NCBI GenBank assembly: GCA_030704615.1
Contig: CM060734.1
Span: 11,718,001-11,782,000, forward strand
From: Takakia lepidozioides
Taxonomy: Eukaryota > Plantae > Bryophyta
Direction: 5' to 3'
DNA: 64,000 bases
The translations under genes were made by a program, and so were the position numbers. The notes beneath the pieces were generated by a model that saw only the letters and a program-made list of their open reading frames with translations, ran no database searches and was not told the origin of the DNA. This document shows positions 1-64,000 of this stretch, piece after piece (position 1 is the first letter of the stretch; the number at the start of each line of letters is the position of its first letter).

Positions 1-1249
1 GGTGAAATTGATAGTCAATCAACTACTGCGTAAAATGAACTACTGCTGTAATGTATGGTCAGTAGATTTGCCACCGACTCCGCGAGAGCAACTGACATAT
101 GACCTGAGTCCTGGTAGTACTAGTGGTAGTGAAGATGAAGGTGACCAGGGCAGTGAGATGGAGACTCGGGTCAAAGTGATGATGAGCATGGGCTCAGTGC
201 CAGAGGTGAGTTGGCAGAATCATCATCTTTTAAGAAGAAGAAAAAGATGATTTCTGTGGAGCGTGATGAACATGAGCAGGAACCACAAGCCAAAAAATCT
301 AAATCTGCATCAAAGGAGCATGATATTGTGAAAGAGCCAAGGAAGTCTAAGGTGGGACGACAGCCAGGTTCACCATCAAAGAAAGGCCACAAAAAGAAGA
401 AACCTGTTGCTGACAGGGTGTCTATTGCGAAGACAACCCGTGCTGCTCATCTGGCAGAGGGTGGCTTGCTGCAGTGGACAATCATGTTTTGTTTCCCATC
501 ATCATCACTCCTCCCAGGTTTAATCTCCACTTCCCTCTTCCGTTTCATTTTGCGTGGGCTACTGTATTCAACATCAGGTGAAGGAACCTCATGACACGGG
601 TTACGGTGAAATTGTCTGCTAGCAATACTCGGAGTAACATCAAAGCTGGAGTTAAGAGTAGTAGCATCATGATTTGAGTTCAGGGTACTTGCTGGTATGT
701 AGGTGCTGCCAGCTTTGAGGGCGCCAGGGTTTGTTCCCGAGAAAGAAATAGAAGCTTGTCCAATGTAATATATGTACTTGAAAGGATTCACATGTAGGTC
801 TAGTGGACTCCCCACATGCTGTATGGACATTGACAGTACTGGCATGGGCATTTTGTGTAGTCCATTGGAAAACAAAAAGAGGGAAGGGACTTTACTATGA
901 ATGGATGGAAATTCATACCACTGGGCATGGAAATATGTGTACTTCAGGAGAGACCAAGTGAAATGCATGGACTCTACTATGTGTCAATGGACATTCAGTG
1001 CACTTGGCATGGAGACTTGTGTACATCAACAGCTCTGAAATGGAGGGAAGGGACTCTGCTATGATGGAAATTGAAAGCATTGGCCAAGGCAATATGTGTA
1101 CTTCAAGAGAGAGTGTATGAAGGGAAGGGACTGTACAATGTAGAGTCATACAGTCATTGTACAAAGGCAGTGAAACTGACAATATATGTAAGATGTGAAA
1201 CCCCTAAAATCGAGAAGAGCTTACAGAAGTCAAAGAATGTAAAGGGAGA

Positions 1250-2400
1250 GATTCACCTTCGGCAGGTTTACTCTGAAAGTGGTTCATGCGAAGGTGAGGG
1301 CGATCTCCTATGGAAGCAGCCAGTAGATAGGCCAACACACTCCCACCAACTGCCATGCATCTCCTCTTCACAAAAAACGCTGGATACATTTCGTGGAGGT
1401 ACTGAAGTGGGTGTGTGCGCACCAAGGGTGGTAAATATGCTTGCAGCTTGCAATGAACCCTGCCCACTGTGGCTTAAATCCCATCCCATAGAAAGGGCAG
1501 TTAGCAACCCACAAACAAGTCTGAACTTCAGCTTCATTACCTTCAATGGCCGTTGATGGGAGAGGTATGCTCAGGTTAGAGTTAATGATCCCCTTCTGCA
1601 CCTTTTTTATGACAGCTAAAGCCGCTTCGTGGTGTCGTTGAGCAAATGAAAGATTTTCCTCGATTCTAAACAATCTACGACCCACATCATATGCTGACTT
1701 ACTGACACGTTCGTGCTCTAGGTTGCCCTCACTTGCAAGGCCCTGGAAGGTCTCAACAACACTCTTGTGAGAGCCGCTACAGACCCTGCTATGGGTCAGG
1801 GTTTATTCACGGTCAATGATATTGTGGTTCCTCCTCGCAGAGTCACCATGACACCACCAGAACGACGGAAGTGAGAGCAAATGTACACCCTAAAGCTCAA
1901 CTTTTAGAAATTTTCTCGTTTGCTCAAGGTTCGCACGCTACATGTAGGTTTCTCAGATTTCGCTTCCATTTCACAATCGACACCATCATCTCCAATACTC
2001 AGAAGCGGGCTCCTGACGGAGCCTTCCTGTGACGCTGTTCTGTGTTCGTCCGTACATCGCCCAATTCATTTTCAATCCGATTTGCTCACAGGTCAGACCT
2101 CTCACCACCCCACGCGATATCAAACGGGACGATGGCACAGATGGTTTTTGATGGACTACTATCCAGAGATGTTCTGTTTTGCGAATGAGTTCCACATTGT
2201 TGGTATGCATGTAGCTGTGGCCATTTTTATTGATCACAGGTCCAAACCACTTCGTCACCTCCTCCAAGGTAACGTCTCGTGGTACTCTAATGCGCTTGGG
2301 ACTTAAACCTTCAATGCAAAGACCAAACCTCTCGGCGAAAATAGCTCGACATATAGGAGTACCGACTCCTAAGTTTGGGATAGCAGCATTAAGAGATGCT
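1250..2400 (-). pseudogene. Degenerate, probably transposon-associated gene with a C-terminal RING-like zinc finger
   Basis: Frameshifted ORF pieces 1986-2267 (LWIVVHQKPSVPSSRLISRG...MNWAMY), 1368-1685 (NCPFY...SCKHIYHPWC...KCI) and 1268-1546 (CEEEMHGSWWE) give a broken RING-type Cys/His spacing. The block ends near 2923 in ...GAGCCACCCTA, just before the Copia sequence. Confidence 0.35.
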
Positions 2401-2929
2401 GTAAATCAGACGGATACTTAGTATGCTGCTCGAGCTCAACTTTCACTCTCCGGCTACCATCCTATTTAAAAATACTCGGTTCAAGTGGGTCGTGAGTCAT
2501 CCTCCTACTATAGCTCCGGTACGCAAGTACACACTTCACAGCCTATGTGTCACTCCTTCTACCTAAGCGAGAGTTACATGTCTGTACTTGAAGCAGAGCA
2601 AAAACCTTCGAGTCTTCGCTGAGTGTCAGATCGTGCGTGCTTAGATTAGAGAGAGAAGATAAGAACAACATACAATCAACCGGTGACCGTCGGTGAGATG
2701 GTGCATCAGTACTCTAAAACCGCCGACAGTGTCGGCGAGGGTCGACGTATCGCGATTTCAAACTTGGCGCCATTATTACTGACACTGTCAATCTTAGATG
2801 GTTTAGATTTTGCAACATGGATTAACCCAACGGCTATTATTTTTTGTTATTTATAAATCTTGAAATTCTGCCAAGCATGGGACTTTGGAGGCGGCCACCT
2901 TGGGACTTTTTTGAGCCACCCTAGCTCGC

Positions 2930-4157
2930 AAACACCCGGCAAGGAAATGCGTTTTTGTGGGATACAGCGAAGTGACTAAAGGTTATCGACTTTATGATCC
3001 TATCAAACGATATGTATTCAATAGTCGAGATGTTATCTTCAATGAAACTCAAGGAACTCTTACAAACGAGTCAGATTCAAATACTGATGTGCGTATTCAT
3101 GAGCTTGAGGCTGAACCAATCAATTTGGAAGGAGGAACATCTAATGTTCCAATTGAGGTATTTGAAGGTAAGTTATCATATCTCAATGGTCAAGATGATG
3201 AGTATGGAGAGGTTGAAGCACCCGGACCATCTCTCGAAGCACTATGCTATGAAAGATCTTGGTGAAATTCATTATTGTCTTGGAATACAGATTTTCCGAG
3301 ATAGACGCATTCATACAATCCACCTTAGTCAATGCAAATATATTGAGAGTATATATTGAAGAAATTTGGGATGACAATTGTAAACCTGTTTGTACACTAT
3401 GGTACAAAACAAAAGACTCTCCAAAGCTATATGAGCCCATAAGGGATAGGAGAAGATGAGACGATATATTCCGTATCAGAGTGCTGTGGGGTGCCTCATG
3501 TACGCAATGGTTGGTACACGGCTTGATATTGTCGTTGCTGTTGGAGCAGTATGTTAGTTCATGGCCAATCCTGGTTTAGAGCACTAGATTGAGGTGAAAC
3601 GGATATTCCGTTACCTGAAGGGAACCCTTGATCACGGTCTGCACTTCAGAGGGAGCTCAAGTTTGGGGTTGTATAACCTAACTCAGTCTCAGAAAGATCG
3701 TGATGCTGACTATGCATGATGTATTGATACCCGGTCTATAACCGGGTATACATTCATTTTGGCCTATGGTTCCATTAGTTGGAACAGTAAGAAACAACCA
3801 ACCATTGCATTATCAACAACTGAGGCTGAATATATGGCTGCAACACAAGCAGCAAAAGAGGCAATTTGGCTTCCAAAGTTATTGAAGGAGATTGGCTATC
3901 CACAAGAAGGTCCAACAACTCTTCAAGAGGACAATCAGAGTTGTATTTCACTTGTGAAAAATCCGACTTACCATGCGCTTACAAAGCATATTGATGTGAG
4001 GCATCATTTTGTTCGTGATAAGGTTGAGGATGAAATCAAGTTAATATTTTGCAGTAGTGAAAATATGGTAGCCGATGTGCTCACCAAGGGACTTCCTCGT
4101 AACAAGCACGATCGCTTCAAAACTATGATGGGAATAGTTAAGGTTGAGATTGCTTGA
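2930..4157 (+). mobile_element. Ty1/Copia pol remnant (integrase C-terminus, partial RT, RNase H), internally deleted
   Basis: Motifs KCVFVGYSEVTKGYRLYDP, MKDLGEIHYCLGIQI, PYQSAVGCLMYAMVGTR, DADYA, ISWNSKKQPTIALSTTEAEY, EDNQSCI, TKHIDVRHHFVR and MVADVLTKGL. Several stops and frameshifts; most of the RT core is missing near 3220. Confidence 0.93.
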
Positions 4158-4176
4158 TTATCTCGCTCAAAGGGTG

Positions 4177-4497
4177 TGTTGGAATGACAGCTCCATATTC
4201 AACAAATCTACAACTTGACTAACAAACAAAGAGAGACACATAAAAGTAACTCTATGTTTGGAGATGCTTTTAATTAAAGGAAAAGTAAGTCCATTGTGGG
4301 AATAATTTGTATATAGAAAAAGTAGGTGTAAAAAGGCAAGTCTTTTATAGATTGCTTTTTAGAACTATATAAGAAGCTCGGGGTGAACCATAGAGTTGTT
4401 GTTTTATGACACACTCTAGCTTGTGGTGGTTCTAAGGTTGGGTGGTGAGCTTCTATTCACAAAGCATTTTTTCAGGTCCCAGGCTTATTTTTCTACA
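4177..4497 (+). mobile_element. Putative 3' LTR of the Copia remnant
   Basis: Purine-rich AAAGGGTG then TGTTGGAA just after the RNase H stop; CTATATAAG at about 4366; ends ...TTCTACA. No second copy in the window to confirm. Confidence 0.5.
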
Positions 4498-5339
4498 ATT
4501 ATGCGGGCTCAGATTTTTCTTTGCTGGAGGTGAGTCGGTGACTGTCACACTGGGATGTCTTATTAAGCCATGAACATAAAGAAATACAGGAGAAAAAACA
4601 AGACTTCCACAGTGCTATCTGTTGTGTCGGCGTGCTCTCCTATTTCAATGAAGCATTTTTAGAACTGCTTGCATGCTTTTCTCAGACTGCAATGAGTAGC
4701 CAGCCCGATCAAGGAAATGTTGAAAAACTCATCATGGGCTGTTTGCATGCAAGGAAAGCCGTATGATAGAGTGCCATTCCAATGTGGTGTGGTGAGTAAC
4801 CCAATTGCTGTCTTCACAATGCATATGGAACACGAACTCATGCACAGCTCCATGTTTGTTTACACAGCTAGTCAACTTGCCTTCGCCCGTGTCCATGCCT
4901 GCCGATACATCTCTTCACTCACAGGCTAATCTAGTTGAAGTCGCAGAAACCCATGGCAGCAAGCCCAAATTGACAAAGCATACATGAAAGCAAGTCTCCC
5001 ACTTCTTTGCTTCATCCACCTAGGGCGAGAATACCAAAGGCCCTAGCATTTCTGCATGGTCAGAGAATTTTCTTTCAAGCCATGATCTTGACCATCTACT
5101 GTTGATGGAAATCTTCTTCCAGCTTACAGTTTCAGACAAATGGTAAATTTCAGAGACAGCTTGATCATTAGACCCTTAGCCATCTTCACATAAAGACTTT
5201 TACATTCCACAACTAACAGCAGTTACTGCTACCGAGTCCTCCTCCCAACCTTATTTCCCAAAGTGACTCACGAATCTGAATAGACTAAATGAAGAGGAAT
5301 TTGGCATCAAAGAGTACCAAAGCTATTTCATCCATCTCC

Positions 5340-6950
5340 AGACACACTGTGCAGCAAAGCTGTTTGAGCACATCTGCAGTTTTGGAGCCTCTAAAGTGAT
5401 GACTCATGACAACATGGTGAAACCGACCACAAGCCTTATAGCTATGGCAACCACCCCTTCACCCTGCACCCCTCTGCAATATGGAATGCACAGGCTTCTC
5501 AACATCTGACACTTGCTCACCCCCTCAAGGCCCGTGTCTGTGATCCTCGTGAAGGCCAGGCTCAAATGAGTCAGCTGTGTGCATCTTTGTGTTAGGACAT
5601 GAAGCGCCTCATCTGTCACAAAGGGACATTGGTCCACAATGAGAGACTCCAACCCTGGGAAGGGAGACTGCATGCATATCGGTTATGGACTCACCCTTCA
5701 CAAGAACAAGCTGCTTCATCCTCTGCAACCCCCTGACAATGACACACATATCCAAACCATTCACAGAAGTAAAGCTGAGGTCCAAAAACTGCAAGTTGAT
5801 GCAGGTTGCGACCGCACAGTACCCAATTGCAGAAGGGCCGCTGCAACCTGCAGATCTACGTTTCCAACCCTCGTTTCCCGCCCATCAACATCTGCAACTC
5901 AACATCTCGCACACCCCTAGGATGGGATAAAGAGAAATGTCTCAAGTCCAGCCCACACAACCCAATCTCTGCCAGTCCCTGTCTTTTGCTCATCAAATGG
6001 TCAAGAGCCAGATCAGTTAAAGTTTTGCATAACAAAGCTGCTTTTGACAGATTCAAAGCCTCCAAATGACGTTTTCGAAGCTTGGGACATTTGAGACTAA
6101 CCCCTATTAGGGCCGCATCCCTCAATGGTACCAATCGACCAAATTCCGGTTTACGGATGCTATTGAAAGTACAGCATCATCCAGACTATCTCTTTGCTCC
6201 GTTTCGAAGGCTACAGACAGCAAGGAAGAACACCTCGCAAGTTCTCTCACGTTGGCAGCCTGGAATTTTAAAGCGATCTCCCGTAATTCAGACTTCAAGG
6301 CCAAATCAATGTTTATCGAACCCAGATCCAAAACTACTCTAAGCAATCCTCCACATCTTGAACCAATAACCACCAAGCCTGCGGAAGAAAACCTAAAGTG
6401 GCCCTTCAGAGTGAGTTCCTGCAGACCACAACAATCCGAGATGGCTTCCAGAGCCTCGTCTGTCAGACTCCTACAACTCTCCGGCAGCAAAATCCGCCAT
6501 AACTGGCAGCCTTCCATCAAGGCAAGAATGCCCGCATCTCGCAACAATGGCATGCATACCAAACTTACATGCTCCAGCACTTCACAACTGCTAGCGAACG
6601 CCGATATCCCCTCGTCAGTAATTTTCTTTTGCACCTGATCCTTGTGCCCGCTTCGCAGCCATCGCAAATGGGTGAAGGCTGATGTAGCCAGCTTCAGATC
6701 TGAGTCCTCCAGCTGATTCGTACACTGCGTAAGGTGCCAGAGAAGCGAGGCCCGGCAGCGCAGCATCAACTTGTGTGCACCACCCCATGTGACAGCCTCA
6801 TTCCACACCCTGCACACCAAGGCTGCTGCGTCCAAATCGCTGTGCAACCTCCGCACAATGTGTGCCACCAACCCACCATTCCTAAGCGCCGTCTCCGTGC
6901 TGCTCTCCCTTCTCTGACTCTCCGTGCCCTCCTTACTCTAGAGAGACACT
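5340..6950 (-). pseudogene. F-box/LRR-repeat (FBL-type) pseudogene
   Basis: F-box tail LVAHIVRRLHSDLDAAALVCRVWNEAV followed by cysteine-containing LRRs (KITDEGISAFASSCEVLEHVSL, LTDEALEAISDCCGLQEL, FVTDEALHVLTQRCTQLTHLSLAFTRITDTGL). These are spread over at least four ORFs in different frames. No introns apparent. Confidence 0.8.
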
Positions 6951-7720
6951 CATGCCCACAGGGCCGCATCCATCGCCACGCCCTGCCAGTCAGGCAAGGG
7001 GCGCAGGGAGCAGCACCGAATGTTGTAGGTTGTGGGTTCTAGGGTGCTGGCCAGGTGGCGGTCTCTCACTTCGACAAGCAGGCTTTCTCTCTCTCACAGC
7101 GAATGGGCAGGCGTACTGGAGCCTCGCACGACAACTGGGACGGAGCTGGGACAGCTCCTCGCCGCGTCTCCGCGTCTCCTACGCCTTCCTCTCTTGCTAT
7201 AAAAGTACCCGCGCTTGTCTTGATCTGTGAATTTGTCTCGTAGCTGCTTCTGTCATCCTTGAGTATGACATTGGATCCGAAGTTGGGTTGTGTTCGAAGT
7301 TGGGGTTGAGCCTTGAAGTTGGGAATCGACTCCAAGGCTGCAATACTTGTCTATCTGGAACATTCAGGCCAAGGCGCGTGACGTACATCTGTGGATGGTG
7401 TGCGCGTGGGTTTCCAGTTTTGAGGGCTGGAGGGTCGATACCCTGGAGGGCAACACATTTTGTGCAAAGTCGTAGCTGATAACAGGGAAGTCCATTGCTT
7501 GCTATGAAAGTTTCTTTCTTCGGGGGAGCTCTCACTTGTTGGAAGGGCAAGCTGTAAATGGTCGTAGGAGTTTTTACAAGGGCAAAGAGGTTTGCTTGCC
7601 GGTAATGTGAGGTACGCAGTGCGGGGGCTGGGAAAGTGGGAAACGCTGGCGAATTCAGCCAAGTTTCGAGGGAAGCGGGACCATAGTCGCAAGTCGGGGG
7701 GCTGGCGTCGCAGTGTGGGC

Positions 7721-10700
7721 ATGTCGACCAAGTTGTGGCGCACTCTGGTGTTGCTGCTGCTGCTTCTGGCAATCCTTCTTGCCTGTGTTCAGCTGCCTCA
7801 TTTCTACCATTACGTTGAGCAGGTGATTGCTTCATAAATTTTCTCTAAATTTTCCATGTCTGTCACTCTTGATTTGTAGGACGAGTCATGTACGGTACCT
7901 AATTGGAGCCATTTTGATGTTTATGATTATCATGTTGTTCTGCCTACAACATTTTTATTGCAATGTTGGTGCCTGAAATGGCCTCAAAAGTTGTGTTCTC
8001 TGCCTTGGTTGGTGTACCGTCTGTTTACTTTGCACTTAAGCTGCTTTGACCAGTTATCCTTGCCCTGTCTCTCTATCTCTTTGTTTTGTTTGAAGCAACT
8101 GGCAGTGCAATTGTGACATTACTGCAGATTGTATGCTCTTTGCAAGTCAATCTTAGCAAGACCAAGATCATGGTTTTCAATGGCCCGTCTGATCGCAGAT
8201 TCAACTTCAACAACCAGGAAATTGAGATTGTGAAATTATCTGGGATTGGTTATCCACTCCCCCAAATTCCACTTTGCAGCAACTGCCCTGGACAGATTGA
8301 CTAAGGGTAAGGCGGCCTCCATCCGCCTTCAGGCCAAATGCAAACAGATACATCTGCGCCACCCCCCAACCAAAAAGTGGCTATTTGACAGCGTTGTCAC
8401 CCCGGCTGCCACTTATGGTTGTGGATTCTGGGCACCCGGTGTCCCAGTTTCCTGGTGGGAAAAGAATCTGGAACCATTGCAGTCATTTTTCTCCAAGCAA
8501 TGCTTGGCGCCAGAAGCACAACTCCATCTCATATCCTAGGTGCAGAGTTCGCATGCGTGCCACTGCAAGCCGAGGCCCTCTTCCGGCTTACAATCTTTCT
8601 TCATAGATTACAAGCCCTTCCACCCAAGGGGCTCATGGCAAGAGCCCTCGCTATGAGGCTCAAAGCTGCAGGTTTCAAGCACTCCTGGTATGCTCGAGTG
8701 GATAGTTTCTTTGAGCGCAATGGACTCTCTATTGCTTCACTATTACCAGTGAATCCAGAAGGGGTAGACATTACATCCAGACAGGACCACAACAGACTCA
8801 TCAGAAGGGAGCTTATGGAACTACATGTCAAGAGAACTTGGAACGACAAAGCTCCACTTCTATCGAGAGACATTCTTGGTGCTCCGAGATAACAGAATCT
8901 TAAGGCCCAATTACCTTTCGGCATCTTTATCCCCTTCCCTCCTGAGAGCATTGGGGCGGTTCAGGGTGGTTCCCACAACCTACGGATAGAGACTGGCAGA
9001 TGCAATGGGAGGACCGCCTATGTCCAGCTTGCATAGGGCGCAGCCGGGAAATTGAATCTGAAGAACACTTCTTCTATTGTCCTCTATATTACGAGATCCA
9101 TGGGAGATTCCACTGTTTATTCCGTGGAACCCAATCTCTCACTGAAGTCTTCCACTATGAGGATCAGAATTGGTTGGCAGCTTACCTGCACGAGGCCTTC
9201 ACCCTTAGACAATTACTCGAGCAATAGCTCTTATTCTTGGCTTTGCTTTTGTTTCCTCTCTCAAGTTTTCTTCCATTTGTCCCATAAGCTCTATGAGCTT
9301 TCCGCAGACGTTATAAAGCACCATTTCATTTCTCTTTTTCAGAGCACTCTATTTGTGGCTGTCAACATCAAAACCTCTCATGCTTGCGCATGGATGGGAG
9401 ACTGTCTGAGCACTGACCTCCGATCATACTGTGATGAGTGACACCGAGGTGCAAAGTAACATGGCACACACAACTTTAATGAGAAGAGCATTTGGGCTGG
9501 ATATTGGTGGACATTTTAGATGAATTACAATCTGGAGGTTTGTTTAGCAGCTGAGATAAATATTTATTATACGAAATTGGTAGCAACCTGGTGGAGTTGT
9601 TCTACAGCCTCTCTGCTAATTGTTGCAAGAAAGCTATAAGTCGTGTGTGCCATGTTTAAAAGTTTTATCTTAAGTTGCTTTCTCATTGGCTGCAGAGATT
9701 GAAGGAGTTCCTAATCTGGGTGCAGAAGGATGTAGGGCCTTGGGGTCCTCTAATTCTGTACGTTGACTCCCTCCTTTCTGTCTTGCTAGTATGTTTCAGG
9801 GCCTTTTTCTTGCCACCCATTTAAGGTTTTAAGCATGGCCACAGTGTTTTGGATCTGACTCCTAGGCTCTAGTGGACATTGCGTCTGACCTGGTGGTATT
9901 CGGTGTTTGTGAGATCATCCCTGTAACACTCGCTGTGACTGTGCGCTCCCTTATGCTACAAATTTTGGCACCTTTTTTTAAGTCAAGGTGATGGGGGTGA
10001 GCTTCACAAAGGACAAGGCCTCAAATTTTCATTTTAAAGATGATGCTTTTGTGTTGGGGGTGTGCAGTGCATTAGCTTACATCCCGTGCACAGTTTTAGC
10101 TATCCCAGCATCAATTCTCACGGTATGTTTTGCTTCAGGACTTCAGCAATTGTTCTTGATTGAAAGTGGTCTGACATAGGGGATTGGGTGGACCTGATAA
10201 TGAGCTTGATACTTTTGAGATGAATTAGGTGGGTGTTGTATGTTGACAGCTGGGAGGAGGATACTTGTTTGGACTGGTGGTTGGCTTTGCAACTGATTCA
10301 ATTGGATCAACAATCGGCGCTACTGCCGCTTTTCTGGTTGGCAGAACGGTCAGTAACAGTATTTATGTCTGTCTTGAGCTCTTTGCCACCATGGTCAACA
10401 ATCTCCGTATTTGAGGTCGGAGAGACAAACCCAGAGAGCTCGTATATTATGCCTGCATTCACAAGAACTTAGTAAGAATCAACATCTTTCTTGGTACAAC
10501 TTTTTGAATGACAGGTGGGAAGGTCATTTGTGACTTCAAGGCTCAAGAACTATCCCCAGTTTCAAGCTATTGCTACTGCTGTTCAAAAATCAGGGTTTAA
10601 GGTGTGTGTTTCTCCATGCACTGTCGTGTCTTTGTACCTTACAGGCTCTTCTGTACTTTTTTCTAGCAAATGTCCTGGGAGAGTTTATGCAACGTTTGAC

Positions 10701-13322
10701 TGTATTTTAGTCACATTCATCTACATAACATGTGATGGTCTGCTTGAAGTTCTCTCAAATTCCACCACTGACAGCAGGTGGCGATCAGGGGAGTGAAGTG
10801 ATGTGTCAGGGGCATGTCAATTGTGGAAGTAACTGAGGGTGTTTGGTGTGTGTACAGATAGTACTATTGCTGCGATTGGTGCCTCTGCTGCCATTCAACG
10901 TGATGAATTATCTCGTATCGGTCACACCCATCAGTACTGCTAATTACATACTGGCCTCCTGGATTGGCATGATGGTATGGCTGTTGTTCTTCCTATTCCG
11001 ATTTATTCTGACTTGCACAAGTTCAAAGTTGAGTTGTGGTTAATGCCATAGTCCTCACCTACGCGTGGAATTTGTTTTTCATCCAGTAAACTCGCAAGGG
11101 TTCCACCCTTCTACAGGGTTATACGAGGGAGACTTTGAACTGTTGAGATTGATTGGGAGATCCCAGGCTTGGATTCTGTGTAGTCTGTGCATCGAGTGAA
11201 GAAAAGGAATAGTCACTGGTTCAGAGGGTCAGATGATGGCCACCCTGGAGCTGTTCCTGCATTATTTGAATGTGCTTGGGTGGGTGGTTACAAAAAGCAA
11301 AAATTCTTTCCCTGTTCCTTCTTTAAATGGAATCTGGACTGGGAGCAGGTTTGATGGGTATTAGCTATTGTGGATGCAGCCTATCACATTGGCATTTGTG
11401 TATGTTGGAACGACAATCAAGGATATTGCAGACATTACCCATGGTGGAGCACATTTCACCACAGCTCGTTGGGTAAGTAACACCAACAAGATCATGGGGT
11501 ATGACACTTGTATTGCAATGAATTAGAGGCTGTAGTGATGGCAATAGTGAATTGTGGCAAACCTGTGGATATTGCAAATTTTCTCTATCTCGTTCCAGCT
11601 GCGTACAAGAAATGATTTAGAGGTAAGCTATTGGCTAGATAGATGTGATAAGTTATCCAGAAGCACTGCCAAACATGTTGAGTCATGGCAGATTAGGGTA
11701 GAGGCAATCTCAAATCTTCAATGTGCCTCTATAACCAGGTTAATCTCTTCAAATGACCTCTCTAGGAGGTTCACCCTTGAGCTCCATCCCAAGACATATC
11801 TACTCTGAGGCTGTTCAATGGTAGTGGGGAGTCAAGGACTACCTGAGGGCCTTCATGTGTCGGGCAACAGTCTCAAGTTAAACTAGGAGTATGTTGGCTA
11901 CCTCTGGACAGTAAGTTAACCTAGCTGGAAAATAGGGAACCTACCTGGCTTATATTTGGGCATGAAGTGGTGCTCTTCCAGACAAGAGGCCCTCTTTGAA
12001 AGCATCAAGCAGGGTGTTACTGCCTTCAAGTTCCAGAAACTCGAGGCCAGGCTGAAAGCTGTTACCCTCATTGAAAAGGATCTGTGCTTTAGTCCCTGCT
12101 TTGGTTCCAATGCTGAGGTGGATATTGGCACAAATCGACACAATAGCAAAAGATCTTTCTTGACAAAAACTGAAAGACCAGAATCGGCTTCATTTTTAAA
12201 TGTAAGTGCTAGTCAAAGTGAGCCTTCAGCCATACTAGTGGCTCCCATTTGCCTCCCCGTTTCTCCTTTCCTCCCCTCTTCTGCCTTATCCAAATTATGG
12301 CCACACATCATCCTTGTTATTCAACAAACCCGCAAACATACGTACTGAATTATGAGATGGGAAATCGCTGTGGCAGAAGTCTCATTGCATTTGGTGCTGG
12401 TTGGAGATCTTGCCTGGGCCAGCTTCTGGTGCATTTATCTGTCAAGGTGTGGTATGTGCTCATCGGGTTGCGATTGTTGGTGCAGATAATGATAACTGTT
12501 GGCCTGTTAGCAACTGGTAAGCTATACATCTTATGATGGAGTTGAAGATTGCACGGTATTGTGGCTTATAATAGAGTGCTTATTCAAATAGTAGCCCAGA
12601 ATTGGGCTCGAAAGAGCAATGAATGAGAACAAGGGGAAAGGGTGGTTGGGGGAGGGAGAATGGAAGGAGGAGGGGGGGGGGGGGTACGTGTGGTGGGGAG
12701 GAGGGGTGTGATTAAGGACATTCCACTATTGCAGAAATATTCTAGCTTTCCAGCCGCTCAGTAGCGAGTCCTTGACTTGAGGTTGCATTGACGTATTCTA
12801 GGTCATCTTTTTGCTAGAGACACTTCAAACATCTCTCTATCTCAGCCATACGGAGATGGCGAGTTCTCGCCCAGCAGATATTTCTCTCTTCATATTTGAG
12901 TTTGGCAACTATTTTACTTGGTTGGTAGCAGATTTACAATATAAACTACAAATGGAGTTCAGCTTGTCTTTGCATGCTCTTCTAGTGTGTGAAATTTCCA
13001 TCTGGGATGGACTCGACACTCGTGACTCAGATGTATCTGAACTGAGATAGCGGGTGTGCTTGCATGCTTGACGGCTATCCACTTAATGAGATGTAACTGT
13101 TGCAATGCAGTTGTGGTGGCAATACTTGTGACGCGACTAGCCAAGAATGCACTGCGCCGGGCAATTGAGGAGAACGATGGCAATGAAGCTGCATTAATTG
13201 CAGCAAATGATACACCAGCCGCCACTGATCCATCTTTGGAGCTTCGGCAACCACTGGTGGTGAGAATTGACCCGGCTAGCAATGGCTTGGATGGGCAGCC
13301 ATTGCTGTCTGTAAAGATTTGA
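7721..13322 (+). CDS. TVP38/TMEM64-family (SNARE-associated Golgi, DedA/VTT domain) membrane protein, 9 exons, 285 aa
   Basis: Exons 7721-7822, 9696-9757, 10068-10122, 10250-10348, 10515-10601, 10858-10974, 11380-11472, 12486-12516 and 13111-13322. All introns are GT-AG, phases are compatible and the total is 858 nt. Motifs WGPLILALAYIPCTVLAIPASILTLGGGYLFG, GSTIGATAAFLVGRT and FKIVLLLRLVPLLPFNVMNY. Confidence 0.93.
8143..9330 (+). mobile_element. 5'-truncated RTE/RTEX-like LINE in intron 1 of the TVP38 gene
   Basis: RT thumb LQVNLSKTKIMVF, LFDSVVTPAATYGCGFWAP, and a C-terminal SHNLRIETGR...RLCPAC...ESEEHFFYCPLY zinc finger. Frameshifted; ends in a short CATTT repeat at about 9321. Confidence 0.8.
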
Positions 13323-14834
13323 CTCGTAGTCCTCTATCTATACAACATAGTTGTATTCAATTATGAGTTCAGTGTAAAACAATTTTTTGCAGTCCACACA
13401 AAGTAGCAGGGGCTTATGTTACACAGGGCTGTGTTGTTAGTTTAGTATATAAGCATATAATGGTCTGGAGGAAATACAAGATTTGGATGGGCTGTCACAA
13501 AAGGAAATTTTTGTTGGCCCTCGTCATATGTAGAAAGTCAAGGCTTAGGTTATATCATTACCTCTGTATCATTCTTTTTAGCCAGTGTTTCGTGATCATG
13601 AAGCTGCAAACTTCAAACTACATGGCAAACTTCCAATGGTAATGTGAGTTCTACATTTGTAGTTCCAACTTTCGAAGTACATGTTCCATGGCTGTCCAGA
13701 ACAGACCACTTCTGACACCAACCTAGTTTGCACAAGACCTGTTTGCACAAGACCTGCCTGAACTTAGAGTGAATCCTTATCTAAAATTAAGATCTCTCTA
13801 ATGCTGGAGCCATCACATGGCAACATTAAATGTAGTCCTGGCCAAATTTCTGATTATGAAACAAGAAACCAAGTGAATATCTTCTTGTAGCTTCAGTGAT
13901 GTCTGCTAATGAGACAAGCTGCCAACCAGCCGCATTTACTTTGCCGACAAAGTTTCACTTCATCTGCCTGAGTACCGGTCCACCATGACTTTACCTAGTG
14001 GGTGCCACATAGCGTGCCTGTAAAAACCATCAGGTGAGAATGATAGGAGAAGCCCACATTCTCTTCCACATTCGTGCGCCTCAGGACAAATACGTTTGTT
14101 TGATTGCTTGAGTTGATTCTGGCTCTTGACGCAAGAAGCTCCCCAACAGCCTAATGATCAGAAAATTTCAAGTATAGATACATATTACGCTATTGACTCA
14201 CCCTTTTTTCAGTGCTGCTACCTCCCCTTAGTAAGCAAAGATTGAAATTGCACAGTCAGCACTCAGCATCTCAGCACTATGCCATCTGATGGCTTCACAG
14301 GTCTCATCAGTGTTGAAGACATAAAATTCAAGGTTTGAAAAGATCCCAACTTACCCACCAATAGTCCTCTACAGTAGCCTGGTTCTCTGGGTCTGGCATG
14401 TTTCGTCTTCATTCCTGACTGGTTGGATCCTTTCTGGTCAACTATCAGGTCCAAACCCAGCTTCATTGTTTGGGGATTTTTGGACCACAACTGCAAGTTC
14501 TCGATTGGTTGTAGCTCATCAGAAGTAGTATCCGCCAAAACCACCTAGTGTCCAACACCCAACTAGGCCTGAAAGTAGTACCTCGCTTGGCTTGTTGTTG
14601 GCAAGAAGAGCACTGGTTAATCCTTGTGTCACGGACTCTTTTGGAAAAACCTGAAATGCAAGCACATCTACAAGTAACCAACGACTTGGAGGCATACAGA
14701 TGGGTGCGCTCTGCCATCTGAGCAATCAGATGGCTTGCCAGATTGCGCTTCGAAACTCACAAAGATTAGGCATTCTTGTTGCATGGACAGGCAAGCATAG
14801 GGAAATGCCTATAGAGGAACTCCAGAACCAGGAG

Positions 14835-14895
14835 GAGGTTAGCTATTTCATGAGCATGAGCGGAGAAGTAAGACAATCGGTTTTCATGAGCAGAA
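14835..14895 (+). repeat. Copy of the terminal sequence found at 40540-40618 (putative Mutator-like terminus)
   Basis: GAGGTTAGCTATTTCATGAGCATGAGCGGAGAAGTAAGACAATCGGTTTTCATGAGCAGAA is near-identical to 40540-40618, which has two extra 9-bp CATGAGYGG units. Confidence 0.75.
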
Positions 14896-16155
14896 ATCAT
14901 TTCTTTTTTCTTTTTTTTTTGAGAGAGGCTGCAGGAGACTAAGGATGAGTAGGTCCATAGCAGCGAGACAAGACTACAGAGGCTCATTGATTCTGCGTCC
15001 AGAGGATTCAAACGAGAGGTGGGCTTTGGATTTGCCCTTTCTAGAGGTTCTCTTATGCCTCCAATTCCTATCTGATTCTTCCTGCTCCATAGATAGTTGG
15101 GCGCTAGTGGAGCTGCCAACATGGCGGGATGCTGTCGTTCCAGACAATCGATGAGTATGATGTCCTTGTGCAGATGACGTTCCCTTTCCCCAGGCGTTAT
15201 CAAAGCCAGTGAAAAGCTGTTGTCTCCTTCGTTGCGCACATCGAGAAGTAGCTGCACAGAGAACATTCCAGGCCTTTCTCGCTTCAGTCATTAAATCTGA
15301 GTGGATCATGAAGAAAACCTTCGCACAGGGTGATCCAGCGAAAAAAACAAACAAAAAAAATTGCCTCCCCAACGACGCACTCACCCTTGCACCGATTTTG
15401 AGTTAAATCGAATTTAAATGAATTTAAAATAAATATTTGCATTTAGAAAATATATGATTGCGGTTTTGAGGGGCGTAATGATTTTATTTTTAGCTCTATT
15501 TTATTCTGTGACATCGGGCTTTGCACCACTACAGCCATGCAAAAAGTGGGACATAAAAAAAATGGAAAAAAAAAATAAGTCTGTTTCTAGGGTCACTTTT
15601 GCAGAACTCTCTATGAAGAGTGCATGAAGTTGAAGATAACTCAACTTTGGAGTGCAAATGAGAGAACAAAATCTGGTTATGGGTCCAAATGACTTTTGTT
15701 TACTCCCAAATTTTGCACGCACATTGCATATGCTATCATTAAGCATATGGCTTGAAAATAGAATAAAAAAAAATTCATCTGCAGGCGAAACACAATTTTC
15801 CGTCTCTATAACACGTAGCTGCGTTCAACACTAGAATGACCAATTGAATCAACTTGGTTCAAGCTCATATTTGGTCCACATGTGCATAAGTATGTTTAGA
15901 TCAGATATGCAAAGTTGCAACCCACACGAGCAACAAGAAATTTTTTTACATCAATCGATTAATCGGATGTATACAAAGTACATCATGAGAATATCTACAA
16001 TGCCCCTACATTGGCTCCTGGATTGATACTTGGGTCAATCCCAAATGTCAATATATAAAAGCTAGCTATTTCCTAGCTAACTTCACACCAGTGGTAAAAT
16101 AACTTCACAAGGGATTGTAACAGAAGTGTTTTTTTTTTTTTTTTTTGGTCACGAC

Positions 16156-16800
16156 TTAGAACAGAACAAAAAAGTTGGGTGATGATGATAGCTTGGCAAT
16201 GGACATAGGGAGAAAACTTGGGAATTTTGGGGGGTTGTGAATGAAGCTGTGACAGAGCAAGTTCTGACCAAATTTTTTTTTGTGTTTCATGGGACTAATA
16301 ATCATGGTGGAGTAATATGGTCGGGGGATCGTGTTTGGTAATTGTCGATGTTGATGAAGGGAAAACACTAAGATTTAGTGTGTTCCATGAGGAGTTTGTG
16401 AATTTGTCATATTGCATGGTTGTGTCTAGTGATCCTGATTTCATGTACATTAGAGTGTGTATATTGATTAACTGAGGTCATGTATCACAGGCTGGTGGAG
16501 ATAATGTAAATATGGATCAGTATAATGGGCCGGAGGAGTATATTTGAGGCCAAAAGAGATGTTTCCACTAGTTGCCCGTGTATTGCGCATTATAAATTAA
16601 AGGGTTTGTGTGATTATGACATCTTGGTAGCAGCTTTGATGTGCGACAAATAGTTGGAGAAATTGTGGTTTTGTATTTGGGATTGAATCCATTTTTGGAT
16701 ATGGGTTTTGGTGTGGGCAATCGATGCCGCCTGTTTGTGTATTTTTTATGTAAAGAATGTAATCTAGGTTTAGGAAGGTTCGGTTTATGGTATGTGAGCC
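16156..16800 (-). mobile_element. Degenerate fragment of an RNase H/RLE-type (Dualen-like) LINE: post-RNase H linker and CCHC region
   Basis: The minus strand at 16681-16740 encodes KQAASIAHTKTHIQKWIQS, matching KQAAASISHTKVHIQKWTQS that follows the RNase H at about 23630-23690. It is followed by decayed GN.WKHLFWP and RHNHAI motifs. Confidence 0.6.
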
Positions 16801-16830
16801 AGAAATGGGGTGTGTGAGAGATTATGTATA

Positions 16831-16915
16831 GGGCCCACCCCCGAAAGGGGGCAGTTGCCGTGAGGCGAAGTGACTCTTAGTTACGCCGGCCTCGGCCGGA
16901 GTCTTCTCTCTCTCT
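16831..16915 (+). ncRNA. Structured 3'-terminal RNA motif of the RLE-type LINE with (CT)n tail (copy C)
   Basis: GGGCCCA-CCCCC GAAA GGGGG-CAGTT-GCC GTGA GGC-GAAGTGACTC-TTAGTT-ACGCCGGC CTCG GCCGGAGT-(CT)n. Two more copies lie on the minus strand at 17338-17410 and 17667-17738. Confidence 0.6.
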
Positions 16916-16924
16916 TTGTGTGAG

Positions 16925-17130
16925 AGATATGTTAGTATCCTAGCCCACTCACAGTTATCACTGAAAGAACTAGAGACGACATCCATACCCAAAGTATTGT
17001 AAACTCAGTCACAATAACTTCAATCTCCCAATCAACCTCATCAAAAAATGCTTGAAAAATATTTATTTCATAGCCATATGTTCTCTCATGACCATCATCA
17101 CAAACAAATGCAACATAAAAAATAACATTA
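16925..17130 (+). mobile_element. 5'-truncated C-terminal fragment of the same LINE family
   Basis: Encodes PLTVIT...DIH...NNFNLPINLIKKCLKNIYFIAICSLMTIITNK, homologous to the tail at 17820-18077 (minus strand). Confidence 0.6.
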
Positions 17131-17152
17131 CTTGGTGTAACTATCATTGACA

Positions 17153-17230
17153 ACCAAGTTGTAGCATAGTGGTAATTGGAACATATAACCACCTCGGAAG
17201 TGGTCGTGGGTTCAATCCACCGACTGGTGT
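17153..17230 (+). mobile_element. tRNA-derived SINE head or tRNA-like pseudogene
   Basis: Pol III A box TAGCATAGTGG (17162-17172) and B box GGTTCAATCC (17209-17218), with acceptor-like pairing ACCAAGTTG/CGACTGGT. The anticodon arm is not canonical. Confidence 0.5.
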
Positions 17231-17325
17231 GACAAAGGTATCCATCTTTGTGTCGTTAGGCAGTAGGCCTTTGCAGGATGAAGAGACACCATAAATTATG
17301 CTTCTTTCGGAAGACCTAAAATAGA

Positions 17326-17633
17326 GAGAAGAGAGAAGACTCCAGTCGAAACCGGCATAACTAAGAGCCATTTCGCCTTACGGCTACTGTCCCCTTTCGG
17401 GGGTGGGCCCTATAAAGAAAACAGGTGTCCGAGGGACACCGGGTATTAACCATGTGATAGCGGTGCCTAGGGTATCTAGGGTAACGAAGAGGGATTGGAT
17501 TCAAGTTGTCGCTTATTGGACATAATGGTTGTGAGAGAGCAAAGCACGTGAGGTATATAACTTCAAAACATGTGTGCATTAGGGGGATAGAGATATGAAG
17601 GTTTTTGTGTAGTGCGATGATACTGGCGTTATG

Positions 17634-17665
<32 letters not shown>

Positions 17666-18077
17666 TGACGCCGGCCGGGCCGGCGTAACTAAGAGCCACT
17701 TCGCCTTGCAGCTACTACCCTCTTTCGGGGGTGGGCCCTATGAAAACTAGAGGGTGCCTGGAGGGCACCCAGTGACCAAGGGAGCAAGTACCCGAGGTAT
17801 CAAGAGATCCCATAGCCTCCTTTTGTTGGTGATAATAGCAGTGAGAGAGCTTAGCGCCGTCAGGTGGATTGCTTTGAAGCATTTGAGTATGGGGGAGAAA
17901 GGGATTTTGAAGTTTTTATGAAGAGCAGAGATACTAGCATTGTGGATACTGCCTTTGGTGCCAGCGGTAATGATGGTTAGGGGGCCGGTGGACCAGCCAC
18001 GTCGGTGGATGGCGAGGATGAGCGGGACGTATTTTTGACGTTTTTCTAGTGTGGAAGAGCAGGGGTAGCGGTCATTA
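17326..18077 (-). mobile_element. Two head-to-tail 3' ends of an RLE-type (Dualen-like) LINE, each ending in a (CT)n tail
   Basis: 18077-17820 encodes NDRYPCSSTLEKRQKYVPLILAIHRRGWSTGPLTIITAGTKGSIHNASISALHKNFKIP...SLTAIITNK, a restriction-like endonuclease tail. The second copy (LHNASIIALHKNLHI...SLTTIMSNKRQLE) starts right after the first copy's (CT)n tail at about 17634. Confidence 0.72.
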
Positions 18078-20910
18078 CACTACAACACAAATTGTTTTTT
18101 GCCACGGCCTAATTCACTCTTTTTACTGTGATATCAAACAGGGTCCACACTTTCCCCCAGTGTGTAAACAGACTAGTTGTTTCAGACAGGTGTGGCAAAC
18201 GGTGGCTGTGTGGAAACGACCATGCCACACTTCATCCACAGCTGACATGGACAATGGTGGCCGTGGCTGGCCACCTGGGCATGCACATAGGGCACGCCAC
18301 GTGGATACGCCACGCGCCACGGGGAGGAGACTGCACGTGGCAGCCCCGGATCGCACCTGTCGCCGTGACGTGGAACAATATAGCGGTGACACGTGGCAAT
18401 TTGGACATGGCACGGGGGGGGCACGTGACATATTGGGGGGACGACACGTGGATTTTTGGACATGGTTGCGGGGGCCACGTGGAATAATTTCAAACGCGAC
18501 ACGTGGATTTTCTGGAAAACCGGGGGGCCACGCGGAGTGAGGACGCAATGACACGTGTTCTAAAATTATAAAATTCCGAAATTCCATACATACGTACACA
18601 CTACACATACTACACAAAATCAGTATACAGACTCTGCACACAAACAATAGGCATGCATCATTGCGCATACATATACTTGCTACCAAACGGTTCCCAAAAT
18701 GACGCTTCATTGAAATGTTCATATTAAGGTCTGCCATGTGGTCTGCCTGCATGAAGATACACTTCCAGCATTTGGAGACGTTGCAGCTACGTCAAAACTA
18801 CTCACCGGACCCGTGACATGCTGCACTACTCTACATAATCCAAACCTGCCAAGCTGAACAACAAAAAACCGAGCTACAACTTCGGCACTTCAGATGCTCC
18901 AACACAAAACTCCACGACCACTATGCCAGGAACTGAGCAGCAGTTCTACCAATGTCTTAAAGGACAAGCACAAAAACAAAAACTGATGGATTGTCCGGTA
19001 CTGTGGAAGAGGGGCACCTTAGCAGCCATCACGCAACTGCTCGGACAAACACAATATGAAAACTAGGGTTCAAAGCGTAGTCCACTGCACACTACCATAA
19101 AGCTATTGCCACATGGAATCATATGTAATCTAGTGCTTGAAATCTGGTCCTCTTTGATGAATCTGCACCCATGCTCTATCCCTGCTCCTTCAGCTATCCA
19201 TGCCTCTGCACATATCATGCATTCATCCTTGCCTTGCTGCTAGCAGCTGACAATGACAGCCTAGATTTGTTCTAGGAAACACCCAACTCAGCTTATCACA
19301 CTAGTTCCTATGCTGAATTGCATCTGCTGCTCCCTGGAATATAACATGCATTCACCTTTTTGCCTCGGTTGTCCCACCATTGACTGGGGTCAGAAAAGTA
19401 TTCATCCCACAGCTTCTCCTTATAGTAAAATCACAACTCACTATTTCATACAAATTTATACGGACTAAGATTTATAACTACAGTAGAGACATACTCCAAT
19501 TTTTTATTATTATAAAAAAGATCATCTATGAAAGAGCTATGGACTCTTAAATTGAATCTTATGGACTATAGTGTTACACAAGAAAAACCATATGGACTAA
19601 AAAAACATCATATACACCTAAGTAATAGCAAAATGGAAAACAAATTAGGGGCGCCATTTTTGAAAGCTACCCAAATGCACTTTTATATGGACTAAAAACA
19701 TCAAGGAATGAAAGGTATTGACTAATTTATACTAAACACTGGGCCCAAACTGGGCTTATTTTCCCTAATGTACATCATCCTCATTTAGAGGCTTTTGGGA
19801 TATCATCATTACTAAAAAGGTATAAAAACCTATAATCTAGAGGTGCCAAGTGATATATGGAAAAATTCAAAAATCTAATTATTATAAATAAAAAGTGGTT
19901 TTCTATTTTCAGAATTAAATACTAAAATTTTTAATAAAAAAACTATAGCGTACTTGAGGTGGGACTTTTTACTAAAAGTGTTAAATATCATATCTATAAA
20001 CTAAAATTAAATATTTGAATAAATTCCCTCCATTTGAGGTACCTATATAGACTTTCATGGAGAAAAAATCTACCTCTTTTGGTCACCCTGCAACTGCCCT
20101 AGGCATATCATTGGATCATCATCCTCCATGCACCCATGTTTGGCATACATGTGCACAAGGGCATAGTTCAGATCGACATCTAGTACAATTCCAGCTTGGA
20201 CGATGTGGTTGCGCTGCAATACCCCTTCCCACACCACTTGCTCATACGTCTCCAAAGGGCCTCCATCCTGCGCTGCTGTTGTGCATATCCTGGGATCATC
20301 CTCCTCCTCCATGCACCCACATTTGGCATACAAGTCCACAATTCCAGCTTGGACGATGTCACCACAAACTCCGTCTTCACTCATTGCCTACTCTAGTTAA
20401 GTGCAATTATGGGCTAGGCTGATACCACATCTCATTCAACCATATTATCAAACATGCCATTTGTATCCTTGTAGTTGTACCCAAACTTGGCATACATGTG
20501 CACTACGGCAACGTTCAGAATCATATCAGATACAATACCAGCTTTGGCGATATCACCGTGGACCTCTGCACCCTTTTCTAGGGCTGTCAGGCTTGCATTT
20601 GACATACATATCGACCAAGGCAGTGTTTAGAGACATCTAGTGGTACAATTCCAGCTTTGACGATGTCACCATGGACCTTTGCGTCCTTTCCAGGGCTAGC
20701 AGGCTCGCATTTGACATACATATACACCAGGGGATGTTCAGAATGACATCAGAAACAATTCCAGCTTTGATGATGCGATCACCATGAACCTCTTGGCCCC
20801 TTCCCAGAGCTGCTAGGCTCGCATATGCATATTACAAACACAAATGAACATGACCTAGTCTGGCTTCATCCTTTCCCACATCATTTTCTCTTAGGTTTCC
20901 AAAGCCTTAA
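18078..20910. mobile_element. Non-autonomous CACTA element 1 (only left end found) carrying OSB-like and PPR fragments
   Basis: Starts CACTACAACACAAATT exactly where the LINE reading frame breaks (after TTA). Dense CACGTG/GCCACG subterminal repeats at 18190-18560. 19140-19420 is the reverse complement of sequence within 50845-51310 in CACTA element 3. No right TIR seen. Confidence 0.7.
20080..20910 (-). pseudogene. PLS-type PPR gene fragments inside CACTA element 1
   Basis: Repeated HIVQAGIVLDVDLNYALVHMYAKHGCMED and IVDLYAKCGCMEE units, with deletions and frameshifts. Confidence 0.85.
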
Positions 20911-20914
20911 TCCC

Positions 20915-22213
20915 ACACGGTCCACGGCTTGGACCGCTACGCGCGGATCTGCGCCCCGCCACGTGGCGGGGGCATTTTACCCAGCGGACAATGCGTCTGC
21001 AAATTCCCTTAAAGGGGGGTTTTCTTACCTTTAGCTATTAGATTCAATTTATACCCCTCTAAGGGTTAGGAGCCATTATGTAAGGCGCCAATGGTAGATA
21101 AAATCTAGGATTTTGGGAGGACGCAGCCTTGGAGGGGAGCGTTCTTATGACTCCAAGAGAGAGCCAAGCGGGCCTGTGAGCAGTGAGCTAGAGGCGGAGA
21201 CCTCGAGAGACAAGGGAGGAGAGAAAATACTCTGTCCTAAAAACTCGGCTACAGTGCGCCTTTGTGTCAGAGCCCAAGGTAGAGGATGACTTTTTCCACG
21301 GAGGGAAAGCGAACCAGCGCCTTAAAATAATGTAAAGGGGTGAAATCTGGCTTGGACCCACCAGTGGTTATTTGATTATTTACTCATGCATGTTCTGGAC
21401 TAACGAATGTAGTGGCAGGGATGAACTCTCAGCGAGATTCATTCATCCGATAGGGCCGCGGCAGTTCCCCGCGGCAGGGAATGGTTCCCGGGTATTCCTC
21501 GGTTCTCATTGGGTTCCCACAGGGTTCCCAATGGCATCTTTAGGCGCCAAGAGTATCTTTGGATTCCCCACATGATTTCCCATATGAGAGGAATTTTTCC
21601 TGATTTTCTTAATTTCTTTTATTTTCCAGCATTTCTGATTTGTGAAATTGCTTAAATAGGATAGATGCACGTGGTGCACGTTATAGCCTGAAGGGTGTTG
21701 ATTAAACTTATTGAACTTATTGAGTTGAGGGGCTTAGAACCACCTTATTGAACCTGATGAAGCTATTGGATTATGATAGGTATTTTGGCCACTCCTTTGC
21801 TAAGACAAAGTATTTTAGGCACTGGGGTAGGAAGCGTTGGCCCTTCCATCAAAGATGACTTGAACTTAAGCACTCGGTGAAGGAGGGGCATTGGGAGAGG
21901 AAGATTTCCCCTCTTCTTCCTAGGCTCGGCAAGTGCCTTGTGAAGGGATTAAAACATGTCCCGGCTATAGGCGGCTCAGGGGCCTAGGCGGTAGGAATTA
22001 GACAATAAAACACAAAGACTTGGAAGGCAGTTACTGAATAGATTGTAGGATACCGTATGACTTAGAAACGCAAACTCGCCCTGTGAAGAGGAGTACGTGA
22101 TTTCTCTTTGCCGGTAGGACTTAGATAGTGATCATAGCCACCATGTACGACCACGGACCCCCTGCACTAACCGTAGTTGGGTAGGTGGTTCAATGAGCCC
22201 AATCTACACCGCA
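20915..22213 (+). mobile_element. LTR-like non-coding repeat that truncates CACTA element 1
   Basis: Abrupt switch from PPR sequence, GC-rich palindromic start, GA-rich tract and no ORFs. Boundaries are not confirmed by a second copy. Confidence 0.25.
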
Positions 22214-23009
22214 ACTTACCACGACCCCCCTAGACTAATATGCCGTCACCCCGACCACGCGCGCTCAGGGCTCGTCAAGGCCCAATCCCAAACAACCTTC
22301 TGGAATGGCTCTAGAGACAATATTCCCACGCACCCAACCACCCACCATCTCTACAACCTCCCAAACAAGACTTTGCCACTGAAATCGATTGGTTAGTCCA
22401 AAGATATCTCAAAGACACCCCCCCCCCCCAAAAAGCCACGCCCCCCGACCCGGCTAGCACAGGCATCACCCACTGTACCCTTCCCCCAGACATCCTCACA
22501 CTAAACTCATTACCTTCTTCCACCAGCTCACACACTCATTTACTACTCCAACACCTCACATGCCCCATGGAACTAACCACATATGCCAGCCCATACCATA
22601 GAGACTGCCTTTTCGGAGCCATAGGTACAGCCACCCAGCACACCTGGTCCAGCAGAGGCCTTGCTCACCCCCCACCCGAACCTGCGACATTCGAAGCCCT
22701 CCAATGGGCGCGCTTAGCCGCCAAGTCCTCCCCTGCTGCTCTCACCATACTTCTTCTCTCACACAACAAAAACTTCCAAATGACTCCCACCCCCTCTTAC
22801 GTCTTCCCATTGGTACTCATTTAATAGCAACCATTGATCATCAACTTAAATACTCACACACCCCCCGCTCCTCAAATACCTCCAGCAGAAGGAACCATCT
22901 CTAACTCTTATCTTACTCATACAAACCCCAACTCAGCCCACATCTCTCCTCCTTTCCTCTAAGATGTACACAAACTGCTTACCCACACACACAAAATGAA
23001 AGCGAACAT

Positions 23010-23044
<35 letters not shown>

Positions 23045-23710
23045 ACCAGCCACCCCTGATGCGATACCACCCCGCCCCCTTTCCGCAACATTAAACCCAA
23101 TAAAGCCTGGATAAAGGCTTCTCCGCGCCCGCCACACACCGCTCACATCATAACCCCACTCACCCTCCCGCAAATTTATCAACAAAGAAAAACTCTCAGA
23201 TTCCCCCTCATCCACTCACACTACACGGACGGCTCCGTCATGAACTCGAAGGCCGGTTATGGAATATTCCATGCGGCCACTCAACAAGGGCTTGCCCTCC
23301 GCCTACTTGGCCCTGCCACAATTCTGCGAGCAGAACTTATGGCTATCTATGAGACCATATCAAGACTAGACGCCATTATTCAACTAGCTCTCTCCAAATC
23401 CCAACCCATCCACTTCCGCAAAGTCCGCTCGCATACTGGAATACGAGGCAATGATGTTGCCGACTCATTTGCTCAGGCTGGCGCCGCCCAGCCCCCGGTA
23501 CTCCCATCCTCTGACCCTATTCACATTGCCCACACCCACCCATTCTGGTTCATATACCCCGTCCCTGAACCCCCTGCACCCAGGCCTGTCCACAATCTAC
23601 TTGCCACCCTCACGCATGAGGCTAACAAACAAGCTGCCGCATCAATCAGCCACACTAAAGTCCATATACAGAAATGGACACAATCCGAGACAAACCTGGA
23701 AGACGAAATG
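22214..23710 (+). mobile_element. C-rich LINE fragment with an RNase H domain (Dualen-like family)
   Basis: YTDGS(V)MNSKAGYGIF...TILRAELMAI...FRKVRSHTGIRGNDVADSFA shows RNase HI catalytic motifs, with an internal deletion. Strong C/A strand bias. Confidence 0.85.
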
Positions 23711-24465
23711 TGCGTCTGTTCATGACGAGATGTTGTTGTGGGGAGCTCGCGAGGTCTTACTACCATGCTTACACCCCACCTCCACAATATCTCCTACCGG
23801 ATCGGGCTGTTGAGTTGGTGACTCACTTTTCTGGGCCCGGGAATATATTGCTGATACTGAGGGACAATCGGAACAGGTGTGTGTTGGACGTGCGCGAATA
23901 TCACGATGACGTCGAGGATCTCCCACCTGGGCTGGAATATCTGCTTGTTTTCACGAACCTCTCGAATATAGATATGTTGTATCTTCATGTGCGCCATCTC
24001 CATCCAGATACCGCCAACGGTGACTGGATGAATACAACGCCACTCCTCATTTTGGATATGTTCTTTGACGACTCCGTCGTTCATGTTGTCGATATGAACA
24101 CAGCGGGATAGGCAGTTGAACGGGGAATTTTACAAGAGGAACATTCTTGGGGGTGTTTCATTGGTACAGGCCGTGGTGGTCCTGTACTCTTATGTCCTCC
24201 ATTTGGGGACAATCATTTTTTAGAGAGGACATATGCTCGGACTTGTTCCCATCCAGAATAAATAAAAGATTTTGGTGAAGTATGGGTTCCTCCTGTGAAT
24301 GGTCATGTCCTCATCTTTTTTTAATAGTCCGTGTGGTAGTCATTTCTGAATGAGGTCTGCAACTTTTTCAGTCTTCTGTAATCGGACTTCTTCCCGATTC
24401 AACATGTGATTTCGTACTCTTACTTTTTGAGCATGTGTTTCACAATTTAGAAAAGAACATCCCAG

Positions 24466-24691
24466 ACGGAATGCGGTGCAACATTTCCGTTCCACCATCT
24501 CTTAGGTATCTCACGGGACGGAAATGCGGCACCACATTTCCGTTCCACTATGTCCTAGGCGGTACAGTGGATGAAAATGCGGTACCACATTTCCGTTCGA
24601 CCATATGCTAGCTGGTACAGTGGACGGAAATGCGGTGGCTCTCTTCCAAAGGGAGAGCCCGGACGGAATTGTGATACCGCATTTCCGTTCC
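24466..24691. repeat. Array of five 26-bp palindromes (consensus ACGGAAATGCGGTACCRCATTTCCGT)
   Basis: Units start at 24466, 24518, 24571, 24624 (half unit plus a GGCTCTC/GAGAGCC hairpin) and 24663. Periods are 52, 53, 53 and 39. Confidence 0.85.
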
Positions 24692-24939
24692 GGGATATGC
24701 ACTGGGATGTTTTGTCTCCGATACAACAGAAATGCGGCCTCTCTTTATGATCACAACTTGGTTGTCTAACTGTTTTAACTAACATTCCTGGCACTTGTCA
24801 GTGCAGACGTTCATGTCTGCCTCGAGAATATGGCAGTATGCAACCTTAGGAAAATCTGTCAGGAGATGTTATTGGTTCGCCGAATTCCCCATCATCCACT
24901 CCCTCTTCGCTTACCTCAGTCAACAGTACCCCTATACGT

Positions 24940-27900
24940 ATGTCTAGTTCCAAGGCGTGCGGAATCCAAAAGCAAACTGGCAATAATAAACAGCCTAGAT
25001 CTACCAGTATAACTACCCGAAGTAGAAAATCTAGTGAGCTTCCACTCTCCACCCTCAAATCATCCACGAAGAATCAGCAAATGGCAGACGACGAAGAGAT
25101 GGAGCGGACTCCCACTGGAGCGACGGACGCCAGTGACATGCACTCCTCCGACGCGCTCTTCTTTGTTGCTAAACAAGCCTACCACACCCGATCTACACAG
25201 AACCCACAGAAGGTTGCCAACCCAAGTGCGCAAGTCAACAAGACTACCACACCCCCGCAGCAATCCACCATTCCCAAGCAGATGCGAACCGCTCCTCCCA
25301 CCACCCTCTCATCCCCTGTTGATCTACTTACGCTTAACCCACGAGCAAAACGACCCTCCGACGCCCTCAACAGTGAAGCTGACAGTAGCCACTCCGACCC
25401 CAAAAAATCAAGGGGCCCCAATGCGCAAGACCGATTACAATGCATAGACACCTCTAGCCCACCCTCCCTCCCTCCCTCCGCTATGGCTGGGATATGAAGC
25501 GCTCGAGCAACAGGCCATCGACTCACAAACTCCCCATCATAGCCGAAGACCGATCCGGCTTTGAACTCCAGCGCCTGGGCCTCAGTCACCCCGAAATCTA
25601 CAAACTGCGTACCCACACGTCTTGCAGCTCTTGTTCCCAACAGTGAGGTCGGATGGGCGAGAGGGTCAATTCTACCCCCTCACTCAACTACCAAAAGGGA
25701 CCATAATTGACCCTACATCAGGGTTGTCGGAGGCCCCCCCGCACATACTGATTCGGTTTGACACTAATATAGAGATGCCCAAGGAACAAGCTCTCCAAAG
25801 AGCTTGCAAAAGTTTCGAAAACATGAATATCCCCTTAGGGACCCGGCTGTACTTCCCGATCACAACGCTCTCCAAGCACGGCAGCCCGAACTGGTGTGGT
25901 CTTCTCAAGGTCGAGCTACTTCACCCCGAAACTGATGGACTGGCTCTACTACGAGGTGATCGAGCATTCGTCATCAACATGGCCTCGGGTATGCCAATGC
26001 AGGGGAAGGTCGAGAAGGCATTCGAACTCTCATCATCCACAAACTACCTCTCACTCTACATGACGAGCGACGCCCTCCTAGGTACGATTGGAAGCAAACT
26101 TACCATGCATCTAATTACAAAAACTTACTACCATGGAGATGAGTTCAAAATACTCCACATTGCCAAGAATGGCCCTGATACCAAATTTTGCTTTATATAC
26201 CTAGCTACTGAAGATACCAAGACCCGTATGCTGGCTCACGGTGTGCGTGTCAACCACACACTGATCAAACCCCAACTACGAAACTGTTGGACCAGCATGA
26301 CTGGCATTGCTGCAACACCACAGGAGATACCCACCCCGTCATCCATGGGCTCCGTATCGCTAGACACAACCATGCAGTATGGCATATACATAAACTCCGC
26401 TGAACGAGACGCCCTCATGTTGGTGGTGAAGAGCCTCAACCCACTCCACTCGCAAGCGGTGACCGAAGCAGCTTTCCGCAACCTGATGGGCAAAGACAAC
26501 ATTGAGCGCATCCTCTTCAACAAAATTGACAAAATAGAGAAATTCGACACAAAGGAATGGTCCTTGTCACCTGCAAAAATCCCAGTATCTACACCCAATG
26601 GTGTAATAGACCACGCGTCCTTGTTATTGACAGGCAGGTATGATTTGAGCCACACACACGGAGCCTGAATGGATCCAAACCAAACAGAAATCTTGGAGCG
26701 GCTTAGGGTGGCCAACATAAATCAAGCATTGGCGGACACCGTCAACTCAATTGCTATCAAACCCGACACAAAACTACGCAACGGACATGAATCTATGATG
26801 ACTGAAATTGACAGGAAGCTCGCAGCTCACGCCATCTCTCTCAAGACCGATATCAAGGAAGACCTTGCAGCCATGGAATCAAGGGTAGCCATCACCAAGA
26901 CAGCACAACAAGAGTCCCATCGAGCTTACCTGGTAACACTTCAAGACTCCATCACCAAAACATGGCAGCTAATCTGGCCAGCTTCTATGACCATGCACAC
27001 AAATACTTGGAGCAACTACAGTTACCACCGGGCCTTCCCAGTTCACAAGTGGGGAATACTGCCCTAAATCACGCAACAAATGCTCAAACCAACCAGACAA
27101 CGGCCATCATCGAGCTACCGCCGATTTTACCCCCCCCCCCCCCCCCCGCGGCTATGATCCGCTGGGCACAATCAAGGGCACGGCTCCGGCCATGCTGCTC
27201 ACTGCCACACCACAACACCGGCGACAAGCAAATCACCCACCCAGTACTCTTCCCGCGCCAAATGCATAAGATTGCAGCCAATGCAAAAAGCTACCTTGGC
27301 TCTTCCAAGACTCTACCTCTTGGCTTCTCTTGTTTTGCTCGCTACGGGACCCCTTTACTATACTTATGGATGCTATCCTCCACCAATTTTGTACTCTCTC
27401 TACCTTCTAAGCAATGCAGAGACTACTCTACTGCTATCATTTCACTCTCTACACATCTCATCACCATCTCACACTACCTCACCTTGGTCACTCTCGAATC
27501 ACTACCAACAATTACCGTGCTCACTATAGGCCTCCTGCTCCTCTCCCCACCAGATCGCGAGGCGTCTGGCAAGACACACACCAGCTTCCCCTGCCCGACC
27601 CCTTCTCAGATAATCGTCATTCTCGACACCCCCACCCGCTCATACCCCGATACGTGCCAGAAACCCCCAATGAAAGGCAGTGCAAACCTATTTATTGGCT
27701 TAAAATAAATTTAAATTCAATTAAATTGTGGAATGGCTTGAGGGAGGAGCGCGTCGATGGGGAGGCAAATGATTTATTCGTCTGTTGTGTCTCCGCACAT
27801 GTATCGCACACATGTTCAAGCCATTTACCCCGCCCCCCCTCCACGTGTCTGCACCTCACCCCCGCCACGAACCCACCCAAATCAAATTCAATCTCCCCCC

Positions 27901-29200
27901 CACCACCCCCCCGTCATCCACAACATACACCTCATCCATGCACCCACATCCACATCCATCCACGTCCGTATCCTATCACGGGGATTTCATCCATCCGGCC
28001 CCACTAACTCCAATATTCGCCCCATTTTTCACACACTCATACCCCCGCAATACTATATCCAACCCACCCCTTATCACCTACTGCACACTCACCCACCCCA
28101 TCCACCGTCACTCCCAAGACACCACGCATACATACCGGATGCACTATAACTCCTGATACACATACGCACTACCCCTTCATCTACCCCCGCACTCTACCAC
28201 CACTAGTCCCACGTTTACCTTCATCAATACCCATTCAGCCTCTCCCAACCCCGTCACACTCCCTGTATATCCCCTTGACACACTTAATTACATAAACACA
28301 CCTCCCCAAAGCTACCTCCTAACACACTGCCCGCATGGCCGGTATCAAATACAGCTCTTGGTATCCAAGCACTCCCTCCACCACCCCCCATCACATCACA
28401 CCAAATTCACACTAACATGTGCACTACTCATACTTATGAGATGCGGTGACATCCATCCCAACCCGGGATGAAACAACATTAATAATATTATCAATGACCT
28501 CCCTCCTGACCCCCAAGTCAACTATACGTTATACTTTCAACCCAACACTGTCTCACTCAAACCAGCATATGAACACTTATACGACCACTTCATACCCTTC
28601 CTTAATTACCTCATCTACCAGTCAAACCACAACCACATACCGTATAGCCACTTTTGGCCTACCTCCATGTGAATACCCCGCCCTCACACAAGCGGCTCGC
28701 AAACTCACCCAATACCCGCCTCTACACATTTTATTTTCCTTAATCATCACCATCCCCCCCTGCCCACGATATGTAATGACTACTTCCGGACTCACACACA
28801 CTCACAAGTCCATACACTTCTACACAAATTACAACAACTTCCAGCCCCACCCCCAAAATTACATAGCACCTCCTCACTATTTATCAGAACTACACAAGTC
28901 GCTTCAACTTCTCCAATCAACCCCCGGGAATGCCCATAAAATACTAAGCGACCACCTCTCCGACCCACATATGACCTCCGTGATACCGTCCACAAATTCC
29001 CATTCTTGGCTGATAACATTCTCAAGCCCACTCTCCAAGCCCACTCTCCAATTCCCGGCTACCAACCCTTGCCAAGATCACAATCCCCGACCCCCCCCCC
29101 CCCACAACGCCACCACCCCAAACCCCAAACTCTCCCAACATACACCCACCCAGTAGCACACCTCACCACTCCCACTTGATCTCTACCCAACAAGCACACT
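24940..29200 (+). mobile_element. 5' part (ORF1-like gene plus C-rich downstream sequence) of a probable non-LTR retrotransposon, decayed
   Basis: Protein-like ORFs 24940-25497, 25622-26668 (WCGLLKVELLHPETDGLALLRGDRAF...GKVEKAFEL) and 26669-27067 (coiled-coil-like). Same C/A bias and strand as the RNase H fragment. No diagnostic domain recognised. Confidence 0.45.
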
Positions 29201-29486
29201 CCCTCTGCATCACCACTTGGAATGTGAGATCTTTAGCTACAAGCATTCAAAGTCTCATACACCTGCTCTCCGAATCCGTCTCCCCACATATTATCCAGTG
29301 GACACTCGAGGACTCTTCCCTGGAGTACGCACCATCTCTAAATTCCTATACCTAGGTCACAGGCCCTTCTGGGTTTTCTTGTGCCTGACTTCCCTCAACT
29401 CTTTGTGAGGGGAGCAACAACCACTGCTCTATAGCTCACCTTTTACCCCCTCACTGCTTTTCTGACTTTTCTCTCTCTAGGAGGAA

Positions 29487-30104
29487 TGTTGCAGCGGGGT
29501 AAGGTGGAATGTTTTAAGGTTTAGAATCCCCGTACGGGAAGTCGCAGTGCTCCATACAGGGAGCATCGGTACTGCAGAATGCTTGACACAGAAAGCATTT
29601 ACTTTTTCCTTGACATATGCACTAGCAGACACGGATCATATATTCTGTGATGTAGAAAGATAAGTAATGATCAACAATATGCATTGAACAAGAGTGCATG
29701 TATTAGCCAACCCATTGTTCCCATTCCTGCACCTGTGATTCTTCACTTTGATGAAGAAGAAAAGAAACTCACAACGAGTGATTAGCAACGAAGATGTTGA
29801 AGTCTTCTACCTTGGCAAATGGATGGTCATCCCGCATCCCAAGGTCTGCCCCTGTAGATTCCAATAACTACCTGCAAATCAAACTGGGGAACAAAACACC
29901 TCTTTAATGCAACGACGTTGCCCCGCATTCCAAGATCTACTTCGGAACTCCAATAAAGGGTGTACAACAACTAATGGGTAAGAGCCCTACCGACTGCTTC
30001 CCGCCGGAGTAGTGTCATTGGATTATTGCAACTTAGTTGCCCCGCACTCCACCTTAGTATGGAGCTCCAATAACCAATGAGTCAATGGATAGGAAATACC
30101 AACA
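29487..30104 (-). mobile_element. Putative 3' LTR or 3' UTR of the Gypsy element
   Basis: Bounded by TGTTG...CAACA and adjacent to a minus-strand purine tract (GGAAGGAGA) about 120 bp after the integrase stop. No matching 5' copy seen. Confidence 0.35.
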
Positions 30105-30226
30105 TCTCCTTCCGGAAAACGGGAAAAAAAATCCTAAAGACTTTTCCCGTCAAGGCAAAGGCCACTAAGATCTCCCTTAGCTCCCTTCCCTGGATGGGGG
30201 AAATTAGTTTCATTGGTTAGTGGAAC

Positions 30227-33200
30227 TCACATGTAGTAGTGCTTGCACCGGACACCGTTTACCAAATTGGGGAACTCCACCCCCCTCAGTGTCTCCAATT
30301 GTAATGAGCCGTTGTCGAAAACCGTCTTGACCACATACGGACCCATCCAGTATGAATCGAACTTGGCCTTGAACTCCTTGCTTCGACTGTTGAACAACAA
30401 TACCAAGTCCCCAGGATCAAAGATCCTCTTTTTCCGCTTGAGGTCGAACCGAGCCTTCCTCCGTCGCTGTACTGCTTCAATGTGTTGAGCAGCTGCTTGT
30501 CGATACTCGTCCAAACCTTCCAACGTTTCGAGCCTCTCCTTTAAGGACTCCGATGTCGCCAATCTCTCTGTAATGGCCAACCGAGAGATGGAATCTCGGT
30601 TTCGATTGGCATAATGGACTCAACCCCGTATACCAGTGAAAAGGGAGTGTGCCGAGTGGTCACCTTATGAGTCGTGTGAAATGCCCATAAGGCTAAGATC
30701 AACTTGTGTCCCAATCTCGTTTGTGCTCCTGAATTGTCTTGGACAGGATATTGCACAACGTCTGATTGGCACGTTCCACCTGCCCGCTAGTCTGTGGGTG
30801 ATAAGGGTTAGTCTTCCGGTGCTTGATGGAGAATGCTGCCATCATTTCTTCGATGACGTCATTGATGAAGTGTGACCCTCGATCGCTCACAATCTCCTTA
30901 GGACATCCAAACCTGGAAATGATGTTTTCATAAATGAACGCAGCGGTTACCTGTGCATTGGCCTTCTTGACAGCTTTGGCTTCCGCCCACTTTGTCAGGT
31001 ACTCTGTGACTCAGTCGCCAAGGTAGTCTACAAGCCGATGATGTAGCGATTTTGTTGGTTCGACGCGTGCACTTCTCCTACGTAATCAATCCCCCACTTC
31101 TCAAATGGAGCAAGTGGGAGTGTGGGAACTAACGACATTCCAAGCCTATTGTCCCTTTTTGCGTATCTTTGACAAGCGTCGCATCTTCGCACATGCATGT
31201 GCGCATCCTTGAACATGGAGGGCCAGTAGTATCCTGCCCTTAAAACTTTTTGTACAGTGAGTTGCCCTGCAAAGTGTCCTCCGCACATGCTATCATGAGC
31301 TGACTCTAAAATTTGGGGAACCTCCTTTGGAGTGATGCATCGCCTCAAGAGTCCATCCAATCCCCTTCTATTAAGTTGTCCTCCCACAAGGGCAAACTTC
31401 ATACTCCGCAACCGAAGCGTCTTCGTGCGTGCCGATCCATATCCGGTGGGTGTTCCATAGTACTAAGGTACTGAGCAATATGCTCATACCATGGAGGAAC
31501 TGTTTCAATGGAGAACAGGAATGCATCTGGGAAATCATCGTCGATAGGCTCGTCCCCTGTCTTCTCTGACAACCGAGAGAGATGGTCAGCCTGAGCATTG
31601 AGTCTTCCAGGCTTGTAGACTACCTTGTAGTCAAATTCCTGAAGTAGAATAACCCACCTGGCTATTCTTCCCGTCAAATTGGGCTTGTTGATCAGATATC
31701 GCAATGCCATGTGATCAACAAAAAATGTAATGGTGTCTCCAACAAATAATGCCGATATTTCTTCACGGCTAAGATCATCCCTAGCGCTCCCGCTCCGTAG
31801 TGCTATATCTCGTTTCTCCGAACGTTAATTGCCAACTAGCGAATGAGATTGGGTGGTCATGTCCTTCGGCATCTGGCTGACATAGAGCGCATCCTACTGC
31901 CACTGCCGATGCATCCACGTATACATGAAATGGCCGGTTCCAATCTGGAGCCGCCAGAACTGGGGCTGAGACCAATTGTTGTTTGAGGGTCTCAAATGAT
32001 TCTTGGCACCCTGCATCCCAAGAGAACACCTGATTTTTCTTCAATAAGAAAGTCAGAGGTAAAGCCTCCGCTGCGTACTTGTCCATAAGCTTCCTATACC
32101 ACCCGGTGTGGCCAAGGAACCCTTTCACCTTGGATGACGTTTCTGGTGCAGGTAGTTCAACGATGGCGCTCACCTTAGCAGGATCCGTCGCCACTCCTTC
32201 TCTGGACACAATGTGTCCCAGCAGCAGTCCATGTGTGACTGCAAACACGCACTTCATTGGGTTGAGGGATATCCCGTTGTCTCTGCACCTGAGGAAACAC
32301 TCTCGCAAAGCTGCAATGTGATCCTTCACGTCTCCATTGCAACAAAAGTCATCTAAGAAGATAACCAAATTCTTCCTCACGATGTCCGAGAAAGCATACG
32401 TCATAACCCGCTAGAAAGTCAGGGGCGTGTTACACAAACTGAAGGGCATTCTGGTGTAGGCGAACGTCCCCCACGGCGATGTGAATGTGGTCTTGACCAC
32501 ATCTTTCGGATCGATCAACACCTGCTTATAGCCCAAAAATCCATCCATGAAAGAGTAGAGCTCCTTCCCTGCTACTTCTTCCACTAACATATCGATGAAG
32601 GGCAAAGGAAAATGATCCTTATGCGTCACCTTGTTGAGAGGCCGGAAGTCCACGCATACCCTTAAACCTCCGTTCTTCTTGCGGACAATCACCATGGGTG
32701 AGACCCAAGTTGATGTTTCTACTGGAAAAATGAACTCCGCGGCTAACAGCTTCTCGATCTCGGCCTTGATCAGCAACGCCAAATTCGGGTTCATCCTCCT
32801 CTCTCGTTGTCGTCGTGGTGTAGCCCCCAGAATCAGGGGAATAGAGTGCATAGCAACGTACGAAGGCACTCCCTTCAGCTCGGTGTAGGAACACGCGAAA
32901 ATGTCTCAAAATTCTCTAAACAGTGCCTGGTATTCCAATGTCTGTTCAGATGTCAACTTGGATCCAACATTCACCAACTTGGGCGATTCTCTGCCAACCG
33001 CCATGTCTACCGCTTGCGTTGTTGGTTCCAATGTAAAGGTCGATCCGGGTTCAAATCGAGATCCATCTGAACCCTGCTGCAAATAGGGAATGAAAGGGCC
33101 GCTACGCTTCCTTACATCCCGTTCTAGATCAGCTTCCTCGATGATCTTCATCTCCATGATCTCACCGTCTTTCTCCTGGGGAACCTCCTGTTCCTGCAGC

Positions 33201-34406
33201 CCAACCTGTTCGGCGGATATGGAAAAGAGTTCGGTCAACAACTCGAACTCGTTAAGTGCCTCAGTTGCTACTGAGTGCACCATCACTTCTTGGCCGTGAT
33301 TTTCCCCGAACAGCCAAGTGATGCAGTCCGTATTGGACTCACATTCGTACAATCCCGGACCTAAGGATTTAACCGCATTCTCTAGTCCTACCTTCCTCCG
33401 CTTTACCTCCCTGCAAGGTGCGGAAACTGTTGCCAGTACTCGATGAGCCTGTGGCTTCGGAAAAAACTCATCATCCGACCACAAATCTTCTTCACTCAAG
33501 TCTGCAGACTCTTCCTCCGAGCCGATCGCATTGAGCTCATCCTCATCCGTCTCGTTGAGAGGTGCTCCAGTCATAAATGCAACAGTAGTGGTGTAAGGCC
33601 TTACCCCATAGGTGATAGTGCCTGCCCTCCAGTCCGTACGTGCTCGGGACTGGACCAACCATGGCCTTCCTAGTAGGAGGGCGTAAGAGTACTCATCAAT
33701 GGGAAAGTCAATGATCTGGAAGTCCACCGCATACGTGTACCCTCCAGTCTTCATTTTGACATTCGCAATGTGGCCCATGGGCCTGATCTTCCGCTGGTCA
33801 GCTAATCGTATAGTCAGCGGAGATTCATCTGTCACGCTTAATCCCAACTTTGATAAAGTGGACAGAGGCATGATGTTTACCGAACTTCCGTCATCCACCA
33901 GACAGCGTCGTATGAAACAGTCGACAATCTCTACTTCGATCTTGACTAGGCCTGGGTCAACCCGAGCATTGATGTGATGGGCCTGAACGGAACTGGCAAC
34001 TTGCTTCCTCACCAATGAAGCTTTGAGAGCGTGTCGAATGGTGGGAGCCATCGCTATGAGTTGAGCAAATGTCATGTTCGCCTGAATGTGCCGCAAATCC
34101 TCCATCAAATTGTATGGCTGTAACTCGTCGGTGAACCGCATCGTGGAGTGGATTCTTCATTTTGGCAGCTTCTCTGGTGCTGCCGGACGATTTGCTGAAC
34201 TTTTGGGTCTAGAGGTGAGAGGCAGAGTGGGGACGGGACGTACCACTGGAGGTTCCGTCTCTGCGAATGCCACTTCCTTCTCCTTCGGACGGACGACGTC
34301 TTCCTCTTGAAGCACCTTTTCCGCCACCATCCTCCCATCGGACTTCATCATTGTGAAGTTCAAATCCTCCTGCTCTGAGGCAGAAGTGGTGGACTCCGAC
34401 GCCGCA
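30227..34406 (-). mobile_element. Ty3/Gypsy pol (protease, RT, RNase H, integrase), non-chromovirus-like, decayed
   Basis: Protease LVDDGSSVNIM; RT WVSPMVIVRKKNGGLRVCVDFR...IFLDDF; RNase H FHVYVDAS; integrase HDSMCGGH...CDAC, KWGIDYVG, SDRGSHF, QTSGQVERAN and WMGPY. Domain order PR-RT-RH-INT. Contains stops and frameshifts. Confidence 0.95.
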
Positions 34407-35839
34407 CACTACAAGGAATCGCCGAAATAACCACTCAAAAAATGACTAGAAACCCAGTCGTTTCAGTCAAAAAATGACTGGGCGACTACGAGTCCGAAAG
34501 GACAAGACCTATCGGACAGTCCGGTCGTTCCGGTCATTACGTGGTTAGAGTCGTTCCAGTCAGTCATGACGCCGACTGGGGGGTAATTTTTAAGGTGTGG
34601 CCACGTGGCGTCGTCGCGTGCAACGTTGACTGAATCTTGGACCTTGACCACAATGGACTTTTGACCGGGGGGTGTGACTTCCCCACGGTCTGCACGCCGG
34701 GCATACAGCCGTGTGGCTGTGTGTCGGTACTCGACGTGTTTTTTGCCGAAACATTCCGGATATGGCCACGTGCAGGCCGGAGGCCACACCACGTGGCGCG
34801 ATGAGTTGTATGCTGGTTGCCTTTACAACTTGCAAGTAGAGTCGACAACTAGAGTGTTAAGTGACAGATGCAACTGGAGGTTTGAAATGCACTACTTCGC
34901 TAGTGATATACATTGACTGTGGGTTGGATACCAGGCACTCCTAGTGGTTGCAGTGACTTGGGGGCTGCGACTTGTGGTTCATACATGTGCAATACTATTT
35001 CTACTGTCTCCAAATAGCAACACAGATGCTACAATGGCCCCACTATAGCATTGCAACCAATACAATCCCTTGCACACTGCCACTGATCATCCCATTGCGG
35101 ATGTGATTGAGACTGGAGAACATATAGGCCATCCATCAAAGCACGAAAAGAAATAAACATGATGAAGAGCACGTGACATTGTATTAAGACAATACCTCAA
35201 AACCATCCCATACAATGCACAAACTCATGAGTCCGTAACGACCATGATTAGACTTTAAAAAAAACTATCATATATGGTTCTCCTGCACCTAACTTGCTAA
35301 TATTCTCCTAACACCTAACTTGATATTCTCCAGATTATGCATAATTCAGCCCCAGCTTGCATGATGTCTTCACCTCTTTTCTAGGCTGGCACAAGCTGCA
35401 TTCAAAAGGCATATGACAAAAACCTGTTCAGAATCACCCTTTCGGTATTTGCTAATAGACCTCAACATACTTCTGCATACACCCACAGCGAGTATATCAG
35501 TGATCATTTTACTCCGAAACCACATCTGTTTATGCATACTGCAGGTCCATTGATGAGCATGTGTTATGCACGCTCCGACATCTGGCATGCATGTTTATTG
35601 TTAAAGATGATACCCCCTTCCAAAGCTTCTCTTCATCTCTCTTATTTGTTTTTGAGTACTTTCTTGCTGCCACATAGGCAGTAACTTGCCCAGTCACTCC
35701 AAACCACCATAGATCCACCCAACGAGCTAACTTACAAAATTCAATATGCAAATTCCCTCACCACAAATGTGTTGAAGAGGATACCTTCATTACAGTGCCT
35801 TGTTCTATTAATTGTGCTGCTGCCGTTGCTATTTCCAGT

Positions 35840-36022
35840 TCACTTCCTACCCCCATTGTCCCACCATTGACTCGGGTCAGAAAAGTGTTCATTCCAAAGC
35901 TTCTCTTCATCTCTCTTATCTATTTTCGGGTACTTTCCTGCTGCCACATCGGCAGTAACTTGCAAAGTCACTCCAAACCCTCTCCAAACCACCACACATC
36001 CATCCAACAAGCTAACTTTCAT
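35840..36022 (-). pseudogene. Fragment resembling the N-terminal half of the OSB (organellar ssDNA-binding) PDF motif
   Basis: DEEKLWNEHFSDPSQWWDN. The homologue at 19340-19420 (minus) reads EKLWDEYFSDPSQWWDNRGKKVNA, and degenerate copies lie at about 46452-46535 and 50838-50915 (plus). Matches the LW..FF.NP..WWDNR..K pattern, but the PDF tripeptide itself is absent. Confidence 0.65.
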
Positions 36023-37100
36023 AATTCAATATGCAAATTCAAGGCTAAGCTTGTAGATGAAAGGGCAAAACAGGTTGAAACAAATCAAAGAATAAGGTGC
36101 CCTCACCATAAACCAATACCACAGATTCACCCTACGAGCTAACTTACAGAATTCAATATGCCTATTCAGGGCTGAGCCTGATGAGAGGTCAGCCTAGGTC
36201 AAAGAAGAAGGTGCCCTCACCACAAACCACCACATATCCACCCTACGAGCTAACTTGCAGAATTCAATATGCAAATTCAGGGCTGAGCCTGATGAGAGGG
36301 CAAAACAGGCTGAAATAGGTTGAAGAATGAGGTGTCCTCACACAAACCACCACACACCCACCCTACGAGCTAACTTACATAATTCAATATGCAAATTCAG
36401 GGCTGAGCCTACAGATGAGAGGGCAAAACAAGCTGAAACAAGTCAAAGAAGAAGGTGCCCTCACCACAAACCAGTACCACAAATCCACCCTACGAGCTAA
36501 CTTACAGAATTCAATATGTAAATTCAGGGCTGAGCCTGATGAGAGGGCAAAACAGGCTGAAAAGAGGGCAAAACTACCGGCTCAAACGGTCAAAGAAGAA
36601 GGTGCCCTCACCACAAACCACCACAGATCCACCCTACGAGCTAACTTACTGAACTCAATATGCAAATTAAGGGCTAAGCCTGATGAGAGGGCAAAACAGG
36701 CTGAAACAAGTCGAAGAAGAAGGTGCCCTCACCACAAACCAGTACCACAGATCCACCCTACGAGCTAACTTACATAATTCAGTATGCAAATTCAGGGCTG
36801 AGCCTGATGAGAGGGCAAAACAGGCTGAAAAGAGGGCAAAACTACAGGCTCAAACAGGTCGAAGAAGAAGGTGCCCTCACCACAAACCACCACAGATCCA
36901 CCCTACGAGCTAACTTACTGAACTCAATATGCAAATTCAGGGCTGAGCCTGATGAGAGGGCAAAACAGGCTGAAATAGGTCGAAGAAGGAGGTGCCCTCA
37001 CCACAAACCAGCACACATCCACCCTACGAGCTAACTTACAGAATTCAATATGCAAATTCAGGGCTGAGCCCGATGAGAGGGCAAAGGCTGAAAAGAGGGC
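35985..37100. repeat. Tandem array of nine 111-145-bp units inside CACTA element 2
   Basis: The anchor GAGCTAACTT occurs at about 36009, 36136, 36247, 36367, 36494, 36638, 36762, 36907 and 37028. A partial unit lies at about 35720, with inverted single units at about 46270-46390 and 50670-50760. Confidence 0.95.
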
Positions 37101-37930
37101 ATATCCTGCATGGATTAACATGGCGTTACAAGACACCACATCTCCTTCAGTCATATTGTCGAACACTCCCTTTGCATCCTCGATGCACCCACAATTGGCA
37201 TACATGTCCACGAGGGTGTTGTTCAGAACAATATCTGGTTCAATTCCCGCTTTGATGATGTCACCATGGACCTCTCTGCGCTTTTCCAGGGCTGCTAGGC
37301 TTGCACACGCATTGCAGACACAAATAAATGTGATGTGATTGGGCTTCACCCATTCCCACCATTTTCTCATAGGTCTCTAAAGCCTCCATCCCGCACCAAT
37401 GTTGTGTATATCCTGCAGCCATTGTGCTCCAAGACACCAAATTTCATTCAGCCATTAGGTCGAACACTCCCTTTGCATCCTCAATGCACCCACATTTAGC
37501 ATATATGTCCACCAGGGTACTATTCAGAATGATATCTGGTAAAATTCCAGCTTTGACAATGTCCCCATGGACTTCCTTGCCCTTATCCAGCGCTGCCAGG
37601 CTCGCACACACCTTGCAAACCTAACTTGGGGTGATCTGGTCGGGCTTCACCTCTTCCCTCATCATTTGCTCATAGGTCTCCAAAGCCTCCATCTCGCGCC
37701 CCTGCTGTGTATAATCTGTGATCATCGCAGTTCAAGACACCACATCTTGTTCGGCCATATTGTCCAACACTCCCTTTGCATCCTTGATGCTCCCACATTT
37801 TGCATACATGTTCATCAGAGCAGTGTTCAGAACAACATCTGGTACGATTCTAGTTTCGACAATGTCAGCATGGACCTCTTTGCCCTTTTCCAGGGCTGCC
37901 AGGATCACACACGCATTGCAAACACAGTAG
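37095..37930 (-). pseudogene. PLS-type PPR gene fragments (about three P-L-S triplets) inside CACTA element 2
   Basis: [78 protein letters not shown] plus two related units, with stops and frameshifts. Confidence 0.92.
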
Positions 37931-38398
37931 ATGAAGGAAGGGAAGAAGAAGAAGATGGAGGTCACGTTTGCCGAGCAGGAGTGACTTGAAAATCTCGTTA
38001 AGTCTCGGCCCCCTCATTGCGACTTACGGAGCTCACAACCCGAGCTCCCTATCAATTGTCCCGCTCGCAATTCGACGCGTGTCACTGTAATTTCAAAATA
38101 GTGCCATATGGGTTACAATTGATAAAAATGTCCCCGGGGGGTCCAACCCGCAGTCGTACACGACTTCAAATTATAAAAAGTACGTTTTTCCAAATTTTTG
38201 GAAATCAGCCTATAAATCGGCGTGAAACCCGGAGTTCACTTCCGCGACTTGTATACTCCATCCTTTATGCCAGTGTGGAATAAAAATGATTGCGACAACT
38301 GGCAAGTCATCATTCACAACCTGGAGTCCCACGCGCAGTTGTTTCGGATAGAATCGCAACCGCGAGTCGGGTGCGAAAAGCACCTATTCCTTGTAGTG

Positions 38399-40396
38399 GC
38401 ATATCCAGGTCCTTTGCCTAGCGTATCTCTCTGCTGTCGGGTCATGACGGCATAGCTACCTTTCTCGGGGCTAGCTTGCATGGTTGGAGTGGACTCTGGT
38501 TCACTCGCAATCCAATTCACCTTGTGATGCGTCTCCTGTTGACGTCCCGCTTGGTGTTGCTGCACGTTGATCTGCTGTGGCTGAGGAGGTGCCGAAGTTG
38601 ACGCCTGATGACCCCCTTGCACTCTTACATCCTGAGGAGAAGACCACGTGTTAGAACAACCCTGGGCTATCTGAGCCACAGGATTTGAGTAAGCCGCCTG
38701 GGAATTCAACCCCATGTTTGCATTGTCCCCTGCATATGATGGGACTACTGGATCCACTCTAGGCCGTTGCGCAATCGGTGTTGGCATGGCAAAATACATG
38801 CTATGTTGAAAAGGAAGAGGGTTGGGAGGTTCAGTAGCATACTGATCCGGGAAGGGGGCCTGTTGCCCTTCCAAATTCCTCTCTACCTGTTGCCGAGTGG
38901 CAGGAGCGGGTCGATCCACCTGTCGGCAAGGACATCTCTCTAGTGGATGGCCACGCTTACCGCAATGAATACAAATGATGTCACTCCAACATTCCTCCAT
39001 GGTGTGGCGCGGATGTCCACACTTTTGGCAACCTCCTCGTGACTGGTTGGAATTACACCTCTGCTTATCCTGATAAGTTGGGTTTCGGTTTACCTGCTTA
39101 TCCCTGATTGGATAAGGGCAGTGTTGTGAACCGTGACCGGAGTTGTTGCAGTTGGAACACCAAACCTTTGCTGGGTTGGGGCCGGATTCGCCAATCGGGG
39201 CTGTATCCCGATATCCTACGTAGTTGGTGATCTGCTGACCGATGGAGCTCATACGATCGCCCATTGTCTCCATTGTCTTCATGAGAGACATCACCTGGGC
39301 TTCAAGATGTCCAACTCGTGAATTAGATTGCCCACTCGAATCGGCATGTGAGCTGGTGGGCACTGCACCTGCGTATTGGGGAGCAATTGTCACCGCAACT
39401 GGTGCTGGGGCCGATGGTGGAACGTATGGTCCTGCTCCTCCCACATTCAAAGGCGTGTAATGAAGAGCGGGCTGAATTACCGCCAATGGTGTCGGACTCT
39501 GTGTGGGTTCGATTGTGATGTACGATGGTAAGGCCATCTCCGACATCTTGTACTTGTCAGTGCATGTTGTCGAACTCCTTGCCGGCTTGGATGGCATCTG
39601 CCAAAGTTGCAGGTTGTTGCTGCAACACATGGAAATGAGTGGCCTCTCGCAGACCACTCAGAAAACAATCCTTGAGTACCCCGTTGTCTAAAGGGGTCAA
39701 GGGATTCTGAAGCCTCATCAGCTCCCTAAATCTCGTCTCAAAGTCCGCTACTTCTTCTGCAAGACCTTGACGAATTCGTGCTAATGCCATCAAGACACTA
39801 GTGAATTGGTGCACCGCCCGGAAATGATCCAAAAAGGCGTCGCGAATCTGCAACCAAGTGACAAATGTTCCTAGTGCCTGCTGCCAATACCAAGTAGATG
39901 CTCTTCCCCTCATGGTTGTGGGAAACCAGATCAATCAATAAACATCGTCCAATGCTTGGTTAGAATAGCAATATTGAATAAAAAAATTCACATGATACTC
40001 TGGGTTCTCATGTGCCTCCCCGGAAAACCAAGGCAAATGCCTGGGCAATGTTAGCGGGGCAAGACCTCCCGGAACCACAATGGGTACCTCAGGCGGCCTT
40101 GGAATATGGGCCATGACTGACACTACTGATGGCAAAGGACTGACTGACCTCGCCGGAGGTGACAATGGAGGACTGGGTATTGGGGAGACCTTCCGTGAAT
40201 ACTCGTTACAAGACAGACTATCCCAATCTATACTTTCTAGACTTCGGGTGTCCGAATCGGACCCTGGACTTAATGCTGGACTCTTTCCTAGCAATTGGTC
40301 CCTGACTGCCTCTTTGGCTAGCCGACGCTGCAGCCTAGTGTCAAAAAATATACTATCTAGACTTGGGAGTGTTTCTCTCGATCCTGAGCTAGACAT
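38399..40396 (-). mobile_element. Gypsy gag with three CCHC zinc knuckles
   Basis: LPWFSGEAHENPEYHV, FPTTMRGRASTWY...TWLQIRDAFLDHF, and knuckles CSNCNNSGHGSQHC, CQKCGHPRHTMEEC and CIHCGKRGHPLERC. Confidence 0.92.
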
Positions 40397-40539
40397 ACAC
40401 TCACTGTTGCAATGATGACTCTCCTACTTCTGGTTGCACCAAAGGACCTATATTCCCTTGAAGGACCATATCAAGAATGAAAGAGGTTAAATCCGGATAC
40501 CTACCGTGGAACCTTGGTGATGGTGGTACATCCATGTGT

Positions 40540-43500
40540 GAGGTTAGCTATTTCATGAGCATGAGTGGCATGAGCGGCATGAGCGGAGTAGTAAGACAAT
40601 CGGTTTTCATGAGCAGAAGTACAAATTTTGGAAATAAAAAATATTAAAAAATATAATTTTAATGGAATGTGTCATAACAATAATAATATAATATTCATTG
40701 TTTGAAGCTGAAATTGAAGTTTTGGGAGCCGTGCTCATGATATTTCGTCTTGTGCTCATGGAAATTCCGAGCGACATCTGTAAAAATGGCGCCGAATTTC
40801 GCAGTAATAGGTTCCACAACCGAAAAAAATTGCGACGTATTTCGCGGTAATAGGTGCCTCCGGCGAAAAATGGTGCCGAATTTCGCGGCTATAGGTCCCA
40901 ACATGTCAAGTGTGTTAGCCAAAAATTTGGAAATGTGGCGCCGAATTTCGGGAGATGATGCCGAGGATTGCACAGATGTTGGGCAGTTCTGGGCCATGTG
41001 TCTGGAAATTCGGCGCCATTTTTCCAGACATCGTTCCCGTACATGTTGGGACTTGGCCAGTTTTTGGCCCAAAATAGGGAAAGTCGGCACCATATTTCCA
41101 GAATGGCCCCCACAACTGCTACTATTGGAACTCAGTTTTCTGGAAGATCTGCAAATTTATCCTGCCGCCATCTTATTATGGATTATGTTTCGACATTGAA
41201 CTACCACTGGACGTCAACGGCTATCCAGAATGTATTTGAAAGAGATTACTTTAATATTGCAGGTCTCATTCCAGGAGTTTTGGGGTGGATTTCATTAATT
41301 GCAAAACATACTCTAATGCATAAATTTTTTTTTGAAAATATCCATATGGTGGATTCCCTTTGTCCCATTAATGATTTCCGAAATCCCTGCTGAGGAGTTT
41401 GTGCAGCTCGTTCACGCTCAACGCTGGTGCATGAACAAAGTCATCAATACTCAAGTTCATCCTCAACCTCTTCAGGTAAATGTAATACAGATGCTTGCAC
41501 GGATAATACTTTGTCCCCTTCTTTGCTTCCATCAACGAGAAGTCCGTACAATTGCAGGTCGGCTCCACTCCGATTGTAACTCTGAATAATGCAAGCCATC
41601 CCAAGAGCATTGGCAATCCGAGTCTCATTCAACTTGTTGGGAGGGTGTCGTCTCTTCACTCTTCCGAATCGCATTGTGGGATGTGCAGAATTGCCCAATC
41701 CGTCTCTACTGGACTTCGTAGTCTGCAATGGCTGGGTCTGAGGAACTGGAAATGGGTGGGCAGGGACGTCTGTGCGTTGCACCATTCGAAATCCTGCTGC
41801 AGAAAGAGCATCCGCCTCATTCTGAAAGAGGTTGCAACCCGGTGCAACAGGCCAGACGCCCAGAGGCTCAGGCATTCCCTGAATCCCGTACTTGGGCTTG
41901 CCAAATACACAAGTCATTAAGTCGTGCCTACAGAACCAAAACGTCTGTGTTGTGGCGTGAGAAAATCTAGGAGTAAAAAATCTGTCGCTGAGACAAGGTG
42001 CAGGTACAGCACCGTGTGGGTTCCTCCGAATCATCTCACCGCAGCGTGCTCTCGTGTCCACCCGGATGGCGCAGCACTTTCCTCGAAAGGCCGACAATAT
42101 CCTTGCAATTCTCCACTGTGACTCCGACACTCTTGTCTCCACAATGGGTATGTTGTATTGCGTTACTACAGATGGCTCGTTATGTTCCTCGGGCACATGC
42201 CCTGTGCTCAAAGGAGATGACGTTCTTGAACGTGCAGGGCTTGCGGTGCTGACGAGACTTCCTCGGGCAACATTATGGGACCACGAGGGAGCGTGCGAAT
42301 ATTATTGTCAACTCGCCATGAATCCTCTTCTCCGTCAGGTGCCTCGTCAAGTCTTCGTCTCACTGGACGGGTGTGAACATCTCCTTCCAAGTGTTGGCCT
42401 CTTCGAAGCAATTGCGTGTCTCGAAGGCCCTCTCGCAAGGCTGCCGCCCGCTTCCGAGGATTCTTCGATCTGGAGGCAGTCCGCATCAGCATTTCCTGCC
42501 TGTCCGGCCCCAAGCCCCACTGTTTCCCTTTCAAGAACTCGTTGTACCTGCATTGTTGCATAATTGACCTCACAATGTCCTCCGTTGTGGCAGTGAGGAT
42601 GTCCACCAGATGCGCCGCAGAGGAGGCACACCAGGAAGAGTGTACTGATTCGGCCATGTTTGTTGTCGGCATGTCGGTATCGGAGTTCAGACACATTTTC
42701 TGCACATGCACATTCTCAGGTTACAAGCAAGTTACAAATAATGACTAGTATAATATTGAACGGGACATGAATTCGTCCAACTCACCTCCCGCATATAGTC
42801 GCCAAACTGGAGGAAACGATATTGCCACCATGTTAGCCAAACTGACCATTGCTCCCTCGTCTGATTTCTTTACAACACCTGATGTTGTCCACCAAGCCCG
42901 TATACATGCAAACTGTGTCTCTGCATCATCCAAGGTGGGAGCACGATTCCACACAAGACACATGGAACGGTGCTCCTCTCTGAATTCTGGCGCCACGAGC
43001 CTGGTTGTGTACTGCGACAAGCTCTACAGAAAATGGAACCCACAAGATCTCTCCTTGCCTTCCATTGGAACATTGGGGTCTTCCCCGTACACCCTTTGGA
43101 TAGCAGCCCAATTTGCTTGTGCGTTGTCCGCCATAAAACCACGGAAATTCGGCGGGGGCAACCCCGCCCTGGCCATCTGTTTGTTTATTCCCTGCCAAAG
43201 AAGCATCTCCGATTGTGTGTCCTCCCTTTTCATCTCACAAATAACAATTGTCATTAGCATCCTATAGTGGGGGTCGTAGACATGTGCACCCATTGTCACC
43301 CACTGGTGATTTGTAATTCGCTTGATATGGTCGAACATGACCCAACTGTTTGACAAGTCCCCACTCGTCATCCGGTGGACCAGATCCACGCCGCTTCCAG
43401 GCCCACACGTTGACATTTTGAATATGAAACAACGATCTGCCTCAGTCCTTTGTCCTTGAAACCTACTTCCATGAATGTAGTCATATCCATATCGCCGCTT

Positions 43501-44923
43501 CACCTCCAGAATAGAGTGCATATCCGAGCCTCGCCCAATTCTTTGTTTGCAGGAGACAATGTGGTTTCGGATATTCGGTGAACAGACGTGGGACACTAAC
43601 TCTAGCAAGGCCTCCATTTCCTTCTCATCGAGAGGGACTTTGTCGGAGCCATCTTCCGACATAATTCTGCCCAATGCCATCTTATGGGCGGCCTGTAGCT
43701 GTATCTGTTTGGGTTTGGCATCAGGTCTTAACTTAACCTCCTCCTGAATGAGCTGCTCTGCCTCCTGGGCAGCCTCCCACGAGTTCCCCCTCGCCAATTT
43801 GTGACAATGCACACCAACGTGTATGCAAGCTCGTGTGAGGTCAGGGAAACGGTGCAACACATAGGACTGCTTGGCATTACAAACAGACATGCAATGTGGT
43901 GGTTCTTTGCAATGCGCACACTTAAATGTGGAGTTTGGAACCTTTTCCTGAGCTCGAAATGGTTGATGAGCTGTGCCTGTCCAATCCGTCTCGTTCCTGT
44001 GACCTCTGGATTTAAAGTGGAAGCAAGTTGGGGAGAAACACCGCAGCGCGCCCGCACACACAACGTAGCGCACCCGCACACCATCGAGCATCTTCATGCT
44101 GGTGGTTCTGGTGATGCACCAAGGATGACCGTCATGTTTCCTATCCATATCTGTCAACATTCCGGACGCCCTCGAATAGTCCGTTCGAGGAGGGAACTCA
44201 AAAAAGATATTGTCGTCGACGTCTGCGGGAAGACATGTCACGGATTTAATTGCAAACTTGTTGTAGTCCAGCCTAGCCAGTTCGGAGCGGTGTCCCTCCG
44301 TCTGAAGCCCTCGCAGAATATCAAGAATGGATTGAGTTGCTGAGCTCGTGCTGGGAATATGACTCCCTCGTCCGCTGATGTCCATTGAGGACTTGCCTGA
44401 TCTCCATGATGATCTTGGAACTTCCATGACCTCGTCGGAGTTAGACAGGTTGTGAACAACCCGGTTCTCGCTCATCTTCATTGATGGGATCGGCTCTAGA
44501 TTAAGTTCGTTGCGGATTTCTCTCTTTGAGGTACCAACTCTCTGATTCGCGGATTGTTTCATGGAAGGCGGCAGGATAGAAGGCGCATTTGGCGGGCAAA
44601 TGAAGTCCCCAACAGCCTGTATATGACGCTGTTCGATGGTGGAACTCGCCATTCCCTGCCGTCGCCAAAATCGTCGTGGAGCACAACAATACTTTCGACT
44701 ACAACTCCATTTGAATCCTTCCTTTCCTCCTCCAGGCATACTGACCCTGGTTTCAGGTGGTATCGGACGCAGAGATATTTCTCCATCACCCGACAGATCC
44801 CCCCTCTGCACGGAAATGTAGCTCTATGCTTGTGAGGAGGGCAGTACAATATAACGCTTGAGTTTTCTGCCATGAGAGATGTGCACACAAGATTGTGAGC
44901 ATGGCGTTCGGGCAAGCGCCCTG
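40540..44923 (-). mobile_element. Mutator-like (MULE) element, 3' part: transposase pseudogene with GCM-like zinc domain, DDE core and SWIM finger
   Basis: DDE-type motifs VMFDHIKR, FMADNAQANWAAI, CGFH and TTNMAESVH; SWIM finger CNCTDF...PCKHLYY. An 86-nt GT-AG intron at 42785-42700 joins YMRE|KMCLN. Subterminal AAAATGGCGCCGAATTTC repeats at 40780-41100. A few stops and frameshifts. Confidence 0.85.
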
Positions 44924-46854
44924 CACTACAACAAATTGCGGCTTTCATGACTGCCATGGGTGCGCAATCATGGCCGATTTGTGGCAGAAATGCCATTTGC
45001 AGTCGTAAAATGCCTTTGAAGTCATAACGCAGGTCTGGGGAAGGTGTATATGCGACTGCATGATTCCGGACTCTGCTCAACACAGGTCAAACATGTTTGA
45101 CCATAAATATTGGCATGGCGGATATGACTACCAGTCACGGTCATGGCTACACTGGAATGACGTGTGCATATTGCTAGACAGACATATGACTTCATGACTC
45201 TCACTCTAATGCATTCTGCCAGATCATCACATGGATGAAACACTACATGACTGCATGTGTCGACACATGCTTTTCTGGTTATATATATAATATATGAGTA
45301 TTTATATTATGAAAAAATGGAAACTCTGACCACTAGAATAAAAAACAAAAAAAAACAAAGTGCAAAAGATTTAAAAAAAGCACATCCGCTGGTAAGTGCA
45401 CACTGTGTGGCCTTGGTGGTTCGGGGTTCAAACCCGCGCCCTGACCCCGTGTGTGGGATTGTTCGTGACGGTATGTCCGGGCGTTGATCGTCATGTAGGT
45501 CTCATGGCCCATAAATGAAAGGGGGTTAATTTTTCCCCCTTCTCAAGGACCTGAGGTTTCTTTTTAATTTAATTTTTTTTAAAAAAAAATTGCTTATAGG
45601 GTTTGCAAAAAGGTTAAAAAACTTAAAAAATTGCCCATCACGGTAGCCGTGAACAGACTTAGAGCAAGCGAGCGGGAGGGAGAGAGAGAGGGCTGGGACT
45701 TAGAGCGAGCGGGAGGGAGGGAAAACATGCATAGGAGGCCTGCAGTTGGAGCAACCTTCGCATTTGAAGCAAGCAACCCTAGAAACGCTAGGGTATGTGT
45801 GCGAGGAGGTTTCGGCTGGGAGCTCGCCGTTCTTAGGAGAGTCTGCTTGGTCTTAGCAGGCCGTGTTTCAATCTCTACCCGCTCAGCTGCACCGTGGTGG
45901 TTCTCACAGACCAATCCGACATTACCTGACTACAGACACAAGCAGCACACACAAGAGACAACCACAATCGCAAGGTGTGGCTTTTTCTTAATGTACGATG
46001 TGAAGAAGTTTGTCCATCCTGCAAATGTGGGCCCTCCTGTTAGTACCATGATTTGGTATTCTTCCTGATGCTTGCAAGGTTCTTGGGAGAGTCAGCTTGG
46101 TCTTAGCAGGCCGTATTTCAATCTCTGCTCGCTCAGCTGCACCGTGGTGGTTCTCACTGACCAATCCGACATTACCTGACTATAGACACAAGCAGCACAC
46201 ACAAGAGGTACTCTTGGGTTCATGGTCAGTCAAATCCTCCATGGGTCATGACACAAGGTCGAGGACAATGTGGTGAGGGCACCTTTTTCTTCAGCCTATT
46301 TCAGCCTATTTTGCCCTCTCATCAGACTCAGCTCTGAATTTGCATATTGAAGTCTGTAAGTTAGCTCGTTGGGTGGATCTGTGGCGGTTTGGAGTGACTT
46401 TGATGTTACTGCCAATGTAGCAGCAGGAAAGTATCCAAAAACACATAACTGAGATGAGGAGAAGCTTTGGAATGAACACTTTTGGGACCCAGTCAATGGT
46501 AGGACAAAACTTTTAAACAAAAAGGTGAATGCCTGTTGGACTATAGAGAGAAGCAGATGCAATTCAGAATTCTGCAAGTTAGCTGGTTGAGTGAACCTTT
46601 ATGTGTAAGGTTTAGCTTCTCCTTTCTCAAGCAAGGTTTGGCCAACAAATGTGGATGCAGGATCAATGTCATGAAAGAATGTTAGTGTGTATGTAGTCTT
46701 AGCTAGCAAGTGCCATAAGTTCTGCTGGTCTTATGCTCTGGAGTGTGTTGTGAAGTCTTAGTTTGCACTGGCTTGCGGAGATCTATTGCAAGGTACCATG
46801 GTACAGCAAACGGTCATTTGGAGTTGTTTGGAAATAAACGCATCTGTGTGGCAG

Positions 46855-47865
46855 ATGGTGGCAAGTGATCATGGCATGACAGATGCAGGCAACCATGGTG
46901 GTGCCTCCTATCAGGAGACCGATGCGCTGGCCATGTTTATAGCCAAGACAATGGATACTGGCTCCTCCCTTGACCTGCCTGCAGGGATCCCTGTTTCAAC
47001 TCCTGCTGGAGGGTCCGCTTTTCAGGTTGCCTTCTCTTAACATCTTTTGATGAGGATGGGACTTTGAGGCCACTGTCTCTGGGTTAATGAACTTCTATAT
47101 TTTTGGTGAGGCAACCAGTCTTGAATATTGCAATGCCTTCATTCCCACTTTGAGAATGTATGAAACCAAGAAGAAGCACAAGGTTTTGAATCTAGGGGCA
47201 AAAGGTGTATTAGGAGAAACCAACAACCTATTGAAGTAGCATTAAGTGGCGGTGCTTCCAGCTGAAATTTGAAGGCTCCACATTGAGGAAGTCTTTTTCA
47301 GGTCAAATTGATGTGCAGGTCTTGACACTATATTGGATGGGAGCATCTGGCCATTTTGGGCTGGGAAACAGCAATACTTTGGCGACGGTTGATGTAGCGG
47401 GTGCGTACATTGTAGGTCTCTCTGCCCTTATTATCTTAAGTAGAATTTTTCCAATATTCCTCAAGCCACATGACTCATTCACTATGATGGATAATTGTAT
47501 TCTGAGGTGCTGCATTAATTTCTAAGAGCTTCCCTCCCTTTTGATGAGAAAGAAAGGCTTTTGTTTGCAGGGCTTGTCATCCCATTCAACTGTGCTTTCA
47601 GGGCTGCTGGCGTTCATCATCACCTATGCATCTCTTTTTCTCTTCATGCTGGGAATGCTACTGCTTTCTTGTCCCCTTCCTAAAGCGCTTTCAAAGAAAG
47701 TCGATATTCGAGGGCCAAATGTCTTTGAACAATGGCGCCTTGAGGCACTCACTCTTCCATGCATTTTGCCTATGGCTTTGAACAGGGTGATCTTGGCGGC
47801 ATTCACGGGCATCCTTACTCTCATGCAAAACCATGTATTTGTTTGGAGTTGTCTTCTCCCCCAAG
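46855..47865 (+). pseudogene. PIGG: Captured fragments of GPI ethanolamine phosphate transferase 2 (PIG-G/GPI7), with introns
   Basis: Exon 46855-47025 (MVASDHGMTDAGNHGGASYQETDAL), exon about 47319-47411 (GHFGLGNSNTLATVDVAGAYI) and exon 47571-47865 (GLSSHSTVLSGLLAFIITYAS...MQNHVFVWS, frameshifted near FSPK). GT/AG borders are present and the middle of the gene is missing. Confidence 0.88.
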
Positions 47866-48024
47866 TAGGTCTACCTTGGCACATTCAACTTCGCAGATGC
47901 AATTCAGAATTCTGCAAGTTAGCTGGTTGAGTGAACCTTTCATAGTTTGGAGTGACTTTGACATGATACTGCCAATGTGACAACAGGAAAGTATCCAGAA
48001 ACAGGTAACAGAGACGAGGAGCTG

Positions 48025-48380
48025 TGGAATGCAATGCGTGTGCGAGTTTGGCAGCCCTCCTGGAATATTGCAAAGAGGCCATGTTGACATCATCAAAGCT
48101 GGAATTGTACATTTTGGATGTCATTCTCAACAGTACCCTGGTGGACATGTATGCCAAGGGGCGGGGAGCATTAAGGATGCAAAACGAGTGTTTGACAATA
48201 TGGTTGAACGAAATCTGGTGTCCTGGAATGCGATGATTGCAGGATATGCCCAGCCTGGTTGTGATCTATGGAGGCGGGCTGCAACTGTTGAAAGAAATGC
48301 AAGTGGATGGATTGAAGCTGGACAATATCGCTTTTATATGTGTTCTCTTTGCATGTAGCCACCATAACATTGTGCATGGC
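48025..48380 (+). pseudogene. PLS-type PPR fragment inside CACTA element 3
   Basis: [10 protein letters not shown]...[53 protein letters not shown]...[26 protein letters not shown], across frameshifts. Confidence 0.9.
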
Positions 48381-51300
48381 CAGAGGCTTAGTTGTGCTTG
48401 TGCGTTTACCACCCCCCAATGGGGGTGTGGTGATGTGCGCTTCACATTTATGTTTTCTGACCTAGCCTTTGTAGCAACTCCGCCCTTTGTTTTGATTACC
48501 TTTCAATCCGGGTATGAAGTTTTCACACCATTTTGTGAAGTATTGCAGCAACGGTGTGGCCCAACCATTTTCTGAGCCAGTTCTTTGATAAATTATTAAG
48601 TCCTCTCTATACTGACTGTTTTGCAGATCGTGCTATTCTGTCATGGCAGTGAGCTCGTGGTATGTTCCCCTATAGGTCTGAATCATTCCTATCTGGTTCT
48701 TATTACTTGCTGACAGTTTACAGCTTTTATTTATTTTTCCATGTTTGGGTAAGGCAATAACCTCTCTCGCTGTCGTTTGCGTGTAGGTAGTTGGTATGCC
48801 AGGTGGTGTGTGACCAGTGGGAAGTAGTGTGCCTGGCATCTGGGTAAGAGGGTTTTTGACACATTGCATTATTGGGGCCAGATGTTGGGTGTCTAAGATT
48901 CATCGTGTGGCAGGTATGTTTTACTTTGATTTGGGCAGTGGGCTGTAGGTGTGGTAGCTTGTATGATACTGTTCATGGGGCCGAGTGGAGTGCTCCCCAT
49001 GACTTGATTTTTAGTGGAGTACAGATTATCTATGCCTACGTATTTATTATTGGTTTGTGATTGGAAGGGTCTAGATCATTGGGTGTTGATGAGTGTAGAG
49101 TTGTTTATGGCAATTCTGGCCTGCCCCCTCCCCTTCAACCACTCCACATTTTTGGTTTTGTGGTGATTGATTTTTAGCTCTGATATACTATGCTGATTGT
49201 TTGGGTTATAGCCCTGCAGCTTCTTTGGCTTCTTCTGATTAGGTCTGTTTCAAACAGTCTCGCGGGGGCCACTCCTTAACAGTTTGGTAGACACGCACGA
49301 TAAAGGGTATTTTCCTAGGGGGTATTAATTTAATTATTTGGTTTTGTCTCCACCTTATAATTATATAATTTTCTAATATACAACATTTTTTAGTAGGTTA
49401 TTTTTTTAATATTCAGCAGCAACCATGAATATTTGATATGCTATATTAATATAAAAATAAATAAAATAAAATGTTACAAAGCAAAAACTTGTGTTTTACA
49501 TTCCCATGCAAACTTGCATTTTACATTTCATTACTTACTCATCTAGAGTATCACTATGATCGACATCAGCAAGGGTATATACATTCTGACCTCTATCGTA
49601 AGTCAGAGTTACTGAGCTAATAATTGAATCAATATCTATCCATTTACTATCGGTGACATCGTACTTGAACTTCAGATGCCGTCTAGACTTAGAGAAGTAA
49701 TTTAATAGTACCATGATATTGGTAGATGGTTTGTTGAAGAGATCTATTGGCTAACGGGAGATCCCCCATTAGTGCCCACCTAAGTAATCAAATAGCTTAA
49801 CCCTAGCTTTGCCCACACTTTGCAGTGTAAGTAGGATCATTCTATGGTCAATGAACAATCAGCTAATTAACTACAAAGGGGTTTTTGCCCCTTTCTTTTC
49901 ACACTACACATCCATACATTGCTTGACACGTGTCATCCAAAAATACCTTCACCCTATGAGTAATTCTAAATAAAATGTAATTGGAGCCTTTAACCTCTAC
50001 CCTATATTTAGATAAATGCTCCCGCCTATATTTCTCATACCCTATATTACTTTGAAAAATGTTCTAATTTTTACTTGTAGAGAATAAATGACACCCTATA
50101 TTTTTTTTTGCACGTTAGGTGGTCATTTTTAGAAGTGGACCCCCCAAGCAAACAGTGCATTAAGTAGTGTGGTTTTCCTGCATTTGGTGTCTACAGGTTG
50201 AGGGGTGTCCCTTACTTTCTTTTTTTTGGGTGAACAACCTGTTGGGTTAGGATTTTGATGAATTTTGTAGGGGCTGTTATTCCATAGATGTATGCAGGTG
50301 TTGCCTCTTCGCTGAGTACATCTTGGTAATTGGGGAGAGGGGATGGTGCAAGAATTTTTTTGGAACAATATAATTGATTATTCTTTCATATGTTCCTTCG
50401 ACATTACCTATTCGGGCCTTGGAGGTGGTAGTTGCAAGTATCCTGGCTCGGTGCGTTTCATGTTCTGGCGTGGGGGCATGGTGGGAGGGGCCCCACAGTG
50501 GCGAGTTTTTTAATGGTTAGTATGTGACTGGGCTGCTTGGGTGGCTTCAATCTTGGGGGCAGCTGGGCTGCGAGCCTGTTATGACTGCTCTTGTGTCCAT
50601 TGGGGTCTAGGTATGTGGATTAGGTACTGAATGCTAGCATGCACGGTAGGCTCAGCTAATGAAGGCACCTTCTTCAATACATTTCATCCTGTTTTTCCCT
50701 CTTATCAGTATCGGCCCTACATTTTCATGTTGAATTCTGCAAGTTAGCTGGTTGAGTGAACCTTTGATAGTTTGGAGTGGCTCAGACATGATACTGCCAA
50801 TGTGACAACATGAAAGTATCCAGAAATAGGTAACAGAGACGAGGAGAAGCTGTGGAATGAATACTTTTCTGACCCCAGTCAAGGGACAATCGAGGCAAAA
50901 AGGTGAATGCCTGTTGGATTACAGAGAATAGCAGACGCAATTCAGCATAGGAACTAGTGTGATAAACTGAGTTTGGTGTTTCCTAGAACAAATCTAGGTT
51001 GTCATTGTCAGATGCTAGCAGCAAGGCAAGGATGAATGCATGATTTGTCCAATGGCATGGATAGCTGAAGGAGTAGGGATAGAGTGTGGGTCCAGAGAGT
51101 AGCAAATGCAATTGAGCATAGGAACTAGTGTGACAAGTTGAGTTGGGTGTTTCCTAGAACAAATCTAGGCTGTCATTGTTAGTTGCTAGCAGCAAGGCAA
51201 GGATGTATGCATGATTTTTGCAGAGGCATGGATAGCTGAAGGAGCAGGGGTAGAGTGTGGGCACAGATTCATCCAAGAGGGCCAGATTTCCAAGCACAAG

Positions 51301-52139
51301 ATTACCTATGATTCCTTGTGGATCAATAGCTACAAGAAACCTGCATGGGTAGATGGTCAACGAAAGGCAGCAGCTGCAGCGGCACAGTTAATAAAAATCA
51401 GGCACCTCAACCATGACCACAGCTTCTGGAAGAGGATCAAGAGAGGGAGTCCACAATGCCTCTTCTGGCCCTTGCTCTTAGTCTTTAGTGCTCTCTCTTT
51501 GCTTAGTTTTTAGTACTTCTCTTGCAGCTTTTTGCTGCTGGTCTTGAAGCAGTGCCTTCCTAGTCAACCTCTATGGCACCTCTATGGCACCGGGTTTGAG
51601 GTTATTTTTTTCCTATGTACTTCTCGTCCCCCTTTATATAATAAAATTTCCAGGGCCTCTGTCCCTGTTCATTATATATGTATATATATATGACTTCTAC
51701 CATAGTCATAATAATGACTGCATCTATTTTCACTCTCCAATAGTAATGCACCACGTGGCAGAAATACAAATGTGTAGAAATACATAATAAAATACATACG
51801 CGCCACGTGTTGCAACCGGATTAGCACGCCCATAGTCATAGTTCACAGTCATGGAGAGCGAACACTTTGCCACGTGTCATTTTCTGTATCGAGCACGTGT
51901 CACTCTTGCACAGCCGCTGACATGGACTACACTATCCGTTCAGTCATTTAGTAAAGCCAGCGTGTATGACTACCCCCACAGCTGCTAAGGCGCCACGTCA
52001 CAGCCAGCTTGGAGAGTCATATCTGTCATGTCACCTGACTAGGCTTTTACGTCTTCAGAGTCAGGAAGTCGTAAATGGCTCCCATAACTGCATTTGCAGT
52101 CATAACACAGAGACGTAAAAGCCGCAATCTATTGTAGTG

Positions 52140-53400
52140 CTGGGAGAAGGGGGAATGCAGCGAGGGAAATGAATGCAGGGCCGATCTTTCAGAGCGACGA
52201 AGCATATTCACGAATCCGGCAAGCCCACTCTCCCAAAAATCCACTGTCAGAGTGTTAATGAACCTTGTCTCCGGAATGCGGTCCCTGGCCTTTGCGCAAT
52301 AACTGCCAACGGTATGCAGTCAGAAGGCTGTAGACCTGTGCAGGTGTGCTGCGCAACCAATAATTGCGGCATCTGACGAAAAGCGTGGGGGGCGAGCGTG
52401 CAAGCACCTTCCCCATGGACAGAGGGAATTGACAGAGTTGGCATTCCAGTGGGTCTGATTGCAAGCTTGAGTGCTAGACCCTTGCAGCCAAAAGTCAACA
52501 TTCAACAAAATGCAACATTGCACAAAAAGTGGAACTTTGGTTCAAAGAAAATATTTTTATTAATAATGAATTGTGACAAGTATGCATGCCCTCACAAGCC
52601 GAGGTAAGTCAAAAGTATGCATGCGATCCATGCTCAGGTAAGTTGGGAATTTGCTCCCGTGTTGCACTGTTGTCACCAAGAAGCTGGAACCTCGATTGGC
52701 CTCTCAACAAGCTCATGACTGACAGAGTGTCGGTAGGTGAAGACAATGGATGCAGCCTGCTCCCCTTTGGTGTAGTGGACAACGATGTCATGTCCTCCGA
52801 TATATGCACCATCGTAAATGGAGATCTTTGTTGTGGAGACTCTATGTCCATAGGACTCATCCTCGTAGCTTATGAGAATGGCCCCATAGACTGTTTGCGA
52901 TGGAATCCTCTCAGGCATGTACGTACACCCAATGCAATCCTCGTAGTCTACTAGCAACACCTCCAATGATACAGGAAGGCCATGTGGCTTTTGGGGATGT
53001 TCCATGCAGGCGGATACTGCAGATCAACGATTCGCAGGCACCAAAGCCGCGCAAGCCCGTCCCCGCGAGGCTGATCGTGGAAGCCAGGAAGGTACTCAAG
53101 AGCGGACAGGTGGACCCGCCTCTGCTGAGAGTGGTCTATCCAATCCTGCAGGAATATGAAAATGTCCCCTGACTTGGGCGAGAAGTCCCACAGGGTGAGA
53201 TGCTTGTTGGGGGGCAACATACAAAAGGTAAAAAAAAATTTGCAATCACAACGCCGATCAATCTTTTGCGCCTCCCCACATCAAAGATCCAGCCGCAAAA
53301 ATGAAACCCCTCCCACAGCAAGCACAACATGACGCACCCTAATGCCATAACTGCTACCCCTCCCATCTCGAAACATTCCCCCTTGAGTACTATTCGCAAT
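52140..53400 (-). mobile_element. Probable 5' part of the MULE interrupted by CACTA element 3
   Basis: Contiguous with 44923 by TSD logic. Broken minus-strand ORFs 52609-52860 and 52673-53005. Outer boundary not identified. Confidence 0.45.
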
Positions 53401-53960
53401 GGCAGTATTGCTCCACCAGCTATCGTGACTGGTATGGTATCAATTTGGGTATATTTGGAACCCTAAACCCTAAGTTCTACACACACCTTGGGTATAGGCT
53501 ACACGACACACCAGCCGGGTTGGTTCTGGCATACCCTTACCTATACCTTGCACATACCCCGGCCGACTGGCACATACCAGTACAACACTGGTTCAAACCC
53601 AAGTTCTTATCACGCAGGTTCTACCAGTAGTTAGGTTTTGAGAAAGACGGTGGATAATCACCGCGTGGTCCTGGATGATAATTGAAGCCTAACTAATTAC
53701 ATGGGAGCGAAGAAAATTGTCGAGGAACACATTATCTTCACATTCACCCATACCGCACGGTCGACAATACACAAGTTGCAACAGTAAAGCTTAGGCGATT
53801 AATTGTTACACTTAGAGACTGGAACTCGCAATAGGCTAAAGCGAATCAAAAATATTGTACCCAAACTGCTAAGGAGTGAAAAATATACCTGGAGCTCCTC
53901 AGGTTGTCCGATCAGACATCCTAGCAAAAATGTGAAGGAGAGTTCGACGAGGAGAGACAT

Positions 53961-54565
53961 CTCCGCTGCCAATACACGGGTTTAGTTGAGCTTCTCACAG
54001 ATCCTAAGAGATGATAGCATTCAAACACCATAACAACGACTCTATGTGAGCACGTCTCTCTCTCTCTCTCTCTTCTGCATCGCCTGGAACAACCTTCCTA
54101 GCGGTACTTTCATCAAACATACTCTAAATCGCGATCGGTAGAGTAAACAGGGACGAAGCCCGTTGACTCGGGGCAGCAACGGGATTCATCCATCCAAAAT
54201 TGACCCTGGGATCGCTATTTAACCCTCCAGGATTAGCAAACTCGCCCTTATAAATAATCGGGGTTGGTCATGCATGCGGTTAGGGACCCGACAAAGCATG
54301 GGGCCCTTCGCCCACATGCAACGCATTATTGCCACGGCCAGCGCCCCCTACCCCCATATCCTGGAACCCGGCCTGCCCGGGTTTTTACGTGTTTAACTAT
54401 TTACTCAACCCAAATAATGTCCACATTAGGAAATTCTCGAAAACAAAGTAAAACTAGCCACGTCTAATAATAAAGTCCACCTGCCACGTGGAAAGGCCTC
54501 CGACATATATGACTCTGGGTCACGTTCGGCCACGTGTCTGGGTACCTAAACCCGCCCGCCCTACA
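53961..54565 (-). mobile_element. Putative 5' LTR plus primer-binding site of a minus-strand LTR element
   Basis: The minus strand starts TGTAGGGCGG at 54565, has a TATA-like TTAAATAG and a (GA)n tract, and is followed by TGGCAGCGGAG (PBS-like, 53971-53961). No second copy. Confidence 0.4.
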
Positions 54566-55004
54566 CTAGTTAACTACCCACACCTACTAACTATCCAGCT
54601 GATGAGTACCTTAACTAAACATTGAGTTAGATACTAACTAGTGGTGAGGGGGTGGTCCTGGGCTCAAATCCGTAGAGCCGATTATCGTACCGTTGAATTA
54701 AGAGGCAAGAGAGCCGTTTGTTGTGGGCAGTGCAACGGACACAGAGAGAAAGGAAGGGTAAAGCGTGCGAGAGTTTGAAATGGCGTCATGTGGGCTTCAC
54801 ATGGAGTGTCAGGAGCGAGGACGACGAAGTGATATCGGTAGAGCATTTCCAGCGTTGTTTTGGGTGATTCAAGGCTAGGCTAGACGGAGCTTTAGTGAGG
54901 TGAGAGAAGCATGAATCATGATGACAGTAATGGGCGAGGCAAAGTAATGGTGGGAGGCAGACATGACAGTTTACAGACCAGCTGTTCCAGTTCGCTGGTC
55001 TCCT

Positions 55005-55362
55005 CATAAATACTGGAGAACTGACTCCACCAGGGCTGTCTAAATCTCTTCGTCTTGTGCTTTGAGCTCTGACTGCACGCAGTCCTCCATCTCTACGTTG
55101 TGTCCTTGATGACTCTGGACAGCTTTTCACAATAGTTCATAGTTCAACCTCTTTTGGATTACCTCCGTCGTTGGAGTAACTGCTCCTCTCCCCCCTCTCT
55201 CTCTCCCTCTCTTGTAGGAGTACTCTCGCTCTCTCGTGAGCTTCCCTCTGCCCTTCCCGTGGACGTTACAGCGCATGATGTCGTTTATGCTCAAAGGCGC
55301 ACTTTAAGTATCTTTTCTCGTGGCGAGTGTCGCTGCGTAGCCATGCTGGGCAAGTCGTGAGA
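55005..55362 (+). promoter_or_regulatory. Putative TATA-like box, CT-rich leader and two short uORFs of the RGF-like gene
   Basis: CATAAATA at 55005-55012; (CT)-rich tract at 55185-55215; uORFs MMSFMLKGAL* (55275-55307) and MLGKS* (55343-55360). Confidence 0.4.
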
Positions 55363-56883
55363 ATGGTCACTACAGGAAATAAGCATATAGGATGCAAAAT
55401 TGTAAAATCGACCACAGTCTTCTGGTGCACCATCACAGCCCTCATGCTGTTGTCTTTCACTTCTGCCAGCCAGCTCCGCACCTCTGGTAAGCCTGTTTGT
55501 GGTGCACTTTTGTCTGTGCCTCTCTCTCGTCTCTCTGTCATTGGGCATCCCTCTCTGGAGAAGTGAAATCTGTTGCACGAAGGTCAGGCAACCAGTGATG
55601 GTGATCTCAAGCAAACGTACATAGACAGCACTTGAAATTCAGGAGATTCCATACGTGGTCCGCGTTGAGATTCTCGTAACATCTCTGTTTTAGGACTCCC
55701 GATGTACCTCATAACCTCCTTCAAATTATTCATATGCGCATTTTCCTTAGGGAATTGTTGGGGAACGGGAAACACTGCCCTAGAGCCCTTGGAGTGCATC
55801 CACGGCTACATGTGGATTGTTTGTTCCAGTATATGATTTGTGTTCGTACATTAGATGAATTATGCATCCTGTGGCAGCTCATGCATTCGATCCAGGCGCT
55901 GAGCATGTGAACGTCATTGAGCAATCTATGTCCCGATGTCTCTGTCTCTTTGCAGCAAGCCCAGTCGTACAGTGTTGGTTCATTTGGCTGCTTTTCTTCC
56001 ACATGTACTGTGCAGGTGGAGAGATTGTTCTCGGCACTCTCATCGACCCTGATGCTGCAGCAATCAAGGAAGTGCTACTGCCTACACTGCAGGCAGTTTT
56101 CTCCCCTGTAAAAACAAAGGTACTTAATAGTGTGCTTTATTCGCCATAGAGAGGATTCAAATCAGGTTCGCTAGATTTTACAGACGTTGGTCCATATCAA
56201 TCTGCCACTTCACTCTAAGACCGTTGATTTGGTTTGCAACTCCAACGCAATGATGAAAACGCTTTCCATTTCACCATCTGGGGGTCATGAAGGACATTAA
56301 ATTTGACGTCAAGAATTTATAGGAGTTGCTCGCGCCACTTCACAGCGGTTGTTTCGCTTCGTGTCAGTAACCGAGCCTAAATTCCCCGGCCCTACAGATC
56401 TTTTGTATGGTGATGTTTCTTGTTTTTTGGTCATCCTTAGTTTCAGAAATGGATCACCCGAACAAGGTTTACCTCGTTGCCTTCTCACATATACGCTTCC
56501 TGATTTGACCTTGGCAGATGCTTAGAGGAAAATTGGCACCATACAGTGCGACACAGCTGCGGCTTAGTATAGCATCGGAGGAGTCTACTCTAAAACCAGG
56601 CCACGTCAATAGAAAGCTTCTGCAAGGGCGTACTCGTATCCGCCGCAGTGTTCATCCATACTGGCGGAGAGTGGGTAGCAGATCCGCCAGTTCTTTGCAG
56701 TCTTTGGTCAGGGTCTTGAAGGGAATGATGGTGGGTAGTGGCAAGACCGAATGTTGCGGTAACAGACCAAGGGCCAGACGTAAACTGCCAGAGAAGAATG
56801 TTTCCGATACTCAGGCTCAGGATTTTGAAGACGACATGATTGACTACAGAGACCCGGAAACACACCCTCCAAGAGGTAATTAG
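55363..56883 (+). CDS. RGF/GOLVEN/CLEL-family sulfated peptide precursor, 3 exons, 197 aa
   Basis: Exons 55363-55486, 56016-56119 and 56518-56883, with GT-AG introns of phase 1 and 0 and 594 nt with no internal stop. Signal-peptide-like MVTTGNKHIGCKIVKSTTVFWCTITALMLLSFTSA, RKLL and RRKL motifs, and a C-terminal 13-mer DYRDPETHPPRGN* (56842-56880) comparable to Arabidopsis RGF1 DYSNPGHHPPRHN. Confidence 0.88.
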
Positions 56884-57899
56884 AGTCCGGAAGCATCTGT
56901 TTGGTTCATGCCGGACCTGGTGTATTATCTCGCATGTGTCACACGGTGGTTGGATTGCGCACAAGATGGACTATTGGGACTGCAGCTACTTTGCTGGAAA
57001 ATGAATAGTGCTTATGCACAAAATCATGGGTGCCTATCGATCGGCCGAACCTTGATTGTCATGCCAAACATTTGAGGTAGTTTCCAGAGCCAAAGAAGAG
57101 CGAAGTGTACACATGCAGTAATAAGGGCTTTATCGGTATGAGCTTGGATTACTAACATATGTAGTTCTGGATACGGTAGTCTAAAAAGCAGGGGGCGAGT
57201 TGGGACAAATGCCTTGGGTAGGTACCTAATGATACAATGATACAACTAGTTTTAAAGTTACACACAATGTCGCATGTACGAACTTAGCTACTGTTACCGA
57301 TATCTCGATTATGTGGGGAAAGGACTTCGAATCACATTTCAGAAGAACATCATGATGGTCCTGTACAATATCAGCTTTATCTATAAAATGCAAGAAGGAA
57401 GGATCTTGAAACTCGTACAGTTGAGAGTTCTCGACAATGTTCATGCAAGTGCTCTCAAAAAAAAGTTTGCACTTGAAACTATGACTCGCCTGAGCTACAG
57501 TGAACCCTCTCTAAACCCTCTCTAAATGTTACCTCCATATATGTTATCTCCTTTATATATCCTCTGGGGGCGGTGGGACCCTTCTAAGAAGGGTGGGACA
57601 CATGTCAGATCCTAATCAGGCCTACTCCCACTATTTGACACCTATACCTTGACTACCCAAATTGGCGTGAACCACCCTCGATTTAATAGGCATCACCTTC
57701 CTGCCGACTTTTTTTGACCTAACATTTCATTCCTTAATCCACTTGGCCTTATTAGATTAGCCCCCGTTATTAATTCCTGGACCACTCTAGAATCAACCGG
57801 GCCCACCCAAACTTGGGGGGCTTATTTCCTACTAGTTGTTATATTAATTAATATTAATGGCTTGGTCCCTTCGTTTCTCTTTGGGGTGCTCCTGGCGCC

Positions 57900-60800
57900 T
57901 TTCCATCCGCAGCTCACTCCGGAGGTCCGTGACTCTCTGTGGTCCGTTTGCTTCGTTCATTCCCATTCTTTCGTTCTCTCCCCGGCTCTTTAGCTCCTAG
58001 ACAGATTCTCTTTGCTCCAATCCTGCTTTTATCCTCTCGATCCTGTCCTCTCGGCAATTTGCCAGACTCTCTCCCTCTATTTCCTCTCAGATGGGTCCCT
58101 ACCCGAACAAAGGCCTCAAGGGCACCACTCAAGGGCGCAGACAACATATATATTCGCCTCCCTGTTTCACGCAAAGCGCAGCCCTCCTCTGGCACAGAGG
58201 CTTCTTCATGACGCATCAAGCGCAGACCAGAATTCCTGACCAGGTGGATCTCGCGCATCTCCGCCCTGGTCCCTCCTCCAGAGTCCAAACCAACCCCGGC
58301 TAATTTTGCAGCCTCTCAACGAGCCTGCTTTCAGTTCACATGGAAGCCCCCAAGGTGACCCCGAGCTGCAGGCAGAACGTACTGAGGATCCCTCAGATCT
58401 TCAACTTGCCATGAGCAAATCTGACCCGCTCATTAATGTCGACTTTGACTTCATCGACAACAATGTCACAGATTTTCAAGGGAGAGGGGTCCTCCTTCAC
58501 TTCCCGGGGAAAAAAGTTGACAGAGTTTTTGTTAGAGATTGGGCCATTCGGCATCTGGGGTGGTTTGGGGGATCTCGACCAGCAATTTTGCCATTCCAGG
58601 GGTACAGGATTCTATTCCATTCTTCTGGACACAAAGGAGGCGGCGGACAAAGCACTATCTTTTAACCCACACCTTCAGGGATTCAATATCAATATTTTTC
58701 CATGGTCGGCGGCGATGGGAAATCGTAATGGCAAGGTATGGGCCCCTCGGATAATTGCCCTTCCATAAATCCTTGATCAATACCTTTTTAGCCTCCCGGA
58801 TATAGGCAACCACTTTGGGGTTTTCCTGGGGTGCCTCTCTGTTTTTTTACCCAGAAATGTGCACAAGGGCACTCAAACAGGAACCAACTTGGAGGGGGGC
58901 CACCATTGCATCAAGGGTCAATGACACAGGTTTTGCAAAAATTGTGGTTAATATGCCGGCAGAAGCAATTCTGCCAGGGTTCATCCGTTTGCCCATTGAC
59001 AGGGAGGGCAACTATTTCTCAGTCAAAATCACGGAAGATACTTCCTCCACAACATGCTACACCTGTGCGCAAACTTGGCACCTGAGGGTGAACTGCCCAA
59101 AAGCGAAGCGGAAGAGGCCCTCTACGAATGGTTCCTACAGTTCTCAGATAGATGCCCCCCTTCACAACAACAGCATTGGGCAGGGCCAAATTGATCCTAA
59201 TCCTAACCAGAAAATCCCCGATGCTACAATCAACTCCCAGAATCATGGTCAAGGGAAATGGGACTGCCTCCTGCAACAATCATCTTCCTCCCCAGCAGTG
59301 AAGAAACGCAAGGAACACATGGACCCGATGATGGTAGAGGCTGCTCCAACGACATCACTGCCAGGCCCCCCTACGGCTGGCCCAGCCAATCGTATGCTGA
59401 TCAGATACCCATTGGTGCACTCCTCCAGGCCACCGGCTCATCATCAAACAACAGACCTCAATCCAAGGAAAGGTGGATCAAACATTGCCATTAACCCAGT
59501 TATAGCAAGGAACTGCGCAAGGAACTGCGCAAGGCTCCGATCCTTCCCAAGCTTGGTGTTAAGGGGATGCTCACAGCTGCAAACTGTGGCAGATCCCAAA
59601 GCCACTTGTATCACTGGGTGAAAGCATGGTAGGGTCGGCCCAAAATGGAAGTCCCAGACAGTTTATTTTTGCATTTTGTATATATAGGACTCAATGAAGA
59701 TGTTAAGTTGGAATTTTTTATGGGTTATGAAGCAAAATCTAGACCATTGTTGACGTTTCGAACATAATGAAATTTGAATCAGACAAATCTGACAAGATTT
59801 GAAAATCCATATAAGTCCATGAGTGCATGAAGCTTGTGCGGTCTCAACGGGTGATATGCCCTTCATGGACTCACTGGGAAATGAATCCAACATCCATTGT
59901 AGATGGAAAATTTAACCACCTTCATTGATCTCCCTTGTTATATGAAAATCTGGTTCAAAGGTCAAAATTTCCTCCCCTACAAGTTTTAGACGTAATTAAA
60001 TATTTATAAATTTCGTGAATTAGCACATCGATTTTGGACATGCAATCTTCATTATTTTTTATATCTCCTTTCACAATAAGATGGATTGAAAGCTTATGGA
60101 GAGAAATATGCCTACAAAATTTAGAATCGAACCCACCTATGAAGACTTGCAAATTTTCAATCTATGAATTGATGTCAATAAAGGGTGAGATTGATAAATA
60201 AACCTAGGGAGGTAGCATGATATCATATGTATGTAGTCTTCAAGGTTTCACAAATAGGTTTGTCTAAACATACATTGTCCATGAAAGTGGAGTCGAGGAC
60301 TCCCAGATTCTGCTAGTTTTGGGTGGACCCTATCCTGCATTGACCCCACTCCACTCATCTTCCGAAAATCAGCATCGGGGCCACTGCTCCAAAGGGGATT
60401 AGCCTGGAGTCCCATTGGATTACTTCAGATGACGTGCAATACTACATGGCCACCTGCCCTATTGACAGCGATCCAATTCCTACTCTAAAAGAAAAAATCC
60501 AAACGATTCTTCACAAATACTCAACTAATTACTTGTTGCAGGCCCACACCATCATCACTTGGGGGGCTTACGTCGAGCAATATCCCTGGCTAATCTCCTC
60601 TCTCACCCCCTCCACTCAGATATTGGCACTTATCAAAGAAAAAGACCTGCTTGGCAACTTCCCTGAAGGCAAAGGTCTCTGGATTCATCTGATCAACCCC
60701 TACAGTCAAGTTGGCGACTATCCGGGCAAGAGACACTATCCACTCTGCCTTCACTCTTCTTCACGCAGTTTTGGAGGCAGAGGTGCACGAACAGAATGAA

Positions 60801-62690
60801 GAGATTGAACTCCAAAGGCTCAGGGAGGTTCATCAGCCCTCATACAACCCAATTGGCCCCGACCCATCTCCCTCCTCATCAGATCAGCAGGAGCATCACC
60901 CTCAAGCTTTCCAGCGCCAGTCACAGTCGCAATCGCCCCCCCCCCCCCCCCCCCCGCTCACAATGCTTGCCGCCTGAGGAGCTTTCTCACTCAGCGGGCT
61001 CCAACGCTGCCCTCGCCTACCCCTATCCCTGTCCAGGTCATCCCCAATCAAGTAAGCCTCAACCACCTCCCTGTCCCCTTCTTGATTTTCTCACCTTCCT
61101 CTAGATGCCAAAATGTTTGCAGAAACCTGTGCCTCAAATCAGCTGTTAAATCTAAAAGTAAGGTCCTGCCTTCTATTGCTTTCCCTGCCAACCTCCAAAC
61201 GTTCTCTTTGACTGTGGATTCCGGGCCCCTCCCTCCTATCACCCTCGCTCCGACCTTTTCACCAATCTCTTGGGATCCATCACTAAGATACACTTGGACC
61301 TTCTCTCCTCGGCCCGTTTCCACCCCATCCCCCTAGTCCCTTCGGCCCCTACGACCCCCTTAACCCAGGTGTTATTCATCGAAATTAGGGGCCCAGTCCC
61401 CAAGGCCCCTCTTGACCACTACTGGATCTCCTCCCCTATCCCTTATGGCAAGCGCACAAAATTCCTTTTCTGTTCCAACAGGCCATCATTTGAGAAATCC
61501 CCTCTCAGCCTGTCCCTCCCCGAAATTGAGGTTAGCATCCACTCGTGGAACATGAGAGGGATTGGCTCTGACCAGGCATGCCTTAAAAAAATTAAACTTC
61601 GCACCTGGTTGGCACCACTCCAACAATCAAAGACCATTGTGTTCCTTCAAGAACATAAACTCTGCCAAAATAAAATTGATAACCTTTCTGACCAGCTGTG
61701 GCCCCTCGTCAACGGTTCTCTGGAAACCTTCCCACCTTGGCTCTAGAGGTGGCACTGCCATCCTGCTGGCGCCTTCCCCGGTCCAATTCATCCTCAAAGA
61801 GGAGGTCTAGGAACCAGGAAGGGTCCAGTTTTGCTCTGTAAAGCTTCCGGGGCAGGCAAACCCTACAGGTTTTGTTAACATTTACGCACCCAACACCTAT
61901 GTGGACAGGGCTGACCTTTGGACTCTCATCTGCAATAAAATGACCTCTCAATAGCTCCCTCATTCCTGGGTGTTAGCCGGTGACTTTAACATGGTTGACA
62001 ATGAACAAGATAGATGGGGCTCTACCTCTCCCCATCTCAACCCTGACGAAGAGGTTCCCTGACAGACTCTTCTCCACACTCATAGCCTCGCCGAGATTGA
62101 TTCACCCCCCCCCCCCCCCCCCCAACCCTACTGGGGTTAACCCATTCTTCACATCATGGTCAAACAACCGCTCTCTACTTGATCTCTGCATGGCCCGTTT
62201 AGACAGAATCTACATCTCCCTATCTATTTCTAATGGGGCAAATCTTCACCCTCAGGAACCTATAGCCAATGGTTTTGATCACCCTTGGTCTCCGCCACCC
62301 TCTCCATGCCTGGTGCAAGGAAAAAGAGCAGAGGTATCTATAGGCTCAATTCTTCGCACCTCGGAATCCCTTCCTTCAAGCTGGGTCTGGAGCAGGCCTG
62401 GAAACAAACAGGTAACAACCTCTCTTGCCCTATTCAGAGATTCTCTCTCAAACTCCAGGCAGCCAGTAAAGCCAGCCAAGACATGAATAGAGAGATTGTT
62501 GCTTACCAGAAGAGACGTTTCCTCGCCCTCAAAAAATGCTTAGCTGTTTGCTAGAAGAAGATTGAAACCAGATCATGCGACGAACATACCTTTCATACTT
62601 ACCTGGAAGCCCGTCAAAACCTGGACTCCTTCCAGCTGTTGCAGGAAGAAAAAATGAGAATGCAAGCTGGGGTTAACTGGTCGTCCAACG
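57900..62690 (+). mobile_element. L1-clade LINE, 5' portion (ORF1 with zinc knuckle, APE endonuclease), decayed and cut before RT
   Basis: ORF1 knuckle CYTCAQTWHLRVNC. APE motifs SWNMRGIG, VFLQEHKL, GGTAILL, NIYAPN, WVLAGDFNMV, ARLDRIYIS and FDHP. Frameshifted; an AT-rich block at about 59660-60300 looks foreign. Confidence 0.88.
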
Positions 62691-62694
62691 ACGC

Positions 62695-64000
62695 TACCGC
62701 GTGAGCCTGGCGCGTGAGCGTGTAAGCGTACGCTCACACAACGATGACGTGGCATGAGCCTACACTCACGTAGCTGACGTGGCGCTGATGCTGACATGGC
62801 ATGAGCCTGGTCCAGGTCATGCCACATCACCACAAAGAAGGTGGGCCTATAACCGTGGAGCCTACAACTGTTGATTTCACCACATGAAGGTGAAACAGAT
62901 TAAGGGTTTCGGGCTTTCCTGGAGTTCAACCTTTTGTTAACAGGAGCTTCATTTCCTAGAACTGAAATGAACGTTGTGTTAACACGAGGTTGTTTTTCTG
63001 GAACAGAAATCAACTTTGTGTCAACATAAGGTTGATTTGGAGATGTTCAAATCAACCTTATGTTAACACGATGTTGTTTTCTTAGAACTAAAATCAACCT
63101 TGTGTCGACACGAGGTGGATTTGGAGAACTTCAAGTCAACCTCGTGTTAACACAAGGTTGATTTCCGAGACTGTCTATCTGAAGGAAGCTTGTTGTGTTT
63201 GCAAATGAAAAGAGGAGGACGAACCAATGCGACAAATGCGTTGACCCACACATTGCGAAGATGTTAGAGGACATACACTGAGAGACACTAGACTTGAACA
63301 CTCATTCCATTACAAGTTGTAGTCAAGGAAAACACAGATTTCTTCATGTCAAGTGCATGCTGTCTATGGGCTTGTATCCCGCTGTAGAAGTGTGTTGACT
63401 TCGTTGAAACTCATAGTGGCTTGGTGAATGAAGAAGTCGCGCTTCGGATCACAAACCATCCTTCTCAAGAAGATGAAATAAAGATGTTTGCACGGTATGA
63501 ACTTCCCTCTCTTTCCCAAACTACTAAAATCAGGACAGGTGCAATTGGGAAAATTGAAAACAGTGATGTCGTACGTCCTGTCCTGCAGGGCAGATGCGGA
63601 TGAGATCATGGTGAAGACCCGACCGTACCCTGGATCAGGCACTTCCATTGTTCCCGCAACACGAGCGTGAAGCATTCTCGCGGACTCGATTTTACCGTAG
63701 TGTTCTGCGGTTGGAGGGAATCGTCGAACTAGCTTCCCATTCCGTCTGGTTGGCCACAAGTGAGCGTCACGTGGAGGTACCCGCGAACCGCTTGAACTTG
63801 AAGCACCTCTATGTGCAATGGAATGTCTGGCTAGGGAGAAACCCGCCTCTTCCAACATTGCGATCTCTTGGTGAGTGAGACCTGTACCCATCTTCACAGG
63901 CCACACGGTTGGTGGAGTAGGCTTCCTCACCACGGAGGGCCTCACTGTCCCACGCATACATCTCCCGCAATCGTCAGCACAGAACCAGATTTTGTGGTTC
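62695..64000 (-). mobile_element. Second MULE-SWIM element, 3' end (continues beyond the window)
   Basis: ORF 63364-63957 ends PNCTCPDF...PCKHLYFIF...FIHQATMSFNEVNTLL, homologous to 41368-41628. The terminal region is rich in CRTGAGC motifs, as at 40540-40760. Confidence 0.8.
62923..63164. repeat. Six 32-bp palindromes at an exact 42-bp period (consensus AAATCAACCTTGTGTTAACACAAGGTTGATTT)
   Basis: Units at 62923, 62965, 63007, 63049, 63091 and 63133, separated by 10-bp linkers. Confidence 0.9.

Follow-up and report, generated by a model that had tools for sequence, protein, structure and literature searches.

Introduction

The C-terminal 13-mer of Arabidopsis thaliana RGF1/GLV11/CLEL8 (DYSNPGHHPPRHN) is carried by a pre-propeptide of about 100–200 aa. 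Among bryophytes, Marchantia polymorpha MpRGF/MpRGF1 (Mapoly0060s0001; DYAEPDTHPPESN) is a Group H RGF for which a typical signal peptide and RGF-like activity in Arabidopsis have been reported. Both MpRGF over-expression and synthetic sulfated MpRGF1 gave RGF-like effects in Arabidopsis, and these were reduced in the rgi1,2,3,4 mutant (Furumizu and Sawa, 2021; Front Plant Sci 12:703012, PMC8329595). Functional support for bryophyte RGFs comes from Marchantia only, and the same authors stressed that the mature form of RGF is known from Arabidopsis alone; for moss RGFs, no mature peptide, sulfation, receptor or phenotype has been reported.

In that study the 1KP transcriptomes were searched for RGF-like sequences, with an Asp-Tyr start of the presumptive mature peptide as inclusion criterion and without demanding a signal peptide. 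Of the mosses, only the early-diverging lineages of Takakia, Sphagnum and Andreaea were found to retain RGF; it was lost in Bryophytina and was not found in hornworts. The C-terminal endings were R/K-G/S-N in mosses and S-S-N (or E-S-N) in liverworts. The moss peptides include DYSDPRTHPPRGN and DYRDPENHPPRSN from Sphagnum, DYRQPQMHPPRGN from Andreaea and, from Takakia, DYRDPQTHPPKGN, which belongs to a paralogue of the gene described here (Furumizu and Sawa, 2021).

Here we characterize a locus in 64,000 nucleotides of genomic DNA from Takakia lepidozioides (assembly GCA_030704615.1, contig CM060734.1, positions 11,718,001–11,782,000, forward strand; hereafter the window, numbered from its first letter). 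A previous reading made from the sequence only had proposed that this locus is an intact RGF/GLV/CLEL-type peptide hormone gene of a seed-free plant; the host is indeed a moss.

Results

Gene Structure

The start codon is located at 55363, and exon 1 ends at 55486 with a GT directly after it. Exon 2 is preceded by an AG (56014–56015) and followed by a GT, and exon 3 is preceded by an AG (56516–56517) and closes with GGT AAT TAG (Table 1). When joined, the three exons are in frame and encode 197 aa with the terminus DYRDPETHPPRGN followed by the stop. Exon by exon, the translation comprises 41 aa, one Gly from a codon split as G and GT between the first two exons, 34 aa and 121 aa. A mechanical list of open reading frames showed three unlinked ORFs (55327–55566, 55862–56149 and 56518–56883), so that, as the sequence-only reading had noted, the gene appears there only as unconnected pieces.

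Table 1. Features of the RGF-like gene and its predicted precursor in the window of T. lepidozioides.
Feature	Position	Strand	Evidence
5′ leader	55000–55362 (partial)	+	X1 contig covers 55000–55485 unbroken
Exon 1: start codon, 41 codons and first base of split Gly codon	55363–55486	+	X1 contig
Signal-peptide-like N-terminus, residues 1–35 (putative)	55363–55467	+	Hydropathy and −3/−1 rule, heuristic
Intron 1, 529 nt, GT..AG, phase 1	55487–56015	+	Skipped by X1 contig, retained in L001 and L002
Exon 2, 104 nt: last two bases of Gly codon and 34 codons	56016–56119	+	X1 contig
Intron 2, 398 nt, GT..AG, phase 0	56120–56517	+	Skipped by X1 contig, retained in L001 and L002
Exon 3, coding part: 121 codons and TAG stop	56518–56883	+	Sequence; Logan contigs
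RKLL, residues 108–111, candidate S1P/SBT6.1-type site (RxLx / RxxL)	56611–56622	+	Sequence
RARRKLPE, residues 161–168, containing RRKL (163–166), candidate subtilase site	56770–56793	+	Sequence
RGF domain DYRDPETHPPRGN, residues 185–197, stop directly after	56842–56880	+	Identical to Tale SKQD-2063992 peptide
3′ UTR	56884–57300 (partial)	+	X1 contig

The closest upstream stop in frame with the start codon is at 55276, and no in-frame ATG is present between this stop and 55363. Of the fourteen upstream ATGs found in 54701–55362, none that follows the 55276 stop is in frame. This ATG-rich stretch on the forward strand could represent translational control by a leader laden with uORFs, or it could mean that the transcript contig described below extends into adjacent sequence.

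The pattern DY-x2-P-x2-HPP-x2-N-stop had one match when the window was translated in all six frames and none in 200 block shuffles; a looser pattern had 0.015 matches per block shuffle. A chance ORF was rejected on the basis of these shuffles and of the spliced transcript contig.

Transcript and Genomic Read Evidence

Public reads were compared with a stretch of 2301 bases of the window (55000–57300). A single contig of 1765 nt from a public run of 2021 stored as contigs (X1; its RNA label is a guess) covers 55000–55485, 56015–56117 and 56516–57300 and extends 264 nt upstream of 55000 and 130 nt past 57300. When the cut offsets are applied, it joins exactly 55486/56016 and 56119/56518. The two stretches that it skips are both GT..AG and showed zero depth inside. 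Since this contig lacks both introns, it must be RNA-derived. The mean word depth was 111, in a run that is small. The junctions and the three-exon, 197-aa structure that had been predicted from the letters were thus confirmed base for base by a public transcript contig.

Genomic contigs from Logan runs SRR327433 and SRR327455 (L001 and L002) keep both introns, contain an identical copy of exon 1 and are 99.7–99.9% identical to window positions 54560–60941; the 121-aa product of exon 3 was also called on contigs from both runs. X1 carries a single coding difference, a synonymous C>A change in a Val codon at 56607, and there is no other among four sources. Not a single read over this stretch came from the raw RNA runs X14, X17 and X23, which carry the same species label, and these three runs are therefore no test of expression. 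The locus is a real, spliced and expressed gene with three exons.

Identity with a Published Takakia Sequence

The sequence-only reading had taken the product for a possibly undescribed ligand. The exact C-terminus has, however, been in print for Takakia since 2021: Data_Sheet_1 and Data_Sheet_2 of Furumizu and Sawa (2021) list for T. lepidozioides the 25-aa C-terminus DTQAQDFEDDMIDYRDPETHPPRGN as Tale SKQD-2063992, and exon 3 ends in the same 25 residues. In addition, the first 33 nt of scaffold SKQD-2063992 were shown to match window positions 57158–57126 (minus strand) exactly, where zero matches are expected by chance, and, as judged by eye, more of the scaffold text seems to correspond to the gene's 3′ UTR in reverse complement. 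Judged by these matches, the gene is the one already listed as RGF-like under the name Tale SKQD-2063992. The exact scaffold match also places the window in Takakia and rules out a hornwort or a fern, both of which had been considered as host. What was published is a 3′ fragment in which 25 aa are coding; the window locus adds the whole 197-aa precursor, introns of 529 and 398 nt and flanking sequence. The peptide itself is thus already known, and what is new for this gene is limited to the complete precursor and the arrangement of the exons.

Organization of the Predicted Precursor

The N-terminal region has a long basic n-region of about 17 residues (K7, K12 and K15), followed by the hydrophobic core TVFWCTITALMLLSF, in which Kyte–Doolittle means over 11 residues reach about 2.0–2.1 at residues of about 18–32. 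The hydrophobic N-terminus seen in the sequence-only reading is therefore present by this profile. Residues T33-S34-A35 before Ser36 fit the −3/−1 rule. A similar N-terminal layout is found in published moss precursors (supplement of Furumizu and Sawa, 2021). By these hydropathy and −3/−1 heuristics, the pattern supports secretion of the precursor.

The RKLL and RRKL motifs and the acidic run QDFEDDMI, all of which had been pointed out earlier, were found in the translation. Andreaea rupestris and the Takakia paralogue share the RARRKLPE motif, and Sphagnum has RRKLPE. Cleavage at RKLL may be expected on the model of the processing of Arabidopsis GLV1, reportedly described by Ghorbani et al. 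in 2016.

The terminal 13-mer abuts the stop as had been read, with TAG immediately after it. It starts with D185-Y186, the Asp-Tyr start used to define the presumptive mature peptide, and contains the H8-P9-P10 and terminal Asn of the C-terminal domain of about 13 residues. H8 together with R11-G12-N13 agrees with the definition of moss-type Group H. By its residues, the locus is assigned as encoding an RGF of Group H (His at position 8) that has the R/K-G/S-N ending typical of mosses. Both this domain match and the published listing support the first proposal, that of an intact RGF/GLV/CLEL-type precursor gene.

Comparison with RGFs of Mosses, Marchantia, and Arabidopsis

The comparison of motifs among the moss precursors was made by eye, on the sequences printed in the supplement. 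The Takakia paralogue SKQD-2078083, which is published in full length, belongs to the same length class as the 197-aa precursor and has the same architecture. The two share, in order, an MVTT start, a basic stretch, an FWC hydrophobic core, TSAS, KMLRGK, HP.W, RARRKLPE and DYRDP.THPP.GN, and the KMLRGK motif falls exactly on the joint of exons 2 and 3 in the window gene. The variable region has diverged between the two precursors, and the peptides differ at position 6 (E in the window peptide, Q in the paralogue) and position 11 (R and K, respectively). The Andreaea and Sphagnum precursors share an FWC or IWC core, HPYW.RV and (RA)RRKLPE. RGF ends of the same type are present in Sphagnum, Andreaea and the Takakia paralogue.

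This comparison also bears on the R-D-P-E-T core and RGN end, which the sequence-only reading had considered unusual. As the moss RGF peptides have R/K-G/S-N ends, the residues thought to be unusual are the moss norm; both the R-G-N end and the D-P-x-T/N-HPP core are usual in early-diverging mosses.

Outside the mosses, the residues D, Y, P, H, P, P and N at positions 1, 2, 5, 8, 9, 10 and 13 are the same in Arabidopsis RGF1 and in MpRGF. The window peptide shares with Arabidopsis RGF1 the DY, P5, H8-P9-P10, R11 and N13, whereas at position 12 the Takakia peptide has G and seed plants have H. With MpRGF1 it has D1, Y2, P5, T7, H8, P9, P10 and N13 in common, whereas liverwort RGFs end in S-S-N or E-S-N and the Takakia window peptide ends in R-G-N.

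Pfam and word-based protein searches were made exon by exon. The Pfam scan of the three exon translations found no family. We know of no Pfam model for the RGF short-peptide family, and this blank result was therefore expected. The word-based search with exon 3 gave no match but the ORF itself, on two genomic contigs from Logan. As the relatives in print are transcriptome entries and genes split by exons, this result carries no information on relatives.

Genomic Surroundings

The gene had been described as stranded in transposon debris. The region is indeed transposon-rich, but recognisable transposon genes are at least 6 kb away, and Pfam and repeat searches found no repeat and no recognisable transposon domain within 52–62 kb of the window. 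The description overstates the setting of the gene.

Ty3/gypsy-type remnants are present at 31781–34141 (minus strand), with RT_RNaseH_2 (1.5e-23), an RVT_1 tail and an aspartyl protease ORF in the Pfam search. A 595-aa ORF without a Pfam match at 43024–44811 (minus strand) gave weak ESM Atlas leads (0.82–0.92) to unnamed eukaryotic clusters and to MULE/ZSWIM-type transposases, and it probably encodes a divergent Mutator-like transposase. Near the end of the window, an ORF with a SWIM zinc finger (Pfam, 7.2e-05) was found at 63364–63957 (minus strand).

Tandem arrays with spacings of about 110–360 nt occupy 35618–37923, and inverted copies of these arrays, 78–92% complementary, were found at 46269–46490 and 50670–50846. 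The arrays and their inverted copies could be satellites or terminal arrays of a large element. A separate unit of 171 nt is tandemly duplicated at 50922–51263 (within 50883–51290), and an inverted copy of about 90% complementarity lies 31.5 kb away at 19139–19375. Downstream of the RGF gene, at a distance of 2 kb, there is a 268-aa ORF without a Pfam match (58815–59621, plus strand), which was also called as a 254-aa product on the genomic contig L001.

Discussion

We consider with high confidence that the locus is best explained as the nuclear gene for the RGF/GLV/CLEL-like propeptide catalogued as Tale SKQD-2063992, transcribed into a three-exon mRNA that encodes a 197-aa pre-propeptide. 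Modelled on the family members of Arabidopsis and Marchantia, the N-terminal signal sequence would send the precursor into the secretory pathway, and Tyr186 of the Asp-Tyr motif may be sulfated by TPST. Subtilases would then cut the variable region at RKLL and RRKL, so that the C-terminal 13-mer is freed, probably with a hydroxylated proline. The 13-mer would be expected to bind an LRR receptor kinase of the RGI/RGFR type, in which the RxGG motif would read the sulfated Asp-Tyr.

It could be argued that the gene is a transcribed but functionless relic heading for loss, as in Bryophytina, with a product that is not secreted or whose receptor is gone. The loss of RGF in later-diverging mosses and hornworts, the long leader rich in upstream ATGs, the transposons in the wider neighbourhood and a signal peptide predicted by heuristic only are consistent with such a fate. 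However, the frame is intact across all three exons, the one coding difference among the four sources is synonymous, the mean word depth of a small run is 111, and motifs along the whole precursor are conserved with the paralogue, Andreaea and Sphagnum after very long divergence. We therefore regard a relic as very unlikely.

That the locus encodes a novel RGF-like ligand with an atypical core might be suggested by the fact that neither the Pfam nor the word-based protein search gave a named relative, and by the fact that none of the papers searched mentions Takakia together with RGF in its main text, the listing of the peptide being in a supplement. As this supplement (Furumizu and Sawa, 2021) contains the exact peptide along with its transcript's 3′ end, and as the supposedly unusual residues are the moss consensus, the novelty of the ligand is refuted. 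Membership of another sulfated Asp-Tyr family (CIF/TWS1 or PSY) has a negligible likelihood: CIF and RGF peptides can be hard to separate, as both have a sulfated DY start, are Pro-rich and often end in Asn, but CIFs are longer than the exactly 13 residues from DY to the terminal Asn found here, the H8-P9-P10 core and its spacing fit RGF Group H, and the curators of both families placed the Takakia peptide under RGF (PMC8329595).

As part of the known Takakia RGF gene, the 197-aa precursor, of which 25 aa were published, is together with the exon–intron layout and the genomic setting a modest addition made by the window. It shows that a correct three-exon gene for a small peptide can be recovered from raw sequence alone. 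The full precursor and its layout could help the re-annotation of the Takakia genome, and the precursor could throw light on whether the signal peptides of bryophyte RGFs are genuine. In 2026, a survey of 64 species, among which there were no samples of Takakia, Sphagnum or Andreaea, placed the origin of RGFs with a complete signal peptide in ferns, a claim on which the moss precursors bear.

Takakia has no roots and, to our knowledge, no rhizoids. The developmental role of its RGFs must therefore, for want of roots, differ from that of Arabidopsis RGF1. We tentatively suggest, as a possibility that we hold somewhat short of even, that Takakia, as the moss that diverged earliest, has retained a pair of complete RGF genes with apparent signal peptides, against the fern-origin claim. 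If this is true, the pair, whose peptides differ at positions 6 and 11, could reveal a non-root ancestral role of RGF-RGI signalling in land plants.
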